NCBI GenBank assembly: GCA_964519555.1 | Contig: CAZFJE010000001.1 | Span: 3,654 to 67,653, forward strand | DNA: 64,000 bases | Direction: 5' to 3' | From: an uncultured Thermoleophilia bacterium | Lineage (GTDB): Bacteria > Actinomycetota > Thermoleophilia > UBA2241 | In this document: piece by piece, positions 1-64,000 of the stretch | How the letters are laid out: every line of letters begins with the position of its first letter | How positions within the stretch are numbered: position 1 is the stretch's first letter | The notes under the pieces: generated by a model | What the model was told of the DNA's origin: nothing | What the model saw: the letters and a program-made list of their open reading frames with translations, nothing else | Databases searched by the model: none | Translations under genes and position numbers: made by a program

Positions 1-1245
1 CTGCTGTCGGGCGGCGTCCCGCAGGTCGTGATCGTGGGCGGCCAGGCGCCCACGTACAGCACCGTCTCGCAGGCGCTGCGCACCGCGCGCCCGCTGCAAC
101 CGCAGGCGAGCTACTCGCTCACCGCCAACGTCGCTCATCTCACGCCCAACGCCCTCGTCGCTCGCGGACGCGACTACCCCGCCGGCGTCGCCGCCGACCT
201 GGTCCTGCCGTTCCGGGCGGCCGCGTCGCTGACCCGCCAGCAATGGCTCGACACCCTGAGCGACTCAGGCGCAGCTCAGGAGTGGCGCGGCCTGTACGCG
301 CTCAACCAGCAGATCGTGGGGCAAGCCACCGACCCCTATCAGATCGCCCTGCGCATCGAGCAATATCTGCGCCAGCACTACGCCTACTCGCTCGCGCCGC
401 CGGCCAGTCGTTTCACGTCGCCCTACGCGGCCTTCCTGTTCGACACGCGCATCGGCTACTGCCAGCACTTCGCCGGCGCGATGGCCCTCTTGCTGCGCTT
501 CAACGGCATCCCCGCCCGGGTGGCCGTGGGGTTCACCGCCGGGGGGCTCGTCGGGCGAGACACCTACATCGTCACCCGAAACGACGCCCATGCCTGGACC
601 GAGGCCTACTTCCCCCACGTCGGCTGGGTCTCGTTCGAGCCCACGCCGGGCGACGACCTGCCGGGGATCGGGCCATCGTCGACCAACGCGGGCTTCACCG
701 ACCCGTTCCCCAGCGACGGCGGGGCGACCTCGGTGGCGGCCTCGGGGGCCGCTCCACCCAAGCTCCAGGGCCTGCCGAGCGGCGCCTCGGCCAAACAGAG
801 GAGCGGCGGCGTGGGGGCCGCGACCCCGGTCTCGCACACTCCGGACTGGCTGCTATGGGCGCTGGGCCTGGCGATCGCGCTGCTCGTCTGGCCCTTCGCC
901 AGGGCCGCCGTGCGGCGCTGCGGTCTGCACCGGGGCAGCGCTGACGACCGGCTGCGCGCCTCGCTTTCGCTGGTCGCCGCCGAGCTGCGCGACTACGGCC
1001 TGCCCGTGCCGCGCTCGCAAACGCTGATCGAGACCTCGCGGCTGCTCAGGGAGCGCCTCGACTACGATGCGACGCCGTTCACCAACCGCGCCGAGGCCGT
1101 GCTGTTCGGCGGACGTCCCGCCGACAAGCGCGACCTGGCCGACCTCGCCCGGCTGCGCGCCGAGCTGCGCCGGCGCCTGCGGGCACGCGCGGGCTGGGCC
1201 GGCGCCATGCGTGCGCGCTACGGGCTGCGCGCGGCGTTGCGCTGA
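1..1245 (+). CDS. Transglutaminase-like domain protein, 5'-truncated by the window edge
   Basis: The frame is open from base 1 (listed ORF 28..1245). Core motifs are YCQHFAGAMALLLR (Cys), DAHAWTEAYF (His) and GWVSFEPTPG (acidic residue, Glu where Asp is usual). There is a C-terminal TM helix, WLLWALGLAIALLVWPF. The gene is convergent with a MoxR/DUF58/DUF4129 operon, its usual partners. Confidence 0.85.
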   Translation: MLSGGVPQVVIVGGQAPTYSTVSQALRTARPLQPQASYSLTANVAHLTPNALVARGRDYPAGVAADLVLPFRAAASLTRQQWLDTLSDSGAAQEWRGLYALNQQIVGQATDPYQIALRIEQYLRQHYAYSLAPPASRFTSPYAAFLFDTRIGYCQHFAGAMALLLRFNGIPARVAVGFTAGGLVGRDTYIVTRNDAHAWTEAYFPHVGWVSFEPTPGDDLPGIGPSSTNAGFTDPFPSDGGATSVAASGAAPPKLQGLPSGASAKQRSGGVGAATPVSHTPDWLLWALGLAIALLVWPFARAAVRRCGLHRGSADDRLRASLSLVAAELRDYGLPVPRSQTLIETSRLLRERLDYDATPFTNRAEAVLFGGRPADKRDLADLARLRAELRRRLRARAGWAGAMRARYGLRAALR

Positions 1246-1270
1246 CGCGCGCGGCGCAGGCACGCAGCGT

Positions 1271-1292
1271 CGCGGCGCACCTGAGCGCCGCG
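1271..1292. terminator. GC hairpin between convergent genes (possible bidirectional terminator)
   Basis: cgcggcgc-acctga-gcgccgcg forms a perfect 8-bp stem with a 6-nt loop. It lies in the 53-bp gap between the stops at 1245 (+) and 1299 (-). There is no clear U-tract. Confidence 0.35.
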
Positions 1293-1298
1293 CGAAGC

Positions 1299-2843
1299 TC
1301 ACGCCATGAACGCTCGCGCGAGGCCCTCGAACAGGCGCGCCTGTGCGGCGTCGACGGCGTGGCCCGAATAGCGCGCCCGTTCGTAGATCGCCGCCAGGTC
1401 GGTGGCAGTCACGATCGGCGGCGCGCTCGACGCCTCGATGGGCGGCGTGTCGAGAAGAGGTGGCCCGTCGGCGACCACCGCCCGCCCGCCGAGACCCGCC
1501 GGCGACTCCTGGCCGGTCACGACCGGATCACCCGCGGACACCTCGCCGGCAGGCGCCGTCGACACGGCTGCGAGATAGTCGCGCACGGTGACTCCCGGCT
1601 GCCGCGGCCTCCCCGCGCGGGCGAGCCGCCGCTCCAGGTCGGCATACCGCATGCGGACGACCTCGTCCGGCGTACCGGGCTTGCGCCTTGGGCGGCGGCG
1701 CCACCGCCCAAGGCGCGCCGCGGCCAGCCCGAGGGCCGCCTTGAACGAGACGAGCGACTCGCGCTCTTCGACCACCAGGGCTGCGGCCCGCGATGACCGC
1801 CGGGAGCGGCGCAGGGCCACAAAGACCAGTCCGCACGAAAGCACGCAGGCGGTGACCGCGCCAAGCGCCGTGAAGAGCAGCCGCGACCCTGCCCACACGC
1901 TCGGGCCGCCTCGGCCGGGTCGACGGAGCGCCGCCCCCTGAAACGGCGCCGGCGACACCCGGCTGACGTGCCCGAGATGCACGTGAACGACGCTCAGCAG
2001 CAGAGCGACCGCGCGCACGGCCTCGACCGCGGCGTAGACGACGAGATAAGCCACCACGGCAAGCCCGTAGCGCACGGCGAACGCGACGGCATCGAGCGCG
2101 CCGAGCGCGACACCCACGCGCAGGACCTGACCGAGCAGCGCGCCCAGCGCGACGACGAAGACGATGGCGCCGGCCACGGCCAGCAGCCACGGCCTGGCGG
2201 GCAGCCGCTCGGCCGGGGCGACCAGTGCGACGAGCGACTGATGGCGCACCACGGCCACGAGCAGCCCCCCGGCGACCAGCGACGCGACCACAGCCCAAAC
2301 CCCCCAAGCCGGCGTGGCGCCTGCGAGAGCGGCGAAGGCAAGGACGGCGCACAGCAGGACAAAGCCGCGCACTGCGCGCCGCACGGCGGTCTCGGGCTCA
2401 GGCAGAGCCTCGCCCAAGCGGGCGCCCAGGGCAACGAGCCCGCCGGCAAACACCAGGTCCCGTACGACCACCCAGAGCGCCGAGGAGTGCGCCCAGGCGT
2501 TGCCGGCCAGGACCAGCACCGCGACGCTCGCCGCGATCAACCCCATCTCGCACAGGAACGTGGCGCGCTTGCCGGCATCTCCGGGGGCGGCGCGCCCTGC
2601 CCCATCGCCGTCGTCGCCGTCGGCGATGACGTCGCCCGTCCCAGCGCCTTCGCGGCGTGGAACTGCGATCTGCCCGGCGGTCAGTGCGGCGGCCAGCACC
2701 ACGGCGCAGGCGAACGCGGTGAGCCACAAGGTCGTCGCCGGCGAGGCCGCGACGAACGCCGCCGCCAGGCAGCCGCACCACAGGCCTTCGACTCCGGCGC
2801 CCAGCGCCAGGCCGGCGAGGTCAAGCGAGGAGCGGGAGCGCAT
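1299..2843 (-). CDS. Polytopic membrane protein with a C-terminal DUF4129-like tail
   Basis: The listed ORF is 1299..3032. Its first 63 codons overlap the DUF58 gene and are Arg/Pro/Ser-rich, so I moved the start to ATG 2843 (MRSRSSLDLAGLALG). There are many hydrophobic helices. The tail, DLAAIYERARYSGHAVDAAQARLFEGLARAF, resembles DUF4129. Confidence 0.7.
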   Translation of the reverse strand: MRSRSSLDLAGLALGAGVEGLWCGCLAAAFVAASPATTLWLTAFACAVVLAAALTAGQIAVPRREGAGTGDVIADGDDGDGAGRAAPGDAGKRATFLCEMGLIAASVAVLVLAGNAWAHSSALWVVVRDLVFAGGLVALGARLGEALPEPETAVRRAVRGFVLLCAVLAFAALAGATPAWGVWAVVASLVAGGLLVAVVRHQSLVALVAPAERLPARPWLLAVAGAIVFVVALGALLGQVLRVGVALGALDAVAFAVRYGLAVVAYLVVYAAVEAVRAVALLLSVVHVHLGHVSRVSPAPFQGAALRRPGRGGPSVWAGSRLLFTALGAVTACVLSCGLVFVALRRSRRSSRAAALVVEERESLVSFKAALGLAAARLGRWRRRPRRKPGTPDEVVRMRYADLERRLARAGRPRQPGVTVRDYLAAVSTAPAGEVSAGDPVVTGQESPAGLGGRAVVADGPPLLDTPPIEASSAPPIVTATDLAAIYERARYSGHAVDAAQARLFEGLARAFMA

Positions 2844-4044
2844 CGCTCGACCTCCAGTCGAACTCGGCCGGCACGACGGCGTCGACGAATCGCGCCTCGG
2901 CCTCTGTCGGTCGCCCCACGTAGACGACCCTGGTCGGGCGTTCGGCGCGCAACTGGGCGAGCCGGTCGAGCACGCTCTCGCGCAGGGCGGCCGTGACCAC
3001 GAGGCACTCCGCCGGGCTGCTCTCGTCGGCAAGCTCGACGGCGAGCATGCGTTCGAAGCCGCGAGCCGTGAACAGGTGCACGCGGGCCAGCATCTCGAGG
3101 ACCTCGGGCAGCGCGCCCTGTGCGGGTTCGATGTCGGCGACGCGCCAGTCGCCCATCAGCCGGGCGTTAGAGGCGAGGCCCACGCCGAAGCCCTGCGCGG
3201 CGAAGGCGGCGGCCAGCGAAGCGGTCACCACGCAGAGCAGCTCCATGCGCTCGGGGCCCATGCCCTGCCAGGCGTTCTGCAGCACGCCGACGTCGAGCAG
3301 CAGACGCACGGCGGCAAGCGACGCCGGCTCGAACTCGTTGGTCTGCAGCTCGCCCACGCGCGCCGTAGCACGCCAGTTGATCGCCCGCAGCGGGTCGCCG
3401 GCGCGATACTCCCTGATGCCGCGCAGCGCCGTGGGGTCAGAGGCGAGCGAGCGGGCCGCGGCCTCTTCGGCCAGGGGGCGGCCCAGGAAGGCCTTGAGAT
3501 CGGGGACGTCGAGCACCTTGGGCAGCACGGCGATCTCGGCGCGCGCCTCGAGCTCGTCTCTCACCCCGGCAACGCCGAACGGGTCACCGGCCTCGAGCTC
3601 GACGGGACCGAAGCGCTGCAGGCCGCGCGCCGTGCAGCGCACGCGATAGCGACGCCGCAGCAGCTCGTACCAGCGCACCGAGACGGTCTGCTCGAAGACC
3701 TGCAGGCCGCGCCCCCGTGGCCGCAGCGTGAAACCAAGTGGCTCGAGCCCGGCGGGCCACTGGTCGCGGACGCGCATCCACAGCAGGGGGAGCAGCTTGG
3801 CGTTGGTGACGCTGACCGTTACCTCGAGCTCGCCGCCCCACGACACGACGCGCCGCGACAGCGTGCGCTCGAAGGTCACGGCGGAAAAGACGCGCCGCCG
3901 GGTCGCCACGACGAGGGCAGTCAGGAACGCGGCGCAGAGCGCCGCAAAGACGAGCGCCGGTGAGTGCAGCAGGGCAGCGAGAGCGACCGCCGCGATGGCG
4001 GCGGCGGCTATCGACCTCAGCCGCACGGCCGGCCCTCGGTTCAT
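2821..4044 (-). CDS. DUF58 family protein (vWA-like, MoxR partner)
   Basis: It has an N-terminal double TM segment and the motif REYRAGDPLRAINWRATARVGELQTNEFEP, which is typical of DUF58. Its start overlaps the MoxR stop by 4 nt (ATGA). Confidence 0.85.
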   Translation of the reverse strand: MNRGPAVRLRSIAAAAIAAVALAALLHSPALVFAALCAAFLTALVVATRRRVFSAVTFERTLSRRVVSWGGELEVTVSVTNAKLLPLLWMRVRDQWPAGLEPLGFTLRPRGRGLQVFEQTVSVRWYELLRRRYRVRCTARGLQRFGPVELEAGDPFGVAGVRDELEARAEIAVLPKVLDVPDLKAFLGRPLAEEAAARSLASDPTALRGIREYRAGDPLRAINWRATARVGELQTNEFEPASLAAVRLLLDVGVLQNAWQGMGPERMELLCVVTASLAAAFAAQGFGVGLASNARLMGDWRVADIEPAQGALPEVLEMLARVHLFTARGFERMLAVELADESSPAECLVVTAALRESVLDRLAQLRAERPTRVVYVGRPTEAEARFVDAVVPAEFDWRSSDALPLLA

Positions 4045-5030
4045 GCGACCGGCGGCTCGTCGTCGCCGGGTTCGGCGGGCACGGGCACGGTGGCCGCGAG
4101 CTCGCGCAGCACGTGGTCGGCGTCGCGCCCGTCGATCGCCGCGTCGCGCGCCACGATCAGGCGGTGCGCGAGGACAGGCACGATGAGCTCCTGCACGTCG
4201 TCAGGGGTCACGTAGTCGCGCCCCGCCAGCGCCGCGACGGCCTGCGCGGCGTGCTGCAGCGAGAGCGAGGCGCGCGGGCTGGCGCCGAGTCGCAGGAGCG
4301 GGGTCTCGCGAGTCGCCTGCGCGAGCGCCACCAGGTACCGCGCGACGTCGTCTGCCACATGCACCGCCCGCACCGCGGCGCGCGCCGCCGGGATGGACTT
4401 CGCCGGGGCCACCGGCCGTACCTCGGCCAGCGGGTCGCCGGCGCGGAATCGCTCGAGCATGAGAATCTCCTCGTCGCCGGTCGGGTAGCCCATGCGCAGG
4501 CGCAGCAGGAACCGGTCGAGCTGCGCCTCGGGCAGGGGGAACGTGCCCTTGAGCTCGACTGGGTTCTGTGTCGCCAGCAGCATGAACGGGCGCGGCAGGG
4601 GGTGCGTGACGCCGTCGACAGTCACGCCCCGCTCCTCCATCGCCTCGAGAAAGGCCGACTGTGTGCGCGGCGTAGCGCGGTTGACCTCGTCGACGAGCAC
4701 GACGTTGGCGAACAGGGGGCCCGGGCGGAACTCAAAGTCGCCGCGGCGCTGGTCGAAGACCATCGCGCCGGTGACGTCGGCGGGCAGCAGGTCGGCCGTG
4801 CACTGCACGCGGGCGAAGCTCAAGCCCAGGGCGGCCGCGACCGTGCGCACGAGCAGCGTCTTGGCGACACCGGGCACGTCGTCGAGCAGAACGTGCCCGT
4901 CGGCCAGCAGGGCCACCGCGATGAGCCGCGTCTGTTCGGCCTTGCCGACGATGACGCTGCCTACCTGGCCGGCGAGCGCGCGGCCGAGCTCGGCGGGACC
5001 AAGGGCGGCTGCGATGGGATCGAGTGTGAT
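4041..5030 (-). CDS. MoxR-family AAA+ ATPase; start codon uncertain
   Basis: Motifs are GHVLLDDVPGVAKT (Walker A) and VVLVDEVNRATPRTQSAFLEAMEE (Walker B/sensor). The listed ORF starts at GTG 4916, but the frame is open up to 5069 and encodes the conserved VIVGKAEQTRLIAVALLA segment upstream. There is no ATG/GTG/TTG in that stretch. ATC at 5030 is a guess. Confidence 0.85.
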   Translation of the reverse strand: MTLDPIAAALGPAELGRALAGQVGSVIVGKAEQTRLIAVALLADGHVLLDDVPGVAKTLLVRTVAAALGLSFARVQCTADLLPADVTGAMVFDQRRGDFEFRPGPLFANVVLVDEVNRATPRTQSAFLEAMEERGVTVDGVTHPLPRPFMLLATQNPVELKGTFPLPEAQLDRFLLRLRMGYPTGDEEILMLERFRAGDPLAEVRPVAPAKSIPAARAAVRAVHVADDVARYLVALAQATRETPLLRLGASPRASLSLQHAAQAVAALAGRDYVTPDDVQELIVPVLAHRLIVARDAAIDGRDADHVLRELAATVPVPAEPGDDEPPVA

Positions 5031-5278
5031 GGAGAAGCCTCCGGCGATCGCTGCATCCGCTCGACTGTACTACATCGGCCGGTCGAGCGTCAGGCCGCGG
5101 CGCACGCTCGCCGCCCGCGCAAAGACGGGGTGACGCCGGAGCGATCGGGCGCCGCCCGCCTGCGCTCGGGCGGCGAGAAGTCGAGCCCGGCGAAGGCGCA
5201 GGCGGCCGGCGCGCCCACGAAGAGCGGCAGGATCGTCGCCCCGACGACCGGAGCGGCCTTTCGCTTCGGCGAAGGGGG

Positions 5279-6439
5279 CTACGTGACGGCGCCTCGCCGG
5301 TCGGCGAGCGCAACGCGGTTGCGGCCGGCCTGCTTGGCCCGGTAGAGGGCCCTGTCGGCGGCCTCGATCAGGCTCTCGAGCGAGTCGTCGGCGCCCACCA
5401 GGCTGGCGACGCCGATGCTCACTGTCACCACCGGCAGCGACTCGCGAGAGCCGAAGTGCTCGCCTTCGATGCCGTGTCTGATGCGTTCGGCGGCGGCCAG
5501 GGCCACATCGCCGTCGTGATCGCGAGGCGACCCGCTGGCGTCGCGGGCGGCGTGCTCGCCGACGTCGTCGAGCCGCTGCTGCTCGATGGCGTCGCGCAGG
5601 CGCTCGCCGGCGAAACCCGCGCCCTCGCCGCCAGTGCTCGGCAGGATGACGGCGAACTCGTCGCCCCCGTAGCGGGCGACGATGTCGATCTGGGTGCGCG
5701 TCTGTTCGATGAGCAGCGCGCCGAGAGCGCGCAGCAGGGTGTCACCCGCCGGGTGGCCGCAGCGGTCGTTGTAGTCCTTGAATCCGTCGATGTCGATGAG
5801 CAGCAGCGACAGCGCCAACCCGTAGCGGTTGGCGCGCGCGACCTCGGCCGCGAGGCGCTCGTGAAAGTGGCGGTGGTTGAAGAGCGCCGTGACGCCGTCG
5901 GTGATGGCGAGGGCTTCGAGCTCTCCGTAGAGGCGGGCGTTCTGAATGGCGACCGCGGCCAGCGCCGCCAGCGTGGTGGCGAGCTGCCGGTCGCGCTCTG
6001 AGAACAGGCGCGTGTGGCGCTTCTCGATCAGTTGCAGACAGCCGATCACCTCGCCCTTGAAGATCAGCGGCACGAGCAGGCAGCTGCGCTCGCCCCACGC
6101 CTCCATGCGGGCCCGGTCGGCCGCCGGCAGGCCGGGGTCGGCGAGGTAGGCGGCCAGCAAGCGTCCTTCGTGCAGCACGCGGCGAAAGGTGGGGTGCTCG
6201 GTCAGTCTGAGCCTGCCGCCGACCCAGTCGTCGTCGCCTGGTTCGGGCTCGAGCGCCCACACGGCAAGACAGGCAGCCTCTTCTTGAGGGGCGACCCAGC
6301 CGTAGATGTCGCACTCCCAGAGCTCGAGGACCTCGCAGGTGCGCTGGGCGATGCTGGCGAGCACCTCGTCGAGCACCAGGCTCGAAGTGATGGCCGAGAC
6401 GATCTCGGCGGTGACGGTGAGGCGGGACGACTTCGCCAC
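5279..6439 (-). CDS. GAF-GGDEF diguanylate cyclase
   Basis: The N-terminal GAF-like region reads VSAITSSLVLDEVLASIAQRTCEVLELWECDIY. The GGDEF domain has ITDGVTALFNHRHFHERL and RYGGDEFAVILP. The start is GTG 6439. Confidence 0.9.
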   Translation of the reverse strand: MAKSSRLTVTAEIVSAITSSLVLDEVLASIAQRTCEVLELWECDIYGWVAPQEEAACLAVWALEPEPGDDDWVGGRLRLTEHPTFRRVLHEGRLLAAYLADPGLPAADRARMEAWGERSCLLVPLIFKGEVIGCLQLIEKRHTRLFSERDRQLATTLAALAAVAIQNARLYGELEALAITDGVTALFNHRHFHERLAAEVARANRYGLALSLLLIDIDGFKDYNDRCGHPAGDTLLRALGALLIEQTRTQIDIVARYGGDEFAVILPSTGGEGAGFAGERLRDAIEQQRLDDVGEHAARDASGSPRDHDGDVALAAAERIRHGIEGEHFGSRESLPVVTVSIGVASLVGADDSLESLIEAADRALYRAKQAGRNRVALADRRGAVT

Positions 6440-6847
6440 GGCGCTTCAGTCCACGCCCATCACGGGCCGCCCGTGGCTGCGCCGGTCCGGCGTGGCCGTA
6501 GCGACTCGCACTCCGCGCACCGACCCGCCGCATCTGCCATGCCTGCCGGTCATGGTCCCCCCCTGTCGAGCACCCTGGAGCCCCGTCCGAGGATGCCCGC
6601 TTGACGTCGGCCGGCGCCCCACGGCGACGGTCCGCGTTCGGTCCGTTCGGCACGGGCCGTGCGCGCCGCTCGTAGCGAGCCGGCACCCCCACACAAAAGG
6701 TATCGGTCGGACCGCCACTCGTCTGAACGAGCGACTGCCGTCACATTCCGGGATTCTAGCGCAGATGAGCAGATTTTTGGGCGAGACCCCCACGCGCCGC
6801 CACGACCGCGCAGTCTCCTGGACCCGGCAGACCCGAAAACGCCTGCC

Positions 6848-7369
6848 TCAGACGGACCCCAGCCTGAGGCGCGAGAGGCGAGTGCGCAGGTCGCCCTGCC
6901 AGCGCGGTGTCAGCGAGCGCACGAGGTGTACCGTCTCGGAGTGGCGCACGGAGCCCGAAAAGGGCGGCAACGGCGACGGCAGCGCTATCAGGGCCGCGGT
7001 CACGAGCCAGACGGTGGCCACTGCCAGCAGCGCGCCGCAGACCAGGCCGCCGAGACGGTCGAGGCCGCCCAGCAGCGGGACGTGCCTGAGCGCACCGCCA
7101 AGGCGCCCGGCGAGCCAGCCGGCGGCGACCTCGACGACGACCACGATGACGAGGAAGGCCAGCACGCGCTGCGTGGCCGGGACAAAGCCGTGCACCCGCG
7201 CGATCCAGCCGCCCACGACGCGATCGAAGCGCAGGGCGAGCCACAGGCCGACGCCCAGAGCGAGCCAGGTCAGGAGCGTGGCCACCAGTCCCACACGAAA
7301 GCCGCGGAAGGCAAGCAGCGCCAAGACGGCCACGACGCCCAGGTCGTAGGCGGTCATATGCTGATCCAT
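6848..7369 (-). CDS. CvpA-family membrane protein
   Basis: 173 aa with four hydrophobic helices. The N-terminus, YDLGVVAVLALLAFRGFRVGLV, resembles colicin V production protein family members. Confidence 0.7.
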   Translation of the reverse strand: MDQHMTAYDLGVVAVLALLAFRGFRVGLVATLLTWLALGVGLWLALRFDRVVGGWIARVHGFVPATQRVLAFLVIVVVVEVAAGWLAGRLGGALRHVPLLGGLDRLGGLVCGALLAVATVWLVTAALIALPSPLPPFSGSVRHSETVHLVRSLTPRWQGDLRTRLSRLRLGSV

Positions 7370-7591
7370 CCGGGGGTCTGCCGTGCCTGCCGCATCGTCG
7401 CCGTCCTTCGAGTAGGGCCTCAGCCGCGCCGATAGAGAGCCTACCGCTTTTCGGGCGGCGTGCGGACGGCCGCGCGCCTCGGCGGCAGCTCGCCGCAGAC
7501 GATCGCCGCCGAGAGTCGTCGCGCCCTGACGGCGGCGGGCCGGCGGCGGCGGAGGGGGGCGGCGCGACCAGACGAGGGCGGGCCGCCGGCG

Positions 7592-10500
7592 CTAGCGGTG
7601 CGACGCGACCCGCTCGAGAGCCGCCACGACGTCGGTGTCGAACTGCGTGCCGGTACAGCGCCGCATCTCTTCGAGGGCGTCGGCCACGGTCTGCGCGGCC
7701 CGGTAGGGCCGCGCGCTCAGCAGCGCCTCGAACGCCGAGGCCACCGACACGATGCGGGCCGCCAGCGGTATCCGGGCGCCGCTGAGCGCCGCCGGGTAGC
7801 CGCTGCCGTCGAAGCGCTCGTGATGGTGGGCGACCGCGTCGGCCACCGAGTCCATGCCGATGCGGCGCAGCAGCCGCGCTCCGGCCTGGGGATGCTCGCG
7901 GATGAGCGTCCACTCCTCGGCCGACAGGCCGCCCGGCTTGCCCAATACCTCGTCGGGAATGGCGAAGTGGCCGATGTCGCGCAACCGCGCGGCCTCGGCG
8001 ATCTGGCCCGCGGCCGCATCGTCGAGACCGAGCTCGCCAGAGAGGAGCCGCGCCAGGCCGGCGACGGTCTCGGAGTGGCGTTCCTGATAGAGCATCTTGG
8101 CGTCGGCGAGCTCGGCCATCATCTCGAGGTAGTCGAGGGCGTACGCGTGATCGTCGTGGGAGCCGTCGCCGTTCCGTGCCGCGAACCCCATGGCGCGGTT
8201 ACGGCCGCGGTTCTTGGCCAGGTCGAGCGCCCACAGGGCCTTGTCGACCAGGCCCTCCTTGTCCTGGGCGTCCCAGGGGAAGGTCGCTATGCCGGCGCTC
8301 AGCGTGAGCGCCTGTCCCTCGAACCCGAGGCCCGCGCTCTCGACCGCGCTGCGCACGCCTTCGGCGACGGCGAAGGCCTCGGCGCCGCTGCTGTCGGCGA
8401 GCACCAGGGCGAACTCGTCGCCGCCGTAGCGGGCGCACAGGTCGGTCGGCCGCGACGCGCTGTCGACGAGCTGCCCGATGGCGCGCAGGGCGTCGTCGCC
8501 CTTGTGGTGGCCGACCTGCCGGTTGAGGCGCTCGAGGTGGTCGACGTCGCACAGCACGAGCGACAGCTCTCCCCCGCTCTCTCGTGCGCGGACGATCTCT
8601 TTGGCCAGGGCCTCGTGCAGGTAGCGATGGTTGCAGAGCCCGGTGAGGGTGTCGGTGATGGCGTCGGTCTGCACGCGGTCGAGGCGGCCCTGAGCGCCTT
8701 CGAGGAGTGCGGTGAGCGTTTGCGTCACGTCGTCTGGGCGCAGCCCGGCCCCTTCGGCCGCTTCGTAGGCAGGGTAGTCGACCGAGACCGCGGCCACGAT
8801 CTCGCCGGCCGGATCTCTGATCGGAGTCATGGCGCTGATCCACATGCCGTACTGGTCGGCCGCCACGAGACAGATGTCGAGGGTCTCGCCGGCCAGGGTG
8901 CGTACCAGCTCCTCGTCAGCCACGAGAGGATCGCCGAGATGGGAGCGTTCGGCCTCGCGTTCCTCGGCGTCGCAGACGAAGATGAAGCCGTCGCCGCGCC
9001 GCGCCGCCGTGGTGACGAAGCGCACGCCGGTGTGTTGGTCGCGTATGTCGCGCAGCACGGCCACCGTCTGCACGTAGGCCGGGTCGGACTCGCTGCCGCT
9101 CTCGGCGAGCGCCCTGTGCGCCTCGGCATCGATGAGTCCCGCCGCCCGCAAGCCCGCCGCACAGGCACGCTCGCGTTGCGCCGCGATCTTGCGCAGCACC
9201 GCCGCGAACGCATCGACCATGGCCGGGTCGAACTGGCTGCCTTTGCAACGCTCGAGCTCCTCACGGCACTGCGTGTAGCTGAGACCGCGATGATAGGGGC
9301 GGTCGAACGACATGGCGTCGTAGGAGTCGACCACGCACATGGCGCGCGCGACCAACGGGATCTGCTCGCCGACGAGGCCATCGGGGTAGCCGCGGCCGTC
9401 GAAACGCTCGTGGTGGTGGCGCACGCCGGCGACCATGTCGGTGTCGTAGAGAGGTTTGATGATCTCGGCGCTGAGCGCCGGGTGCTGACGCATCATCTCC
9501 CACTCCCGCTGGTTGAGCTTGCCGGCCTTGGTAAGCACGCGGTCGGGAATGCCGATCTTGCCGATGTCGTGCAGGTAGGCCGCCTCGCCGACCTTGCCCA
9601 CGGTCTCGGCGGGCCAGCCCAGCTCTTTGCCCAGCATCACCATATAGGCGGCTACCCGCGCGGTGTGTCCCAGCGTGTAGTGGTCCTTGGCGTTCAGTGC
9701 GGTGCAGAGCGCGCGCAGGTTGTTGGCGTAGACGGTCTTGACGTTCTCGTATTGCTGCGCGTTCTGAATGGCGATGGCGGCCAGGTTGGCAAACAGTTTG
9801 GCCGACTCGAGCTCGCTCTCGTCGAAGGTGCGACCCTCCATGCGATCGACGGACAGCACGCCGATGACGATCCCGCCCACCGTGAGCGGCACGATGATCG
9901 AGGCCTGCGGCTCGGCCTCTGTGCCGGGCACCACCCCCACGCGCGGATCGCCCGGCATGTCGTTCACGAGCTGCGCTTCGTTGTGACGCACGACCCAGCC
10001 GCTGACGCCGACGTCGAGCGTGGAGCGCCAGTTCTCGATGTAGTCGGCGTCGCCGTCGCTGGCGTAAGCGCAGTAGAGCTCGTCGGTCTCGGTGTCGATC
10101 AGGCGGATCTCCATGCAGTCGTTGTCGACCACGCGCTTGACCAGCGTGGCGATGCGCGAGAAGACGTCGTCGTCGTTGAGCGTGGCAAGCAGGGCTCCGC
10201 TCAACTCCAGAATGACCTCGCGCAGCTCGACCTGCGAGGCGAGCAGCTTGCCGGTGCGTTCGAGTCGTTCGTACTGGCGCGCGTTCTGAATGACAACCGC
10301 CGCCTGCTCGGCGAGCGCCTGCACGAGGGCGAGCTCGTCGGGCTTGAACTGACGCTCGCGCACGGTCTCGATCAGGACCAGAATGCCGATCGGCTGGTTG
10401 TCGAAGATGAGCGGCACCGAAAGGCGACTCTTCTCGCCCCACTCCGCCATGAGGGCGCGAGTGGCCGGCTGCAGATCGGGGTCGGAGACATGCTCCTGGA

Positions 10501-12967
10501 GCAGGCCGCCTTCGAGGATCACCCGCCGGGCGTCGTCGTCGGCGAGCCTGATGCGTTCGGTGGGCGTGTACGACTCGCCGGTGCTGCTGAAGTAGGTACG
10601 CTCGACCAGCAGATCGTCTTCTTGTAAGTACTCCCAAATGACGCACTCGCCGGCGGCTACCGCGGTGCAGGTCTTCTCGGCCACGATGGGCAGCACGCGA
10701 TCGAGCACGACGGTCGAGGTGATGGCGCGGCTGGCATCGAGCAGCGACGCCAGGCGGGCGCCGTGGTCGCGCTCGCGGCGGAAGGTATCGGCGTTGCGAA
10801 TGGCCAGCGCCGCCGCGCTGCAGACCGCTTCGATCGTGCTGAGCTCGTCGGGGCGATACCGTCGTGGACGCCGGTCGACGAGCTCGACGGCGCCGAAGGC
10901 CTCCCCCTGGGCCACAAGCGGCACGACCAGCAGGCTCACCTCGCCGCGCTCGGCCATCGAGGCGCGCTGCTCGGCGCCCAGACGCGGGTCGCTCAAGTCG
11001 CGAATGGCCTGCGTCGCCCGCGTCTCGAGGGCGATGCGGGTCGTGACCCACTGCTCGAGGCTGAAGCTCTGCGCCATCCAGACCGGGTCGACCTCGCCGT
11101 CGAGCACTCCGGCCCGGCAGCGCAGCCCCCCGTCTTCGAGCACGTACACGCTGCAGATCGGAGCTTCGGTGATCTCGCAGAGCCGGCGGCACGACGACAC
11201 CAGCACGTCGTCGACGGCCAGCGTCGACGAAAACAGGGCGCTCGACTCGCTCACGAGCGCGAGGTGGCCGGCGGTCTCGCGCAACTCGCTCACCATCTGG
11301 GAGTTCACGAGCGCCTGCGCGGCGTTGTGCGCCAGCCCCTGGAGCAGGTCGAGGCGACCGTGACCGCGCGGCTCGGCGCTCGTCAGGACGGCCAGGCCCA
11401 CCACGACGCCCCCCGAGATCAGAGGCAGATCGATGCTCGAGCGGTAGCCGAAGCGCTCAGCGTCGGCGCGCTCGTCGTCGGCCAGGCGTGGGTCTGTAGC
11501 GGTGTCGTGCACCCAGACCGGCGAGCGGCTCTCGACGGCGCAGCGCGAGATGTCGTAGCGCGCCAGCGAGAACCCCATCTCGGCGCGCTCGTCCGGTTCG
11601 ATACGCCCGTCGGTCGTGAGCAGCGAGTGCATGCGGCCGTCTTTCAGGCTGTAGATATCGCACTCGTCGGCGCCTGACAGCTCGCGCATGCGGCGCGCCG
11701 CGACGCCGAGCACGTCGGCCGTCTTGAGCGAGGCCCCGAACTCGAGACTGGCGTCGACCAGGAGCCGCAGGTCGTCGTTGGCCTTGTCGAGCGCCCGGGC
11801 GGTTTCGACGCGCTCGGTCACGTCGCGCAGCACGAGTACGCGCGAGAGCTCACGACCGTCGCGTCCGTAGATGCTCGAGCGCCGCAGGTCGAAGTGGCGC
11901 GAGCCGCCGTCGCCCGACAGCGTGACGGTGTGCCCCTGATCGTCGGTGGCCGTCGCGCTCGCGGGGCCGACGCCGTCGTCGCGACTCGCGCCGCGGTCGT
12001 CGCGGCGACCGCCGCCCGAACCCGCCCGCTCGTCGGTCCGCGGGCCGACCTCGGTATCGGACTCGGCCAGCCACGGGTAGTCGGACAGGTCGGCGCCCAG
12101 CCGCTCCCGGCCGCTGCCGGCGGTGAGCAGCGCCTGCGCGGCGCGGTTGGCGCTCACGATGCGCCCTTCGCCGTCGGCCATGAGCACCGCGTCGCTCATG
12201 CCCTCGAGCACGCGCCGCCGCCAGACGGCGGAGTAGTCGGCCGCCCGCAGGCCGGGCAGCGCCCAGATGACCGGCAGCATGCCGACACTCATGACCACGA
12301 GGCCCATGTGCAACCCGCGCACCGGCGCGTAGCCCGCCATGAAGGCGACATCGAGCAGCAGGATGCAGCCGACGCTGGCGACCACCGCCTCGACCTGGCT
12401 GCGGTAGAGGCTCCACGATCGCAGCGCCTCGGCGAACAGCAGAGCGATGCCGGCGACCACGAGCAGGTAGAACCAGACGAGCTGTGCCGTAAAGAGCGCC
12501 GGGCTGCCGGCGACGCTCACGTGCGCGAAGGAGAGCGCCGTAAGGTGGTCGCCCGGCGGGTAGATGAGCGCCGGATCGACGGCTGCCGCGACCATCAGCG
12601 CCAAGGCGATACAGGCGAGCGCGACGGCAAGCCGGCGGCCCCGCGCCAGCCGCACACCGGCGAACTTGGCGGCAAACACGAACCAGAAGGCGCCTATGGC
12701 GGGACCCGTAAGCGCGTAGACGGCCGCCAGATGACGCATGAGCGGGCCGTGCCCGAGGACGAAGACGAGGGCATAGCACAGCGACTCGGCGCCGCCCACG
12801 AACATGGCGAGCGCCATGGCGGGGCCGCCCGGAAACCGGAACCGTCGCCACACGACCACGGACTCGACGAACATGAGCAGGCTGACGCACAGCATGATGA
12901 TGAAGTTCGCGGTTTCCTGCCGGCTCATGACGTGGCGTGGGCTCTCGGTCGGTGGCCTCTCCCGCAA
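7592..12967 (-). CDS. Giant membrane-anchored c-di-GMP signalling protein: about 7 TM helices, PAS, at least 4 GAF, HD-GYP, sensor-like domain, GGDEF, second HD-GYP
   Basis: HD-GYP 1 has HTARVAAYM, YLHDIGKIGIPD and HHERFDGRGYPDGL (near 9260-9760). The GGDEF domain has TGLCNHRYL and RYGGDEFALVLAD (near 8190-8680). HD-GYP 2 has ERHSETVA, RLRDIGHFAIPD and HHHERFDGSGYP (7592 to about 8110). The start is TTG 12967 or ATG 12928. Confidence 0.9.
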   Translation of the reverse strand: MRERPPTESPRHVMSRQETANFIIMLCVSLLMFVESVVVWRRFRFPGGPAMALAMFVGGAESLCYALVFVLGHGPLMRHLAAVYALTGPAIGAFWFVFAAKFAGVRLARGRRLAVALACIALALMVAAAVDPALIYPPGDHLTALSFAHVSVAGSPALFTAQLVWFYLLVVAGIALLFAEALRSWSLYRSQVEAVVASVGCILLLDVAFMAGYAPVRGLHMGLVVMSVGMLPVIWALPGLRAADYSAVWRRRVLEGMSDAVLMADGEGRIVSANRAAQALLTAGSGRERLGADLSDYPWLAESDTEVGPRTDERAGSGGGRRDDRGASRDDGVGPASATATDDQGHTVTLSGDGGSRHFDLRRSSIYGRDGRELSRVLVLRDVTERVETARALDKANDDLRLLVDASLEFGASLKTADVLGVAARRMRELSGADECDIYSLKDGRMHSLLTTDGRIEPDERAEMGFSLARYDISRCAVESRSPVWVHDTATDPRLADDERADAERFGYRSSIDLPLISGGVVVGLAVLTSAEPRGHGRLDLLQGLAHNAAQALVNSQMVSELRETAGHLALVSESSALFSSTLAVDDVLVSSCRRLCEITEAPICSVYVLEDGGLRCRAGVLDGEVDPVWMAQSFSLEQWVTTRIALETRATQAIRDLSDPRLGAEQRASMAERGEVSLLVVPLVAQGEAFGAVELVDRRPRRYRPDELSTIEAVCSAAALAIRNADTFRRERDHGARLASLLDASRAITSTVVLDRVLPIVAEKTCTAVAAGECVIWEYLQEDDLLVERTYFSSTGESYTPTERIRLADDDARRVILEGGLLQEHVSDPDLQPATRALMAEWGEKSRLSVPLIFDNQPIGILVLIETVRERQFKPDELALVQALAEQAAVVIQNARQYERLERTGKLLASQVELREVILELSGALLATLNDDDVFSRIATLVKRVVDNDCMEIRLIDTETDELYCAYASDGDADYIENWRSTLDVGVSGWVVRHNEAQLVNDMPGDPRVGVVPGTEAEPQASIIVPLTVGGIVIGVLSVDRMEGRTFDESELESAKLFANLAAIAIQNAQQYENVKTVYANNLRALCTALNAKDHYTLGHTARVAAYMVMLGKELGWPAETVGKVGEAAYLHDIGKIGIPDRVLTKAGKLNQREWEMMRQHPALSAEIIKPLYDTDMVAGVRHHHERFDGRGYPDGLVGEQIPLVARAMCVVDSYDAMSFDRPYHRGLSYTQCREELERCKGSQFDPAMVDAFAAVLRKIAAQRERACAAGLRAAGLIDAEAHRALAESGSESDPAYVQTVAVLRDIRDQHTGVRFVTTAARRGDGFIFVCDAEEREAERSHLGDPLVADEELVRTLAGETLDICLVAADQYGMWISAMTPIRDPAGEIVAAVSVDYPAYEAAEGAGLRPDDVTQTLTALLEGAQGRLDRVQTDAITDTLTGLCNHRYLHEALAKEIVRARESGGELSLVLCDVDHLERLNRQVGHHKGDDALRAIGQLVDSASRPTDLCARYGGDEFALVLADSSGAEAFAVAEGVRSAVESAGLGFEGQALTLSAGIATFPWDAQDKEGLVDKALWALDLAKNRGRNRAMGFAARNGDGSHDDHAYALDYLEMMAELADAKMLYQERHSETVAGLARLLSGELGLDDAAAGQIAEAARLRDIGHFAIPDEVLGKPGGLSAEEWTLIREHPQAGARLLRRIGMDSVADAVAHHHERFDGSGYPAALSGARIPLAARIVSVASAFEALLSARPYRAAQTVADALEEMRRCTGTQFDTDVVAALERVASHR

Positions 12968-13132
12968 CCGTATCGGCGCATTGTGCCCGACGATTAAGAA
13001 CGGCGGGGCCCACGGGCGCGCCGCCGGGCCGGTCCGGCCGGCCCTTAGCGCGGTTGCCGCAGCGGCTGCAGCGCCGCCGCCCAGCGCACAAGCTCGTTCG
13101 GCTTGAGGTCGGCGGCCACCTCGATGCCTTCC

Positions 13133-13825
13133 TCAGAGCCAGTCCACGCGCCGCCAGCCCCTGAGCTGGGCCGTGCGGGCAAGCCTGCCGCGAGCGTTGA
13201 CCACGACGGCCCGCTCGGCGTGGCCGAGCAGGACGATGTCGTCGGTCGAGTCGCCGTAGGCGGCGGCGAGCCTCCATGCCCCGTCCCCGAAGCGCTCGTC
13301 GGCATAACGGCTGAGCACCAGCCACTTCTGCGGTCCCTCGACGACCGGCCCGGCAAAGGCGCCGCGGCACAGCTCACCGTGCACGAGCAGCTCGGAGGCG
13401 AGGTAGCCGTCGACCCCAAGGCCTGCCGCCAGGCGACTCACGATGAGACCAAGCGACGCCGAGACCAGCAGCACGCACGCACCGTCGGCGCGCAAGGCAG
13501 CGATCTCGGCGCGCGCCTCGGGGCGCACGACCTCGAGCAGATCCGCCACGACCAGGTCGGCCAGCGCCTCGGCCCTCGCCAGCGGCAGGCCGTCGAGCAC
13601 GGCCAGGCCACGGACGCGCGCCGACACCGGAGCGATCAGGCCGACGCGGTGCCCCACGTAGATGGCCACGAGGCGGGCGAAAGCGGCGCGTCCGAGCAGG
13701 CCGCTCGCACGCAGGATGCCGAGAAACACGTGCTGGGCCGCGCGCTCGGAAAACAGGGTGCCGTCGACGTCGATCGCCGCGATGGCGACGCGCGCGGGTT
13801 CCTCTGTGACTGCTGCCTGCTCCAC
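13133..13825 (-). CDS. HAD-IB family hydrolase (SerB-like phosphatase fold)
   Basis: Motifs are AAIDVDGTLF (DxDxT) and AYGDSTDDIVLLGHAERAVVVN (GDSxxD). The start is GTG. Confidence 0.8.
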   Translation of the reverse strand: MEQAAVTEEPARVAIAAIDVDGTLFSERAAQHVFLGILRASGLLGRAAFARLVAIYVGHRVGLIAPVSARVRGLAVLDGLPLARAEALADLVVADLLEVVRPEARAEIAALRADGACVLLVSASLGLIVSRLAAGLGVDGYLASELLVHGELCRGAFAGPVVEGPQKWLVLSRYADERFGDGAWRLAAAYGDSTDDIVLLGHAERAVVVNARGRLARTAQLRGWRRVDWL

Positions 13826-13990
13826 TCCGAACGAGCCGATCCTTGCTCACGGGAAGTGCCGCGACCGGCCGCTCCGTCCAGAGTGAGGGCGGGTCCGCCC
13901 AGGTCGCGCCACACCGGCATGATAGCGCGCGACGCTCGCCGGCGGCCGCGTTTCTGACGCGCCCGGGGTGCCCGAGGCCGCAACGAGAGA

Positions 13991-14032
13991 GCGAGCCGGC
14001 GCCGGCCGCAGCTGCGGCCGGCGCCGGCTCGC
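13991..14032. terminator. Perfect 42-bp GC palindrome just downstream of the DUF4091 gene stop
   Basis: The sequence is gcgagccggcgccggccgcag|ctgcggccggcgccggctcgc, with 21-nt arms and no mismatches. It begins 22 nt 3' of the stop at 14054 on the minus strand. Confidence 0.5.
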
Positions 14033-14053
14033 CGGGGGGGCGAGACCGTGCGG

Positions 14054-15790
14054 CTAGGAGCCCGACGACGGCGAGCTCGCCGTCTGGGCCTGCTGCGCCT
14101 TTTCTATGAGGCCCGCGATGCTGGCACGGGCGGCGTTGAAGGTCGACTGCGAGGTCGTGTACTTCGGGAACTTGAAGATGTGGCCGTACTTGATCGGGTA
14201 GGGATACCAGGTCACCGAGTTGACCACCGAGTCGATCGCGCTCTGGCTCACGCCGAGCCTGGTCGCGATGCGCAGGTACTCGAGGTCCTGAAAGCCGTCA
14301 CGCAGCGCTTCGAGACGCAGCGACGATACCGGGGGTGCGCTTTTGTCGTTCAGCCCGTACGGCGGATAGTACCCGGGGTAGACGAGGCTGGACTCGCCGT
14401 TGGCGACGCGGCCGTCGGAGTAGCGGAACGACAAAGGGTCTTTGTAGGGATCGCGCGTACCTTTGTTGGTCAGCGCGTTGCCCCACCTCGTGGTGGCGTA
14501 GTAGAGCATGCCGTCGACGTTCCACTTGTACATGAGCCAGCCCCATACGCGCTCGTCGGCCAGCGACTTGTCGATCACGAAGGTCGGCATGTGGGCGACC
14601 GAGGAGTTGAAGTACGGGTACCACCAGACTTCGGCCCCCTTCTTCTGGAGCTGACGCAGCACCGGGACACGACCGAAGAAGTAGTAGTAGCGCACGCACC
14701 AGATGTCGACATCGTTCCACAGGAACTTGTTGGCGGCGTGCGAGGTGATCCTGGTGGGCCGCGGGTCGTCGGTCAGCAGGAACTTGGCGCGGAATCCGGC
14801 CCTGTCGCTGGCCGCGTGCAGCGTTCGGGCGAGCGCGTCGGCCGTCTTTTCGGCGCTCGTTGTGGTGGGCTCGTCTTTGGGATAGGCGATGAGCTTGTCC
14901 TGCCAGCCGTTGGCCTGGAAGACCCGGCAGACGTTGGCGAGGTAGTTGAGCAGCGCCGTGTTGCCGGAGTGCATGTGCCACGCATAGCTGGGCCACCAGT
15001 TGAGCCACGGCATGACGGTGATCGTGAGGTCGAGCCCGTCGGGGCTGAGATAGGGCTGCAGGGCGCTCGCGTAGGTACCGGAAGCGATGCTGCCGTTGGC
15101 CGTGGTGCGCGGCACCACATTGGGCATCTCGGGAGTGACGCCGTGGTCTTCGAACATCTTTGCGTCGGCGATCAGGTTGCCGCCGAGCCGCTTGAAGCTC
15201 ACGCCGAACGCGGTCTGCACGCTCAGCTTCTGCCAGCCGAAGCTGTACACCGTGAGGGTGACCGGAATGTCGACCTGTTCGCCGGCCCCGTTCGACACAT
15301 GCAGCGAACCGGTGTACTGGCCGGCCGCGGTGTTGTACGGCACGTGGAAGAGCAGGTACACCGACGAGCTGCCGGCCGGCACGGTGAACGTGGAGCCGTA
15401 GGCGCGGGGCAGCAGGGGGTCGGGGTAGAGGCCGGGCTTGGCGCCCACGAACGAGGTGGGACGACGGATGTGGACGAACGCGACCTGGTCGAGCGCCGCG
15501 GCGCTGAGCAGGGGGTCGCTGCCGGCGTTCCACGTGACGGACACGTTGCGCGCCGAGCCACCACGCAGACCGATGATCAGACCCTCGAACTCTCCGCGGG
15601 CGGCCGTGACGCTGGCCGTCTGCGACGTGCCGGGCACGCTGCTCGGCACGATGCGTGCGGTAGGGCCGGCCGTCCACACGGCGGCCTGGGCCACGGGGAC
15701 CATGCCCAACACGATGCAGGCGGCCGCAAACGCGGTAAGAGACACTCCCAGCGCGACGCGCCGACCCATCATTGGCTTCGCGAGTTTCAC
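14054..15790 (-). CDS. Secreted DUF4091-containing (GH123-like) protein
   Basis: A signal-like segment reads RRVALGVSLTAFAAACIVLGMVPVAQAAVW. The C-terminal half, DVDIWCVRYYYFFGRVPVLRQLQKKGAEVWWYPY and ERVWGWLMYKWNVDGMLYYATTRW, resembles DUF4091. I chose GTG 15790 as the start (GGGGGAGG is 4 nt upstream). The listed ORF start is 15832. Confidence 0.7.
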   Translation of the reverse strand: MKLAKPMMGRRVALGVSLTAFAAACIVLGMVPVAQAAVWTAGPTARIVPSSVPGTSQTASVTAARGEFEGLIIGLRGGSARNVSVTWNAGSDPLLSAAALDQVAFVHIRRPTSFVGAKPGLYPDPLLPRAYGSTFTVPAGSSSVYLLFHVPYNTAAGQYTGSLHVSNGAGEQVDIPVTLTVYSFGWQKLSVQTAFGVSFKRLGGNLIADAKMFEDHGVTPEMPNVVPRTTANGSIASGTYASALQPYLSPDGLDLTITVMPWLNWWPSYAWHMHSGNTALLNYLANVCRVFQANGWQDKLIAYPKDEPTTTSAEKTADALARTLHAASDRAGFRAKFLLTDDPRPTRITSHAANKFLWNDVDIWCVRYYYFFGRVPVLRQLQKKGAEVWWYPYFNSSVAHMPTFVIDKSLADERVWGWLMYKWNVDGMLYYATTRWGNALTNKGTRDPYKDPLSFRYSDGRVANGESSLVYPGYYPPYGLNDKSAPPVSSLRLEALRDGFQDLEYLRIATRLGVSQSAIDSVVNSVTWYPYPIKYGHIFKFPKYTTSQSTFNAARASIAGLIEKAQQAQTASSPSSGS

Positions 15791-15891
15791 CGGGACCTCC
15801 CCCAACCGTTCACCGCAGCGCGGAACGCGCACGCTGCGGTCGTACTGTTGATCGGTATCGGCAGGCTACCGGCGACGCTTGATGCCCGGCC

Positions 15892-16803
15892 TCAGGTCGG
15901 ACGGTCCTCTGCGCGTTCGAGGAAGTCGTTGGCGGTGCGCATGAACAGCTCGCGCTCCTCGTGGAACGGCGTGTGCGAGCTACGCTCGAACAGCACGAGC
16001 TCGGACCCCGGGATGGCCTTATGGATATCGCTCAGGTGGTCGGCCCTGATCTCGTCGTAGCGGCCGCCCATGACGAGCGCCGGCACCTTGATCTCGCCGA
16101 GCCTGCCGAACACGTCCCAGTCGCGAAAGCGGCCGGTCACGGTGAACTCGCTGGGGCCGTTCATGGTCTCGTAGACCACCGCGCTCATCTCGGCAAAGGA
16201 ACGCTCCAGGCCGACCGGCCAGGGCTGCAGCCGGCAGAGGTGGCGCTGGTAGAAGACGGCCACCGCGCCGAGATACTCCGGGCACGACGTGAAACCCGCG
16301 GCCTCGTGGCGCTCGATGACCTCGCGCACCTCGGCGGGCAACTCGGCAAGGAGGGCCATGCAGCCCTCGACCCAGCGCGGCATGCTCGCCGGGCTGCCCG
16401 ACATGAGCAGGCTGACGAGCGACGCCGGCTGGTAGTCGAGGATGTACTGCATGGCGAGCTGGCCGCCCCACGAGCTGCCGAACAGGTGGAAGCGGTCGAG
16501 CTCGAGCGCGCCGCGCACCGCTTCGAGCTCGCGCACGAAATGGGGCACCGTCCACAGTGAGGTGTCGTCGGGCCGGTCGGACCGGCCGCAGCCGAGCTGA
16601 TCGTAGAAGATGACGCGGCGGCGGTCGCCCAGGTCCTCGAGCGGGTCGATGTAGTTGTGCGTCATGCCGGGGCCGCCGTGCAGGCACAGCAGAGGTATGC
16701 CGCCCTCGCCGACGCTGCGATACCAGACCCGGCCCCCGGGCACGTCGATCATGCCCTCGCGGATCTTCACGACACCCCCCCGACGCTCGACGACCCCGCT
16801 CAT
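15892..16803 (-). CDS. Proline iminopeptidase-family alpha/beta hydrolase (copy 1)
   Basis: Motifs are LHGGPGMTHNY, FYDQLGCGRSDRPDD and the nucleophile elbow FGSSWGG. I placed the start at ATG 16803, which overlaps the permease stop (ATGA). The listed ORF extends upstream spuriously. Confidence 0.85.
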   Translation of the reverse strand: MSGVVERRGGVVKIREGMIDVPGGRVWYRSVGEGGIPLLCLHGGPGMTHNYIDPLEDLGDRRRVIFYDQLGCGRSDRPDDTSLWTVPHFVRELEAVRGALELDRFHLFGSSWGGQLAMQYILDYQPASLVSLLMSGSPASMPRWVEGCMALLAELPAEVREVIERHEAAGFTSCPEYLGAVAVFYQRHLCRLQPWPVGLERSFAEMSAVVYETMNGPSEFTVTGRFRDWDVFGRLGEIKVPALVMGGRYDEIRADHLSDIHKAIPGSELVLFERSSHTPFHEERELFMRTANDFLERAEDRPT

Positions 16804-18320
16804 GGCTCGACGCCGGCCGGTTCGAGCTGTGCGTCCGAGCCCGCGAGGCCGTCGCCGACTACGCCGATGGGCTCGTCGACGAAGACCATGGCGGTGTCGG
16901 CCAGCCGTTGCGGGTGGCGCTTGTGCAGGTAGACAAGGTACACGATGCCGATCGCCATCCACGCCCCGACGACCGGTCCCGCCAGCGAGATCGGGTAGGA
17001 GAGCTTGGCCACGAAGCTGAAGGCGGGGATGCCCGCGGCAGTCAGGAACACGGGCACGAACACGGCGATCCCCAAGAGCGGGATCAGCCCGTGCATGATC
17101 ACGTTGAACTCGGCGCGCTGGAAACGCCAGTAGTAGGTGATGCAGGCGATCAGCACGGCGATGTAGACGAGGATCAGGATCAGGGTGAAGATCGTCGCCA
17201 TGAGCAGGAACGCAGTGTAGGGCGAGTACTGGAAGCCGAGCCACAGCGCGAGCACCAGCGCGATCACCGACTCGACCATGACCGCCACGTGCGGCGAGCG
17301 GAACCGGGGGTGCACGGTGGCGAGCATCTTCGGGAACAGCCGGATGCGCCCCATGGCATACCAGGTGCGCGTGGTCACGTTCGAGGCCGCGTTGGCGTTG
17401 GCGAACTCCGAGTTGACGATGGCGACCACGACGACCAGCCAGCCCACGCCCCACACCGACTTGGCCATGTGGGTCCAGGGGTTGTTGTCGTTCAAGCTGG
17501 CGAAGCCGGTCATGTGTCCGGGGCCGATCCACACGGTAGCGGCGTAAGTCGTGAACACGTAGAAGGCGCCGATCGCCAGGCACGAAAAGACGACCGCCTT
17601 GCGGATGGTACGCTTCGGGTCGCGCGCCTCTTCGGCCAGCGGCACCGCCGACTCAAAGCCGGTGAAGGCCAGGATGGAGTAGACGCAGGCGGCGATCACT
17701 CCCGACATGCCAAGGCTGCCGCTCACCGTCGCGTGCTGCGTGGTGAACACCGACAGCGTGTTGCGCCCGCCGGCGTCGACGATCAGCCAGATCGACAGAG
17801 CGCCGATCACGATGATCTCGAACACGCCCAGCCAGGTGCCGGTCTTGGTCGAGACCTTGACGCCGCGGTAGCCCAGCCAGAACACGACCGCGAGGCCCAC
17901 GACCACCCAGGCCCACCACCAGCCGGTCGACCAGCCGAACTCGGTGTTGAAGAAGCCGGTCGCCACGATGCCGAGCAGCAAGAAGCACAGCGACTCCATG
18001 AAGGGTTCGGCAAAGGCGTAACCCCAGGCCACGAGGAACCCGACCCAGGGGTGCAGGCCTTTCGAGGTGTAGGTGCAGAAGTTGCCCGCCGACGGCAGGT
18101 GCCGGGCGAGCTCGCCGATCGTAAGCGCCACGAACATGCAGGCGATCAGCGCCAGGACCGTGGCCAGCGGCAGGGCGCCGGCGGCGAACGACGCGCCGGC
18201 CGGAATGGAAAAGGCGACCGCGCCGGCCGGCGCCATGGCCGTGACCGACTGAAACAGGACTTCGCGCAGGCCGATGGCGTTGCGCTCGAGACTGGGACCC
18301 TCATGTCCGACACTGGTCAC
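16800..18320 (-). CDS. APC-superfamily amino acid permease
   Basis: About 12 TM helices, with LREVLFQSVTAMAPAGAVAFSIPAGA and ELARHLPSAGNFCTYTSKG. I set the start at GTG 18320, preceded by GAAGGAGG. Confidence 0.85.
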   Translation of the reverse strand: MTSVGHEGPSLERNAIGLREVLFQSVTAMAPAGAVAFSIPAGASFAAGALPLATVLALIACMFVALTIGELARHLPSAGNFCTYTSKGLHPWVGFLVAWGYAFAEPFMESLCFLLLGIVATGFFNTEFGWSTGWWWAWVVVGLAVVFWLGYRGVKVSTKTGTWLGVFEIIVIGALSIWLIVDAGGRNTLSVFTTQHATVSGSLGMSGVIAACVYSILAFTGFESAVPLAEEARDPKRTIRKAVVFSCLAIGAFYVFTTYAATVWIGPGHMTGFASLNDNNPWTHMAKSVWGVGWLVVVVAIVNSEFANANAASNVTTRTWYAMGRIRLFPKMLATVHPRFRSPHVAVMVESVIALVLALWLGFQYSPYTAFLLMATIFTLILILVYIAVLIACITYYWRFQRAEFNVIMHGLIPLLGIAVFVPVFLTAAGIPAFSFVAKLSYPISLAGPVVGAWMAIGIVYLVYLHKRHPQRLADTAMVFVDEPIGVVGDGLAGSDAQLEPAGVEP

Positions 18321-18385
18321 GGTACCCTCCTTCACGACGTGCCGCCGGCGCCGGCGGCTCTGGCAGGTTCGACGACGGTCATGGT

Positions 18386-19273
18386 TCAGACGGCCGCGGC
18401 CTGCTCGACCGCGCACAGGAACTCGTCGACCACGGCGACGTAGGCTTCGGGCTCTTCTTCGTGGGCGTAGTGGCCCGACTGTTCGAACACGGCCAGTCGC
18501 GCTCCGGCGATGCCGTCGACGATGGTCTGCGCGCAGGCCGGCGTGATCTCGTCGAAACGACCGACGGTCACCAGCGTCGGCGACTCGATACGGACGAGGT
18601 CGGCGGTGCGGTCCCAGTCGCGCAGCGGCCCGATCACGTCGAACTCGGTCGGGCCGTTCATGGTCAGGTAGACCTGGTTGCCCTCGAGCTCGGCGACGCT
18701 GCGCAGGGCGCAGTCGGGCCAGGGGTCGAGCCGGCAGAGATGGCGGCGATAGAACGCCATGACCGCGTCCTGGTAGCGCGGGTCGTCGTAGGCGGCGAGC
18801 GCGCCGAGCTCGCGCAGGGTCGTGCGCTCAGGCTCGGGCATCTCGTCGATCAGGCGGTGTGCCTCGGCGACGAACTGCGGCAGGCTGGCCGACGTCGAAG
18901 CCAGCACGGCCCCGGCTATGCCGACCGCGCCGCGCGTGAGGTACTCGATCGACAGCCAGCCGCCCCACGACTGCCCGAGCAGATGGCACCAGCCCAGGCC
19001 CAGAGCGGCGCGCACCTGGTCGAGTTCGCGGCACGAGCGATCGATGGTCCACAGGCTTGTGTCGTCGGGCTTGTCGGACCTGCCGCAGCCGAGCTGATCG
19101 TAGATGACGACGGGACGCCGCCGCGCCAGCCGCTCGGCAAACGGCTCGAGGTAGTACGACGCGGCGCCCGGCCCGCCGTGCACGATCAGGACAGGGACAC
19201 CGTCCGGTGGACCGAGACGACGGTACCAGACGCGTCCGCCCTCGACTGAGACACTGCCCATGCGGCCTGTCAT
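18386..19273 (-). CDS. Proline iminopeptidase-family alpha/beta hydrolase (copy 2, paralog of 15892..16803)
   Basis: Motifs are VHGGPGAASYY, IYDQLGCGRSDKPDD and LGQSWGG. It is roughly 40-45% identical to copy 1 by eye. The start is ATG 19273 (MTGRMGSVS). Confidence 0.85.
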   Translation of the reverse strand: MTGRMGSVSVEGGRVWYRRLGPPDGVPVLIVHGGPGAASYYLEPFAERLARRRPVVIYDQLGCGRSDKPDDTSLWTIDRSCRELDQVRAALGLGWCHLLGQSWGGWLSIEYLTRGAVGIAGAVLASTSASLPQFVAEAHRLIDEMPEPERTTLRELGALAAYDDPRYQDAVMAFYRRHLCRLDPWPDCALRSVAELEGNQVYLTMNGPTEFDVIGPLRDWDRTADLVRIESPTLVTVGRFDEITPACAQTIVDGIAGARLAVFEQSGHYAHEEEPEAYVAVVDEFLCAVEQAAAV

Positions 19274-19403
19274 CGCTGCCCTTTCGACGTAAACGACGCC
19301 CCCACCGCGCGCGGTGCGACGGCTGCCCGGACGGTACGCCCAAAGGCGGCCGCTGTGAACAGGGCAGCACCATAGTTCTATACTGTGACTTACCTGTGAC
19401 TTC

Positions 19404-20648
19404 ATGCGGCCCGACAGAGACCAGTCAGCGGCACGGCGGCACGGCGTGATCGACGCCAGGCAGCGCCGGCGCCGCGGCGCACCGGCCGACGTCACGCCGG
19501 TGGCGCCACCCGCCGCAGCCGCGGCCCCGGGCGACGGACCGGCGGCCATCCGCGGCGCCCTGGCCACCACGCTCGGCTGGCGGCACGAGCCGGCGCTCGC
19601 GCTGCGCGCGAGCGCCGGCTCGTGCCACGGCGACCAGCTGGCCGCTACACCGACGATCGGCGACGTGGCCGCCCGGGGCCTCGACGACTGGCGTTCCTCG
19701 CGCTCGTTCGACTACGCCGGGCTCGCGGTGCGCGTGCTCGCCGAGCCCCGCGGCGAAGAGGAGCCCAGCCGCGAGATGATCCCGGCCGACGTCATCGCCA
19801 CGGTGCTGCGCATGATCGTCGAAGCTCACTTCGCCGTGTGGTACGTCTGGCACGTGCCGACCGCGTTCTGCCTGGTGCCCGGCCTCGAAGGGCTCCTGCG
19901 CCTGCCCCACGAAGCGGCCCCGACCTTCACCGAGGAATGGTTCGGCCTCGTGCATCCCGACGACCTGCCTCGACTCGTGGCCGAGAACGACCGCGCGCTG
20001 CGCGACATCTCGTCGTTTCGCAGCGAGTATCGCCTGCGCCGCGGCGACGGCGGATACGTCTGGGTCAGCGACTGGGCGATCGTGCTGGCCGGACCCGACG
20101 GCACCGCCGAGTGGATGGCCGGCGGCATCCGCGACATCACCGTCGACAAGGCCCTCGAGCTGGCGCGGCTGTCGCTGCGCAACCAGACGCAGGCGCTCGA
20201 GGAGCGCAACGTGGCGCTCAAGGTACTGGTCGACCAGCGCCGCGACGACCTGGATGCCCTCAGACTCTCGGTCACCGAGAACGTCGAACAGCTCGTCATG
20301 CCCTCGCTCGACCTGCTCGCCGACGCTCTGCGAGGCCGGCCCGAGAGCGCCCTGGTCGAAGCGGTCAGGCTTACGCTCGACGAGATCACGCGGCCCCTGC
20401 TGGCACGCCCCGACGGCGCGTCGGGCGGCGGGCCGCGCCTGAGTCGCCGCGAGTATCAGGTGCTGCAGCTGATCAGGTCCGGCAAGACCACCGACGAGAT
20501 CGCCCACGCCCTCTGTCTGTCGCCCACGACGGTCACCTTCCACCGCGGCAACATCCGCCAGAAGATGGGGCTTCACGGCACCGGCCGGCGCCTCACCACC
20601 GAGGTGGCCGCGAGCGCGACCGGCGGCGCGCACCCCACGGTGCCCTGA
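19404..20648 (+). CDS. PAS-domain LuxR-family transcriptional regulator (start uncertain)
   Basis: The PAS-like core reads LVHPDDLPRLVAENDRAL..YRLRRGDGGYVWVSDWAIVL..GGIRDITVDKA. The C-terminal LuxR HTH reads LSRREYQVLQLIRSGKTTDEIAHALCLSPTTVTFHRGNIRQKMG. A perfect 20-bp hairpin at 19582..19626 lies inside the first 75 codons, so the true start may be downstream. Confidence 0.8.
   Translation: MRPDRDQSAARRHGVIDARQRRRRGAPADVTPVAPPAAAAAPGDGPAAIRGALATTLGWRHEPALALRASAGSCHGDQLAATPTIGDVAARGLDDWRSSRSFDYAGLAVRVLAEPRGEEEPSREMIPADVIATVLRMIVEAHFAVWYVWHVPTAFCLVPGLEGLLRLPHEAAPTFTEEWFGLVHPDDLPRLVAENDRALRDISSFRSEYRLRRGDGGYVWVSDWAIVLAGPDGTAEWMAGGIRDITVDKALELARLSLRNQTQALEERNVALKVLVDQRRDDLDALRLSVTENVEQLVMPSLDLLADALRGRPESALVEAVRLTLDEITRPLLARPDGASGGGPRLSRREYQVLQLIRSGKTTDEIAHALCLSPTTVTFHRGNIRQKMGLHGTGRRLTTEVAASATGGAHPTVP
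19582..19626 (+). other. Perfect 20-bp-stem hairpin in the 5' region of the PAS-LuxR gene
   Basis: ggcacgagccggcgctcgcg-ctgcg-cgcgagcgccggctcgtgcc has no mismatches and a 5-nt loop. Confidence 0.6.
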
Positions 20649-20688
20649 TGCGGTCCGCCGCTGCACGCCGCACGCCCGGCGCTCACTG

Positions 20689-21270
20689 ATGGCCGACCAG
20701 CGCCCCGACGGTGAGCTCGACGACTACCTGCGGCAGGTGACGATCGGCGAGGTCGAACGCCCCGCCATCCGCGTGGTCGAGTACGATCGCGGCTGGCCGC
20801 GGCGGTTTTCTCACGAGGCCGCCGCGATCCGCGCAGCGCTCGGCGCCCGGGCGCTGCTCGTCGAACACATCGGCTCCACCTCGGTACCCGGCCTTGCCGC
20901 CAAGCCCATCCTCGATGTGCTGCTCGTCGTGCACGACTCGGCCGACGAGCCCGCCTGGCTGCCCGCCCTCGAAGCGGCCGGCTACGTGCTGCGCGTGCGC
21001 GAACCAGACTTTCACGAGCACCGCATGCTGCGCACGCAGGCCAAAGACGTACACCTGCACGTCTATTCGCCCGACTCGCCCGAGATCGCCAGGAACCTGG
21101 CATTTCGCGATCGCCTGCGCACCGACGCCGCCGACCGCGTTCTCTACGCCGACACCAAACGCCGCCTTGCCGCCCGGACCTGGCCCACCATGCAGCACTA
21201 CGCCGAGGCCAAGACCGCGGTGATCGAGGCCATCATCGCCCGCGCCACAGCGACGGCGGCAGAGCGGTGA
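20689..21270 (+). CDS. GrpB-family protein (nucleotidyltransferase fold)
   Basis: IRVVEYDRGWPRRFSHEAAAIRAALG..VEHIGSTSVPGLAAKPILDVLLVV..HLHVY is characteristic of GrpB/UPF0157. Confidence 0.85.
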   Translation: MADQRPDGELDDYLRQVTIGEVERPAIRVVEYDRGWPRRFSHEAAAIRAALGARALLVEHIGSTSVPGLAAKPILDVLLVVHDSADEPAWLPALEAAGYVLRVREPDFHEHRMLRTQAKDVHLHVYSPDSPEIARNLAFRDRLRTDAADRVLYADTKRRLAARTWPTMQHYAEAKTAVIEAIIARATATAAER

Positions 21271-22262
21271 CAGCGCCCGGCGCCGCTCGGGAGGTCATGA
21301 CCGCGCCCGGCGCCGCCGGCAGCGCAACGACCGCGCCCGAGGCCGCCGGGCGGCGGCGCGACCTGGGCGTGCTCGCGCTCGCCACCCTTGCCCCCGTGTG
21401 GGGCTACGGCTGGGTGGCGTCGAAGGTGGCGCTCAGCTACTCGACGCCGCTCACGTTCGCCGCCCTGCGCGCCGGCCTCAGCATCCCCTGCCTGTTCCTG
21501 GTGCTCGTCGTGGCGCGGCGTTCGCTGCGTCCCACACCCCTGGGCTACACGCTGGCCATCGGCCTGCTGCAGACGACCGGGTTCGTGGGTCTGGGCGCGT
21601 GGGCGTTGTCGAGCGGCGGCGCCGGCAAGGTCGCGGTGCTCACCTACACCATGCCCTTCTGGCTGTTGTTGCTGGCCCGCGCGTTCCTGGGCGAACGCCT
21701 GCGCGGCCTGCAGCTCGTCGCCGTGGGTCTCGCGCTGACCGGGCTCGCGCTGGTGGTCGTGCCCTGGCGCTTGCACAGCCTGTCGAGCAGCCTGCTGGCG
21801 GTCGGCAGCGGCATCGCCTGGGCGGCCAGCGCCCTGGTGGTCAAGCTCATGCAGCGCCATCACGTCGTCGACGTGCTCTCGCTGACCACCTGGCAGATGG
21901 TCTTCGGCTCGCTGCCGCTGATCGCCATCGCCCTGCTCGCGCACAGCCCCGCTCCGCAGTGGACCGCGGCCTTTGCGGCCGCGCTCACCTACACGCTCCT
22001 GCTGGCCAACATCCTGGCCTGGGCGCTCTGGCTCTATGCCCTGCGCGCCCTGTCGGCCGGGGCGGCAGGCCTGGGCACCCTGGCTGTCCCTGCGCTCGGC
22101 GTGCTCGCGGCCTGGCTGCAGCTCGGGGAGCGGCCCGACGCAGTCGAGGCCGCCGGCATGGCCCTGATCGTGGGTGCCCTCGCCGTGCTCGCCGCTCACG
22201 GCATCGCGGCCGCCCGCACGGCCGCGCCGGCGCGCGCCGGCCAGGGCCGCTGTCTCCCCTGA
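21267..22262 (+). CDS. EamA/DMT-family transporter
   Basis: Ten predicted TM helices form two EamA-like halves (WGYGWVASKVAL, TYTMPFWLLLLARAFLGERL, LGVLAAWLQLGERP). The start is GTG 21267 (GTGA overlap with the grpB-like stop) or ATG 21297. Confidence 0.85.
   Translation: MTAPGAAREVMTAPGAAGSATTAPEAAGRRRDLGVLALATLAPVWGYGWVASKVALSYSTPLTFAALRAGLSIPCLFLVLVVARRSLRPTPLGYTLAIGLLQTTGFVGLGAWALSSGGAGKVAVLTYTMPFWLLLLARAFLGERLRGLQLVAVGLALTGLALVVVPWRLHSLSSSLLAVGSGIAWAASALVVKLMQRHHVVDVLSLTTWQMVFGSLPLIAIALLAHSPAPQWTAAFAAALTYTLLLANILAWALWLYALRALSAGAAGLGTLAVPALGVLAAWLQLGERPDAVEAAGMALIVGALAVLAAHGIAAARTAAPARAGQGRCLP
21268..21357 (+). repeat. Three tandem 30-bp units encoding (V/M/T)TAPGAA-type decapeptides at the transporter N-terminus
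   Basis: The units are tgacagcgcccggcgccgctcgggaggtca, tgaccgcgcccggcgccgccggcagcgcaa and cgaccgcgcccgaggccgccgggcggcggc. Confidence 0.8.
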
Positions 22263-22304
22263 CGACGCAATCTGCGCGCCGAGCCGTCGGACCACGCCCG
22301 GTCC

Positions 22305-22565
22305 CTCTGCCAGGGCACGGTGTCGTCGGTCGATCTGCAGGCCGGTTCGCTCGTCGTGCACGTGGCCCACGGCTCCAGCGGCCTGCGCGGCGCGATGGGC
22401 AAGGACATCACCATCGACGTGCCCGCCGGCGCCAAGATCGTCGCGCTGCAGCGTCGCTCGGCGGCCCCGACGACGATCGATCAGGTCACCGCGGGCGACC
22501 GCGTGCTGGTCATCGGCCACGCCGACCGCACCGACCCGGCCACCCCGGTGTTCGTGGCCGCTCAG
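22305..22565 (+). pseudogene. Relic of a single Cys-headed beta-domain repeat (paralog of repeat 2 of the 34560..35540 gene)
   Basis: LCQGTVSSVDLQAGSLVVHVA..GKDITIDVPAGA..TTIDQVTAGDRVLVIGHADRTDPATPV aligns at about 50% identity by eye with FVCRGTVSSVDLQADTLAVHVA..GKTAIIDVPAAA..TTIDQLTAGDIVYATGSIDRSDAAVPV. It has no signal peptide and no plausible start before the domain. There is no in-frame stop until 24671. Confidence 0.35.
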
Positions 22566-22625
22566 CGAAGGCGTCCCTGCGCCGACGCCGCCTTCGCGCG
22601 GGGCACGCCCGCACCGTCAGAACCC

Positions 22626-24533
22626 TCATATGCAGTCGAACACGGCGTAGTCGGCGGCGCTTGCGGTGGCCTGGCCACCGCAAGCGCCGCCGACGGCCAG
22701 TCCGCCCGCGCCGTTCACCGCTACGGCGCCGAGCAGCTCCTCGAAGACAGGCCGCACCAGGTCGCAGTACGGAAACGGCGCCCGCCAGCCGCCGGGCAGG
22801 TCGTGCACCCGCGCCGCGTAATGGGCCTGCATCCAGCACTCGCCGCCGCAGGCGTCGACCACCGGGCAGGCGGCGCACGCGGCGCGGTCGCGGGCCCGCG
22901 CGGCGCGCAGCAGGCGCAGCGCCGGCGAGGTCCGCCAGAGGTGCTCGAGCGTGTCGTCGTGCAGATCGCCGGCCACGAAGGCGGGGTCGCCGGTGGTGAT
23001 CGTGCAGGCGTGCACCTTGCCGTAGGGATCGATGGCCAGGTCGCGGCAGCCCGCCGCGCAGAAGTCCTGGGGCTGCTCGAGGCGACGCCGCCAGGCGGTC
23101 AGGTTGTCGATCGCCAGGTCGAGCTCGGCGGCCACCTCGGCGACGGCCCGCAGCCCAGCCAGCATCTCGGCCCCCGTGGGCACGAGGTCGAGATCGTCCG
23201 CGAGGCCGCCGCGCTGGTGCGGCAGGATCAGGTGCAGGCGCCCGACGCCGGCGCGCTTGAGCTCGCGGGCCAGCGCCGGAAGCCCCGGCAACGTCGGTCG
23301 CAGCAGCACGGTGTTGGCCACGGGCTGCAATCCCACCTGCAGCAGGTTGGCGATAGAGGCGAGCGCTGCGGCGTGGTTGCCCGGCGCGCGCAGCTCGTCG
23401 TGGATCTGCTCGGGACCGTCGAGGCTGATCAGCGGCCGCAGGCGGCCGTGGCCCGCGGCGGCGAGCTCGGTGGCCAGCGCCGGCGTGATCGGACTGTTGA
23501 AGAACAGGCGGGCGCGCAGGCCGTGGCCGCCGGTGACGTGCTCGAGCAGCTCGCAGAGGTCGTCGCGCAGCAGGGGGTCGCCGCCCAGAAAGACGAAGCT
23601 GCTCGCGCCCAGTGCCACGCACTCGTCGATCGCCCGCCGCCAGGCGGCCGTGTCGAGCTCGTCGGGCGCCCTGGGACTGGCCCGGTTGTAGCAGTGCGGG
23701 CAGGCGCTGCCGCAACGGTTGGTGATGTGCAGATAGACCTCGCGCACCCCCTGGGCGACGGCCTCCGCGCCGCGTGGCCGCGCGGCTACCGGCGTGGTCG
23801 GGAACGGCGCGACGCCGCGCCCGTCTCGCCGGGAGGCTGCCACGCTCCCCGGGCCGCTCGCCGCAGGGTCGGCCGCAAGGCGTTCGGCCACGGCGAGGTC
23901 GGCGGCCTCGTCGACGTCGAACCACAGCGGGAGCTGGACGACCTCCAGGTCGGCGCGGCGCGCCTCGGTCAGTGTCCAGCGCAGCAGCGCCGCGGAGCCC
24001 ATCGGCGCGCCCTCGAACAGCCGGCGCAGCGCCGCTTCGCTGGCCGCCCAGGTGCGCCGCTCGATGCCGACGGCGTAGTAGCCACCGTCGGCGGCAGGCC
24101 CAAGCGAGATGGCGGCCGGGCCGAGACGGTCGATGGCCAGGCGAAGGTATTCGGGCGGGAGCTGGGGACTGTCGCTGTTGACGGCTACGACGGCCCCGGC
24201 GCCGGCGGCGAACAGGTCGGCAAAGACGGCGGCGAGACGCTCGCCGAGCGTCTCGCCGCGCTGCCCCAGCACGACCCAGCGCGGGCCGCACGGCGGCTGC
24301 GCGGCGGCCGGGCCCGGCGCCGTCGCGAGCGCGAGCGCGACGCCATCGACCAGCTCGGCTTGCGCCAGGGTCGACTCGAGCAGCCGGCGGTAGGCGGCCA
24401 GCGCCGCGTCGGCGCCGATGGCCGCCGCGAGACGCGTCTTGACGCGCCCGGCCACGAAGGGCCTGGCCATGACGACGACGACCGCCGCCCCGGACGTCAC
24501 GACCACGCCTGGGAGCGGACCGGGTCCGCTCAT
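22626..24533 (-). CDS. Fusion protein: DUF2064 (TIGR04282-like transferase) N-terminal domain plus radical SAM/SPASM C-terminal domains
   Basis: DUF2064-like motifs are VVVMARPFVAGRVKTRLA, LGERLAAVFADLF, AVNSDSPQL and GPAADGGYYAVGI (aa 15-200). The rSAM cluster motif is NRCGSACPHC (CX3CX2C, near 23690-23720). The SPASM region has CAAGCRDLAIDPYGKVHAC and CAACPVVDACGGEC (CX2CX5CX3C, near 22830-22890). Confidence 0.85.
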   Translation of the reverse strand: MSGPGPLPGVVVTSGAAVVVVMARPFVAGRVKTRLAAAIGADAALAAYRRLLESTLAQAELVDGVALALATAPGPAAAQPPCGPRWVVLGQRGETLGERLAAVFADLFAAGAGAVVAVNSDSPQLPPEYLRLAIDRLGPAAISLGPAADGGYYAVGIERRTWAASEAALRRLFEGAPMGSAALLRWTLTEARRADLEVVQLPLWFDVDEAADLAVAERLAADPAASGPGSVAASRRDGRGVAPFPTTPVAARPRGAEAVAQGVREVYLHITNRCGSACPHCYNRASPRAPDELDTAAWRRAIDECVALGASSFVFLGGDPLLRDDLCELLEHVTGGHGLRARLFFNSPITPALATELAAAGHGRLRPLISLDGPEQIHDELRAPGNHAAALASIANLLQVGLQPVANTVLLRPTLPGLPALARELKRAGVGRLHLILPHQRGGLADDLDLVPTGAEMLAGLRAVAEVAAELDLAIDNLTAWRRRLEQPQDFCAAGCRDLAIDPYGKVHACTITTGDPAFVAGDLHDDTLEHLWRTSPALRLLRAARARDRAACAACPVVDACGGECWMQAHYAARVHDLPGGWRAPFPYCDLVRPVFEELLGAVAVNGAGGLAVGGACGGQATASAADYAVFDCI

Positions 24534-24708
24534 CTAGAGGTGCCTCATGTCGCAAGTATCGGGCACCGGGGCGCGTACGGGAAGCGCTCGTTGGGCGCAG
24601 GCCGGGGCCACCGCGGCGAACCGCGGGTGCAGGACCGCGCGACCGCCTGCATCCTCCCACCTTCCCTGTGACAAGGGGATCGCGCCCGGCGGTCGCGCCT
24701 CCCACCGT

Positions 24709-24804
24709 CACCCGTCCGGGAGTCGTAGACTGTGGTGGGCCACCCGTCGGGGCGTCGTAGACTGAGATCGCTCACCCGTCGGGCGTCGCAGACTGAGCGC
24801 GGAC
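24709..24804 (+). promoter_or_regulatory. Three tandem direct repeats with exact 32-bp phasing in a divergent intergenic region
   Basis: The repeats are cacccgtccgggagtcgtagactgtg (24709), cacccgtcggggcgtcgtagactgag (24741) and cacccgtcggg-cgtcgcagactgag (24773). They lie between the rSAM fusion gene (start 24533, minus strand) and the GT2 gene (start about 24858, plus strand). Confidence 0.6.
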
Positions 24805-24857
24805 CGCCCGACCGCACGATCCAAGACAGCCGGAGGACTCAACTGGACACGGGCAGC

Positions 24858-25610
24858 GTGCAGACCGAGCCGGCCGAGTGGCGCATCGTGGTGCCCGTCT
24901 TGAACGAAGCCGCAGCGCTGCCGGCGCTGCTGCGCGAGCTGCGCGACCTCGACCTGCTCGAGCGCACGGTCTTCGTGGACAACGGCTCGACCGACGAGGG
25001 GGCCGGCCACATCGCGCGCGCCGGCGGCGCCCTGCTGCGCGAGCCACGACGCGGCTACGGCTACCCGTGCCTCACCGGGGCTCGGGCGGCCGTCGTCGCG
25101 GGCGCCGCGGCAGTCGTGTTCATGGAGGCCGACGGCACCGACGATCCCGCCGAGGCGGCCGGCCTGGCCGCTCCCGTGCTGGCCGGCCGCGCCGACCTGG
25201 TGGTTGGCTCGCGCCGCGCGGCCGTACGGGGCCGCCAGGGGCGCATGCCAGTGCACCAGCGTCTGGGCAACGACTGGCTGGGCCTCACGCTGCGCGTCCT
25301 GTTCGGCCTGCGGCTGAGCGACGACGGACCGTTCCGCGCCATCGACGGCGCGCTCCTCGAGCGCCTCGCGCTCGAGGAGCGCGCCTACGCCCTGCCCACA
25401 GAGATGGTGGTCAAGGCGCGGCTGCTGGGAGCCCGCATCGAGGTCGTCGAGACCCTCTACCGGGCGCGCCGCGGGCCGTCGAAGATCGCCGGCACCTGGC
25501 GCGGGTCGCTGCTTGCCGTGCGCGACATCAGCTCGTGCCTGTGGCGCCTGCGGATCTTCGGGTTCGTCACCGCCGACAGCCCGCCGCGGCGCGTGCGCGG
25601 CTGGCTCTGA
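24858..25610 (+). CDS. Family 2 glycosyltransferase-like transferase (TIGR04283-like?)
   Basis: Motifs are WRIVVPVLNEAAALPALLREL, VFVDNGSTDEG, FMEADGTDDP and DLVVGSRR. I chose GTG 24858 as the start. The listed ORF start at 24732 lies inside the repeats. Confidence 0.8.
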   Translation: MQTEPAEWRIVVPVLNEAAALPALLRELRDLDLLERTVFVDNGSTDEGAGHIARAGGALLREPRRGYGYPCLTGARAAVVAGAAAVVFMEADGTDDPAEAAGLAAPVLAGRADLVVGSRRAAVRGRQGRMPVHQRLGNDWLGLTLRVLFGLRLSDDGPFRAIDGALLERLALEERAYALPTEMVVKARLLGARIEVVETLYRARRGPSKIAGTWRGSLLAVRDISSCLWRLRIFGFVTADSPPRRVRGWL

Positions 25611-25629
25611 CGAGCCGCGGCGCGCGGGG

Positions 25630-26121
25630 TCAGTAGACCGGCAGACGCGGGTGCGGCCGGCGACGCGCGAGCCTGGCGTCGAGGCCCAGTGTGCGCCCCG
25701 CCTGCGTCACGGCGACTACCAGGCAGATCGCGGCCAGAGCGATGTAGGTGCCCGGCCAGTCCTTGGTGCCCGACGTCGCCACCAGCAGGTTGAGCTGAAA
25801 GAGACAGCCCAGCAGCCCGACCAGCGGCGTGAACAGGCCCAGCACGAGACAGCTGCCGACGAGCAATTCGACGACGAGCTGCCCGGGGGCGACCAGGCCG
25901 GCGTGGGGCAACATCACGTGGCGCAGGAAGGAGCCGTAGACGCCGATCCTGGTGGTGGCGGCGTAGTGGCCGACGAACGTGTGCCAGCCGCTGCCCGAGT
26001 ACAGGCCCTTGGCCAGGTTGTCGCCCCACACGGCCAAGAAGATCACGCCCATGAGCACCCGCAGGAAGGCGAGTGCGAGGTAGGCGCGGTGTTCGCGGTC
26101 GTTGGCACGCACGGCGGCCAA
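25630..26121 (-). CDS. DoxX-family membrane protein
   Basis: 163 aa with four TM helices. AYLALAFLRVLMGVIFLAVWGDNLAKG and VVELLVGSCLVLGLFTPLVGLLG are typical of DoxX/DoxD. Confidence 0.75.
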   Translation of the reverse strand: MAAVRANDREHRAYLALAFLRVLMGVIFLAVWGDNLAKGLYSGSGWHTFVGHYAATTRIGVYGSFLRHVMLPHAGLVAPGQLVVELLVGSCLVLGLFTPLVGLLGCLFQLNLLVATSGTKDWPGTYIALAAICLVVAVTQAGRTLGLDARLARRRPHPRLPVY

Positions 26122-26262
26122 GCTGGCTCCCTTCGTCGTCGCGAGCCTATGCCCGCCCGACCCGCGCCTGCAACGTATCGACCCGTGCGACCCTGCGACC
26201 GGACCTCGCGACGGGTCGAGCCGGCGCGAGCATCGAGCCCGCGCCGCGCGGCGCGTCGCGCG

Positions 26263-27870
26263 TCAGTTCTCGATGGTGACGATGGTGCCGATCGGCGTGT
26301 ACGGCCAGACCTTGGCGGCGGCGGCCAGCGGCAGCTCCACGCAACCGAGGCTCTGCGGCGTGCCGAACGACGCGCGGTTGAAGGAATGCAGCGCGTCGCC
26401 GCCGTTGAAGTAGCTGATCCAGCGTATGCCGGGGTCGTTGTAGTGGGAGCCATCGGGGTTGGTGCCGCTCATGGTGCCCACCGCGATGTGTTCGAACACC
26501 GGGAAGCTGCCGAGCTGCGTGGGGGCCGCCGGCACGCCGGTATTGCCCGGCGAGCGCAGGATAACGTGCCCGTTGTGCCAGAGGTTGAGCGACTGTGGCA
26601 GGGTGCGGTGCACGAAGACGTAGTTGTAGCCGGTCGTGCGACGGCGGCCGGCGAGCGTGTCGGAGATCAGCGCCTGCCAGACCCTGGGCCCGGCGAAGCC
26701 GTCGACGGTCATCTGGTGCGCGTCTTCGAACATCATGACGGCGCCGCGGGTGATGGTGTTGGCGCGCCCGACCGACCACAGCTCGCGCAGCTCGGTGGGG
26801 CTGTTGGCAAAGCGCCAGGTGAAACGCCCGGCGGGCGGTGAGACGGCGGCTTCGAGCTGACTCGAGAGCGACTTCGGCGCGGCGCCGGCGGTCTGCTGCC
26901 AGTCGAGCGGCAGGTAGCCCAGCCCGGCAAGCAGTTGCTGCAGGCGCAGGAGCGAGCCCTGGGGGACGCTCCAGTGCAGGCTGCGCGTGAGCGTGGCGCC
27001 CGCCTGCCCGGCGACGTGCACGCCGACGGGCAGGTCGACACGCACGTCGCCGCCGAGTCCGAACCCCAGGCCGCTCGGCTGAAAGGCCAGCGTGTGGGCG
27101 TCGAGCACCCGCCAGCGGCCGGTGGTAGCCGGCGTGAGTCGCGGCCGCGCCGCACCGAAGACGGTGGTGACCGGCTCTGAGAAGGTGAGAGTGAGGCGAC
27201 CGGCCGGCGCCAGCTTGGCCGAAGGCGCCGGTTCGACGAGCAACTGGGCGTAGGGCCGAGCCGGGAACCAGCTCACCTTGATCGGAGCAGGCAGGCGCTC
27301 CCAGGAACGCGCGGCGGCGGCGACGTCGACGGCGCCGGCGCCCGACGCGCCGCTGGCGACCACGCCGATCGGCACGACCCTCTGCGGCACGGCCAGCCGC
27401 CGGGCGGCCGACCCCCGCAGCGCCACCAGGGTGACGGGAGCGTCGAAGGCCACCGTCACCGGCGACCCCGTCGTGACCTGAAGCCAGCGGCCGACCAGAT
27501 GGGCCGTGGGCGTGGCGACCGAGAACGTGCGCCGTTCGAGGTGGCCGACGAGCCAGCCCGACCAGCCCGGCCGACGCACGGTGACCTGGACGATCAGGGG
27601 ACGACCGGCGGCGACCTGGCGCAACGGCCAGATCTGCCCGTGGGAGAGACGCAGCGGCACGTCGCCCTCGCCCGGCGCGCTCGCCCGCACGGCGACGACC
27701 CGGCCGGCGAAGCCGGGCAGGGTCACACGCGCCAGAGCCTGAGCGGCGGGACGTACGTGGACCTTGGGCCAGAAGACGATGGCCACCCCGGCCAGGACGC
27801 CGAGAACGACCACGACCACCACGGCGGTCACGACCAACACGCGCGCTTTCGTCAAACCGGCCTCCGGCAC
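26263..27870 (-). CDS. L,D-transpeptidase (YkuD domain) with an N-terminal TM anchor and Ig-like domains
   Basis: The anchor is VLVVTAVVVVVVLGVLAGVAIVFW. The C-terminal catalytic region has FNGGDALHSFNRASFGTPQSLGCVELP (His and Cys of the YkuD motif). Confidence 0.85.
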   Translation of the reverse strand: MPEAGLTKARVLVVTAVVVVVVLGVLAGVAIVFWPKVHVRPAAQALARVTLPGFAGRVVAVRASAPGEGDVPLRLSHGQIWPLRQVAAGRPLIVQVTVRRPGWSGWLVGHLERRTFSVATPTAHLVGRWLQVTTGSPVTVAFDAPVTLVALRGSAARRLAVPQRVVPIGVVASGASGAGAVDVAAAARSWERLPAPIKVSWFPARPYAQLLVEPAPSAKLAPAGRLTLTFSEPVTTVFGAARPRLTPATTGRWRVLDAHTLAFQPSGLGFGLGGDVRVDLPVGVHVAGQAGATLTRSLHWSVPQGSLLRLQQLLAGLGYLPLDWQQTAGAAPKSLSSQLEAAVSPPAGRFTWRFANSPTELRELWSVGRANTITRGAVMMFEDAHQMTVDGFAGPRVWQALISDTLAGRRRTTGYNYVFVHRTLPQSLNLWHNGHVILRSPGNTGVPAAPTQLGSFPVFEHIAVGTMSGTNPDGSHYNDPGIRWISYFNGGDALHSFNRASFGTPQSLGCVELPLAAAAKVWPYTPIGTIVTIEN

Positions 27871-28305
27871 GCACTCGTCGAGCGGCGTGCGATCGTGCTG
27901 TTCACAAGGATCTCAGTCGCGCCGTACGCCGCTTGCCGTTGCCGGGCGACGTGCGCCGCGTGGCCCCATGACGTCGTGGCCCGTTGCGTTCGTCGCAAGG
28001 CTGACCACAACGCCATTGTACCCTCGCGCGCAAGACCGTCGCTGCTGCTGCCGCCGCCCTGGGCGCGTCGTGGGTGCAGCTCCTTCGGGCCGATGCCGCA
28101 GCCAGCGCAGGTCGGCAAGGCTGCCGACGTCGATCGGCACGGCAAGGCAGAGCTCGTTTCCGGTTGCAGCCTGCACCGACGACCGCAGGCCCCACGGTCT
28201 GTCGATTTCGTCGATGCTTCCCCGTCGCGGCGAGTCGCGAACCTCGAAGCGGCCGCGCGGCCACGCGCCGCGGTCTCCGCGCCAGAGCCGCTCTGACGCG
28301 CCGCT

Positions 28306-29835
28306 TCATGCGATCGGCAGACGCACGGTGAAGAGGGCGCCGCCGCCCGGCGCGGCGCCGGCGCTCACCTCGCCGCCGTGAGCCGTGACGATCGCCTTGA
28401 CGATGGCGAGGCCAAGGCCGGCGCCGCCGTGGGCGCGGGAGCGCGACGGATCGGCCCGGTAGAACCGTTCGAAGACCTGGGCGGCCGTGTCGGCGTCGAG
28501 TCCCGGGCCGTCGTCGGCCACCGCGATGGTGGCGACGCCGTCGCCGCCCGACAGCCCGATCGTCGTCGTAGTGCCGGCCGGCGTGTGGGTGCGCACGTTC
28601 ACGAGCAGGTTGTCGAGCACCTGGCGCAGGCGGTCGCGGTCGCCCGATGTCTCGACCGGCAGGGCGGCGTCAAGGCGCACCGGCCACTCCGCGCCGACGG
28701 TCTGCGCCGTCTGCACGGCCTCGGCGACGAGACCCACGAGCTCGACCGGCTCGCGCGCCAGGGGACGGCCTTCGTCGAGTCTGGCGAGCAGCAACAGGTC
28801 TTCGACGAGCGCCTTCATGCGGCCGCTCTCGTTGCTGATGCCGCGCATGACGCGGCCGAGGTCGGCCTGATTGTGGTCGGCGCCGCGCTCGAAGAGCTCG
28901 GCGTAGGCCGACACCGCGGCGAGCGGCGTGCGCAGCTCGTGTGAGGCGTCGGCGACGAAGTGGCGCATGCGCTCCTCAGAGGCGCGCAGCTCGCTTTCGG
29001 TGGCGTCGCGCTCCGCGAAGGCCGCCTGGATGCGCCCCAGCATCACGTTCAGCGCACGCGCCAGCCGCCCGACCTCGGTGTGGTCGTTCTCGCCGGCGAC
29101 GCGCTGGTCGGGCTCGCCGGCAGCGATCGCTTCGGCCGACTGCTCCATGGCGCGCAGCGGCCGCAGCCCCACGCGCACGAGCCACCAACCGAGCAGACCG
29201 GCGGCCAGCAGCGCGGCGATCGTGACCGCCAGCTCGACGGCCAGCAGGCGGTGCAGCGTGCCGACCGTGTCGCCGAGCGGCGCGGCGACGATGAGCTGCC
29301 GACCGCCGGCGACGGTGGCAGCCCGCACGCGAAACTGCGGGCCGCCCGCCTGCCTGGAGCTCACCGTGAAGTACACCGGCGCCCCGCTGCCCCTGCCCAG
29401 GCCGGCGATGTGCGCCGGCAACCGCGGCGTGTAGCTCCTGCCGCCCGGAGCGATCGCGGGCTGGCCGATGGCCGGCACCACGGCGCCGGCCGCCGTGCGC
29501 TCCTGCACGAACGTGCCGGGCGCGAGGCGCGCCAGCGAGCCCGACGGAGCCTGGCCGGGGGGCGTCGCGCCGGTCGCGGCGGTCGCGCCGGTCGCGCCGC
29601 TTGCCCGCGTGGTCGCCGCACTGCCCGTAGAGCGCGGCGTTGCGCCGGCACCGAGGGGCAGGGCCGGACGCGCGCGCAGCAGGGGGGTGACCGAGAAATA
29701 GGTCGTGTCGAGCGTCTGGTCGACACGCGTGAACAGAAACGAGCGCAGCAGCGAGTAGGTCGTCACGTCGGCCGCGACCAGCGCCACGAGGGCGACGGCG
29801 CCGACGGCGAGCAGCAGACGACCGCGCAGCGACAA
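28306..29835 (-). CDS. Sensor histidine kinase (TM, HAMP, HisKA, HATPase_c)
   Basis: The H-box is FVADASHELRTPLAAVSAYAELF, and the G-boxes are DDGPGLD and GGAGLGLAIV. I set the start at TTG 29835, 12 nt after the response regulator stop. The listed ORF start overlaps the regulator gene. Confidence 0.85.
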   Translation of the reverse strand: MSLRGRLLLAVGAVALVALVAADVTTYSLLRSFLFTRVDQTLDTTYFSVTPLLRARPALPLGAGATPRSTGSAATTRASGATGATAATGATPPGQAPSGSLARLAPGTFVQERTAAGAVVPAIGQPAIAPGGRSYTPRLPAHIAGLGRGSGAPVYFTVSSRQAGGPQFRVRAATVAGGRQLIVAAPLGDTVGTLHRLLAVELAVTIAALLAAGLLGWWLVRVGLRPLRAMEQSAEAIAAGEPDQRVAGENDHTEVGRLARALNVMLGRIQAAFAERDATESELRASEERMRHFVADASHELRTPLAAVSAYAELFERGADHNQADLGRVMRGISNESGRMKALVEDLLLLARLDEGRPLAREPVELVGLVAEAVQTAQTVGAEWPVRLDAALPVETSGDRDRLRQVLDNLLVNVRTHTPAGTTTTIGLSGGDGVATIAVADDGPGLDADTAAQVFERFYRADPSRSRAHGGAGLGLAIVKAIVTAHGGEVSAGAAPGGGALFTVRLPIA

Positions 29836-29846
29836 CGCGTTCGCCC

Positions 29847-30548
29847 CTACGCCGTGGCGTCGCGCAAGATGTACCCGACCCGGCAGATCGTGTGGATCAG
29901 GGGCGGGCCGTGCCGGTCGAGCTTCTTGCGCAGGTAGCCCACGTAGGTCTCGACCACGTTCGCGTTGCCTTGGAAATCGTAGTGCCAGACGTGGTCCAGG
30001 ATCTGCATCTTCGAGACCACGTGGCGCGGGTTCGACAGAAAGAAACGCAGCAGGCTGTACTCGGTGGCCGTCAGCGCGATCGGCACGCCGGCGCGGCGCA
30101 CCTCGTGGATGCTCTCGTCCATCTCGAGATCGGCGAAGCACAGCGGCTGGTCGCCCGCGGCCTCACCGGCCGTGCGCCGCAAGATGGCGTGGACGCGCGC
30201 CACGAGCTCGGCCAGGGCGAACGGCTTGGTGACGTAATCGTCGGCTCCGACCGACAACCCGGCGAGCCTGTCCCTGATGGCGTCGCGAGCGGTGAGAAAG
30301 AGCACGGGGGCCTCGACGCCGCGCGCCCGCAGGCGCCGCGTAACTTCGAGGCCGTCGAAGTCGGGCAGCATGATGTCGAGCACGATCAGGTCGGGGGGCC
30401 GTTCCTGGACCGAGTCGAGCGCGCCGCGGCCCGTGGTCGCCTCGGCCACGTCGAACCCCTCGTAGCGCAGCGACGTGGCCACGGCGTCGACGATCGACGG
30501 CTCGTCGTCGACGACGAGGATCCTCCTGGACTGATCGTTCGAGTTCAC
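29847..30548 (-). CDS. OmpR-family response regulator
   Basis: The receiver has RILVVDDEPSI, DLIVLDIMLPDFDG and DDYVTKPF. The winged-helix output has TATEYSLLRFFLSNPRHVVSKMQILDHVW. Confidence 0.9.
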   Translation of the reverse strand: MNSNDQSRRILVVDDEPSIVDAVATSLRYEGFDVAEATTGRGALDSVQERPPDLIVLDIMLPDFDGLEVTRRLRARGVEAPVLFLTARDAIRDRLAGLSVGADDYVTKPFALAELVARVHAILRRTAGEAAGDQPLCFADLEMDESIHEVRRAGVPIALTATEYSLLRFFLSNPRHVVSKMQILDHVWHYDFQGNANVVETYVGYLRKKLDRHGPPLIHTICRVGYILRDATA

Positions 30549-30821
30549 GTTTCGACCACCTCCTGCTCGCCAGCATGGCGCCGTCGCCTGAACGCCGGCA
30601 GGGAATCAGCTGTGAGCAGGCTGTGAATCGTCCGCGCGTGCGTAGGGGGGTCGCGCCGAGTGTCTGCTGTGACCCTGCGGGTAGCTGTCTGAGAGTTCGG
30701 CCGCGCCCGATCGCGCCGCGCCGGACGCTCGCCGCGCCGGCCGGGGGCGTATGCTCTCCGAGGCAGACGAGCTCAGAGACCGTGACCCGCGCCGCCGCGC
30801 GGGGCGCCTGAAGGAGGCCGC

Positions 30822-31391
30822 ATGAAGAAGTCGATGGGAGCCAAGACCATGCTCTACCCCACGCCGGTGCTGGTCGTGGGCAGCTACAGCGACGCGGGAC
30901 GACCCAACGTGATGACGGCGGCCTGGGGCGGGATCGCCTGCTCCAAGCCGCCCTGCATCTCCGTCTCGCTGCGCGCCGCGACCGCCTCGCACGCCAACAT
31001 CGTGGCACGGCGCGCGTTCACCGTGAGCCTGCCGAGCCGCGCGCAGACCGCCGCGGCCGACTATTTCGGCCTGGTCTCCGGGCGCGACGTCGACAAATTC
31101 GCCGCCACCCGCCTCACGCCCGTGGCGAGCGAGCTGGTCGACGCGCCGTACGTGGGTGAGTTCCCCCTCGTGCTCGAGTGCGCTCTCGTACAGACCCACG
31201 AGCTCGGCCTGCACACCCAGTTCGTCGGCGAGGTCAAAGACGTGAAGGTCGACGAGAGCTGCCTCGACGCCGAGGGCCGGGTCGACGTGCGCCTGCTCGA
31301 CCCCATCGCCCTGGCGATCGAGGCGGGCGGCTACTTCGCGCTCGGCGAGCTCATCGGCCCGGCGTTCTCGATGGGCAAGCAGTTCAAGTAA
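30822..31391 (+). CDS. Flavin reductase-like (FMN-binding split barrel) protein
   Basis: LYPTPVLVVGSYSDAGRPNVMTAAWGGIACSKPPCISVSLR and FTVSLPS..ADYFGLVSGRDVDKF match the Flavin_Reduct family pattern. Confidence 0.8.
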   Translation: MKKSMGAKTMLYPTPVLVVGSYSDAGRPNVMTAAWGGIACSKPPCISVSLRAATASHANIVARRAFTVSLPSRAQTAAADYFGLVSGRDVDKFAATRLTPVASELVDAPYVGEFPLVLECALVQTHELGLHTQFVGEVKDVKVDESCLDAEGRVDVRLLDPIALAIEAGGYFALGELIGPAFSMGKQFK

Positions 31392-31475
31392 ACAGCGCCA
31401 CGGTTGTGAAAACGGCCGTCGTCGACTACCCTTCTCTCAAGGACCATGTGATCTGATTCACGGGAGCACCATCCG

Positions 31476-31766
31476 GTGGAAAAGAGGCTCGGTACGATCT
31501 CCATCATCGCGGCGCGGCACGACGCCCCGGTGACCGCCATCAATGAGCTCATCTCAGAGTTCGGCGATGAGATCATCGGACGGCTCGGACTCCCGTACCC
31601 GGAGCGTGGCGTGAACGTCATCACGCTGATCACCGACACCTCAGTCGAGCGCCTGAGCGCGCTCACCGGCAAGCTCGGCAAGCTCCCCGGCGTTCAGGTC
31701 AGGTCTCTCATGGCCAAGACCCCCGCGCAAGGAGCCGCCCCCTATGTTGCTGCATCCCACGAGTGA
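31476..31766 (+). CDS. TM1266-like small regulator (putative iron-only hydrogenase system regulator family)
   Basis: 96 aa. ISIIAARHDAPVTAINELISEFGDEIIGRLGLPYPERGVNVITLITDTSVERLSALTGKLGKLPGVQVRS resembles the TM1266/TIGR03959 family as I remember it. The start is GTG 31476, with GGGAG 9 nt upstream. Its 3' end overlaps the hydG start. Confidence 0.7.
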   Translation: MEKRLGTISIIAARHDAPVTAINELISEFGDEIIGRLGLPYPERGVNVITLITDTSVERLSALTGKLGKLPGVQVRSLMAKTPAQGAAPYVAASHE

Positions 31767-33153
31767 AGGCCTGACCGACTTCATCCCGGCCGCGCAGATC
31801 GAGGAGCTGCTGCAGGGCCCCCCGGCCCAGGCGCCCGAAGTCCGCGAGATCCTGGCCAAGTCGCTGTCGAAGCAACGCCTCGAGCTGCCCGAGATGGCCG
31901 CCCTGCTGTCGGTCACCGACCCCGCCCTGCAACAGGAGCTTTTCGACGCCGCGCGCCTGCTGAAAAGGACGGTCTACGGCAACCGCATCGTGCTCTTCGC
32001 GCCGCTCTACATAGGCAACAAGTGCACCAACTCGTGCGTGTACTGCGGATTTCGCGCGGACAACCGCGACATCGTGCGCCGCACCCTGACCGACGACGAG
32101 CTGCGCGCCGAGGTGCTGGCCCTCATCCGCGCCGGCCACAAGCGCATCGTGATCGACTACGGCGAGCACCCCGACTACGACGCCGACGTGATCGCCCACG
32201 CCGTCGAGGTCATCTACAGCGTGCGCGAGGGCAACGGCGAGATCCGCCGCATCAACGTGAACTGCATGCCCCTCGACGTCGAGGGCTACCGCAAGATGAA
32301 GAAGGCGGGTATCGGCACCTACCAGATCTTCCAGGAGAGCTACCACCGCCCGACCTACGCCGCCATGCACCCGCACGGCAACAAGTCGGACTTTCTCTGG
32401 CGCCTCTACGGTCAGGACCGCGCCATGGAGGGCGGCTGCGACGACGTCGGCCTGGGGGCGCTCTTCGGTCTCTACGACTGGCGCTTCGAGGCGCTCGGGC
32501 TGCTCGCCCACGCCATCCACCTCGAAGACACCTTCGGCGTCGGCCCGCACACCTTCTCATTCCCGCGCATCAAAGACGCCAGCAACCGGGCGCTCGACTC
32601 GGCCTACACCGTGAGCGACGACGACTTCGCCCGCCTGATCGCCATCCTGCGCCTCTCGGTGCCCTACACCGGCATGATCCTGACCGCCCGCGAGCCGGCC
32701 GCGCTGCGCCGCCGGCTGCTCGACTTCGGCTGTTCGCAGATCGACGGCGGCTCGCACATCGAGCTCGGCGGCTACAGCGAGGCCGCCGAGGAGCAGGACC
32801 TGAAGAAGGAGCAGTTCCGCCTGAGCGACAACCGACCGCTCGACGAGATCGTCGGCGAGCTGCTCGACATGGACGAGATCCCCTCGTGGTGCACCGCCTG
32901 CTACCGCAAGGGCCGCACCGGGGAACACTTCATGGAGTTCGCCATCCCGGGATTCATCAAGCGCTTCTGCACGCCGAACGCGCTGCTCACGCTGAAGGAG
33001 TACATCAGCGACTACGGCTCGCCCGACGTGCGGCGCAAGGCCGCCGAGCTGATCGACGCCGAGCTTGCCAAGCTGCCCGACGACGATGCCAAGACCGAGC
33101 TTCTGGCGCGTCTGGCCGCTATCGACCAGGGGCAGCGCGACCTGGCCTTCTGA
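31744..33153 (+). CDS. hydG: [FeFe]-hydrogenase maturase HydG (radical SAM tyrosine lyase)
   Basis: The rSAM motif is NKCTNSCVYCGF (CX3CX2C). The C-terminal CTACYRKGRTGEHFMEFAIPGFIKRFC is the CX2CX22C motif that separates HydG from ThiH. Length is 469 aa. AAGGAG lies 9 nt upstream of ATG 31744. Confidence 0.9.
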   Translation: MLLHPTSEGLTDFIPAAQIEELLQGPPAQAPEVREILAKSLSKQRLELPEMAALLSVTDPALQQELFDAARLLKRTVYGNRIVLFAPLYIGNKCTNSCVYCGFRADNRDIVRRTLTDDELRAEVLALIRAGHKRIVIDYGEHPDYDADVIAHAVEVIYSVREGNGEIRRINVNCMPLDVEGYRKMKKAGIGTYQIFQESYHRPTYAAMHPHGNKSDFLWRLYGQDRAMEGGCDDVGLGALFGLYDWRFEALGLLAHAIHLEDTFGVGPHTFSFPRIKDASNRALDSAYTVSDDDFARLIAILRLSVPYTGMILTAREPAALRRRLLDFGCSQIDGGSHIELGGYSEAAEEQDLKKEQFRLSDNRPLDEIVGELLDMDEIPSWCTACYRKGRTGEHFMEFAIPGFIKRFCTPNALLTLKEYISDYGSPDVRRKAAELIDAELAKLPDDDAKTELLARLAAIDQGQRDLAF

Positions 33154-33288
33154 AGATCGCGCGGTCGTGGGTCGCCGGGCTGGCGCCGCGACGTCAGGTG
33201 TGATTGCATCGGCTCTTGCCTTCTCCCGAGGGCGCTTCAGCCGACGCCATAGCGGACGCGCGACCAAAGGGCCGAGCGACATGCAGCA

Positions 33289-34347
33289 GTGACAGACCAG
33301 ACGCCATATCGCAGCGACAGGCCGCAGTTGCGGCGCAAGCAGCGCCGGCGGCGGCGCCTCGCGGTCGTCGCGCTGGCGCTGGTGGTCGTGCTGGTGGTGG
33401 GCGGCGCGGCGGGCGCCGCCTGGCTGCTGCACACGGGCCCCGAGGGCGGCCCCGTGTCGGTGACCATCCCGTCGGGGTCCAGCCTGACCGACGTGGCCGA
33501 CATCCTGGCCACCCAGGGGGTGGTGTCGCACGCCCTGGCCTTCGAGATCCGCGCCCGGCTCGACGGCCACGGCTCGCAGCTCAAGGCCGGCGCCTACGCG
33601 CTGCGCGTGAACGAGCCCTACGGCGCCCTGGTCGCGGCGCTCATCGCCGGCGTGAAGCAGCGCACCTACAAGGTCACGATCCCCGAGGGCTTCACCATCG
33701 CCCAGACGGCGGCGCGCCTGAGAGCCGTCATCCCGCACTTCCCGGCCGCCCAGTATGTCGCGCTCACGCGCCACTACCCGGGCAGCGTGCCGGTCGCCGG
33801 GTACAAGCGCGGCACTACCCTGCAGGGCCTCCTCTTCCCCGCCACCTACGACGTGCTGCCCAACGTGACGCCGCGCCAGTTCATAGGACTGCAGCTCGCC
33901 GCCTTCCAGGCGAACCTCGCTCAGGTCGACTTGAAACGCGCCGCCAAGGCGAACCTCACGCCCTACGACGTCGTCACGATCGCCTCTTTGATCGAGCGCG
34001 AAGCGCGCGCCCCCGGCGACCAGGCCAAGATCGCCGCGGTCATCTGGAACCGACTCAAGACGGGCATGAAGCTGCAGATCGACGCCACCGTGCTGTTCGC
34101 CCTTGGCCGCCACAAAGACGCGCTCACCTACGCCGACCTCAAGGTCGCTTCGCCCTACAACACCTACCTGCATTACGGGCTGCCGCCCACGCCGATCGAC
34201 AATCCTGGTCTGGCCACGCTCACCGCGGCGGCCACGCCGGTCCATGCGAACTACCTCTACTACGTGGGCCGCGCCGACGGCACCGGGCCGCTCTACTTCT
34301 CGAACACCTACAGCCAGTTCCTCAAAGACGGCGCGCGCTCCAAGTAA
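33289..34347 (+). CDS. mltG: Endolytic murein transglycosylase MltG (YceG family)
   Basis: It has an N-terminal TM anchor. Motifs are TIPEGFTIAQTAARL, ASLIEREARAPGDQAKIAAVIWNRL, LQIDATV and SPYNTYLHYGLPPTPIDNPG. Confidence 0.9.
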   Translation: MTDQTPYRSDRPQLRRKQRRRRRLAVVALALVVVLVVGGAAGAAWLLHTGPEGGPVSVTIPSGSSLTDVADILATQGVVSHALAFEIRARLDGHGSQLKAGAYALRVNEPYGALVAALIAGVKQRTYKVTIPEGFTIAQTAARLRAVIPHFPAAQYVALTRHYPGSVPVAGYKRGTTLQGLLFPATYDVLPNVTPRQFIGLQLAAFQANLAQVDLKRAAKANLTPYDVVTIASLIEREARAPGDQAKIAAVIWNRLKTGMKLQIDATVLFALGRHKDALTYADLKVASPYNTYLHYGLPPTPIDNPGLATLTAAATPVHANYLYYVGRADGTGPLYFSNTYSQFLKDGARSK

Positions 34348-34559
34348 GCGAGCACGCCCCCCAGCGACGCCTCGCTGGGACTCCACCCAGAAACTGCAGC
34401 CCGGCAGGCCTGCTGCCGATAGGAGTACTGCGGACTCCCGCCGCGCTTTGGCCTACGCCAGGGTCCGGAGAGGGCGACGCGAAGGGACTGACGCGCGCGA
34501 TCATGCCGCCGCTCGGAGCCGACGAGCGGCGAGCCGAGCGGCATCTGTGGAGGTACCGC

Positions 34560-35540
34560 ATGAAGGTAATCAAGAAGCTTCTGCCGATCGTCTTCGTCGT
34601 GGCGTTCACGCTCGTGCTCGTCTCGCAGGCGTTCGCCGCCACGCCCACGACCCAGGCCTTCGGCTGCCTCGGCAAGGTCACCGCCGTCGACCGGCAGGCA
34701 GGCACCGTGACCGTCACGGTCACGCGCGCCTCGACCGCCCTGCAAGGGTCTCTCGGCCAGAGTCTCACGCTGACGCTCACGAGCGACAGCTCGCTCTCCG
34801 CGATGTGGCACGGCGTGAGCGTGCCTGTCAAGCTCGCCGGCGTGCCCGTCGGTGACCTGCTTTCGGCCAGCGGACGCATCGACGCCACAGACCCTTCCGT
34901 CCTGGTCTACGCCGTGGGCAAGGCATCGGTGTGGCAGCCGAACCGGCACGCCGGGTTCGTCTGCCGGGGAACAGTCTCGTCGGTCGACCTCCAGGCCGAC
35001 ACGCTGGCCGTGCACGTGGCTGCCACATCGGTCGGCCTGCCCGAGTTCCGGGGTAAGACGGCGATCATCGACGTGCCCGCCGCAGCGGAGCTCTACGTGA
35101 TGCACGGCCGTCTGGCCGCCGCGACGACGATCGACCAGCTCACAGCCGGCGACATCGTCTACGCGACCGGGTCTATCGACCGCAGCGACGCCGCTGTGCC
35201 GGTGCTCACCGCCAGTCAGGTCCTCGCGACCCACGTGGCGCCGGCCTACCGATTGACATGGTTCTCGTGCGTCGGCACGATCGACGCCGTCGATGCTGAT
35301 GCCGGCACCGTCGCCGTGACCGTCGGACGCGCGACGCTCGCCTTGAACGGCAAGGTCGGCGGCGGGTTGACGCTCACGACGACCACACGGAGCGTCATCC
35401 GCACGCTGGTCGCCGGCGTGGTCACGACCGAGAACGTGACCGCCCTGTCGCCCGGTCAGTCGATCGTGGTGTTCGGCGCCGTCGACCGCGGCATACCCGA
35501 CGCACCCCTCTACGACATCGGTCAGGCCTTCGTCTGGTAG
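34560..35540 (+). CDS. Secreted protein made of three tandem ~100-aa Cys-headed beta-domain repeats (DUF5666-like)
   Basis: The signal peptide is MKVIKKLLPIVFVVAFTLVLVSQAFA. Repeats start at FGCLGKVTAVD (C36), FVCRGTVSSVD (C135) and FSCVGTIDAVD (C237). Each ends with a GD..(S/T/F)G..D motif. GGAGG lies upstream of ATG 34560. Confidence 0.8.
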   Translation: MKVIKKLLPIVFVVAFTLVLVSQAFAATPTTQAFGCLGKVTAVDRQAGTVTVTVTRASTALQGSLGQSLTLTLTSDSSLSAMWHGVSVPVKLAGVPVGDLLSASGRIDATDPSVLVYAVGKASVWQPNRHAGFVCRGTVSSVDLQADTLAVHVAATSVGLPEFRGKTAIIDVPAAAELYVMHGRLAAATTIDQLTAGDIVYATGSIDRSDAAVPVLTASQVLATHVAPAYRLTWFSCVGTIDAVDADAGTVAVTVGRATLALNGKVGGGLTLTTTTRSVIRTLVAGVVTTENVTALSPGQSIVVFGAVDRGIPDAPLYDIGQAFVW

Positions 35541-35762
35541 CAGCCGCGTGCGTGCGCTTCCCGCGGCGCCCGCAGCGCCCGGTAGTCCGAGGCTTCTCGG
35601 AGCGCGGCCGGGCCGCCATACTCAAACGCAGGCGGCAGGCGTGTGTGCAGACGATGGCCACGACGCCCGAGCCGCGGCGCCTGTTCGGCGGCGATCCGGC
35701 CGTCGCCCGACCCCGAGCCCATAAGTCGAGTCCCCGCTAAAACGACGACGGTCGAGGCGACC

Positions 35763-37004
35763 ATGACTGCAGACCGCGAGACGCCGCATCTCTTGCCCGC
35801 ACGCGCACGCCGTGCGCTGCGGACCCCCGTGTCTGCGAGCACACGCCTCGTGTCGTCGCCGGCGCGGCGCTGGTGCGTGGGCGTGGTGGCCGTCGCCGCG
35901 CTGGCCGCCCTGCTCGCGGCGCACGCCGACCTGGCGCGCATGAGCCGCTCGTTCCTGCAAGCCGACTGGCGCTGGCTGGCCGCCGCGCTTGGCCTGATGC
36001 TCGCCTCGCTTCTGCTCAGGAGCGTAGCCCTGAAGGTGATCGTCGACGCCCTGAGCGGCGTGTGCGCGCGCATCGGCGACACGTTCTCGGCGACCAGCAT
36101 CGGTCTGCTGGCCAACTCGGTCGTCCCCATCCGCGTGGGCACGGTGCTCAGCCCCTACGCGCTCTATGTGCTGTTGCGCCGCCGCGGCGCGACGGTACCC
36201 TTCGCCACCGCGCTGGGCATGGCGCTGACCGAACGGCTCTTCGCCGTAGCGACCTTCGTCGTGCTGGCGCTGACGTTCGTCTCGGCGCTCTCGGCGCCGC
36301 CCTGGGCGGTCGAGGTCCTGACGGCGAGCGCCGTCTTCGCCGCCACGTTCATCGTGGGCGGCATCGTGCTCGAGCGGCGCCGCCGCAGCAGCGTCGCGCG
36401 CGGCGCCGACGGCGGCCGGGCGCCGGGCGCCGGGCAGGGCGCCGCCGAGGCAAAGCGCGACGACGCCTCCGGCGCCGCGCCCGACGGCGCGGCCGCCGAC
36501 GGCGCCCGCGACACCCGGCGCGACAGGCTGCGCCGGCAATGGCCCGCGCTGCTCGACAGCCAGCGCATCATGGGCAAGCCGTGGTCGGCCCTGCTGGTCA
36601 CGACCGTACAGACCGTCGCCTGGCTGGTCCAGCTCGGCGCGGCCTGGGCCGCACTACAGGCGTTCCACCTGGGCGGCGCGGGCCTGCGCGGCGCGGGCCT
36701 GGTGCTGATCCTCACCAACCTCATCGGCCTGGTGCCGCTCACCCCCGGCAACGTGGGCACGTTCCAAGCTGCCGCCCTCGCAGCGCTCGCCGTCTCGGGC
36801 GTGGGCGCCGGACCGGCGATCGCTTACGCTCTGGGCCTGCAGGCCATGCAGCTCGTGGTCGGCGCCATCGCAGGGCTGGTCTCGCTCAGCCTGCAGGACC
36901 TCACCCTCGCCGACCTGCGCGGCAAGAGCCGCCAGGCCGCCGCGCTGCTCTGTCACGGCGACCAGGTGACGACTCCGCGGGTGGAACAGCCGGTCCGCCC
37001 GTAA
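35763..37004 (+). CDS. Flippase-like membrane protein (UPF0104 / lysyl-PG synthase TM-region family)
   Basis: Eight or more TM helices, with WRWLAAALGLMLASLLLRSVALKVIV and LANSVVPIRVGTVLSPY. An Arg/Ala/Gly-rich insert lies mid-protein. The start is ATG 35763. Confidence 0.7.
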   Translation: MTADRETPHLLPARARRALRTPVSASTRLVSSPARRWCVGVVAVAALAALLAAHADLARMSRSFLQADWRWLAAALGLMLASLLLRSVALKVIVDALSGVCARIGDTFSATSIGLLANSVVPIRVGTVLSPYALYVLLRRRGATVPFATALGMALTERLFAVATFVVLALTFVSALSAPPWAVEVLTASAVFAATFIVGGIVLERRRRSSVARGADGGRAPGAGQGAAEAKRDDASGAAPDGAAADGARDTRRDRLRRQWPALLDSQRIMGKPWSALLVTTVQTVAWLVQLGAAWAALQAFHLGGAGLRGAGLVLILTNLIGLVPLTPGNVGTFQAAALAALAVSGVGAGPAIAYALGLQAMQLVVGAIAGLVSLSLQDLTLADLRGKSRQAAALLCHGDQVTTPRVEQPVRP

Positions 37005-37111
37005 CACGCCGACTTAAAGGACGCCGAAGACTCGCGACGCTTGCGCTCCGTGCCCGTAGCGCTCACCATCATGGGGAGCCAAGTGAGAGACCCGCGACAC
37101 CAAGGAGTGCC

Positions 37112-37441
37112 ATGCCATTCACAGCCGCGTTCATCGCCCACGCCCCCGACGCCGACCCCGCGCGCGACCGGTCGCTCATCGAGACCGGTCTCTATCGCCT
37201 CTTCAGCGTCGTCGTGCGCGACACAGACCAGGCCGTCGCCGTCTGCCGCGAGCTTGTGGCAAACGAGGGCCTGCAGTCGGTCCTGCTCTGCCCCGGAAAC
37301 AGCCACGAAGACGTCGCGCAGATGTGCGCCGCGCTGGGCGACGACGTCTCGGTCTCCGTGGCCCGCGGCGACAGCCGCAGCATGCGCGTAGGCGCCCAGG
37401 CCATGGAAGCGACGGGCTGGTTCGCAGCGACACCCAGGTAG
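37112..37441 (+). CDS. Small conserved hypothetical protein (possibly DUF6506)
   Basis: 109 aa, MPFTAAFIAHAPDADPARDRSLIETGLYRLFSVVVRDTDQAVAVCRELVANEGLQSVLLCPG. AAGGAG lies 4 nt upstream of ATG 37112. The family call is from memory only. Confidence 0.55.
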   Translation: MPFTAAFIAHAPDADPARDRSLIETGLYRLFSVVVRDTDQAVAVCRELVANEGLQSVLLCPGNSHEDVAQMCAALGDDVSVSVARGDSRSMRVGAQAMEATGWFAATPR

Positions 37442-37498
37442 TCCCTTTCCGGCGAGAGACGTGCCCCCGCTCCGATCCCGGCAGTCGCCGACCACGCG

Positions 37499-38431
37499 CT
37501 ACCGCAGCACGTGGTCGGCCAGGTCGAGCACACGCCGGGGCAGCGTCGCGAAACCCTCGACGTGCACCAGGCGGCCGCCGCCGGCCCGCGCCACGTCCGC
37601 GCCGATCGAGCGCTTAGGGGCGATCCAGACACCCGAGCGGCTCGTGCCGCGCGCGGTCGAGGGGCGGACGCCGCGCGCGCCAAAGCGGCCCGCCGCCGCC
37701 TTGTCCGGCGCGCGACCCGCGACGGCGACGGGCCGCGCGCCGTCGAGCGGTCCCTCGTGCGTCAGCAGCACGTGGAGCGCGCCGAAACGCGCCGCCGCCG
37801 CACGGGGATCGACGCCGGCCGTGTAGAGCCCGTCGCTCACGAGCACGGCGCTGCACCGGGGGTTACGGCCGCGCTCGAGCTCGGCGTGTCCCAGGGCGAG
37901 GGCGGCCGCGACGTTGGTCGTGCCGCCGCACGGCGTCGCCAGCATGCGGCGCACGAGCTCCGCCACGGCCACCTCCTCGTGCAGACGCGCCACCGCGCGG
38001 GCCTCGTCGGCGAAGAGCACCACGGCAAGATCGCCGGGGCGCAGATTGAGCGCCAGCACGGCGGCGGCCACCGCGGCCAGCGCCATCTTCTCGCCGGCCA
38101 TGCTGAGCGACGTGTCGATCATGAGCACCACCTGATGGCGGCGTTCCTCGCGGCGTTGCACGATCAGATCGCCGGGCAGCGCGAACGGCTTGCCGAGCAC
38201 GTTGCCCAACGTCGCCTCGATGTCGAGCTCGCCGTCGTAGGGTTCGCGCAGGGGCTCCCGGACAGTGCGCGTGGCGCCGCGCAGGGGGCCGACCAGCCGG
38301 CTGGCGCGCTGCAGCACGGCGCTCGCCGCCAGGCGTTCGGCGTAGAGACGCAAGCCCGGCTCGCCGATGCCGGCGGCGCTGCGCGTGAGCTCGGCTGCCA
38401 CCGCCCAGCCGTCGAGATCGGGCGGCGCCAC
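37499..38431 (-). CDS. VWA-domain protein (CoxE/NorD-like partner of the AAA+ ATPase)
   Basis: The MIDAS motif is MIDTSLSM (DxSxS). GELDIEATLGNVLGKPF lies upstream of the VWA core, and VLVSDGLYTAG downstream. Confidence 0.8.
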   Translation of the reverse strand: MAPPDLDGWAVAAELTRSAAGIGEPGLRLYAERLAASAVLQRASRLVGPLRGATRTVREPLREPYDGELDIEATLGNVLGKPFALPGDLIVQRREERRHQVVLMIDTSLSMAGEKMALAAVAAAVLALNLRPGDLAVVLFADEARAVARLHEEVAVAELVRRMLATPCGGTTNVAAALALGHAELERGRNPRCSAVLVSDGLYTAGVDPRAAAARFGALHVLLTHEGPLDGARPVAVAGRAPDKAAAGRFGARGVRPSTARGTSRSGVWIAPKRSIGADVARAGGGRLVHVEGFATLPRRVLDLADHVLR

Positions 38432-38553
38432 ACCAAGACGCGCGGCCAGCGCGGCGCGCTGCCGGGTGGCGTTGGGCGGGGATGGCGCCTGCGGCGCCGG
38501 TTCCCGTGGCGCGCGAGCCGGCGGATCTTGGCGGCGCGCCCCGCCGGAGGCGC

Positions 38554-39426
38554 TCAGGCTTTTGGGGTCGGCCCGGGGACGGCGTCGGGGTCTTCACCCC
38601 GTGTGACGACCGCTGCGAAGAGCTCGTCGAGCGCCGCGGCGAAGTCGCCGTCGAGGTCGTCGCGCAGCTCGACGCGCGTGGCCAGCGCGGCCTCGGCGGC
38701 GCAGCGCAGGGCCGTGTCGCCCGCAAAGCCCGGCGCCAGCGCGACGGTCGCTATGGCGGCGCGCACCGAGGCCCCCTTGCGAAAACGCGGGTGGCTGCGC
38801 GTGGCCCGCGTGAGGCGCACCGCGCTGCGCACCAGCGCAGGGTCGGTGCAGCCCGTCGCCGCCGCCACGATGGCTTCTTCGTCGGCGGCAGACTGGTAGG
38901 GCAGCGCGAGGTGCTCGAAACGGTCGCGCAAGGCCTCGGAGAGGTGGCCCGTGGCCACGTACTCCACCGGGTTCTGGGTAGCGACCACCTGAAACCCGTC
39001 GGCGGCGTGCACGCAGCCGACGTGGGGCACCTGCAGCAGGCGTTCGTCGAGCGCCGGCAGCAGCACGTTCTGCACCGACTCGGGCATGCGGTTGAGCTCG
39101 TTGATGAACAGCACGGAGCCGTTGCGCATGGCCTCGACCAGCGGTCCGGCAAAGAACGACTGCTCGCCGTAGCCGAGCTTCAGTACGAGCGGCGGGTCGA
39201 ACCATCCGGTGAGCTTGCTCTCGGAGTAGCGGTCGTCGCCGTCGACGCGCACAGTGGCACGACCCAGGTGGGCGCAGACCGCCAGGGCGACCGTGGTCTT
39301 GCCCACCCCGACCGGACCTTCGAGCAGCAGGTGGCGCCCGACGCGCAGCACTGCCAGGGCGGTGGCCAGCTCGCGCTCGCGGCCGATGATGCCGTGTTCG
39401 CGCTGGATCGTGGCGATCGGGGTCAT
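38554..39426 (-). CDS. MoxR/CbbQ-like AAA+ ATPase (AAA_5)
   Basis: Motifs are LLLEGPVGVGKTT (Walker A), VLFINELNRMPESVQNVLLPALDE (Walker B/sensor) and VVATQNP. The start is ATG 39426 (MTPIATIQ). The upstream part of the listed ORF is junk. Confidence 0.85.
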   Translation of the reverse strand: MTPIATIQREHGIIGRERELATALAVLRVGRHLLLEGPVGVGKTTVALAVCAHLGRATVRVDGDDRYSESKLTGWFDPPLVLKLGYGEQSFFAGPLVEAMRNGSVLFINELNRMPESVQNVLLPALDERLLQVPHVGCVHAADGFQVVATQNPVEYVATGHLSEALRDRFEHLALPYQSAADEEAIVAAATGCTDPALVRSAVRLTRATRSHPRFRKGASVRAAIATVALAPGFAGDTALRCAAEAALATRVELRDDLDGDFAAALDELFAAVVTRGEDPDAVPGPTPKA

Positions 39427-39439
39427 GCGCGGCGCGCTC

Positions 39440-40033
39440 CTAATCGACCAGCACGAGCGCGAAGAGGTGGTAAGGATCGTCGGGCGCGCGCACGACATCG
39501 AGCGTCCAGCCGGCGTTGGCGGCGGTGGCGAAGACGTCGATGCCGCAGCCCGCCGGTCCCGGCCTGACGAGCGCGCGTACGTCGCAGTGTTCGGGCCGGC
39601 CGCAGGGCTCGGCCAGGTCGCACGGCCGGCCGCCGGCGATGGCGAAGGCGCGATAGCGACCGGCCAGGAACAGCTCGCGCTCCAGGTCGAGGGCGATGCC
39701 GGCCAGGCGGCGGCTCCAGGCGAGCCACTCGCCGGCCTGGGCCGGCGCCACATCGAGGCGCAGGAGGATGACGGTGCGGTACTCGTCGAGCAGCACGCGC
39801 ATGCGGGCGGGCTCGGGCGAGTGGGGCGGGCAGGTGAGGCAGCGCCCCGCGGTGCAGCCGCCGTACAGGCACTTCATGCGCACCCATTCAGCGGTGACGA
39901 CCGCCGACCCCGCGAGCGGCGCGGCGTCGCTCGCACCCAAGCCGAGCGCTCGTGCGCGCAGCGCTGGGGCGTCGCCGGGAGTATCGCCGACAAGCGGTGG
40001 GCGCCCGGGCTTCGCGCTTAGGTCACTCGCCAT
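39440..40033 (-). CDS. DUF2284-like predicted metal-binding (Cys-rich) protein
   Basis: WVRMKCLYGGCTAGRCLTCPPHSP and RPCDLAEPCGRPEHCDVRALVRPGPAGCGIDVFAT match the two Cys clusters of DUF2284 as I recall them. The start is ATG 40033. Confidence 0.65.
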   Translation of the reverse strand: MASDLSAKPGRPPLVGDTPGDAPALRARALGLGASDAAPLAGSAVVTAEWVRMKCLYGGCTAGRCLTCPPHSPEPARMRVLLDEYRTVILLRLDVAPAQAGEWLAWSRRLAGIALDLERELFLAGRYRAFAIAGGRPCDLAEPCGRPEHCDVRALVRPGPAGCGIDVFATAANAGWTLDVVRAPDDPYHLFALVLVD

Positions 40034-40200
40034 GTGCCCTCCGATCCGCGGCCCGCCGACCTGCCCGGCGCGGCCAAACACACACTGCACATCATCATCG
40101 CACACATTCGCACAATGGCGCTTCCTTGTCATGCTATGCGAGTCGCCGACCGATATCACACGCGTCACTGCGGCGTACTATCAGACGAAAGGGGAATCGC

Positions 40201-41667
40201 GTGTCGGCAGACGCAGGGGGACGCACGCCGAGCGGCTTGCCACTCGCGCCGTTCAGACACGGCGAGCCGACCGCGATGGCGCTGCTCGACATCGAGCGCG
40301 GCCTCGGCGCCACGGTACCGCCGACCGGCGCCGCCGACGAACCCTGCCGCGACACCCTGCTCCTGGTGCGGTTCGACGGACAGCCGCTCGACGTCGTCTA
40401 CCTCGATCGCCCCCCCGACCAACTGCCTCGCGCCGAGCTGTGCGAGCTCCTCTGGTCGCGTCTTGCCGGCACGCTCCGCGAGCACGTCGCCCGAACCGGC
40501 TGCACGCCGCCGCCCACCGGCGCCGCCGACATCGCCCGCTGGGACGACGACGCGGTCGACCGGGCGACTCCCGGCGCGGCGGCGGCGACTCCCGGCGCGG
40601 CGGCGGCGACTCCCGGCGCGGCGACGGCTCCCGGCGCAGTGACCAGCGCGACCGCCTGTGCCGCGGGCGACGCCTCTTCCCCGCCCGACGCGATCGCCGT
40701 CATCGTGCCGACCGGCGGCCGCCCTGCCCAGCTGCGCCGCTGTCTCGCGGCGCTCGCCGAGCAGTCGGGGCCGCCCTGCGAGATCGTGGTCGTCGACAAC
40801 CGGCCCGACCTGTACGAGACCAGGCTCGTCGTCGAGGCCGCAGCGGCGTGCTCGCGGCACCAGATGCGCTATGTCGCCGAGCCGCGTCCGGGCAGCTCGG
40901 TGGCGCGCAATCGCGGGGTGGCGCGGACCACGGCCGGCATCGTGGCCTTCACCGACGATGACGTCGTCGTGGAGCGCGACTGGCTGCGCCTGCTGGTGGC
41001 GCCCTTCGCCCGCGCCGAGGTCGGCGCCACGACCGGCCTCGTGCTGCCGCTCGAGCTCGCGACGCCGGCCCAGAAGCGCTTCGAGCAGTACGGCGGCTTC
41101 GCCAAGGGCCTGCGGCGCTGCGAGTTCGACCTGCACTGCAACCGCGCCGACCATCGCCTGCTCTACCCCTTCTGGGGCGGCGTGTTCGGGTCCGGCAACA
41201 GCATGGCGTTCCGGCGCGAGGCGCTCATCGCGGCGCACGGCTTCGACCCGGCGCTCGGCGCCGGCAGCCGCGCCCTCGCCGGCGCCGACATCGACGCGTT
41301 GAGTGCGGTCGTTCTGCACGGCGGGCGCCTGGTCTACGAGCCCCGGTCGCTCTGCTGGCACGAGCATCGCCGCGACGACGAAGCCCTGCGACGCCAAGTC
41401 TTCAACTACGGCGTGGGCTTCACCGCGATCCTCACCAAGGCGCTCCTGCACGACCGGCGCTTCGCTGCCGCGGCGGCGCGCTCGGTGCCGGTGGCCTGGA
41501 GCCTCCGTCGAGCGCGCTCGGCATCCGGTCGTGATCTCGCGGCGACCACCACGCCGGAGCTCGCGCGTCTGGAGCGTCGCGGCATGCTGCGTGGACCGAC
41601 CCGCTATGTCGACAGCGTGGCGTGGTCTCATCGCCTGGGACTGCAGCGCGTCATCGACGGCGGCTAG
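40201..41667 (+). CDS. GT2 glycosyltransferase with a ~150-aa N-terminal extension (paralog of 43765..45072)
   Basis: Motifs are AVIVPTGGRPAQLRRCL, EIVVVDNRPD, PGSSVARNRG, AFTDDDVVVERDWL, GSGNSMAFRREAL and WHEHRRD. The start is GTG 40201, after AAAGGGGA. Confidence 0.85.
   Translation: MSADAGGRTPSGLPLAPFRHGEPTAMALLDIERGLGATVPPTGAADEPCRDTLLLVRFDGQPLDVVYLDRPPDQLPRAELCELLWSRLAGTLREHVARTGCTPPPTGAADIARWDDDAVDRATPGAAAATPGAAAATPGAATAPGAVTSATACAAGDASSPPDAIAVIVPTGGRPAQLRRCLAALAEQSGPPCEIVVVDNRPDLYETRLVVEAAAACSRHQMRYVAEPRPGSSVARNRGVARTTAGIVAFTDDDVVVERDWLRLLVAPFARAEVGATTGLVLPLELATPAQKRFEQYGGFAKGLRRCEFDLHCNRADHRLLYPFWGGVFGSGNSMAFRREALIAAHGFDPALGAGSRALAGADIDALSAVVLHGGRLVYEPRSLCWHEHRRDDEALRRQVFNYGVGFTAILTKALLHDRRFAAAAARSVPVAWSLRRARSASGRDLAATTTPELARLERRGMLRGPTRYVDSVAWSHRLGLQRVIDGG
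40566..40639 (+). repeat. In-frame 21-bp tandem repeat (3.5 copies) encoding (TPGAAAA)n
   Basis: gactcccggcgcggcggcggc occurs twice exactly, followed by gactcccggcgcggcgacggc and then the partial unit tcccggcgcag. It sits in the linker between the N-terminal extension and the GT2 domain. Confidence 0.9.
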
Positions 41668-41917
41668 CAGCGACAAAGCCGCTCCCGACCCCGTCTTGAG
41701 CACCAGAGACGGCGACCCGCGCCTCAGATGTATACAGCTCTGGTTACGCTCTTGGGCGCGTCTTGTACAAGGTTCACGCTCAAAACGCCGACAACGATGC
41801 GGAACGTCCGTGTTACCTAACTAAGACGCGTACTTCGAAAGGCGGGTCATCCGTGGTCGTCGCCCAAACACAGTCCACCGCCACAACGGCGTCTGCGTCA
41901 TCGCACAGGACGAAAAC

Positions 41918-42793
41918 GTGACCGCGGATCGCGCGGCGCTCGTCGACGCGAGGGCGCCCGAACACCTCGGCGCGGCCGCACGGCTCCCGGCGGTGCCACG
42001 CGTGAGCGTCGTCATTCCCGCTCGCAACGAGGCCCGGAACCTCGAGGCCCTGCTGCCTAGCCTGCCCCCGGGGCTCTTCGAGGTCGTCCTCGTCGACGGC
42101 GCCTCCGACGATGAGACGGTCGCGGTAGCCAGGCGCCTTCGTCCCGACGTGCGCGTCGTGAACCAGACGCGCACCGGCAAGGGCAACGCCCTGACTTGCG
42201 GCTTCGCCGCGTGCCGCGGCGACGTCATCGTCATGCTCGACGCCGACGGCTCGGCCGACCCCGCCGAGATCGCGCGCTTCGTCGAGGCCCTGGTCGCGGG
42301 CGCCGACTTCGCCAAAGGCAGCCGCGGCCTCGACGGCGGCGGCAGCGACGACATCACCCTGCTACGCTCCGCGGGCAACCGCTTTCTCGGCTTCGTCGTC
42401 AACGTCCTCTGCGGCAGCGACTACACCGACCTCTGCTACGGCTACAACGCATTCTGGGCGGCGAGCTGCCTGCCGGTGCTCGACCTCGACTGGGAGACGC
42501 CGGCCGAGCCCGGCGGCGGGCGCTGTCCATGGGGCGACGGGTTCGAGATCGAGACGCTGATCCACCTGCGGGTGGCCGAAGCCGGCCTTTCGGTGGTCGA
42601 GGTGCCGAGCCACGAACTGTCGCGCGTGCACGGCGTGAGCAACTTGAACGCGCCCCGCGACGGGCTGCGCGTGCTGTGGACCATCCTGGTCGAAGTGCGG
42701 CGGGGCCGCCATCTGCGCAAGCGCGAGACGCCGCGCGATGCGGCGGTCGCCGAGAGCGGCGCCCGGCTCCCAGTCTCGACCATCGTCGGGTGA
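41918..42793 (+). CDS. GT2 polyprenyl-phosphate sugar synthase-like transferase (Dpm1/Ppm1-like)
   Basis: Motifs are VSVVIPARNEARNLEALL, VVLVDGASDDET, TGKGNAL, VMLDADGSADP, AKGSR and GFEIETL. The start is GTG 41918, after a 250-bp low-GC spacer. Confidence 0.85.
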   Translation: MTADRAALVDARAPEHLGAAARLPAVPRVSVVIPARNEARNLEALLPSLPPGLFEVVLVDGASDDETVAVARRLRPDVRVVNQTRTGKGNALTCGFAACRGDVIVMLDADGSADPAEIARFVEALVAGADFAKGSRGLDGGGSDDITLLRSAGNRFLGFVVNVLCGSDYTDLCYGYNAFWAASCLPVLDLDWETPAEPGGGRCPWGDGFEIETLIHLRVAEAGLSVVEVPSHELSRVHGVSNLNAPRDGLRVLWTILVEVRRGRHLRKRETPRDAAVAESGARLPVSTIVG

Positions 42794-42800
42794 ACGGCCG

Positions 42801-43760
42801 TTGAGCTCGTCGACCGCCACGCTCACCACGGGCGTCGTGATCTGTGCGTACACCGAGGCGCGCTGGCCGCGGCTCGTGCAAGCCGTCGAGTCGGTGTGCG
42901 CCCAGAGTCATCCGGCCACCGAGGTCGTGCTGGTCGTCGACCACGATCGCGCGCTGCTCGAACGCGCCCGCGCCCGGTTCCCCCAGGTCCGCGTGGTCGC
43001 CAGCACGGGCGCGCCCGGCCTGTCGGGCGCGCGCAACACCGGAGTCCGCAACGCGGCCACCGACATCGTGGCCTTTCTCGACGACGACGCGAGCGCCGCC
43101 CCCGACTGGCTCCACGAGCTGCTCGTGCAGTTCGACGCGCCCGACGTGGCCGGCGTCGGCGGCGCGGCCGCGCCTTGCTGGCCGGCCGGCGCGCGACCGG
43201 CCTGGCTGCCCGAGGAGTTCGACTGGACGGTGGGCTGCAGCTACCGCGGCCTACCCGGCCACGGCGCCGCCCTGCGCAATCCGATCGGTGCCAACATGGC
43301 CTTCCGCCGCGACGACGTGCTTGCGGCCGGCGGCTTTCGCGAGGGTCTCGGACGCGTCGGCGCCAGCCCCGAAGGCGGCGAAGAGACCGAGCTTGCCATC
43401 CGCATCAGGCAGCGACGTCCAGCGACGCGGATCGTGCACTCGACGCGCGCCCGCGTGGTGCACACGGTCGCGCCCGGCCGCCTCAGCCGGCGCTACTTCC
43501 TGGCGCGCTGCTGGGCCGAAGGCCGATCGAAGGCCACGATCGAGGCCCGCGTCGGGCGCAGGGCCGCCCTCGCCAGCGAGCGCCGCTACATCGTGCACAC
43601 GCTGCCCGCCGGGCTCGCGCGCGGCCTGACCGACGCCTGCCGCGGGCAGGTCGCCGGCGGCCTCGGCCGGGCCGTCGCGATCGCACTCGGCCTGAGCGTG
43701 ACGATCGGCGGCTACCTGACGGCGCGAGGCAGCCACAGGGCCCACGCAGCCGTCGCCTGA
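42801..43760 (+). CDS. GT2 glycosyltransferase
   Basis: Motifs are VVICAYTEARWPRLVQAVESV, VVLVVDHD, PGLSGARNTG, AFLDDDASAAPDWL, GANMAFRRD and GGEETELAIR. The start is TTG 42801, 8 nt after the previous stop. Confidence 0.85.
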   Translation: MSSSTATLTTGVVICAYTEARWPRLVQAVESVCAQSHPATEVVLVVDHDRALLERARARFPQVRVVASTGAPGLSGARNTGVRNAATDIVAFLDDDASAAPDWLHELLVQFDAPDVAGVGGAAAPCWPAGARPAWLPEEFDWTVGCSYRGLPGHGAALRNPIGANMAFRRDDVLAAGGFREGLGRVGASPEGGEETELAIRIRQRRPATRIVHSTRARVVHTVAPGRLSRRYFLARCWAEGRSKATIEARVGRRAALASERRYIVHTLPAGLARGLTDACRGQVAGGLGRAVAIALGLSVTIGGYLTARGSHRAHAAVA

Positions 43761-43764
43761 GACC

Positions 43765-45072
43765 ATGTGGTTGCACCGACACAGTGCCCCTGCGCCGGTC
43801 CCGACCGCCGCACGCCGCATCTGGAGCGGCCTGGTCGACCTCGACGGCGACGACCTTCCCGCCGAACCGTTGCTCGCCACAAGCGGCGCCCCCTTCGACG
43901 ACGCCCGCCTGCTCGTGCGCGAGCTCGGCGAGCCCCTCGGCTTCGTGACGCTGCCGCTCACCGACGGCCGGCTCGACCCCACCCTCTTCCGCCAGTCGGT
44001 CGAGCGCACATGGGCCGCCGCGCCGCGCGCGCGGCTGCGGACCGCCGGCGCGTCGCTGCCGGTCGCTTCCCCGACAGGCGACGCTCGCGCTGCTATCGTG
44101 CCCTGGGTCGCCGCGACCCGCGCGACGCCCGTCAGCGTCGTGGTGTGCACCAGAGACCGAGCCGCGGCGCTGGCGCGCTGCCTCAAGGCGCTGCGCGCGG
44201 TCGAGCACGATGCCCTCGAGATCGTCGTGGTCGACAGCGCCCCCACAGGCGACGACGCGGCGCACCTGGTGGCCGACCTGCAACGAAGAGACCGACGGCT
44301 GCGCTACCTGCGCGAAGACCGGCCCGGGCTGTCGCGCGCCCGCAACCGCGGCGCACGTGAGACCACCGCCGAGCTACTCGCCTTCACCGACGACGACGTG
44401 CGCGTCGACCCCCTCTGGGTGGCAGCCCTGGTGCGCGGCTTTCAGTGCCGGCCCGACGTGGGCTGCGTCACGGGCCTCGTGGCGAGCGCCTCGCTCGAGC
44501 TGCCCGGCGCCCAATACTTCGACGCCCGGGTCTCGTGGGCGGCAAGCTGCGAGCAACGACTTTTCGACGCCGCCCGCGGCCCGCGCGACTCGCGCCTGCA
44601 CCCGTACGGCGCGGGTGCGTTCGGCACAGGCGCCACGATGGCGTTCCGGGCGGCAGCGCTGCGCGAGATCGGCGGCTTCGACGAGAGGCTGGGCGCCGGC
44701 TCACCGGCGGGCGGCGGCGAAGACCTCGATGCGTTCGTGCGGGTGCTGCTCGCCGGTTATCGCCTGAGCTACGAGCCGGCCGCGTTGGCCTGGCACGAAC
44801 ACCGCGTCACCCAAGCCGACCTCGGCCGCCAGATGTATGCCTACGGCAAGGGCCTGTCGGCCTACTGGTTCAAGCACCTGGTCGCGCCCCGCTCGCGGCG
44901 CCAGGTGGCGGCTCGCCTGCTCGCCGCCGCCGCCCGGCTCGCCCTCCTGGCGCGCCGCTCGCGGGTGGCCGCCGATCAGGCCGCGGTGAGCCGCTTTGTG
45001 CCGGCCTGCGAGCTCGGCGGCCTGCTCGTTGGCCCGTTTGCCTACCTGCGCGGCCGGCGGACCGCCGCATGA
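43765..45072 (+). CDS. GT2 glycosyltransferase with an N-terminal extension (paralog of 40201..41667)
   Basis: Motifs are VSVVVCTRDRAAALARCL, EIVVVDSAPT, PGLSRARNRG, AFTDDDVRVDPLWV, GTGATMAFRAAAL and WHEHRVT. The N-terminal LLVRELGEPLGFVTLPL parallels LLVRFDGQPLDVVYLDR in the paralog. Confidence 0.85.
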   Translation: MWLHRHSAPAPVPTAARRIWSGLVDLDGDDLPAEPLLATSGAPFDDARLLVRELGEPLGFVTLPLTDGRLDPTLFRQSVERTWAAAPRARLRTAGASLPVASPTGDARAAIVPWVAATRATPVSVVVCTRDRAAALARCLKALRAVEHDALEIVVVDSAPTGDDAAHLVADLQRRDRRLRYLREDRPGLSRARNRGARETTAELLAFTDDDVRVDPLWVAALVRGFQCRPDVGCVTGLVASASLELPGAQYFDARVSWAASCEQRLFDAARGPRDSRLHPYGAGAFGTGATMAFRAAALREIGGFDERLGAGSPAGGGEDLDAFVRVLLAGYRLSYEPAALAWHEHRVTQADLGRQMYAYGKGLSAYWFKHLVAPRSRRQVAARLLAAAARLALLARRSRVAADQAAVSRFVPACELGGLLVGPFAYLRGRRTAA

Positions 45073-47483
45073 GCTCACATCGCCGAGACAAGCCCAGAAA
45101 ACCGTCCCGGGCGGCCCGCAAGTCGGCAGTGGTCTTTACCTGCTCGCGCTGCGGCGAACGCTTTACCGACGGCGAGGCGCTCATGGCCCACGCCGCCGGC
45201 CACAACGGCTCGCGCGTCGATCTGCAGCGCCTGCGCCGCAGGCCCAACGAGCCGCCCGCGACTGCCCAGACCGCCGCCGAACTGCGGGCCAGCGCGCGGG
45301 TGCGCCTCGCCTTCGTCACCCTGTTCGCGGGGTCGTTTGCCCTGTACGCCTTCGGCCGCAGCCTCGAACTGCCCGCCGTCGCGCTCGCCGGCACCCTGGG
45401 CGTGCTGTTCTTCGGTATCGGTGCCGCGCCGCTGCAGCTCGCGCGTGGGCCGCTGCTGGCCGTCCGGCTCGGCGTAGCCGGCCTGGCCGGCCTGTCGGTC
45501 ATGACGATAGGCGGCGCGCTCATGGTCCTCGCGCCGCTGAGCAGCGCGTGGCACCCGTTTCTGTGGGCCGCGATCGTGGTGGCGGCGGCTGCGGCGCTCG
45601 ACGTTGCAGCCGTAGGGCAAGCCCTGCACGACCTGGCCCGGGCCCGCAAGATCTCGGCCCGCGTGCGGTTCGCCTCGCCACTGGGCGACGCGGCTCGCCG
45701 CAGCAGCCTGCCCGTAGCCATCCTCGTCGTCGCCGGCACGGCGGCGTGGCTTGGCGCGGCGCTTGCCGCCGGCCACCTCTCTCCCGGTATCGGCGGCTTT
45801 CTCGTGCGTATCCCACCCGTCTGGTACGCGGGTCTGGCGACACTGATCGTGGCCGTCGTGCTCTCGCGCGGCCGACGCGAGATCTACCCCGCCCTGGCCA
45901 CCGTGTCGCTCGCGTTGGCGCTGACCGTCACTCCCGCGCTCATCTACGCGATGCCGCGCTCGCAGTCGGCCGGCAAGCATGTCCAGCTCGTCCAGCTCAT
46001 CATGACGCACCACCACCTGAGCGCCAGCGCCGGCATCTACGCGGCCTACTCGGCCTTCTTTGCCGGCATCGCCTGGGTGTGCACACTCGCCCGCGTGTCC
46101 GACTCGATCAGCCTGGCGACCTGGTGGCCCGCCATCATCGGCCTCGTCGGTCTCGCCGAGCTGCGCTTCCTGTTCGGCCGTCTGCACCGGTCGAGCTTCC
46201 AGTGCTGGGCCGCCATCATGGTCGTCATGCTCGTCAACGCGTTAGGCGCCGACTACTTCTCGCCGCAGTCGATCGGTTTCGTCATGGCGCTCGGGGTGTA
46301 CGGACTCGCGCTGGCCGGCACCGAGCCCCTCGCCGTCGACGCCTGGCTCCGAGCCTCGCTGCTGTGCCTGGCGGGCTGTGCCATGGCCACGACTCACGAG
46401 CTCAGCCCCTTCATCGCGGGCGGCGTGTTGCTCGTGCTCACCGTCTATGGCCGCACGCGGCCCCGCTGGTCGGCGGCGGCAGTGCTCGTGCCCGCGGCGG
46501 TCTGGGCGGCGATCGACTACCACGTCCTGGCGGGCTACCTGTCGTTCTCGCACCTCCTGCACCTCTCGAACTTCGAGCCGCCCAAGACGGTGGCGGCGCC
46601 TGACTTGGGCCGTCAGGCGATCGTCGGCCTGAGCTCCTACGCACTGCTGCTCGGCTTGCTCCTACTGATCGCGGTCGCCTTCGTCGGTTTCGCGCGCCAC
46701 CGGCGCGAGCCCTGGGCCTGGGCCTTCATGGCTAGCGCTGGAGTCGGCCTCGTCTGCATCGCGGTGAACCCCTACGGCAACGAAGGCATCTTTCGCGCCG
46801 CATTGTTCGGCATCCCCTGGCTGGCGCTCGTCGCGGCGCGGGCGGTAGACCATCCGCCGAACCGTCGCCTCGCCGTCGCCTTCGCCGGCGTGACCCTGCT
46901 GCTGCTCGCCACGTTCCTGGTGGCGAGCTTCGGCATGGACGGCTCCAACGTCATGCGCAAGTCCGACCTGGCTTCGCTGCGCGCCTTCGAAAGCCAGGCG
47001 CCCACCGGCTCGTGCCTCCTGGACCTGGGCTATGGCGACCTGCCCGACAGCGTCCCCAGCCTCCCCGCGACCAGGCATTTCACCGATCTCGAGACGCTCG
47101 ACCAGTCGCTGGGCACAGTTGCCGCCCGGCTCCCGGGGCAGCCGAGCGCCGACGACCTCGCCGCGCTCACCAGCGTCTACGCGCAGACGGCCGGCGTTGG
47201 CGACGGACCCGCTGCCGGCGACCTCTATGTGCGCTGGTCGCCAGCCCAGTCCGAATACGCCTACGAATACGGGCTGCAGTCGCTCCGCCAGTCCGCAGCG
47301 TGGCGCGCCCTGTTGCTCGCCAGCCCCGACTGGAGCGTGGTCTATGCTAGCCACGGTACGTTGCTGATGCGCCTGTCGGCGGCCGCCGAGCGCGAGCTTG
47401 CCACCTCACACGCGGCAGCCGCCATGCGAGCCACGGTCGCGACAGCGATGGCGGCCAACCCAAGGCCGGGCGTGGCGCGATGA
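45069..47483 (+). CDS. 805-aa polytopic membrane protein with an N-terminal classical C2H2 zinc finger and a C-terminal soluble domain (putative polymerase or GT-C-like enzyme)
   Basis: The ATG overlaps the previous stop (ATGA). Residues 23-45, FTCSRCGERFTDGEALMAHAAGH, match F-x-C-x2-C-x3-F-x5-L-x2-H-x3-H. They are followed by about 16 hydrophobic helices and a ~200-aa hydrophilic tail. Confidence 0.8.
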   Translation: MSSHRRDKPRKPSRAARKSAVVFTCSRCGERFTDGEALMAHAAGHNGSRVDLQRLRRRPNEPPATAQTAAELRASARVRLAFVTLFAGSFALYAFGRSLELPAVALAGTLGVLFFGIGAAPLQLARGPLLAVRLGVAGLAGLSVMTIGGALMVLAPLSSAWHPFLWAAIVVAAAAALDVAAVGQALHDLARARKISARVRFASPLGDAARRSSLPVAILVVAGTAAWLGAALAAGHLSPGIGGFLVRIPPVWYAGLATLIVAVVLSRGRREIYPALATVSLALALTVTPALIYAMPRSQSAGKHVQLVQLIMTHHHLSASAGIYAAYSAFFAGIAWVCTLARVSDSISLATWWPAIIGLVGLAELRFLFGRLHRSSFQCWAAIMVVMLVNALGADYFSPQSIGFVMALGVYGLALAGTEPLAVDAWLRASLLCLAGCAMATTHELSPFIAGGVLLVLTVYGRTRPRWSAAAVLVPAAVWAAIDYHVLAGYLSFSHLLHLSNFEPPKTVAAPDLGRQAIVGLSSYALLLGLLLLIAVAFVGFARHRREPWAWAFMASAGVGLVCIAVNPYGNEGIFRAALFGIPWLALVAARAVDHPPNRRLAVAFAGVTLLLLATFLVASFGMDGSNVMRKSDLASLRAFESQAPTGSCLLDLGYGDLPDSVPSLPATRHFTDLETLDQSLGTVAARLPGQPSADDLAALTSVYAQTAGVGDGPAAGDLYVRWSPAQSEYAYEYGLQSLRQSAAWRALLLASPDWSVVYASHGTLLMRLSAAAERELATSHAAAAMRATVATAMAANPRPGVAR

Positions 47484-49051
47484 GCGACGCTCCGGCTGCG
47501 GCCGCTCTCTCAGAGCCGTACGACCGCCGCCCGGCGACGCGCCTCGCGGAGTCCGAGCAGCCGGCCGCCGCCCGGCTCGACGTCGAAGCGCAGACCGCCC
47601 AAGCACTGCGCGGCCTCTTCGGACGCGACTCGATCTACGTCGTGTTGTGGGGCGTGCAGCTCGGCGTCGCCGCGCTGTGCACGCCGGTCATCACGCGCGT
47701 GCTCGGGCCCGTGAGGTTCGGCGTGGTGGCCTCGTCGATCGCGGTCATGCAGGTCCTGGTCGCTCTCGGCGGCGCGAGCCTGCAGACGGCCGTGCAATGG
47801 CAGTTCGCCAAACCAGGCGGCGACCACGGTGCCCGCCGCCTGGTCACGCTCGCGATGGTGGTCTCGGGACTCGTGTTCCTCGTGGCCGACGCCACCGGCC
47901 CGTGGTGGTGTCCACGACTCGGACTCGGAGCGTACGGGGGCGCCGTGCGCTACGCGGTCATCTGGGCGGCCCTGACCGCCGTCAGCAACGCCGCCCTCGG
48001 GCTCATCCGCAGCCGCGACCGGCTCTCAGCGTTTGCCGTCGTCAGCCTCATGCAGTCGGTCGTGGCGGAAGCTCTGAGCCTGCTGCTCGTGGTGGCGGTG
48101 CATCGCACGGCGGCCGAGTTCCTGCTCGGCCAGGCGGTCGCGCAGGCCGTGGCAGTGGCCATAGCGCTCGCGGTGGCCCGCCCGGCGCTGATACGGCGAC
48201 GCCACGCCCGCATGCTCGGCGCCGGCCTGCGCTACTCGATCGCCCTGGTGCCGGCCGCCCTGGCGATCTTCGCCCTGCAGGCGGCCGACCGCTTGATCGT
48301 CCAGCACGACCTGGGGTCGGCAGCGGTCGCCCGCTACTCGATCGCCAACAACATCGGCTCGTTACCGATCCTGCTGCTCAGCGTCCTGAACGCGGTCTGG
48401 CTGCCGCGTGTCTTTGCGGTTGCGACCAGCAGCTTACGGCGCTCTGTCCTGACACAGAGTCGTGACGCACTGTACGGTCTCCTGGTCCCGGCGGTGATCG
48501 GTCTCGCCGTCGGGGCGCCACTCGTCCTGCGCGTCTGGGCGCCCGCCTCGTACCGTCCCGACGGGCTGCAGCTCGTGGTCGCTCTGGTGGCCATCGCCTC
48601 GCTTCCGGTCGCCGGGATGCTGGCCGCCACCAGAGTGCTGCTCGTCGCGGGCAGCACCCTGGCGATCGGGCTCCTCACCCTGGCCGCCGGCGCGGCCAAC
48701 ATCGCCTTGAACATCGTGCTCGTGCCGCTCCTGGGCATCGCGGGATCGGCATTGGCCGCGCTCGCAAGCTACGCCTTGCTGCACGCCCTGCTCGCCCGTG
48801 CGTCGTCGCGTGACCAGCGCCTGCCGAGGCCGCGGACCACGCTCCTCATCAAGCTCGCCGTGGGCGCCGCCATCGCGCTGGCGGCCAGCCGGCTGCCGAC
48901 GACGACGCCGTTCCTGGCGGCCCGCATGGTCATCGCCCTCGGCTGCCTTGCGGCCATGGGCACCGTGATGCTGACGATCGTCGCGCCCAAGGGCGGCTCG
49001 CTTGCCGCGCGCGTCGCGGCATTGCTCGACCCGCTGTCGCGGACGGTCTGA
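47480..49051 (+). CDS. Wzx-like polysaccharide flippase (MOP superfamily)
   Basis: About 14 TM helices. DSIYVVLWGVQLGVAALCTPVITRVLGPVRFGVV and the LRYSIALVPAALAIFALQAADRLIV pattern are as in polysaccharide biosynthesis (PST) proteins. There is an ATGA overlap with the previous gene. Confidence 0.75.
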   Translation: MSDAPAAAALSEPYDRRPATRLAESEQPAAARLDVEAQTAQALRGLFGRDSIYVVLWGVQLGVAALCTPVITRVLGPVRFGVVASSIAVMQVLVALGGASLQTAVQWQFAKPGGDHGARRLVTLAMVVSGLVFLVADATGPWWCPRLGLGAYGGAVRYAVIWAALTAVSNAALGLIRSRDRLSAFAVVSLMQSVVAEALSLLLVVAVHRTAAEFLLGQAVAQAVAVAIALAVARPALIRRRHARMLGAGLRYSIALVPAALAIFALQAADRLIVQHDLGSAAVARYSIANNIGSLPILLLSVLNAVWLPRVFAVATSSLRRSVLTQSRDALYGLLVPAVIGLAVGAPLVLRVWAPASYRPDGLQLVVALVAIASLPVAGMLAATRVLLVAGSTLAIGLLTLAAGAANIALNIVLVPLLGIAGSALAALASYALLHALLARASSRDQRLPRPRTTLLIKLAVGAAIALAASRLPTTTPFLAARMVIALGCLAAMGTVMLTIVAPKGGSLAARVAALLDPLSRTV

Positions 49052-49976
49052 TACGGCACCGCCACTCGTCATCGTCCTCGCCCACGACGACGCGGCCAAG
49101 GTCGCGCGCCTCATCGCCGCGCTGGACGGCCTCGAGGTCTTGCTACACTGCGACCGCCGCACGCGCGGATCGGTCTTCGGCGACATGATGCGCGGCGCCG
49201 GCGCCAACGTGCGCGCCCTGCCTCGTCTGACCACGACCCTGGCGAGCTGGTCGCTCGTCGATGCCGAGCTGCGTGCGCTGCGGGTCTGGCTCGAGACCAG
49301 CCGCGCCGAGCACGCGATCGTCCTGTCGGGCTCCTGCTATCCGTTGGTCTCGGTGTCCGAGCTGGCCGACGAGCTCGCGCTGTGGACGGGTAAGTCGCGC
49401 CTCTCCCTCAACCCGCTGCCCCACGAGCCCTGGAGCACGCGACGCAACGACGACGGCGGGCTGTGGCGCCTGAGGCGACGCTTCGTCACCGTCGGTGGAC
49501 GGGTCGTCTTCGTGGGCGGCATCCCCCTGCGCACCGTACGGCGGGAACCGCCCGGCGACCTGACGCTGTGCGCCTCCTCGCAATGGAAGATCTACTCGCG
49601 ACGCCACGGCGCCGCGCTGCTGCGCGTGCTCGACGAGCGGCCCGACCTGCTGCGCTTCTGGCGCACGACCCTCGTGCCCGACGAGTCGTGCGTCGCCTCG
49701 ATCCTGAGCTCACCCCAGCTGGTCGGCGACCTGAGCGACGATGTCTGCGACGACCTGCCCTGGTATCTCGACTGGAACGGCTCGACGCGCGCGGGACACC
49801 CCCGGTGGCTGACGGCCGCCGACCTCGGCGCCCTCGCGGCGGCGCGCGCCGCGCCGCCGCGTCCCACCGACCGCTGGGTCGACGGTCGCGACGGCTTTCG
49901 CAAGCTGTTCGCCCGCAAGATCTCGTCACGCGAGCCCGACCTGCTCGACGCGCTCGACCAGCGCCTGCTCGCCTGA
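49002..49976 (+). CDS. GT14 (core-2/I-branching enzyme family) glycosyltransferase
   Basis: Motifs are LVIVLAHDDAAKVARLIAAL, IVLSGSCYPL, CASSQWKIYSRRH, LVPDESCVASIL, YLDW and FARKIS. The only canonical start upstream of the first beta-strand is TTG 49002, which overlaps the flippase gene by 50 nt. Confidence 0.75.
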   Translation: MPRASRHCSTRCRGRSDTAPPLVIVLAHDDAAKVARLIAALDGLEVLLHCDRRTRGSVFGDMMRGAGANVRALPRLTTTLASWSLVDAELRALRVWLETSRAEHAIVLSGSCYPLVSVSELADELALWTGKSRLSLNPLPHEPWSTRRNDDGGLWRLRRRFVTVGGRVVFVGGIPLRTVRREPPGDLTLCASSQWKIYSRRHGAALLRVLDERPDLLRFWRTTLVPDESCVASILSSPQLVGDLSDDVCDDLPWYLDWNGSTRAGHPRWLTAADLGALAAARAAPPRPTDRWVDGRDGFRKLFARKISSREPDLLDALDQRLLA

Positions 49977-49981
49977 GAGCG

Positions 49982-50004
49982 CGGCCGGCCCCGCGCGCCG
50001 GCCG
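49982..50004 (+). terminator. GC hairpin after the GT14 gene
   Basis: cggccggc-cccgcgc-gccggccg forms an 8-bp stem. It starts 6 nt after the stop at 49976. There is no U-tract. Confidence 0.3.
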
Positions 50005-50212
50005 GCAGTCGCACCACACTCCCCGGAAGCCCGCCATGCCCCGTGAGGCAGGCCGGCCGTCGTACCGTGACGGACTTCACGACGTCGCAAGGTGACCCTG
50101 CTCCCCCCGCGAGGTAGACGACGAACGTGGCATGACAGGCCCAGTACCTACGCTCGGGCGACTTGTTCCCGACGCCTCTGGGTATGGGTCTTCAACTTTG
50201 CCGCGCAGGGTT

Positions 50213-51493
50213 ATGAGGGTCTCCAGTGCGGCCGATGCCGTACACAGGTTCAGGTATGTCCCCCTCACGAAAAGGCCCGGCACAGTGACCCAGAAGCCCC
50301 CCGACGACGGTGCCATCGCGCTCACCGCGCTGCCGGCGAAAGGCCGGCCGTCGTTCGTCGTCACCGGACTCTTAGGCTTGTCGTTGGTCGTCGCCGCACT
50401 CGTGGCGTTGTCGCTCATCGCCGCGCCGCTCGCCCACGCCGGCGCCGCGCGCACCGCTTCGTTTTCGTGCCGGGCGAAAGTCGTGTCGGTCAACGCCGCC
50501 GCAGGCACGCTCGTGGTCGACCTGCAGAGCGGCTCGCCGGTGATCATGGCGCTTCGCGCCGTCAACGTCACGATGACCACCAGCCCGAAGACCGCGTTCG
50601 TCGACGCCACGCACGGCTCGACGCCGCTCTCGCTGACCGACATGGTCGCCGGCGCGACCGTTCAGGCAAGCGGCGCCGTCGGCCGCACCGGCCGCGGTTC
50701 GACCTGCCAAGCCGCGAAGGTCGTCCTTGAGAGCCTGCCCGCCGACAAGCTGCTGTGGTCCGACGAATTCAGCGGAGCGGCGGGGTCGTCGCCCGACCCC
50801 ACCAAGTGGCTTGTCGACACCGGGGGCAGCGGCTTCGGCAACAACGAGCTCGAGTACTACACGTCGCGGGCGAGCAACGTCGCTCAGGACGGCGCCGGCC
50901 ACCTGAAGATCACCGCGCTCCGCGAGAGCTACAGCGACGGCGCGGTCACGCGCTCCTACACGTCGGGCAAGATCGAGAGCAAAGGTAAGTACAACACCTC
51001 CTACGGGTCGATCCAGGCGCGCATCAAGCTGCCCGCGGGCCAGGGACTCTGGCCCGCCTTCTGGGCCATCGGCGCCGACATCGACACGGTGGGCTGGCCG
51101 CACTGCGGCGAGATGGACATCATGGAGAACCTCGGCCGCGACCCCTACCGCGTGTTCGGCAGCCTTCACGGTCCGTGCGCGTCGGGCACTCAGGCCTACG
51201 GGCTGACGAGCTCCACGCGCAGCGTTGTCGCGCTCTCGCAGGGGTTCCACGTGTACGGCGTCGACTGGTCGCCGAGCCTCGTGCAGATGACCCTCGACGG
51301 CGTGCCCTACGCCTCGTACACCCCGACCTCGCTCCCACACGGCTGCCAGTGGGTATTCACCAAACCCGCCTTCCTGATCTTGGACCTGGCGGTCGGCGGC
51401 AACTGGCCGGGCGCGCCCACGGCGGCGACACGCTTTCCGGCCACCATGCTGGTCGACTGGGTGCGCGCCTACGGCTACACGACCCAGGGCTGA
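50213..51493 (+). CDS. Secreted GH16 beta-glucanase with an N-terminal Cys-headed beta-domain (same family as 34560..35540)
   Basis: The signal/anchor is FVVTGLLGLSLVVAALVALSLIAAPLAHA. The domain FSCRAKVVSVNAAAGTLVV..MVAGATVQASGAV spans 50462..50731. GH16 motifs are LLWSDEF, NNELEYYT, GLWPAFWA and the catalytic GEMDIME (ExDxxE). The start may be ATG 50213, GTG 50285 or the listed 50132. Confidence 0.85.
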   Translation: MRVSSAADAVHRFRYVPLTKRPGTVTQKPPDDGAIALTALPAKGRPSFVVTGLLGLSLVVAALVALSLIAAPLAHAGAARTASFSCRAKVVSVNAAAGTLVVDLQSGSPVIMALRAVNVTMTTSPKTAFVDATHGSTPLSLTDMVAGATVQASGAVGRTGRGSTCQAAKVVLESLPADKLLWSDEFSGAAGSSPDPTKWLVDTGGSGFGNNELEYYTSRASNVAQDGAGHLKITALRESYSDGAVTRSYTSGKIESKGKYNTSYGSIQARIKLPAGQGLWPAFWAIGADIDTVGWPHCGEMDIMENLGRDPYRVFGSLHGPCASGTQAYGLTSSTRSVVALSQGFHVYGVDWSPSLVQMTLDGVPYASYTPTSLPHGCQWVFTKPAFLILDLAVGGNWPGAPTAATRFPATMLVDWVRAYGYTTQG

Positions 51494-51558
51494 CGGTCAC
51501 TGGCCGGCGCCCGGCGGAGCACCACCGCCGCCGAGCCCCGAGCCGCCAGTGAGGCTGT

Positions 51559-51705
51559 TCAGCAGGCCGTGACGAGCACGGCCGTCTCGGTGAACTCGAC
51601 CTCGAGCGACGAAGGCGTGAGCCCCACGGCCGCAGCGGCGCGCGTGACCGTGCCGCACACGTCGGCGCGCAACACCTCGCGCGCCGAGACGTTGACCGCG
51701 AGCCT
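51559..51705 (-). pseudogene. Short relic of an EAL-domain (c-di-GMP phosphodiesterase) gene
   Basis: RLAVNVSAREVLRADVCGTVTRAAAAVGLTPSSLEVEFTETAVLV matches the EAL-domain segment that contains the conserved NxS and E-x-TE motifs. The rest of the domain is absent in all frames on either side. Confidence 0.4.
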
Positions 51706-51728
51706 GGGGGCGCCTGGAGGAGCGCGAG

Positions 51729-51842
51729 TTTGCGGGCAGTTCCCACAAACTATACAGGTCACACTATTCGAGGTCTTTGGTTCTTGCCGTATTATGTTGA
51801 TGGTTTACCGTTCCCACAAAAGGGATACCTGTGGTTTGCGGG
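51729..51842 (+). promoter_or_regulatory. Operator-like repeat set upstream of the BlaI-family gene
   Basis: The exact 11-mer gttcccacaaa occurs at 51739 and 51810. tttgcggg occurs at 51729 and 51835, which is an imperfect inverted partner of cccacaaa. tatacaggt (51751) and atacctgt (51825) contain the complementary hexamers acaggt/acctgt. This is a low-GC island. Confidence 0.35.
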
Positions 51843-51912
51843 CCACAGCGTGCTCCAGCCCGGCCTCTCACGGCGACCGTCCTGTCAGTATGATGCTTTG
51901 AAAGGCAGATCC

Positions 51913-52329
51913 ATGGAACCAACCATGAAATGGCTCAAGAACACCAAGGGCAGCCCGTTCACCGGCATCGGCTCGCTCGAAGCCGACATCCTGGCGATCA
52001 TCTGGGAACGCAAGCAGTCGACCGTGCGCGACGTCTACGAGACGCTCCGCGAGCAGCGCCAGATCGCCTACACGACCGTGATGACGGTCATGAACAACCT
52101 GGTCAAGAAAGAGCTTCTCACGCAGGATCGCACCGCGATCGCCTACGTGTACACGCCGGCCATCCCCGGCAACGAAGTGGCGAGCACCATCATGGACAGC
52201 GTGGTCGAGCGACTGTTCCGCGGCCGGCTCAACGTTGCCCTCTCCCACCTGCTCGGTCTCGAGCGCGACCTCGACCCGGCGCAGGCCGCGGAGTTGCGCA
52301 CCTACGCAGAAGAGCATTTCGCCGCCTGA
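51913..52329 (+). CDS. BlaI/MecI/CopY-family transcriptional repressor (orphan, no adjacent BlaR1-type sensor)
   Basis: LEADILAIIWERKQSTVRDVYETLREQRQIAYTTVMTVMNNLVKKELL is the winged-helix region typical of Penicillinase_R. The start is ATG 51913 or 51925. Confidence 0.85.
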   Translation: MEPTMKWLKNTKGSPFTGIGSLEADILAIIWERKQSTVRDVYETLREQRQIAYTTVMTVMNNLVKKELLTQDRTAIAYVYTPAIPGNEVASTIMDSVVERLFRGRLNVALSHLLGLERDLDPAQAAELRTYAEEHFAA

Positions 52330-52401
52330 CATCGCGAGCGGCGGCGGCCGCGAACGCGGGTAGAGCGCCGAGCGCGGATCTCAAGGACCGCCCGGCCGCC
52401 G

Positions 52402-53292
52402 TTACGACACTGTCGACAGCTCGACCGGCGACGACAGGTCGAGGCCGCGCCAGGCGTCGTCGGCCAGCCCCACCGCGGCGCCGCACTTGTAGTCGAGCGA
52501 GTGACGCCCGGGGATCGAGCGGCAGACCGCGGCGGCGCACTGTTCCATAAAGGCAAAGGCGGTGTCGGAGTCGGCCCGGTGACCGGCGAGCGAGGCCTCG
52601 ACCTGCGCGTCGCGAAACGCCGTCTCGCCGACCGCGCCGAGCGCGACCCGGGCCGTGGTAAGGCGCCCCTCGGCGGCCTGGTAGCCCACCACGACGGCCA
52701 CGCTCAGCCGTGCGACCGAGAGCGTCGAGCGCGAGCCGATCTTGGCGAACGTCGCGCGAACGCCGTCGTCGAGAGGCGCAAAGGAAAAGCCGACGATGGC
52801 CTCGCCACAGCTCAGCGTGGTCTTCCCGGCGCCGGCCAGCACTGCTTCGAGCGGTTCGCGCCGCGTCCGTCCGGCGCCGTCCCAGATCTCGACCTCGGCG
52901 CCCAGCGCGAGCAGCGCCGGGATGCTGTCGCCGCACGGCGAGGCGTTGGCGACGTTGCCCCCGACCGTCGCCACGTTGCGGATCTGCAGAGAACCGACCG
53001 CCGCCGCGGCCAGGGCGAGGCAGCGGGCGTGGCGCACCACCAGGGGATCGGCCTGCAACCGGGTGAACGTGGCCATCGCACCCACCCGCAGAAGGCCGTC
53101 GTCGAGCGTCACGTGGTCGAGCTCGGCCATGGCAGAGAGGTCGACGATCAGGTCGGGGCGGTGGCGTTGCTGGGTCGTGGCCCGTACCAGATCGGTGCCG
53201 CCAGCCAGCAGCCGGCTGTCGCGCGTCATCTCGCCCAGGGCGGCCGTGAGCTCGGAGCGGTCGCGCGGAGTCAGGAGCCTCGTGGCGCTCAT
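52402..53292 (-). CDS. Molybdenum hydroxylase FAD-binding (medium) subunit
   Basis: Motifs are LLAGGTDLV, IDLSAMAELDHV and LQIRNVATVGGNVANASPCGDSIPALLAL. The start overlaps the 2Fe-2S subunit stop by 4 nt. Confidence 0.85.
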   Translation of the reverse strand: MSATRLLTPRDRSELTAALGEMTRDSRLLAGGTDLVRATTQQRHRPDLIVDLSAMAELDHVTLDDGLLRVGAMATFTRLQADPLVVRHARCLALAAAAVGSLQIRNVATVGGNVANASPCGDSIPALLALGAEVEIWDGAGRTRREPLEAVLAGAGKTTLSCGEAIVGFSFAPLDDGVRATFAKIGSRSTLSVARLSVAVVVGYQAAEGRLTTARVALGAVGETAFRDAQVEASLAGHRADSDTAFAFMEQCAAAVCRSIPGRHSLDYKCGAAVGLADDAWRGLDLSSPVELSTVS

Positions 53293-53897
53293 CGGGAGTC
53301 GTCCCCGGCCGCGGGCGTATCGGCCGACAGGAGACCGCCGAACACGGGCGGCACACCGGCTTCGTTGAGCGCGCGCGACGCTTCGCCGTCGGCGGCGGGC
53401 TCGGCGGCGCTTTCAGGCCCCCACGCCTCGCCGCCGGCCGCCAGCGCGCGGCCCGCGGCGGTCACCGCCGCGATGATGGCGCCGTAGCCGGTGCAGCGGC
53501 AGAGGTTGCCGGCCAGGGCCACGCGGATCTGACGCTCGGAGGGCTGCGGGTGAGCCAGCAGCAGGGCCTTGGCCGACATGAGCATGCCCGGCGTACAGAA
53601 GCCACATTGCACGGCGCCGTGGTCGATGAACTGCTGCTGCAGCACGTCGAGCTCGCCGTCGCGGGCAAGGCCTTCGACGGTGAGCACACGCTTGTCGCGC
53701 ACCTGTGCGGCGATCACGAGACACGAATCGACCGCGCGATCGTCGATCAGCACGGTGCAGGCGCCGCACTCTCCCTCGCCGCAGCCCTCTTTGGTGCCGG
53801 TCAGACCCAACTCGTCGCGCAAGACGTCGATGAGCCGCGCGGCCGGGTCGACGTCGAGCTCGCGCCGCACTCCGTTGACCTCGAATGACAGGCGCAT
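53289..53897 (-). CDS. Molybdenum hydroxylase (2Fe-2S)-binding small subunit
   Basis: Motifs are GCGEGECGACTV, VQCGFCTPGM and NLCRCTGY. It has an unusually long Ala/Gly/Pro-rich C-terminal tail of about 50 aa. Confidence 0.9.
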   Translation of the reverse strand: MRLSFEVNGVRRELDVDPAARLIDVLRDELGLTGTKEGCGEGECGACTVLIDDRAVDSCLVIAAQVRDKRVLTVEGLARDGELDVLQQQFIDHGAVQCGFCTPGMLMSAKALLLAHPQPSERQIRVALAGNLCRCTGYGAIIAAVTAAGRALAAGGEAWGPESAAEPAADGEASRALNEAGVPPVFGGLLSADTPAAGDDSR

Positions 53898-56164
53898 CAG
53901 TCGCCCTGCCCCTGGGCGAGCGCGGCTACGATCTTCTCAGGCGTCACCGGCAGGTCGGCGAGCGAGGTGCCGAGCGCCTGGTTGATCGCGTTCACCACGG
54001 CGGCGGCCGTAGGCACGACCGCGATCTCGCCCACGCTCTTGGCGCCGTACGGCCCCTCGTCGCCCTCGTGCTCGACGAGCAGCACGCGCACCTTGGGCAT
54101 GTCGGGCGCGTTCACGATGTGGTAGGTCTTGAAGCCGCCGGCTGGGGGTCGGCCGCGATCGTCGAGGCGGACCTCTTCGCACAGGGCCGAGCCGATCCCC
54201 ATCTGCACGGCGCCCACGAACTGGCCCTCGACCATGAGGCGGTTGATGGCCTGCCCCACGTCGCCCACGGCCAGAAAATCGGTGACCGTCGTGAGGCCGG
54301 TGGCGCAGTCGACGCTGACCTCGGCGAACTGCACCGAGTAGGCGCCCGGGTTGCTGGTCGCGCGGTGCGTGTAGTGCACGAAGGCGTCTTCGCTCAGGCG
54401 TGTCTTGGCGGCCATAACGACCGCCCCGTAAGGCAGGTACTCGGCCGGGCCGACGACCGCTTCGACGCGGCCGTCGTGGGCCCTGAGCTCGTGCGCCGGC
54501 CGCTGCATGACGAGGGCGGCCAGTTCGACGAGGCGCGCTTTCAGCGCGGCCGCGGTGCCGCGCGCGGCGGCGCCGCAGACGTAGGTGACGCGGCTGCCGA
54601 AACAGCCGAAGTCGTAGGGCGTCGTGTCGCTGTCGGCTTCGGTGATCGAGACCAGGTCAGGGCTCATCTCCAGCTCCTCGGCGACGATCAGCGCCATCGC
54701 CGTGCGTGTGCCGCAGCCGACCTCGTGCAGGCTCGCGCTCAGGGCGACGCTGCCGTCTTCGTTCATCTTCATGGCCATCGTACTGAAGTCGGGAAAATCG
54801 GTCGACAGGATGCCGTTCTTGTGGGCGCCGCAGGCCATGCCCACGCCGATGCGACGCCGCTCGTCGCCGCGCGGGGTGCGCAGGCGTTCGCGCCAGCCGA
54901 AAGCCTCGGCGCCGCGCTCGAGGCACTCGCGCACCCGGGCGTCGCCCAACGACATGCCGCTGAGGGCATCGATGTCATGAGGCTGCACCAGGTTCTGAAG
55001 GCGCAGGTCGATGGGGTCGATGCCGAGCTCGCGGGCCACCTGGTCGAAGGCGATCTCGAGGGCGGTCACGAACTCGGGCGCGCCGTAGCCGCGACAGCCG
55101 CCGCCGACAGGGGTCGTCGTATAGGCCACCCGGCCGTGGTGATGGTAGTGCGGCACTCGGTAGAGCCGGGTGAGCTTGTGAGCCATCATGCCGGCGTAGT
55201 CGGGCGAGCTCGTCGCGTAAGCGCCGGCATCGAGGACGGTGTCGACGTCGACGTCTTCGAGGCGCCCGTCGCGCGACACGCCCAGCGAGACACGTGACAC
55301 GGTGGCCGGCCGCACCATGGTGCCCGCGATGCACTGCGCCCGGTCGAGCACGAGCTTGACCGGGCGCTTGGTGGCCATCGCCATGAAGGCGGTCACGGGC
55401 TCGAGAATGAACTCCTGCTTGCCGCCGAACGACCCGCCCATGGGCACCTTGATCACCCGCACGCGGTTGTAGCTCAGGCCGAAGAGGTCGGCCACCACGG
55501 TGCGTGCCCCAAAGACGCTCTGCGTGGGGCTCCAGATGGTGAGCTTGCCCGACTCGTCGTAGTCGGCCAGGCAAAGGTGTGGTTCGATCGCGGCGTGGTG
55601 GAGCCGCGGCGTCGCCACGGTGATGGTCACGGTGACGGCGTCGGCCCGGCGCGCGATGGGCTCGCCCACCGTCTGGTCGAACTCGTGCAGCAGGTTGCCC
55701 GCGGGGTGGATGGGCGACGCGCCCTCGCGCAGCGCCGCCTCGGGCGTGAGGAGCTCGGGGAGCTCCTCGTAGTCGACGTCGACCAGCGCAACGGCGTCGG
55801 CGGCGGTCTGCGCGTCGGTGGCCACGACCGCCGCCACGCGGTCGCCCACGAAGCGCGCCGTGGCGGTGAACAGGGTCTCGTCTTCGGGGCAGAGGGCCTG
55901 TCCGGGCAGGATGCGGTAGCGGCTGTAGGGGGCGGCCGGGGCGTTCAGGTGAGAGAAGACGGCGATCACGCCGGGCAGAGCCAGGGCCTTGCTCGCGTCG
56001 ATGCCGACGATGTGGGCGTGAGCCACGGGGCTGAGCAGCAGCCTCGCGTGGAGCATGCGCGGCAGATCCATGTCGATGCCGTAGACAAGGCCGCTGGTCA
56101 CTTTCAGCGCGGCATCGGCGATCGGGTGATCCCGGCCGACGACGCGCAACCCGCTCTGTGTCAC
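53897..56164 (-). CDS. Molybdopterin-binding large subunit of a xanthine dehydrogenase/aldehyde oxidase-family enzyme
   Basis: 755 aa with GGSFGGK, GCRGYGAPE, EVGCGTRTAMA, GVGQAIN-type motifs and a C-terminal YGAKSVGE. The substrate cannot be inferred. Confidence 0.9.
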   Translation of the reverse strand: MTQSGLRVVGRDHPIADAALKVTSGLVYGIDMDLPRMLHARLLLSPVAHAHIVGIDASKALALPGVIAVFSHLNAPAAPYSRYRILPGQALCPEDETLFTATARFVGDRVAAVVATDAQTAADAVALVDVDYEELPELLTPEAALREGASPIHPAGNLLHEFDQTVGEPIARRADAVTVTITVATPRLHHAAIEPHLCLADYDESGKLTIWSPTQSVFGARTVVADLFGLSYNRVRVIKVPMGGSFGGKQEFILEPVTAFMAMATKRPVKLVLDRAQCIAGTMVRPATVSRVSLGVSRDGRLEDVDVDTVLDAGAYATSSPDYAGMMAHKLTRLYRVPHYHHHGRVAYTTTPVGGGCRGYGAPEFVTALEIAFDQVARELGIDPIDLRLQNLVQPHDIDALSGMSLGDARVRECLERGAEAFGWRERLRTPRGDERRRIGVGMACGAHKNGILSTDFPDFSTMAMKMNEDGSVALSASLHEVGCGTRTAMALIVAEELEMSPDLVSITEADSDTTPYDFGCFGSRVTYVCGAAARGTAAALKARLVELAALVMQRPAHELRAHDGRVEAVVGPAEYLPYGAVVMAAKTRLSEDAFVHYTHRATSNPGAYSVQFAEVSVDCATGLTTVTDFLAVGDVGQAINRLMVEGQFVGAVQMGIGSALCEEVRLDDRGRPPAGGFKTYHIVNAPDMPKVRVLLVEHEGDEGPYGAKSVGEIAVVPTAAAVVNAINQALGTSLADLPVTPEKIVAALAQGQGD

Positions 56165-56407
56165 TACCTACCCCTCGCCGGTTTGGGGCGACCCCACCGG
56201 GGCGGCGCTGCCGCCGCTACGGTGGCGCCCGCGCGAATGCCGGCGCTTCCTCTCCTATGGTTTTCACTGGTGGTCTGTTTCTATGATATGCGAGACGGGG
56301 CCTGAGTGTGACCGCTCTTTGCTGCACAGCGCGGCGGAGTCCCCCGCCGACGCCCCGCGGCAACGGCTACTCGCCGGCCGCCGCGCCACGTCGTTGAGCG
56401 CGCGGGC

Positions 56408-57616
56408 GTGGTCAAGCACCTCAGCCTCCTGTGCTTCACGAGCCTCACACAGGGCTGGGTCGCGGGCCAGGGCACGATCGCCCACACAAGCGACGGGGGG
56501 GCGCACTGGAGCGTGCAACTCGCCATCAAGCCGACCATCAGTTCGCTTTCGTTCGCCACCGCGAGCGACGGCTGGGCCGCGGCCGGCGGCGTGGTCTACC
56601 GCACGACCGACGGCGGGGCCCACTGGGAGCACCAGACCACGGCGCCGTTCGCCTCCTGGATCGTCGGGCTGAAGCCGGCCGGCGCGGCCGTGCTCGCGAG
56701 GCCCATCTACGGCGGTTCGGGCGGTCTCGCCTCCACCTCTGACGGCGGTGCGACCTGGATCGCGCAGGCGTCGGGCACCACGGCCGACCTGAACGACGTG
56801 CACTTCATCGACCCCGCAGACGGCTGGGCGGTCGGCGACCAGGGCGTCATCGCGAACTCCACGAACGGCGGCGCGACCTGGACCGCGCAGGCCTCTGGCG
56901 TGACCGACGACCTTCGCGGCGTCTCGTTCGTCGATGCCCAGCACGGCTGGGCGGTCGGCCACAGCCCCGACACGCCCACGACCCTCCTGCTGGCCACGCC
57001 CGTCATTCTGGCCACGACCGACGGCGGCGCCCACTGGCTCACGCAGACCGCACCGCTCCCCTACGACGCCGAGCTGCGCGGCGTCGTCTTCGCCGACGCT
57101 GCGCATGGCTGGGCGGTCGGCACGATCCTCGGCGACGTGCACAGGACCGCCTCGGTGATCCTCGCTACCACCGACGGCGGCGCCACCTGGAAGAGGCAGC
57201 TCGCCTACCTCGCACCGCAAGACGAGAACGTGCCCGAAGGCGTGCTCACCGCCATCGCCTGCAGCGACGCCCGCCACCTCATAGCGGTCGGCCTCGACGA
57301 CCTCGGGTGCGAGATCTTCCGCAGCGCGGACGGCGGAGCGACATGGACCGGACTCTCACGCGCGGCCACGTCGAGTCTGGGCTACCCGCGGCTCTCCGGC
57401 GTCGCCATGGCTGGCGCCGCGCGCGGGTGGCCCGTAGGGGAGTGCCCGGACGGTAGCGGTATCGTGCTCGAGACGACCAACGGCGGCGCCACCTGGCACA
57501 GACAGTCGGTGGGCGCGCAGGTCGACGCCGTGAGCTTCGCCAGCCCCACCCACGGCTGGGTGGCCGGCGTCAACGCGAACATCCTGACGACCACGACGGC
57601 CGGCAACGCGCCGTAA
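56408..57616 (+). CDS. BNR/Asp-box beta-propeller protein (Ycf48-like)
   Basis: There are eight S/T-x-D/N-G-G-A-(T/H)-W boxes (TSDGGAHW, TTDGGAHW, TSDGGATW, STNGGATW, TTDGGAHW, TTDGGATW, SADGGATW, TTNGGATW). There is no signal peptide, and the first available start (GTG 56408) falls inside a blade-like segment. Confidence 0.8.
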   Translation: MVKHLSLLCFTSLTQGWVAGQGTIAHTSDGGAHWSVQLAIKPTISSLSFATASDGWAAAGGVVYRTTDGGAHWEHQTTAPFASWIVGLKPAGAAVLARPIYGGSGGLASTSDGGATWIAQASGTTADLNDVHFIDPADGWAVGDQGVIANSTNGGATWTAQASGVTDDLRGVSFVDAQHGWAVGHSPDTPTTLLLATPVILATTDGGAHWLTQTAPLPYDAELRGVVFADAAHGWAVGTILGDVHRTASVILATTDGGATWKRQLAYLAPQDENVPEGVLTAIACSDARHLIAVGLDDLGCEIFRSADGGATWTGLSRAATSSLGYPRLSGVAMAGAARGWPVGECPDGSGIVLETTNGGATWHRQSVGAQVDAVSFASPTHGWVAGVNANILTTTTAGNAP

Positions 57617-57873
57617 GAACGCCGCTGGTCGAGTGCTTTGTGAGTCGCGAAGCCCGGTTCAGCGTAGGACCGCGCGCAGGTAGTACACCCAGAACGCGGT
57701 GCGGGTCCGATCGGAGCTCGCCGACCGGCGAAGACGGGGCACCGTGCGCTCCGTGGTGCCCGTCATGTGAGCAAACGCCGCCACGTCGTGTGGGGTCGCA
57801 TCGTCACGTCGCGGGCACTCTGGCACAGCCGCCGGAGGCAGCCGCGCCGGGGGCGGTGCAGTATTCTTGAGGC

Positions 57874-59088
57874 ATGCAGCCCGTGGAAGACAACTGCAGG
57901 CCGGCCTCACGGCCCGCCCTGTTCGCGCTCTCGTTCGGACACGGCTCCGTCGACGTCTGCTCGGGAGCCCTGTTCGCGCTGCTGCCGTTCCTCGTGAAGG
58001 AGCACCACTACAACTACGTGGCCGCCGGCGTGTTCGCGCTCACCTTCAGCTTGGCGAACGCCGTCCTCCAGCCCCTGTTCGGCGCTCAGGGCGACCGCCG
58101 CGAGGCGCGCTGGCTGCTGACGGTCGGGCTCGTCGTCGCCGGTCTCGGCCTGGGTGCGATCGGCTTCACCACGCGTTACCCGCTCACGCTCGGGGCCGTC
58201 GCCCTGTGCAGCGCCGGGATCGCCTCGTACCACCCCGAGGGGGCGCGCTGGGCGCGACGCGCCTGCGGCAGCCGCGTGACCGCCGACATGAGCGTCTTCT
58301 CGGTGGGCGGCGGCTTGGGCTACGCCGTCGGGCCGCTCCTCGTAGCCGCGGCGCTCGCCGTTCTGGGCCTGCACGGCACGCTGCTCATGGCGCTCATCCC
58401 CTTCGCCGCGGCGGCAGTCGTGCTGGTCGCGATGCGCAGCTTCGTGCAAACGCCCGCCGCCACGCATCCGCGCCACCAGCGCGTGCTCTGCCTCCCCTCC
58501 GAATGGCGCCCATTCGCCCTGCTCGTCGGGCTGTGCGCCGTCGGCAGCGGCGTGTCGACCGGCCTCATCACCTACGTACCGCTCTTCGCGCTGCATACGA
58601 CGAAGAACGCCACGGCGAGCACCGTGCTGCTGAGCGTCATGTTCGCCGCGGCGGCGGCCGGCACACTGCTGGGCGGCATGGCCGCCCAGCGCTTCGGCCG
58701 CCGCTTCGTGCTGGTCGTGCCGCAGATCGTGCTCGTGCCGGCCATCGCCGTCCTGCCCAGCCTGGGCTACGGCGCGACGATCCCCGTGGTCGCGCTACTG
58801 GGCGTCGCCATGAACTTCACCATGAGCACGACGCTGGTGCTCGCCCAGGAGTACCTGCCGGCCCGCATGGGCCTCGCCTCGGGTCTGACGATCGGCCTGT
58901 GCGGTGGCGCCGGTGGTTTGATCGTGGCCGCACTGGGGCTGCTCGGCGACGCCCGCGGACTGGGCGCCGTGCTCTACGCGCTCGCCGCGCTGCCGCTCGC
59001 GGCCGCTGTGCTGGCCTGGCGGCTGCCGCGCCCGGCGGCGGCCCCGCCTGAGACCCTCTGGGGCCTGCGCGCCGCAGCCCGCGGCTGA
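57874..59088 (+). CDS. MFS transporter
   Basis: 12 TM helices, 404 aa. GAQGDRREARWLL matches the loop 2-3 motif region. Confidence 0.85.
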   Translation: MQPVEDNCRPASRPALFALSFGHGSVDVCSGALFALLPFLVKEHHYNYVAAGVFALTFSLANAVLQPLFGAQGDRREARWLLTVGLVVAGLGLGAIGFTTRYPLTLGAVALCSAGIASYHPEGARWARRACGSRVTADMSVFSVGGGLGYAVGPLLVAAALAVLGLHGTLLMALIPFAAAAVVLVAMRSFVQTPAATHPRHQRVLCLPSEWRPFALLVGLCAVGSGVSTGLITYVPLFALHTTKNATASTVLLSVMFAAAAAGTLLGGMAAQRFGRRFVLVVPQIVLVPAIAVLPSLGYGATIPVVALLGVAMNFTMSTTLVLAQEYLPARMGLASGLTIGLCGGAGGLIVAALGLLGDARGLGAVLYALAALPLAAAVLAWRLPRPAAAPPETLWGLRAAARG

Positions 59089-59108
59089 GCCGGCCACCAC
59101 CGGATCGG

Positions 59109-59690
59109 TCAGGACGTGGCGTTTGCCTGCGCCAGGCGCGCCGCCGACAACGGGCGTCGCTCGACCAGGTCGGCGAGCCACTCGCCGATCAACGGCGTGA
59201 ACTTGGCCGCGTGCCCCGAACAGGCCGAGCACACCACGAGAGCGCCGTAGCGCGCGACGAGGAAGTCCTGGCTGGAGGTCCAGGTGTACAGGCAGTCGCG
59301 CTCCGCGACCGGCTCGGGGTCGAGTCCGGGCCAGAAGCGACGCACGTAATCGCTCATGCGGCGCCGCGTGGCGGGATCGTGGTCGCGGCCGTGGTCGAGC
59401 CCGCCGGTGGTGACCAGCAGGGTCGCGCCCGCGGCCCGTTCGAGCTCGCGCCAGAGCTCAAGAGCCTGCCCGGTCATGGCCACGTACTCGGCCTCGGGGT
59501 AGGCGCGCCGGAAGATGCGCGAGCTGTCGTGCGAGCTGCCGTACCGGTGCCCCGCGCGGTGCGCGTCGAAGGCCACGACCTCGTGGCCGCGGCGCGCCAA
59601 GGCCCAGGTGGCGGCGGTCCCCTTGAGGCCTAGACCGACGACGACCACCTCGACCCGGTCGGGCACCTGGGCGAGCTCCTCCGCGGTCAT
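59109..59690 (-). CDS. Internally shortened FAD-dependent amine oxidase (MSOX/SolA-like); possibly non-functional
   Basis: The N-terminal 90 aa are a FAD-binding fold (VVVVGLGLKGTAATWALARRG, SSHDSSRIFRRAY). The C-terminal 90 aa match the end of sarcosine oxidases (RDCLYTWTSSQDFLV, SGHAAKFTPLIGEWLADL). The central region of about 190 aa is missing (193 aa against about 380). Confidence 0.7.
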   Translation of the reverse strand: MTAEELAQVPDRVEVVVVGLGLKGTAATWALARRGHEVVAFDAHRAGHRYGSSHDSSRIFRRAYPEAEYVAMTGQALELWRELERAAGATLLVTTGGLDHGRDHDPATRRRMSDYVRRFWPGLDPEPVAERDCLYTWTSSQDFLVARYGALVVCSACSGHAAKFTPLIGEWLADLVERRPLSAARLAQANATS

Positions 59691-59727
59691 GCGACCTGTG
59701 CGCCTCGGCGGCGCTGCCGGCCTCTGG

Positions 59728-60141
59728 TCAGTCGACGGCCTCGAGCATGGCCTTGAAGGCGGAAAGGTCGTGGTCGGCGCGGCGATTCATCCAGTGGCGC
59801 ACGGTGTCGGGCTTACCATCCCAGGCCGCCGGGTCGTACTCGAGCTGATAGGTCACCTTCGTCGTGCCGGCGGCGAGCTTCTCGAAGCGGACCTCGCCGG
59901 TCTCGCGACCGTCGACGGCGCGCCACGTGACCTTCTCGTCGAGCACGTGATCGACGACGTCGGCATCCCACTCGAAGGTGTCGTCTTCGATGATCGCCAC
60001 CCAGTGCAGACGATCGTCCTGGACCAGTGTCACCGTCTCGACTGTCTCCATGAACTTCGGAAAGTCCTCGAAGGCCGTCCAGGCCTCGTAGACCAGGCGA
60101 ATGTCCGCCGCGATCTCGGTCGTCTTGTCGATGAACGCCAT
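59728..60141 (-). CDS. SRPBCC (START/polyketide cyclase-like) protein
   Basis: 137 aa. TTEIAADIRLVYEAWTAFEDFPKFMETVETV..WVAIIEDDTFEWDADVV is typical of Polyketide_cyc2. The start is ATG 60141. Confidence 0.85.
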   Translation of the reverse strand: MAFIDKTTEIAADIRLVYEAWTAFEDFPKFMETVETVTLVQDDRLHWVAIIEDDTFEWDADVVDHVLDEKVTWRAVDGRETGEVRFEKLAAGTTKVTYQLEYDPAAWDGKPDTVRHWMNRRADHDLSAFKAMLEAVD

Positions 60142-60289
60142 GCTTTGCCTTTCGTCGCTTTCGGTCTGTGCTCCCGACGTACCCCACCAGCCGTCCGACG
60201 AATCTGGTCGCACCACGACTTGCCCTGTGCCCTCCTCTCGCCGCCACACGGTTGCTGTAGATCAGTTGTGTCGGCTACGGTGCACCTTA

Positions 60290-60946
60290 ATGGCAAGAGC
60301 GGCGGAGCAACTGGGCATGCAGCGACTGATCGACTCGCTCATCGACGGCAACAGAGACGCGGCGCTGACCGAGGCGCGGCGGCTGCGCGCCGCCGGGGTG
60401 CCGGTCGAACGCATCGTGAGCGAGGGCCTGGAGACCGCCATGGAACAGGTCGATGCGAAGTGCACGGTCGAAGCCTTCAACCTGCTCGAGATCATGCTGG
60501 TCGGGCGGGCGGTCACCGTGGTCGCCGGCGAGCTCTACCCACGGGGGGCGCCCCCCGGCCGCACCAGGGCCACCGTGGCCATCGCTTCGCCCGAGGGCGA
60601 CGTTCACGACCTCGGCAAGAACATCGTGGCCATGGTGCTCAGCGGCAAGGGATTCCGCGTCGTCGACCTCGGCAGGGACTGCCCGCTCGACACGCTGCTC
60701 GAGGGCGCGCGGCGCGAGCCGGTCGTCGCGGTCCTGCTGAGCGGCCTGATCACCACGGTCATCCCGCAGGTGCGTCGCGTCAGGCCCGCCCTGGCCGGCC
60801 GGGGACTCGGCTCCGTGAAGGTCGTGGCAGGCGGCGCCGCCTTGCGCCAGGCCTCGGCGGAACAGCTCGACGTCGACTACGTCGCCCAGACCGCCTTCGA
60901 CGGGGCACACTATCTCGAGACGCTCTTCCCGGCGGTGACCTCGTGA
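60290..60946 (+). CDS. Corrinoid (cobalamin-binding) protein with B12-binding_2 cap and Rossmann B12-binding domain
   Basis: The DxHxxG motif is GDVHDLGKN. The SxL region is VLLSGLITT and the GG region is VVAGGAAL. The N-terminal four-helix cap is LIDSLIDGNRDAALTEARRL. The start is ATG 60290. Confidence 0.85.
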   Translation: MARAAEQLGMQRLIDSLIDGNRDAALTEARRLRAAGVPVERIVSEGLETAMEQVDAKCTVEAFNLLEIMLVGRAVTVVAGELYPRGAPPGRTRATVAIASPEGDVHDLGKNIVAMVLSGKGFRVVDLGRDCPLDTLLEGARREPVVAVLLSGLITTVIPQVRRVRPALAGRGLGSVKVVAGGAALRQASAEQLDVDYVAQTAFDGAHYLETLFPAVTS

Positions 60947-60968
60947 AGCTCTCCCCGGCAGCGGTCTC

Positions 60969-61982
60969 GTGAACGCCATCGCACGCGTGCGCGCGGCGGT
61001 CGCCTTTGGCGAGACCGACCGCACGCCCGTGATCCCGCAAATCTTCGCCCACGCCGCCGTGCTGTGCGGGGTGCCGGTCGGCGACTACGCCCACGATGGC
61101 GCCCTGCTGGCGCGTTGCCAGATGGCAGCCGCCCGGCACTACGGCCACGATGCCGTGTTTGCCTTCATGGACGCGGGCGTCGAAGCAGAGGCCGTCGGCT
61201 CGGTCCTGCGATACCACAGCGCGCAATACGCCACGGTCGCCTCGTACGCGCTCGCCCCGGACGACGCGATCGATGGGCTGGCCGTGCCCGACCCGCACGT
61301 CGCGGGACGCATGCCGGAGCTGCTGCGCGCCGTCACGGCGCTGCGCGCCGGGATCGGCGACGAGCTGCCGGTGGTCGCGGTCGTGCTCGGGCCCATGAGC
61401 CTCGCCCAGCAGCTCATGGGTGCCGAAGCGGCCCTGTACCTGGCCGCCGACGAGCCCCAGCGCTTCGAGGAGCTGCTCGGATTCACCACCCGGGTCGGCT
61501 TGCGCCACGGCCAAGCCCTGCTGGCCGCCGGCGCCCACGTGGCGCTCGTGTTCGAGCCAGCCGGCTCGCCGGCCGTCGTGCCGCCGGCGTACTTTCGCGA
61601 GCTGTTGCTGCCGCGCTTGGGCGAGCTGTTCTCGGCCTTCAGGCAGGCGGGGGCGCTGGCCACGTGGCTGCACATCGCCGGTCCGACCGCGCCGATCCTG
61701 GGCAACTACCCGCGGGCGGGGGCCGACATCGCCAACATCGACTACGAGGTCGATCCGCTCGACGCCGCGCGGATCCTGCCGCGCACCTGTCTCGACGGCA
61801 ATCTGCGCTCGCTCTCGTTCGTGCTGGACTCCCCCGACGAGATCGGTGTCGAGTGTCGCCGGCTCGCGGCGCTCTTCGAAGCTCGTGGCGGGTTCATCCT
61901 TTCATCGGGCTGCGAGATCCCCCTCGAAGCCAGGCCCGAGAACGTGGCAGCCATGGTCGCCGCGGTCCAGAGCGACTCGTGA
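60969..61982 (+). CDS. URO-D-superfamily methyltransferase (MtaA/CmuA-like methylcobamide methyltransferase)
   Basis: 337 aa with ETDRTPVIPQIFAHAA, DAGVEAEAVG, VVLGPMSLAQQLMG, FEPAGS, HIAG and SSGCEIPLEARPENV. The start is GTG 60969, 22 nt after the corrinoid gene stop. Confidence 0.8.
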   Translation: MNAIARVRAAVAFGETDRTPVIPQIFAHAAVLCGVPVGDYAHDGALLARCQMAAARHYGHDAVFAFMDAGVEAEAVGSVLRYHSAQYATVASYALAPDDAIDGLAVPDPHVAGRMPELLRAVTALRAGIGDELPVVAVVLGPMSLAQQLMGAEAALYLAADEPQRFEELLGFTTRVGLRHGQALLAAGAHVALVFEPAGSPAVVPPAYFRELLLPRLGELFSAFRQAGALATWLHIAGPTAPILGNYPRAGADIANIDYEVDPLDAARILPRTCLDGNLRSLSFVLDSPDEIGVECRRLAALFEARGGFILSSGCEIPLEARPENVAAMVAAVQSDS

Positions 61983-63205
61983 GCGAGCGCATCGAGGAAC
62001 ACCGGGACACGCTCAGCGCCGTGCTGCGCACGGCACAGTACCTGGCCATGCTGCGCAGCGACGCCGACGTCTGGAGCGAGCTCGGCCGGGTGATGGTGCG
62101 ATTCTTCGCGGCCGACCTGGTGGCCCTGGTCGAACGCCGTCCCGACGGTACGATCGTCTCACGCTACTGCACGCTGCCGGCGCCCAACGCCTGCGCCGCG
62201 CTTGCCGACCAGGTCCAGGGGACCGTTGTCCAGGTGCTCGACAGCGGTTTTCTGGCGAGCGAGCTGGTCGCCCTGCCCGACGGCGACTATGCCCTCGCCG
62301 TGCTGCCGCTGGCCGGCGAGCGCCAGACGGCCGCGGCACTGCTGGTCGGGCACCTGGCGAGCAGCCCTCTCCCCCAGCCGCTGCTCGACCTCTACCTGGC
62401 GGTCTCAGGCCTCTTCGCCAGCACCATGGCTCGGGTCGTCTCGGAACGCGCGGCGCTCGAAAACGCGCAGCGTTTCGAAGAGCAGCGCCGCATAGCGGTC
62501 GCCCTTCAGGAGAACTTCCTGAGCCCCCTGCCGCACATCGTGGGGCTCGACCTGGGCCTGGTCATGCAGACCGCCTACGCGCCCGAACAGGTGGGCGGCG
62601 ACTTCAGCGATGTCTTCAGCCTCGACGGCGCGCTGGTCGCCGTGCTGATCGGCGACGTGGCCGGCAAGGGCATCCGCGCCGCCGGCCTGACAGAACGGGT
62701 GCGCAGCGTGGTGCGGGCGTTCTCGACGGTCGACTCCTCCCCGGCGTTCATCTTGCGCAAGACCAACCAGCTCCTCCTGCGCCGCCAGACCGAGGGCGAG
62801 TTCGTCACGGCGTTCCTGCTCGTGCTCGACCGCGAGACCGGACGGGCCACCTATGCGAGCGCCGGCCACCCGCCCCCGGTGCTGGTCGCCCGCACGGAAT
62901 GCCGGTTGCTCGAAGTCTCGTTCGGCCTGCCGCTCGGCGCCTTCAGCAACGACTACCTCGACGCGCACGTCACGCTCGCCGGCGGCGATTGCCTCGTCTT
63001 TTACACCGACGGCGTCACCGAAGCGCGGCGCGCCGGCGAACTGTTCGGCGAACAGCGCCTGCTCGAAGCCGTCTCGAGGCTGCGCTCATGCTCCCCTCAA
63101 AGGCTCGCCGAAGTCCTGCGCGACGAGGCGGCCGCCTTCGCCGGCCGCCTGGGCGACGACATCGAGGTCCTGGCCATGCGGCTCACCCCCACGGCGTACG
63201 GTTAG
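61979..63205 (+). CDS. SpoIIE/RsbU-type PP2C serine phosphatase with an N-terminal sensor-like domain
   Basis: PP2C motifs are VGGDFSDVF, IGDVAGKGIRAA, YASAGHPPP and FYTDGVTEAR. The start GTG 61979 overlaps the methyltransferase stop (GTGA). Confidence 0.85.
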   Translation: MSERIEEHRDTLSAVLRTAQYLAMLRSDADVWSELGRVMVRFFAADLVALVERRPDGTIVSRYCTLPAPNACAALADQVQGTVVQVLDSGFLASELVALPDGDYALAVLPLAGERQTAAALLVGHLASSPLPQPLLDLYLAVSGLFASTMARVVSERAALENAQRFEEQRRIAVALQENFLSPLPHIVGLDLGLVMQTAYAPEQVGGDFSDVFSLDGALVAVLIGDVAGKGIRAAGLTERVRSVVRAFSTVDSSPAFILRKTNQLLLRRQTEGEFVTAFLLVLDRETGRATYASAGHPPPVLVARTECRLLEVSFGLPLGAFSNDYLDAHVTLAGGDCLVFYTDGVTEARRAGELFGEQRLLEAVSRLRSCSPQRLAEVLRDEAAAFAGRLGDDIEVLAMRLTPTAYG

Positions 63206-63384
63206 AGCCTGGACCCGGGGGCCACGCCGGCCGGGTCGACGGCCCTCGGTGTGCTTGTGGCACCGCGCGCGTGCGCGGCGCGCTACACTGGCCGGGAACA
63301 GACCACCAGAGGCAAGCTCTAGGCCGCCCGCGGCCACCCTACCTCGCACCTGTCGACACTGCGACGATCGAGGAGGGCCCTTTC

Positions 63385-64000
63385 ATGGATCCCCTGGCAA
63401 TCTACGCGGCGGCGCGCGGCGGCGGCCTGCGGCCGGCGCTGCTCGAGTCGCTCGGGCCGCCGACCGCCTTTGCGCGGCGCACCCTGCTGGCCGCGGCCCC
63501 GCGGCGGCGACTCGAGGTCTGGGACGGACTGCTCTACGAAGACGGCGCCGCCATCGGCGCGGCCGACGACCTGCTCGCCCAGCTCGAGACGGGCCTCACG
63601 CCCGGGCGCGACTTTCCCGTCTGGATCGGCTTCTTCAGCTACGAGTTCGCCGCGCGTCTGGGGCTGCCGACGGGTACCGCCATGCCCGGCTTGCCCGAGG
63701 CGGCCTTCTGTCTGTACGACGACGGCTGGCTGTGGCGCGACGGCCGTTTGGTCAGCGAACCGCCGGGGCCCACGGAGCGCCGCACGGTCGCCGACGCCGA
63801 GCCGCCGGCGACGGTCCCCCTTGCAGGCCTCGCGGCCGCGGCCGCGGCGCCGCTCGCCGCGCTGCCCCACATCGCCACACGCAGCGACTACGCCCGCACC
63901 GACTACCTCGCCGGCGTGCGCGCCGTCCAGGAGCGCATCAGGGCCGGCTGGGTCTACCAGGTCAACCTCTCGCACCGCTTCAGCTTTGCCGCCGGCGACC
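63385..64000 (+). CDS. pabB: Aminodeoxychorismate synthase component I-like (chorismate-binding enzyme), 3'-truncated by the window edge
   Basis: The frame is open from ATG 63385 (GAGGAGGG 7 nt upstream) to the window end. WIGFFSYEF and GWVYQVNLSHRF resemble PabB. Assignment within the TrpE/PabB/MenF family is tentative. Confidence 0.65.
   Translation, partial: MDPLAIYAAARGGGLRPALLESLGPPTAFARRTLLAAAPRRRLEVWDGLLYEDGAAIGAADDLLAQLETGLTPGRDFPVWIGFFSYEFAARLGLPTGTAMPGLPEAAFCLYDDGWLWRDGRLVSEPPGPTERRTVADAEPPATVPLAGLAAAAAAPLAALPHIATRSDYARTDYLAGVRAVQERIRAGWVYQVNLSHRFSFAAGD

Follow-up and report, generated by a model that had tools for sequence, protein, structure and literature searches.

Gene X, the subject of this analysis, lies in a 64,000-nucleotide stretch of DNA (the window) and encodes a polytopic membrane protein, which comprises in order an N-terminal C2H2 finger, a membrane body predicted to be GT-C-like and a C-terminal globular domain. 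Its 805 codons include the stop, so the product has 804 residues, one fewer than the preliminary description had given. Both ends of the gene form the ATGA start/stop overlaps described before, at 45069-45072 with the upstream GT2 gene and at 47480-47483 with the downstream Polysacc_synt (Wzx-type) gene. The genes around X stand in a conserved order, GT2(AglJ-like)-GT2(AglG-like)-GT2-X-Wzx-GT14-GH16. These genes, a further GT2 and the parts of X are as follows:

39952..41667, + strand: GT2a, a further GT2 glycosyltransferase (Pfam GT2 at residues 245-482 of the listed ORF)
41918..42793, + strand: GT2b, an AglJ-like or polyprenyl-phosphate hexosyltransferase-like GT2 (NCBIfam TIGR04182, AglJ)
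42738..43760, + strand: GT2c, an AglG-like glycosyltransferase (NCBIfam NF041394, Pfam GT2)
43765..45072, + strand: GT2d, a family-2 glycosyltransferase translationally coupled to X by ATGA (Pfam, overlap)
45069..47483, + strand: gene X, an 804-aa polytopic membrane protein (ORF and translation)
45069..45134, + strand: basic, disordered N-terminal tail of X, residues 1-22, net charge +7 (sequence, pLDDT, charge comparison, ortholog L001)
45135..45203, + strand: classical-type C2H2 zinc finger of X, residues 23-45 (sequence, Pfam zf-C2H2, conservation, predicted fold)
45204..45299, + strand: flexible basic, proline-rich linker of X, then an amphipathic helix into TM1, residues 46-77 (AlphaFold, fusion junctions)
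45300..46928, + strand: membrane body of X with ~16-17 helices, residues 78-620 (hydropathy, loop K+R counts, AlphaFold, conservation)
46929..47480, + strand: C-terminal α/β globular domain of X, residues 621-804, predicted to be extracytoplasmic (model DSSP)
47480..49051, + strand: Wzx-type flippase (Polysacc_synt), ATGA-coupled to X (Pfam, overlap, Wzx-X fusions)
49002..49976, + strand: GT14 'Branch' family glycosyltransferase (PF02485, E 1.6e-12; syntenic across loci)
50132..51493, + strand: GH16 glycoside hydrolase with a secondary SKN1/KRE6 match (Pfam, NCBIfam EglC-like)

The most conserved gene in the cluster is GT2b, which matches TIGR04182 with an E-value of 1.5e-27 and a Dol-P hexose transferase model with 1.7e-11, both below the cut-off; its product is likely the initiating enzyme. 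GT2c aligns to the AglG model NF041394 with 194.5 bits (E 2.5e-57, below the equivalog cut-off), and its product would act on a lipid-linked sugar. The true start of GT2a probably lies further downstream than that of the listed ORF, and the GH16 gene recurs in related clusters. The cluster showed no phosphoglycosyl transferase gene, the window yielded no match in tRNA and Rfam scans, and a scan of 39-52.5 kb for promoters and terminators gave none above shuffled expectation. In composition, the cluster resembles the haloarchaeal Agl pathway (AglJ, AglG, AglR and AglS/AglB): its two most conserved GT2s match AglJ and AglG best, and a Wzx/AglR-type flippase and a GT-C-like enzyme adjoin them. 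However, the scores fall far below the equivalog cut-offs and X lacks the STT3/AglB signature, and the analogy is drawn from family names.

Residues 23-45 of X (FTCSRCGERFTDGEALMAHAAGH) match every position of F-x-C-x2-C-x3-F-x5-L-x2-H-x3-H, exactly as read in the preliminary description, and are preceded by the basic stretch HRRDKPRKPSRAARK that it had pointed out. The second Cys and the first His are separated by 12 residues, and the consensus tested was (F/Y)-x-C-x2-4-C-x3-F-x5-L-x2-H-x3-5-H. By chance, at the residue frequencies found in the proteins of the window, one would expect the strict motif 5.6e-11 times per position, or ~8e-5 times in a proteome of 1.5 million residues. When the window and 79 related loci, 1.34 Mb in all, were searched in six frames for a relaxed motif, every occurrence lay at the N-terminus of an X family protein. 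Together, the expectation and the 1.34-Mb search rule out a chance occurrence. A scan with zf-C2H2 models, which had been suggested earlier, aligned PF00096 to residues 23-45 over all 23 of its 23 positions; the window protein, taken as its N-terminal 94 aa, reaches 18.2 bits (E 0.0034) against a gathering cut-off of 25.2 bits, and homologs score better. In total, zf-C2H2 matches 12 of 61 X family members, the best with an E-value of 5.4e-8, and zf-C2HE (PF16278) matches four variants with Glu as the fourth ligand. Precomputed PF00096/PF13894 matches also exist for P0004-6, P0008 and P0013, the one on P0004 being marked 'faint'.

In the full AlphaFold model, the finger adopts a β-β-α arrangement (DSSP strands at 23-24 and 31-32, helix at 35-45) with a pLDDT of ~83, and a separate model of 46 residues gives the same elements. 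Low-confidence segments flank this ordered domain of ~25 residues on both sides: residues 1-19 have a pLDDT below 50, residues 41-60 one of 58-64, and a helix begins at residue 64, leaving the finger on a tether of ~30 residues to TM1. Structural similarity search of the PDB using Foldseek returned classical C2H2 fingers for all of the best 50 matches to the finger, with probabilities up to 0.98 and, for most, an rmsd of ~0.6-2.2 Å over 23-34 residues. AlphaFold was trained on C2H2 fingers, so its prediction does not count as evidence separate from the motif. In a phmmer search of PDB sequences, each of the 60 listed matches was a eukaryotic C2H2 protein. The finger of X is a genuine classical-type C2H2 finger, translated and conserved, and is predicted to bind zinc.

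Like the TFIIIA/Zif268-type fingers (PF00096/PF13894), the finger of X has the full consensus, with 12 residues between the second Cys and the first His and a Gly directly behind the former. It differs from them in that its host is bacterial, in that it occurs as one finger or as two ~24 residues apart instead of a tandem array, and in that it sits on a polytopic membrane enzyme and not on a soluble regulator. The ZAS anti-sigma factors (zf-HC2) carry a cytoplasmic N-terminal zinc module, usually followed by one membrane span, and bind a sigma factor. They share with X, on its predicted topology, the N-terminal cytoplasmic zinc module, the transmembrane segments and an extracytoplasmic part, and their zinc module acts by protein-protein contact; however, their motif H-x3-C-x2-C and their fold differ from the ligand order C-x2-C...H-x3-H of X. 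No zf-HC2 match was found in X or the 61 aligned family members and no sigma-factor family match among the neighbouring genes examined, and the ligand order and these two results speak against a ZAS zinc domain.

The other bacterial point of comparison is Ros of Agrobacterium (PDB 2JSP), which is likewise bacterial, Cys2His2 and single-fingered, with basic flanks as in the subclade of the window. Ros/MucR proteins are soluble H-NS-like DNA binders of α-proteobacteria, and their spacer is 9 residues compared to 12 in X (PMC9779718). No Ros structure appeared among the best 50 Foldseek matches to the finger. A Ros/MucR identity is ruled out by the spacer and by the domain size of ~25 residues, and the earlier assignment to the classical type stands. 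The C2H2 proteins of archaea and archaeal viruses (e.g., AFV1p06) resemble the finger of X in being prokaryotic, eukaryote-type in fold and often single, and no bacterial homologues of those proteins were found in the study that described them (PMC3541406). They are small soluble DNA binders, whereas the finger of X is an appendage of a membrane enzyme without DNA-reading residues.

Hydropathy analysis of X gave 16 peaks and the helices of the AlphaFold model (pLDDT 88, pTM 0.88) suggest ~17 spans, in keeping with the ~16 helices first proposed; the C-terminal domain, put at ~200 aa before, comprises ~165-185 aa in the model. The N-terminus is predicted to be cytoplasmic, as anticipated, because no hydrophobic segment precedes it, the tail carries +7 and relatives have a cytosolic GT2 or Wzx fused there. 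Span parity and the positive-inside pattern would place the C-terminal domain, with its conserved residues D624, D633, Y734 and W755, outside the cytoplasm. With this topology, the conserved polar residues R297, K303, H304, D395, H443, E572 and R576 would lie in outward-facing loops.

A comparison of the membrane core with known structures, proposed in the preliminary description with Wzy, O-antigen ligase and GT-C folds in view, placed GT-C enzymes at the head of the Foldseek ranking: AftA, DPY19 and ArnT (twice) occupy ranks 1-4 with probabilities of 0.98-1.00, and EmbC is also listed. The resemblance holds at the level of the fold only, because the target-normalised TM-scores for AftA and ArnT are moderate (0.43-0.46). 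Of these candidates, the GT-C-like fold was borne out and the Wzy/O-antigen ligase was rejected, with no Wzy_C match in 61 members and WaaL (7tpg) at rank 41 with a probability of 0.03. The membrane body of X is thus predicted to have a GT-C-like fold. The GT-C enzymes AftA (8if8), ArnT (5ezm/5f15), EmbC (7bve) and DPY19 (7zlh) consist, as X does, of many spans followed by a C-terminal globular domain and belong to lipid-linked-donor systems; X likewise adjoins GT2 enzymes and a flippase. X shares no detectable sequence similarity with these enzymes. A hallmark of the GT-C fold, a conserved catalytic Asp or Glu in the first extracytoplasmic loop after TM1, was not seen: residues 94-135, assigned to this loop with some uncertainty, include no acidic column that is conserved, and position 100 can be G, D, Q or E. 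The conserved acids of X lie elsewhere (E271, D395, E572, D624 and D633). Pfam and NCBIfam gave no match to the membrane body of X or of the 61 aligned members, and the family profile gave none among PDB sequences at E <= 10. No GT-C enzyme is known to us to carry an N-terminal zinc finger, and the literature searched described neither such an enzyme, nor the X family, nor any bacterial glycosyltransferase with a C2H2 finger.

A search of a 1.84-billion-protein library with a membrane-body profile put the X family at ~2,600 representative clusters (50% identity). The finger is lineage-specific within it: in a tree for which only membrane-body sequences were used, the finger-bearing proteins form one monophyletic clade, which settles the question of its distribution raised earlier. 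Within this clade the N-terminus takes three forms, with one finger, with two fingers or with C2HC/C2HE variants; across the family, the N-terminal module by clade is short or absent, a DUF2510, one finger, two fingers, a fused GT2 or a fused Wzx. Among 18 fingers from 13 proteins, F23, C25, C28, F32 and H41 are invariant and the remaining positions are only 24-44% identical; over the consensus as a whole, positions are unchanged or replaced conservatively. The Cys pair and the first His are hence kept among the orthologs, as the preliminary description had required for its reading to stand, and the fourth ligand varies among His, Cys, Glu and Arg. The two fingers of the two-finger relatives lie ~24 residues apart without a TGEKP-type linker, and the basic tail is limited to the window's own subclade. 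The finger arose once, in a clade of uncultured soil Thermoleophilia-like actinobacteria, and its sequence pattern indicates that it is retained under selection through duplication and ligand swaps.

Fusions of X in relatives bear on what the finger may do. GT2d or GT2c (GT2-X: P0015, P0027-29, P0035 and P0083) and Wzx (Wzx-X: P0026, P0033 and P0037) are fused to the N-terminus of X with the junction at X residues ~63-80, just before TM1. Some of these ORFs could be frameshift artefacts at the ATGA junction, as they were assembled from metagenomes and lie scattered among close relatives that are not fused. We propose that X faces the outside of the cytoplasm and works as a GT-C-like transferase or polymerase in a pathway whose glycans are carried on polyprenyl phosphate. 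The use of such a lipid-linked sugar donor on the outer face of the membrane is suggested by gene context, with AglJ-like and AglG-like GT2 genes and a Wzx gene next to X in conserved synteny. The AglJ-like GT2 would prime the lipid, the AglG-like and other GT2s would lengthen the sugar chain in the cytoplasm, Wzx would flip the lipid-linked chain across the membrane, X would transfer or polymerise it outside, and GT14 and GH16 may branch or remodel the product. The cytoplasmic tail of X would have gained the C2H2 finger in one clade, where it may fold independently as a β-β-α module and act as a zinc-stabilised docking site that holds a cytoplasmic partner of the assembly line at X, most plausibly the translationally coupled GT2. 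Such docking would match, without a covalent link, the GT2-X and Wzx-X fusions in the sister lineages. A fixed pairing of the finger with GT2d is not universal, because GT2b lies directly upstream of X in locus L029 of the C2HE subclade; sister clades that lack the finger share the GT2-X gene order and evidently function nonetheless. We favour this docking role tentatively, at somewhat less than an even chance. That the finger couples glycan assembly to a cytoplasmic signal, as suggested before, is speculation.

The finger may instead be a regulatory or structural zinc module without a dedicated protein partner, which senses cytoplasmic zinc or the thiol-redox state, docks on anionic lipids or packs on the cytoplasmic loops of X. 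An invariant Cys pair and first His combined with a varied fourth ligand would change the affinity or lability of the metal, the short flexible tether keeps the finger near the membrane surface, and the bacterial ZAS anti-sigma factors offer a precedent for cytoplasmic zinc or thiol switches on membrane proteins. The neighbourhood, however, shows no link to zinc or redox homeostasis and the ZAS motif H-x3-C-x2-C is absent; we hold such a module to be unlikely.

The preliminary description had also envisaged a nucleic-acid-binding finger, for which we found weak or no support. C2H2 proteins that read DNA typically have tandem fingers joined by TGEKP-like linkers, with basic or polar side chains at -1, 2, 3 and 6 of the helix, although the fold is not defined by this arrangement. 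The fingers of X depart from it: they occur singly or as two ~24 residues apart, and positions -1, 2, 3 and 6 are D, E, A and A in the window and mostly D/E/A/N/S, without conservation, across the clade. A basic tail with a single finger could still form a membrane-tethered binder of DNA or of the operon mRNA, arranged as in GAGA-factor or Ros, through which the membrane enzyme would be coupled to the transcription or translation of its cluster. In the subclade of the window, the +7 tail directly precedes the finger and an RLRRRP stretch directly follows it, single fingers such as Ros are stabilised on DNA by basic flanks (PMC9779718), archaeal single C2H2 proteins bind DNA (PMC3541406), and two to three members weakly match the RNA-binding models zf-C2H2_jaz and zf-met. 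Against this, the helix positions are acidic or small clade-wide, the fingers are neutral to acidic (net charge -2 to +3), and the duplicated fingers have no TGEKP-type linker. In addition, the two-finger and C2HC/C2HE subclades lack the basic tail, their flanks carrying -3 to +3, and basic residues beside TM1 are expected from the positive-inside rule anyway. We regard nucleic-acid binding as improbable too. A little more doubtful is its fullest form, in which a true 12-spacer finger, made or captured independently of Ros/MucR on the disordered cytoplasmic tail of an envelope enzyme, would serve in the window's subclade with the +7 tail as a membrane-tethered nucleic-acid binder linking operon expression to glycan assembly. 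If true, bacterial envelope biogenesis would have its first functional classical zinc finger, and the origin of β-β-α fingers a natural case for study.

Neutral or decaying accretion, de novo or by horizontal transfer, of a finger without an important role has a small chance of being right. It would account for a finger in a single clade of a very large family whose sister clades do without one, and for the fourth ligand being replaced by Arg in finger 1 of P0005 and lost or replaced in the C2HE subclade. Yet none of the five structural positions changes in 18 fingers, although the identity of the membrane bodies has dropped to ~51-57%, the finger was duplicated with both copies kept, and its substitutions are third-position biased (3/1/7); moreover, Glu as the fourth ligand has a precedent in C2HE fingers, as the PF16278 matches show.

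The preliminary description had set the start codon 5' of the finger, and the composition of the frame agrees. At the three codon positions, GC is 0.90/0.77/0.59 before 45069 and 0.65/0.61/0.87 within the finger, and the GC3 frame signature moves to the frame of X at 45069. Over the first 70 codons, X and its 73%-identical ortholog L001 differ at 13/6/29 sites by codon position; in the finger codons the substitutions are 3/1/7, again biased to the third position. The ATGA overlap at the start of X is kept in L001, and the two-finger relative P0004 (locus L080) has the same 4-nt overlap of the GT2 gene with the start of X. Initiation at Met39 or later, which would leave the finger outside the protein, is ruled out as very improbable: a strong Shine-Dalgarno is not evident upstream of 45069 and the public gene call P0001 begins at Val21 and not at Met1, but a start at Val21 still includes the finger, the GC3 signature has already switched at 45069, the tail and finger are kept at the protein level in L001 with synonymous-biased changes, the overlaps recur in L001 and L080, and fingers are Pfam-detectable in 12 relatives.

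Classical C2H2 fingers are described as nearly absent from bacteria (PMC3541406; bioRxiv 10.1101/2025.07.27.667033), and the debate on their origin has centred on the structurally different Ros/MucR domain (PMC9779718). The significance of the finger of X is bounded by its restriction to one lineage, by the uncultured state of the host organisms and by a role read from sequence and models. It is nevertheless a clean natural example of a minimal β-β-α finger that exists and persists in bacteria, and it is likely an instance of a zinc finger that serves to dock proteins where glycans are assembled. X also opens a way into a large actinobacterial GT-C-like family that has no name yet and into the gene cluster conserved around it.

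Gene X (window 45069 to 47483, forward strand) starts with an ATG at 45069, ends with a TGA at 47481-47483 and encodes a polytopic membrane protein of 804 residues, in a window with a G+C content of 71.6%. It is linked to both neighbors in a glycan gene cluster by ATGA overlaps, in which the start ATG of X overlaps the TGA of an upstream family-2 glycosyltransferase (GT2) gene and the TGA of X overlaps the ATG of a downstream Polysacc_synt/Wzx flippase gene.

Genes of the glycan cluster (window positions)
within 39952-41667: GT2a, GT2 glycosyltransferase
41918-42793: GT2b, best NCBIfam matches AglJ and Dol-P hexose transferase
42738-43760: GT2c, AglG, 194.5 bits
43765-45072: GT2d, GT2 coupled to X
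45069-47483, forward strand: X, the finger-bearing gene studied here
47480-49051: Wzx, flippase
49002-49976: GT14, "Branch" family
50132-51493: GH16, SKN1/KRE6 match as well

As listed, the GT2b and GT2c frames share 56 nt, and GT2c probably starts later than its listed frame; GT2a, whose GT2 domain begins only at residue 245 of the listed frame, probably does as well. An intergenic region at 41.67-41.92 kb lies upstream of GT2b.

Residues 23-45 of X (nucleotides 45135-45203) read FTCSRCGERFTDGEALMAHAAGH, with the stretch HRRDKPRKPSRAARK just N-terminal to them. The finger fits F-x-C-x2-C-x3-F-x5-L-x2-H-x3-H at all positions, as the preliminary description had stated; its protein length of 805 residues is corrected to 804, and its figure of ~16 transmembrane helices holds roughly, being revised to about 16-17 from hydropathy and AlphaFold helices. 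Given the amino-acid composition of 26 window ORFs, the expected number of strict motif matches is 5.6e-11 per position, or ~8e-5 per 1.5-million-residue proteome. A relaxed motif, searched in six frames over 1.34 Mb (the window plus 79 related loci from actinobacteria), matched only at the N-terminus of the X family. GC by codon position in the X frame is 0.90/0.77/0.59 ahead of 45069, in the stretch that is coding in the GT2 frame, followed by 0.59/0.64/0.73 in X codons 1-22, 0.65/0.61/0.87 in the finger codons and 0.70/0.52/0.90 in the membrane body. The ortholog at locus L001, which is 73% identical to X and shares the ATGA junction, differs at 13/6/29 sites at codon positions 1/2/3 over the first 70 codons, and at 3/1/7 sites over codons 21-47. 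Moreover, the public gene call of the related protein P0001 begins at Val21 and still includes the finger. The rival reading that translation of X begins downstream of the finger therefore retains only a minimal probability, as the switch in codon-position GC, the third-position bias against L001 and the P0001 start make a start codon 3' of the finger very unlikely.

The Pfam models zf-C2H2, zf-C2H2_4 and zf-C2H2_6 align end to end with residues 22/23-45 of X at 16.6-18.2 bits, under their gathering cut-offs of 25-27 bits. Of 61 aligned family members scanned with Pfam, 12 match zf-C2H2 (best E 5.4e-8), 10 match zf-C2H2_4 and 4 match zf-C2HE. The best 60 phmmer matches of the 36-residue finger peptide against PDB sequences are all eukaryotic C2H2 proteins, with high totals that sum many weak per-finger matches (best single domain i-Evalue about 0.6). 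In the AlphaFold2 model of full-length X (pLDDT 88, pTM 0.88), the finger is predicted to comprise strands 23-24 and 31-32 and a helix 35-45 at a pLDDT of about 83, flanked by residues 1-19 with a pLDDT below 50 and residues 41-60 at 58-64; a separate 46-residue model gave the beta-beta-alpha unit again, by a method that is not independent of the C2H2 motif. Foldseek comparison of the finger model against the PDB returned classical C2H2 fingers as all of the best 50 matches, including ZNF484, SUPERMAN, SALL4, Tramtrack and CTCF, with an rmsd of about 0.6-2.2 Å over 23-34 residues for most and probabilities up to 0.98; the E-values are weak (0.09-1.2), as expected for so small a domain. Those bacterial fingers that have been characterised belong to the Ros/MucR type (PMC9779718). 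Compared to these, the X finger has a 12-residue spacer and a minimal domain, and is therefore not of the Ros type.

The finger of X is real and conserved. Among 94 relatives of X found by protein search, 13 have the motif at the N-terminus. The finger-bearing proteins form three groups: a single finger together with a basic tail (window protein, P0002 and P0003); two fingers separated by about 24 residues (P0004, P0006, P0008, P0013 and P0005, the last with Arg replacing the last His of finger 1); and an altered last ligand (Cys in P0007, Glu/Asp in P0009-11, P0014 and P0062). Alignment of 18 fingers revealed that F23, C25, C28, F32 and H41 are invariant and that L38 is Leu or Phe, while the fourth ligand position is occupied by His in 12, Glu in four, Cys (shifted by one position) in one and Arg in one. 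The remaining positions of the more distant fingers are just 24-44% identical to the window finger. In simple distance (neighbor-joining) trees restricted to the membrane body (residues 78-640), every protein with a finger falls into one clade, next to a sister clade with short N-termini of 27-54 residues that carry no domain. The finger thus arose a single time; later, one branch duplicated it and another changed its fourth ligand. At E <= 1e-3 a body profile matched 2,587 representative clusters (50% identity), of which 1,113 also pass E <= 1e-30; none of the 140 newly returned representatives (0/140) has the motif. The finger is lineage-specific within the X family, and its carriers are MAGs of uncultured soil organisms that bear the label Thermoleophilia or Actinomycetes (L001-L004, L029). 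One MAG, DATIYD01 (Thermoleophilia SMAG_U15266), has two X paralogs with different finger versions (L002 3626, L003 67): P0007, with a single C2HC finger and a full GT2-X-Wzx-GT14 cluster, and P0013, a two-finger form flanked by three GH16 genes.

Neither Pfam nor NCBIfam has a family that matches the membrane body, and a profile of the body found nothing among PDB sequences. Foldseek search with the full X model ranked AftA (8if8), DPY19 (7zlh) and ArnT (5ezm, 5f15) at positions 1-4, with probabilities of 0.98-1.00 and TM-scores to the target of 0.43-0.46 for AftA and ArnT; EmbC is lower in the list and WaaL only 41st. The predicted fold is therefore GT-C-like; AftA is an arabinosyltransferase and DPY19 a C-mannosyltransferase. 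The conserved acid in the first loop after TM1 that is usual for GT-C enzymes is not evident in the X family, and X is not filed as a canonical member. Hydropathy has 16 peaks; together with the AlphaFold helices and the K+R counts per loop, it suggests about 17 spans, an odd number, which would put the N-terminus inside the cell and the C-terminal domain on the outer side of the membrane. Under this topology R297, K303, H304, D395, H443, N501, E572 and R576, all polar and conserved, would sit in loops that face outward. The body (window 45300-47480; proteins P0095-P0234) represents a large unnamed family, mainly of Actinomycetota so far as records bear a taxon label, with the invariant motifs GADYFSPQ (393-400) and YGNEGIFR (569-576). 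Residue 178 (window 45600-45602), a nearly invariant His in 57 of 61 homologs, is Asp in X and in just one other aligned sequence.

The order GT2b-GT2c-GT2d-X-Wzx-GT14(-GH16) is shared by Solirubrobacterales, Actinoplanes and Catenuloplanes, and in part by Kineococcus and others, and occurs with or without a finger on X (loci L001-L040). Culturable carriers of the X family are found in Actinoplanes, Catenuloplanes, Kineococcus and Pseudoclavibacter, in all of which the protein lacks the finger. Beside the two-finger P0004, an 875-aa double-GT2 gene overlaps the start by 4 nt and a GH16 gene adjoins. No phosphoglycosyl transferase was seen in the X cluster. Judged from family names, the most economical reading of the cluster (41918-51493) is a glycan pathway that is lipid-monophosphate-linked, so far uncharacterised, and in formal terms comparable to the Agl pathway of haloarchaea: a polyprenyl-monophosphate-linked oligosaccharide would be built in the cytoplasm and flipped by Wzx, and X would transfer or polymerise it outside. 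Two cluster families, GT14 "Branch" (core-2/I-branching) and GH16, are better known from eukaryotes; the GH16 protein has a further match (E 1.9e-9) to SKN1/KRE6, a fungal family of beta-1,6-glucan synthesis, and the GH16/KRE6 pairing was found again beside a two-finger homolog in L080.

Elsewhere in the window, a 1,791-aa signalling protein (7592-12967, reverse strand) combines a 7TM receptor region, PAS, four GAF, HD, GGDEF and HD_5 (HD-GYP-like) domains, and with a separate GAF-GGDEF protein close by (5279-6439, reverse) forms a dense cyclic-di-GMP neighborhood about 30 kb upstream of the glycan cluster. A DUF2064 and radical-SAM/SPASM fusion protein (22626-24533, reverse), an LPG_synthase_TM membrane protein (35643-37004, forward) and a three-gene CoxL/CoxS/CoxM-like molybdopterin dehydrogenase set (52402-56164, reverse) have no evident tie to the finger.

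Among the readings of the finger we tentatively favor a zinc-stabilised docking module that would keep a cytoplasmic component of the assembly line at X, the translationally coupled GT2 being the most plausible partner. Docking is favored by fusions at the N-terminus of X, by the interchangeable N-terminal module and by a finger that is not DNA-like. Fusion proteins from several lineages join X, at residues about 63-80 immediately ahead of TM1, to one of three partners: a domain of GT2d type (P0015, P0027-29, P0035 and P0083, all from the sister clade that lacks the finger), a domain of GT2c type (P0087) or a protein of Wzx type (P0026, P0033 and P0037). The N-terminus of X is the attachment point of cytoplasmic partners, and these fusions independently argue for its cytoplasmic location. 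The fusion proteins have 913-1,293 residues, and in the tree the GT2d-X forms alternate with close relatives that are not fused (e.g. P0022 vs P0027); either the genes have merged and separated repeatedly at the ATGA junction, or some of the assemblies contain frameshift errors. Across the family the N-terminal module varies among none, disordered tails, DUF2510, one finger and two fingers. A separate clade (P0025, P0031, P0040, P0042, P0051, P0052, P0056-P0058 and P0063) carries DUF2510 (PF10708, best E 4.6e-13) at the N-terminal position of the finger; DUF2510 is therefore a second small cytoplasmic module recruited to that spot. Against docking, the gene directly upstream in L029 is GT2b and not GT2d, finger-less relatives retain an identical gene arrangement, and some fusion ORFs could be assembly frameshifts.

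That the tail and finger together bind nucleic acid is rather improbable. Helix positions -1, 2, 3 and 6 are D, E, A and A in the window finger and mostly D/E/A/N/S, unconserved, elsewhere in the clade, and the +7 basic tail is found only in the window's subclade. In addition, the net charge of the finger ranges from -2 to +3 across the clade and duplicated fingers lack a TGEKP-like linker; judged by its residues, the finger does not resemble those that read DNA. A module that senses zinc, redox state or lipid, or that packs against X itself, is an equally improbable alternative, and a neutral appendage is less probable still, given the five invariant residues of the 18 fingers.

Classical C2H2 fingers are considered "practically absent" or "nearly absent" in bacteria, with 489 bacterial motif examples counted in UniProt in 2013, or 0.003% of proteins (PMC3541406; bioRxiv 10.1101/2025.07.27.667033). 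Public Pfam precomputation already flags zf-C2H2 on some X relatives, and the motif is therefore not invisible to databases. Neither the X family nor any bacterial glycosyltransferase with a C2H2 finger is described in the literature searched. The C2H2 fold itself is known, its host and architecture here are unreported in that literature, and the finger is a lineage-specific module of putative function.

Follow-up and report, generated by a model that had tools for sequence, protein, structure and literature searches.

The three-gene operon at positions 60317-63205, (+) strand, of the window (the whole stretch of 64,000 nucleotides that was analysed) encodes a corrinoid protein, a methyltransferase of the URO-D/MtaA fold and a PP2C/SpoIIE phosphatase. 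On balance, the operon is likely to represent a widespread cytoplasmic sensory cassette in its actinobacterial version, with a phosphatase as the output; a dedicated corrinoid protein would carry the signal in this cassette. The features considered below are as follows:

60142..60316, + strand: putative promoter, the divergent intergenic region upstream of the operon (sequence reading)
60317..60946, + strand: dedicated corrinoid (B12-binding) protein, 209 aa (PF02310, cobalamin motifs)
60969..61982, + strand: URO-D-fold MtaA-like corrinoid methyltransferase, 337 aa, of a subfamily without the zinc motif (PF01208, AF2 model)
61979..62371, + strand: N-terminal reader domain of the phosphatase, residues 1-131, a divergent cassette-specific GAF fold predicted by AF2 and Foldseek
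62372..62563, + strand: predicted signalling helix/linker from GAF to PP2C, residues 132-195 (AF2 model)
62564..63205, + strand: PP2C/SpoIIE serine phosphatase domain, residues 196-408, with the stop codon (PF07228)

The layout described in the first-pass annotation, i.e., a corrinoid protein with a DVHDLG motif, a URO-D gene shortly behind it and an overlapping phosphatase gene, was confirmed in full. The URO-D gene starts 22 nt past the end of the corrinoid-protein gene, and its stop codon overlaps the GTG start of the 408-aa phosphatase in ctcGTGAgc (61977-61983). A GGAG ribosome-binding site is located ~9 nt before ATG 60317, so the corrinoid protein is probably 209 aa long, in agreement with a public gene call; an alternative ATG at 60290 would give a protein of 218 aa. 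A scan of the upstream region of the operon for the sigma-70 consensus returned no match, a negative of little weight in an actinobacterium with 70% G+C.

URO-D orthologues with 53-72% identity were matched at 247 loci, 80 of which were fetched. The orthologues are spread over at least ten bacterial and archaeal phyla, the carriers including Actinomycetota, Pseudomonadota, Nitrospirota, Chloroflexota, Thermodesulfobacteriota, Acidobacteriota, Bacillota, Methanocellaceae and Promethearchaeota. Some carriers of the cassette are culturable, e.g., Sulfurimicrobium lacus, Sulfuricella sp. T08 and Acetobacterium tundrae. In nearly all loci, the gene for the corrinoid protein is followed by that for the URO-D enzyme, usually by one for a RACo-type reductive activase, and then by a gene for a signalling protein. 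These signalling proteins open with the same ~160-aa domain as the phosphatase of the window (hereafter, the N-domain; blastp E of 1e-14 to 1e-48 between the phosphatase and the other loci). Behind the N-domain, the output was a histidine kinase in 38, HD-GYP in 19, GGDEF in 10 and SpoIIE in 9 of 84 loci (a few of them duplicate fetches), and it was truncated or unassigned in the remaining 8; the output domains of representative loci were confirmed by Pfam. The loci were surveyed by an operon walk anchored at the URO-D match and combined with a GC3 filter, high-G+C loci being prone to shadow frames; upstream starts were over-extended at some loci, so the corrinoid-protein lengths obtained there are upper bounds. 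The URO-D tree requires at least 18 changes of output and does not follow taxonomy, indicating that the module travels as a unit and takes new outputs. Conservation of the triad had been proposed beforehand as a test of the idea that the cell employs a corrinoid or methyl-corrinoid state as a regulatory input and not in catabolism. The result was positive both within the genus and, beyond what had been anticipated, for the wider cassette at the ~80 fetched loci; the association of the pair with a signalling protein across phyla strongly supports this idea, according to which the function would be sensory.

Within +/-7 kb of 83 loci, the recurring families (those found in at least 8 loci) were the URO-D enzyme (83), the corrinoid protein (81), the N-domain protein (70) and RACo (69). 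No metabolic neighbour (transporter, MT1, nosZ or folate enzyme) was found in 8 or more of these loci. The absence of an MT1 gene noted in the first-pass annotation is borne out: MT1 is missing from the operon, from the 3.1 kb by which the contig extends past the window and from the recurring neighbours of the cassette. An activase is likewise lacking in the operon and in the same 3.1 kb, as had been observed. Still, this absence is not a general feature of the system: the RACo-type activase belongs to the ancestral cassette, and the form found in the window is that of a derived actinobacterial clade, in which the output was swapped to PP2C and the RACo of the operon was lost. In all loci of this clade, RACo is absent between the URO-D and signalling genes. 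Three RACo paralogues are encoded elsewhere in the genome; the first has CFeSP-like genes as neighbours, the second a KamA-like gene, and the third stands by itself. They were rejected as the missing activase of the cassette, being unlinked paralogues with no more than 38% identity to the cassette RACos, which share a median of 51%. Since the clade lacks a dedicated RACo and its paralogues are distant, a complete Co(I) cycle can be assumed with less confidence for this clade than for the ancestral cassette.

The URO-D protein matches PF01208 (3.6e-58, 197.7 bits), and its AF2 model (pLDDT 92) has MtaA 4ay7 as the top PDB match (TM 0.89, rmsd 2.3). The earlier designation of the protein as an MtaA-like methyltransferase thus holds for the fold but not for the zinc site, whose cysteine is missing. 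The LHICG of MtaA aligns to LHIAG in this protein, and all 25 aligned orthologues read WL[H/N]IAGP: Ala in place of the zinc-site Cys is invariant, and many of them have Asn instead of the His. The distal Cys alone (SSGCEIP) is retained from the MtaA zinc site H-x-C ... C; H28, C50, C274 and C315 are invariant in the aligned orthologues. The protein scores below the cut-offs of TIGR01463 (MtaA/CmuA; 128.3 vs 235.4 bits) and of the MtaA and MtbA equivalogs (105 vs 400 and 93 vs 600, respectively). Without the zinc Cys of MtaA, the reaction of the enzyme should not be assumed from homology.

The methylotrophic systems MtaC/MtaA, MttC/MtbA and MtsB/MtsA with RamA/RACo are built from the same families as the cassette, i.e., a DxHxxG corrinoid protein, a URO-D-fold MT2-like enzyme and, ancestrally, an ATP-dependent RACo; as in MtsA/MtsB, a single URO-D enzyme is paired with one corrinoid protein. 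It is conceivable, if unlikely, that the pair (together with RACo) constitutes a small pathway in which one enzyme handles methyl transfer, similar to MtsA/MtsB or MtpA/MtpC, with the GAF domain binding a substrate or product and either regulating the pathway or answering the same compound. One-enzyme URO-D systems carrying out both half-reactions are known (MtsA; MtpA, bioRxiv 10.1101/548461). Small-molecule binding is common in GAF domains, and ligand-binding GAFs are among the Foldseek matches of the N-domain. The frequency of RACo at the surveyed loci implies real Co(I) chemistry, and the presence of 10 corrinoid-protein paralogues in the genome implies that corrinoid methyl transfer is used there metabolically. 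However, the genes that recur near the cassette include none for metabolism, be it for a transporter, a second methyltransferase or an enzyme linked to folate or CoM. Its outputs are global signalling enzymes (HD-GYP, GGDEF, PP2C and kinases), and the HD-GYP, GGDEF and SpoIIE loci often have no DNA-binding partner capable of controlling the operon. The URO-D enzyme is also unusually conserved across the domains of life, unlike the substrate-specific catabolic MT1 enzymes. Moreover, natural fusions join the [2Fe-2S] ferredoxin domain of RACo to N-domain-kinase proteins (L091, L107 and P0272); such fusions place the sensor protein in one complex with the reductase of the corrinoid protein and suggest its physical association with the corrinoid machinery.

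The cassette differs from the methylotrophic systems in several other respects: it has neither MT1 nor a link to CoM or folate, the zinc HxC is [H/N]-I-A in its URO-D enzyme, and a signalling protein is almost always present behind the pair. In addition, the operon of this clade has no RACo, and its scores are under every curated NCBIfam cut-off. Another comparison is offered by the type 1 mlp clusters of obligate anaerobes (mostly Firmicutes); each contains two or three Mlp paralogues, and a role in methyl-sulfur or selenide metabolism has been proposed for them (Kountz & Balskus, PMC10418091). No signalling partner has been described for them, and phosphatase, SpoIIE, RsbU, PP2C and sigma are not mentioned in that paper (PMC10418091). 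The operon of the window, with its single URO-D gene, no activase and a dedicated GAF signalling protein, falls outside the definition of a type 1 mlp cluster.

The corrinoid protein consists of a helical cap and a Rossmann B12 domain. Three of the Pfam families expected by the first-pass annotation were recovered without difficulty (PF01208, PF07228 and PF02310, the latter at 1.2e-18 and 67.5 bits vs a cut-off of 32.1 bits); the fourth, PF02607, matched weakly (21 bits). The DVHDLG motif occupies residues 104-109; D104-x-H106-x-x-G109, S151-x-L153 and G181-G182 reach a conservation of at least 95% among 87 orthologues. Cys131 and Cys58 are likewise conserved, Cys58 belonging to the cap motif KCT..FNLLEIML found in place of the usual F..GE.FLP. 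These motifs point to a corrinoid protein of the methyltransferase type with a predicted base-off/His-on mode of cobamide binding. It scores under the cut-off of TIGR02370 (94.7 vs 215.3 bits) and far under those of the equivalog models MtbC, MtaC and MtgC. The best solved relative is MttC (7xcn, 1.8e-21), CarH matching at just 7e-5, and the CarH-type W-x9-EH is absent from residues 1-90 by inspection. Judging from these comparisons, the protein is of the MttC-like methyl-transfer type and not of the CarH type.

This assignment bears on the possibility of a repairable photoreceptor, where light would photolyse the methyl-cobamide, RACo and the URO-D enzyme would restore the dark state, and the GAF protein would report light. 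The photolability of the Co-C bond of methylcobalamin is established chemistry, and the cassette is present in phototrophic Oscillochloridaceae. Cobalamin-based light sensing with SpoIIE and GGDEF outputs is known or predicted as well (CarH; photoglobin/photocobilin, PMC8717448, PMC10979010). Such a photoreceptor seems quite improbable, given the remoteness from CarH, the cap without W-x9-EH and the many carriers that inhabit dark, oxygen-free environments (Methanocellaceae, Promethearchaeota, Syntrophomonadaceae, and MAGs from fractures and groundwater). The cassette shares with CarH/LitR, AerR/PpaA and photoglobin/photocobilin a B12-binding sensory element coupled to SpoIIE, GGDEF or histidine kinase outputs. 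Those photosensors employ light-driven chemistry of AdoCbl (or AdoCbl and bilin) in fused domains, with no methyltransferase or activase (PMC8717448, PMC10979010), whereas the B12 protein of the cassette is a separate carrier of the methyl-transfer type, served by an enzyme (ancestrally, also by a reductase) and putatively read by a GAF domain.

The N-terminal ~190 residues of the phosphatase had been termed sensor-like; this designation was narrowed to a GAF-type domain that is cassette-specific and uncatalogued. No family of Pfam or NCBIfam matched residues 1-190, and the N-domain, alone or inside five other output proteins, retrieved no Pfam family at E<=1. Its AF2 model (pLDDT 93) displays GAF topology, with a helix pair, a six-stranded-type sheet and a C-terminal signalling helix, and its top Foldseek matches are the GAF domains 6oap, 3ci6, 8jrc and 4g3k (E from 5e-6 to 1e-4, TM ~0.55-0.6). 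A profile search among 1.84e9 proteins yielded 458 clusters at E<=1e-3; in the 150 best matches listed, the N-domain forms the N-terminus of the protein or is close to it. Overall, the modelled fold and the searches argue for a sharply bounded, uncatalogued GAF-type family. The near-invariant residues (Q19, Y20, G89-F90-L91, P109, G123, Y138 and R151) do not, on the alignment, reveal a ligand or chemistry. No methyl-accepting or cobalt-ligating Cys or His is invariant in the N-domain (e.g., several loci have Y, R or Q instead of the His of L-V-G-H); hence, direct methylation of the reader domain is not favoured.

A predicted helix spans residues 132-180 of the phosphatase, and the linker is the only portion of the N-terminal part which resembles its counterparts in other SpoIIE paralogues of the genome. 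The output domain matches PF07228 over residues 219-402 (2.6e-48, 165 bits); the metal-binding D208, D226, D344, D393 and D394 do not vary among 25 full-length orthologues, and the PP2C catalytic residues are intact. The triad persists amid differing flanks in four other genomes of the genus and in two metagenome contigs; together with the wider cassette, this recurrence indicates that the arrangement is not due to chance. The view that the phosphatase is merely co-transcribed in this genus with an unrelated corrinoid pair, for which one could invoke the mixing of unrelated functions in bacterial operons and the lack of an adjacent STAS/RsbW partner, is effectively refuted by the neighbourhood survey (the N-domain beside the same pair in ~70 loci, at least ten phyla and four output types) and by the location of the sole genomic copy of the N-domain in this very operon.

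The N-terminal regulatory domain, the helical linker and the PP2C domain are arranged as in the RsbQ-RsbP and RsbT-RsbU systems of B. subtilis, where, likewise, the input comes from an accessory protein or enzyme of the same operon, and a phosphorylated STAS antagonist is the expected substrate. The input proteins are unrelated (the alpha/beta hydrolase RsbQ and the kinase RsbT in B. subtilis), and the regulatory domain is a cassette-specific GAF instead of PAS or the RsbU N-domain. Unlike the RsbU/RsbP-type modules, the operon has no adjacent cognate STAS or RsbW gene: neither a STAS antagonist nor an RsbW-type kinase was found near it on the 70.8-kb contig. Matches to the anticipated partner families were recovered elsewhere, the genome containing at least 13 STAS_2 and 27 HATPase_c_2 matches above the Pfam cut-offs (37 of the latter at E<=0.001); some of the HATPase_c_2 matches probably represent ATPase domains of histidine kinases rather than RsbW-type kinases. 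Thus, candidate partners exist away from the operon.

In the proposed sensory mechanism, the URO-D/MtaA-like enzyme would add a methyl group to the protein-bound cobamide or remove it, and in most lineages, the RACo-type activase would return the oxidised Co(II) to Co(I). In this genome, the reduction of Co(II) would require one of the three unlinked RACo paralogues or would not occur. Whether the corrinoid protein carries methyl-Co(III), Co(I) or Co(II) could be read through its docking to the cassette-specific GAF domain; a link between the two is suggested by the gene context and by a single kind of fusion. The change in the GAF domain would then be relayed along the long C-terminal helix to PP2C, as in other regulated RsbU/RsbP-type phosphatases. 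The phosphatase, in turn, may dephosphorylate one of the many STAS anti-sigma-factor antagonists of the genome and so shift a sigma-factor partner-switching network. The input might be a methyl donor/acceptor pair; alternatively, oxidants and the redox state could exert their effect on Co(I). Given the extreme reactivity of Co(I), the device could potentially sense oxidants (O2, N2O) or the status of methyl donors and reducing power.

A broader proposal, to which slightly less than even confidence is given, extends to many phyla of both Bacteria and Archaea: an enzymatically written state of a protein-bound cobamide would be an intracellular signal, written on a dedicated carrier protein by a zinc-less MtaA-like enzyme and RACo and read by a hitherto unnamed GAF-type domain that drives kinases, c-di-GMP enzymes or, in the peat actinobacteria considered here, a sigma-factor partner-switching phosphatase. 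If true, this would be a third regulatory use of B12 chemistry, beside the riboswitches and the light-sensing CarH-type proteins, and a non-photic cofactor switch serviced by enzymes. It would also assign a function to the orphan pairs of "uroporphyrinogen decarboxylase family" and "cobalamin-binding" genes (247 loci from anaerobic and interface microbes, in both genomes and MAGs) and define a new sensory GAF subfamily. In Actinomycetota, an input for partner switching of the general-stress type would be identified; to our knowledge, the signals feeding the many SpoIIE phosphatases of this phylum are largely unknown. No earlier description of the cassette was found in the open-access literature. 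Small, soluble and modular, the cassette should be amenable to in vitro work and might serve as a redox or methyl-donor biosensor.

Contigs from peat and wetland metatranscriptomes span parts of all three genes; they are short, DNA carry-over may contribute to them, and they show expression of gene fragments rather than prove co-transcription. Downstream of the operon, the contig carries a pabB-GATase fusion and then a sigma-70 gene on the opposite strand.

The window (C1:3654-67653, C1 being contig CAZFJE010000001.1; G+C ~70%) belongs to an assembly of 3.7 Mb in 414 contigs and harbors, at 60290-63205, three genes in the same direction:

60317-60946, + strand: gene 1, B12-binding protein (PF02310 1.2e-18; PF02607 weak), with ATG 60290 as an alternative start
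From GTG 60969, + strand: gene 2, URO-D-family protein (PF01208 3.6e-58), 22 nt past the gene 1 stop
From a GTG overlapping the gene 2 stop (ctcGTGAgc), + strand: gene 3, 408-aa phosphatase, the C-terminal half of which is SpoIIE/PP2C (2.6e-48)

The gene order, the DVHDLG motif (residues 104-109 of the gene 1 protein), the 22-nt spacing and the GTGA overlap had been read correctly in the first-pass annotation; among the domains it expected, PF02310, PF01208 and PF07228 (SpoIIE) are clear and PF02607 is weak. For gene 1, the second ATG (60317), preceded by GGAG, is also the start in the public gene call and yields a protein of 209 aa. The top NCBIfam model for gene 2 is MtaA/CmuA, with a score below the model cut-off, and residues 1-190 of gene 3, earlier described as sensor-like, have no Pfam or NCBIfam match. 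As had been noted, the operon includes neither a substrate-specific methyltransferase (MT1) nor a reductive activase of corrinoid proteins (RACo), and none was recognized in the 3.1 kb of contig beyond the window, where a pabB-GATase fusion, a sigma-70 gene (opposite strand) and one cut-off gene without domain assignment reside. The former encodes a 644-aa aminodeoxychorismate/anthranilate synthase component I-glutamine amidotransferase fusion (63385-64000 and beyond), starting 179 nt past the phosphatase stop with a separate ribosome-binding site, GAGGAGGG; neither this gene nor the sigma-70 gene is kept beside the triad in relatives. At 59109-59690 (-), there is a 193-aa DAO/sarcosine-oxidase-like ORF devoid of the middle of the protein; its halves are ~520 nt further apart in the closest relative (L014:10859-11992), the genome of which appears to retain the longer version.

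DNA of the window stretch is present in wetland, peat and permafrost metagenomes, and close relatives are labelled as uncultured Actinomycetes/Actinomycetota MAGs. In four peat/wetland metatranscriptomes, short contigs of 95-100% identity cover parts of all three genes, which makes expression of the operon in situ probable.

The earlier reading was made dependent on the conservation of the triad in other genomes, and the triad does recur. Orthologues of the URO-D protein (67-100% identity) were found in 5 of the 12 genomes of the genus; the seven remaining genomes, like the further genera of the family and class, harbor distant paralogues only. In the four relatives with such an orthologue, as well as on two long contigs from metagenomes (phosphatase identity of 54% and 70%), the three genes are adjacent, with completely different flanks. 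The protein search with URO-D returned many proteins of 57-62% identity from Sulfuricella, Thauera, Sulfurimicrobium lacus and Desulfomonilaceae, where URO-D lies downstream of the same B12-binding protein (~212 aa) and is succeeded by a RACo/RamA-type activase (Fer2 + Raco_middle + RACo_C_ter); the last gene codes for a PAS + HD-GYP protein in Betaproteobacteria and for a histidine kinase in Desulfomonilaceae.

Scanning one genome per species with an alignment of 25 URO-D orthologues (A1; mean column identity 76%) revealed 247 matching loci, the best 80 of which were fetched. These belong to Actinomycetota, Pseudomonadota, Nitrospirota, Chloroflexota (incl. Oscillochloridaceae), Thermodesulfobacteriota, Acidobacteriota, Bacillota (Acetobacterium tundrae, Syntrophomonadaceae), Fibrobacterota, Fermentibacterota, Methanocellaceae and Promethearchaeota. 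An operon walk over the fetched loci, anchored on the URO-D gene, placed the corrinoid protein upstream everywhere except at one orphan locus and RACo downstream in most cases, followed by a protein that shares homology over its first ~150-170 residues with the N-terminal part of the window phosphatase (blastp E 1e-14 to 1e-48). Among the fetched loci, only the orphan, L073 from an Armatimonadota MAG, has a solitary URO-D orthologue (56% identity): within 7 kb, there is no gene for the corrinoid protein, RACo or a protein with this N-terminal domain. When every ORF in the +/-7 kb around 83 loci was clustered, only four families recurred: URO-D (83 of 83), the corrinoid protein (81), the protein with the shared N-terminal domain (70) and RACo (69). 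A single-domain receiver is present at 15 of these loci, and no transporter or metabolic enzyme recurs in the same range.

The shared N-terminal domain, termed here the reader domain, was characterized from an alignment of 61 sequences (A2), in which Q19, Y20, G89-F90-L91, P109, G123, L135, Y138-L139-A140, G143-L144 and R151 are near-invariant. Its AlphaFold2 model (pLDDT 93) comprises two helices, two strands, two helices, three strands and a ~50-residue C-terminal helix, and Foldseek places it among GAF domains (E 5e-6 to 1e-4, TM ~0.55-0.6), e.g., those of 6oap (bilin-binding GAF kinase), 3ci6 (PtsP), 8jrc (NifA) and 4g3k (NLH1). The N-terminus described at first as sensor-like has a GAF-like predicted fold, which none of the Pfam GAF models detects. 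Searched with a profile of the domain, a set of 1.84 billion representative proteins gave 458 matches with E<=1e-3; 348 of them reach E<=1e-10, and 245 reach E<=1e-30. Among the best 150 matches listed, the domain is at or near the N-terminus of proteins of 173-1,921 aa. Judging by these counts and this placement, the family is small and sharply bounded. The genome of the window has one copy, in the triad operon; its remaining matches to the region cover the linker helix only, common to paralogous SpoIIE proteins.

What follows the reader domain varies. At 84 loci encoding such a protein (a few being duplicate fetches of one place), the output is a histidine kinase in 38 cases, HD-GYP in 19, GGDEF in 10 and SpoIIE in nine (eight rows in the actinobacterial clade, including a duplicate fetch, and one in Anaerolineae), and it is truncated or unassigned in eight. 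Verification of the output types by Pfam on representatives also revealed hybrid kinases carrying REC and Hpt, PAS arrays as long as 1,921 aa and more SpoIIE forms. At some Nitrospirota loci, RACo is cut down to its N-terminal [2Fe-2S] ferredoxin domain and fused to the reader-GAF histidine kinase in the order Fer2 - reader domain - HisKA - HATPase_c (L091:8077-9633; the first gene after URO-D in L107; protein P0272). Such fusions hint, in the Rosetta-stone manner, at the sensor protein and the corrinoid reductase operating in one complex, and suggest that the signalling protein shares a complex with the corrinoid carrier.

The best structural match of the URO-D enzyme model (pLDDT 92) is Methanosarcina mazei MtaA (4ay7, TM 0.89). 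The MtaA zinc motif LHICG is replaced by WL[H/N]IAGP throughout the cassette family: its Cys is always Ala, its His is often Asn, and the distal Cys (SSGCEIP) alone is kept; H28, C50 and C274 are also invariant. Hence, the reaction of this enzyme cannot be transferred from MtaA. The corrinoid protein is nearest to methyl-transfer carriers (MttC 7xcn, 1.8e-21; also MetH and MtmC). The DxHxxG, SxL and GG motifs are kept in 87 orthologues, along with a family-specific cap motif, K-C-T..F-N-L-L-E-I-M-L..G-R-A (residues 57-74), in place of the F..GE.FLP of methanogen carriers. Cys58 of the cap and Cys131 are >=95% conserved in this set; a thiol close to the upper corrin face could be relevant to the chemistry. 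The sole known role of RACo, an ATP-driven reductase, is returning corrinoid proteins to Co(I), so its presence in ~80% of loci implies that the carrier undergoes real Co(I)/methyl-Co(III) chemistry.

Fixed accessory genes, a dedicated N-terminal domain, swappable outputs and the lack of metabolic partners are, in combination, the classical hallmark of sensory input modules. The earlier proposal that the corrinoid state serves as a regulatory input, not for catabolism, is supported by this comparison, since near the 83 loci a signalling gene recurs and no metabolic gene does. In the mechanism we consider moderately probable as a whole, the URO-D enzyme and, where present, RACo would set the cobalt/methyl state of the carrier, which the GAF domain would bind in a state-dependent manner; the long helix would relay this to the output domain, which in the window operon is PP2C, and a STAS/anti-sigma cascade would respond in turn. 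Candidates for the sensed signal include a ubiquitous methyl donor/acceptor pair and an effect of oxidants or reducing power on Co(I). The carriers of the cassette inhabit anoxic or interface niches, many being denitrifiers and sulfur oxidisers, which would fit a redox/oxidant role. A small methyl-transfer pathway of the ordinary kind, regulated by a GAF protein that binds a ligand, seems rather unlikely next to the neighborhoods free of recurrent metabolic genes. A repairable methyl-cobamide photoreceptor is highly improbable; the corrinoid protein is distant from CarH (7e-5). Chance adjacency of the phosphatase and the corrinoid pair is ruled out by the neighborhood survey.

Within the sensory cassette, the window operon represents, by comparative genomics, a lineage-specific form with a PP2C output and no RACo in the operon. 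Maximum-likelihood analysis of 83 URO-D sequences groups the SpoIIE loci of Actinomycetota in a single clade (100/97), sister to two loci of Gammaproteobacteria MAGs with RACo and kinase outputs; an HD-GYP clade of Sulfuricellaceae and relatives adjoins both. The actinobacterial form is derived, having gained the PP2C output and lost RACo. SpoIIE outputs have at least two origins, and at least 18 output changes are required over the tree, which is discordant with taxonomy (e.g., Methanocellaceae fall within a bacterial clade); hence, the cassette is transferred between lineages as a unit and takes new outputs. The PP2C part, its aspartates intact, is 55-65% identical to PAS-/GAF-SpoIIE proteins in the protein database, and the linker helix resembles those of the SpoIIE paralogues of the genome, which fits the reader domain having been fused to a local phosphatase.

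The genome possesses 17 SpoIIE-domain matches. At least 13 STAS_2 matches exceed the Pfam cut-off; for HATPase_c_2, 27 matches do so and 37 reach E<=0.001, indicating a large partner-switching network at hand. Candidates for the STAS/RsbW-type partners sought are therefore available in the genome, none of them adjacent to the triad. Three RACo genes reside elsewhere, beside CFeSP-like acsC/acsD genes, beside a KamA-like gene and alone; they are <=38% identical to the cassette RACos, the median identity among the latter being 51%. In the first case (C89:552-4961), the likeness of the neighbors to AcsC/AcsD, the Wood-Ljungdahl corrinoid iron-sulfur protein subunits, was judged from N-terminal sequences of crude ORFs only. 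Together with the 10 corrinoid-protein paralogues of the genome, these genes make an uncommon set for a peat actinobacterium with 70% G+C. The second RACo (C222:2081-5244) adjoins the lysine-2,3-aminomutase-like (KamA) gene and two EamA-type transporter genes; in the family search, its region contained one in-frame TGA.

Full-text searches of the open-access literature yielded no description of the cassette, so it is apparently new as a widely distributed corrinoid-based sensory system, its function being inferred from genome comparison. For type 1 mlp gene clusters, no signalling partner is mentioned (PMC10418091). Photoglobin, photocobilin and CarH are fused B12-binding light sensors with outputs including SpoIIE and, unlike the cassette, involve no methyltransferase or activase (PMC8717448, PMC10979010).

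In the cultured Sulfurimicrobium lacus (locus L023; AP022853, 323438-340448), the HD-GYP cassette is situated within a signalling island, with a Tll0287-like/PAS hybrid kinase upstream and a REC-HisKA_3 kinase, a REC-GerE regulator, a Crp-family regulator and a sigma-70 gene downstream; this organism would be practical for genetics.
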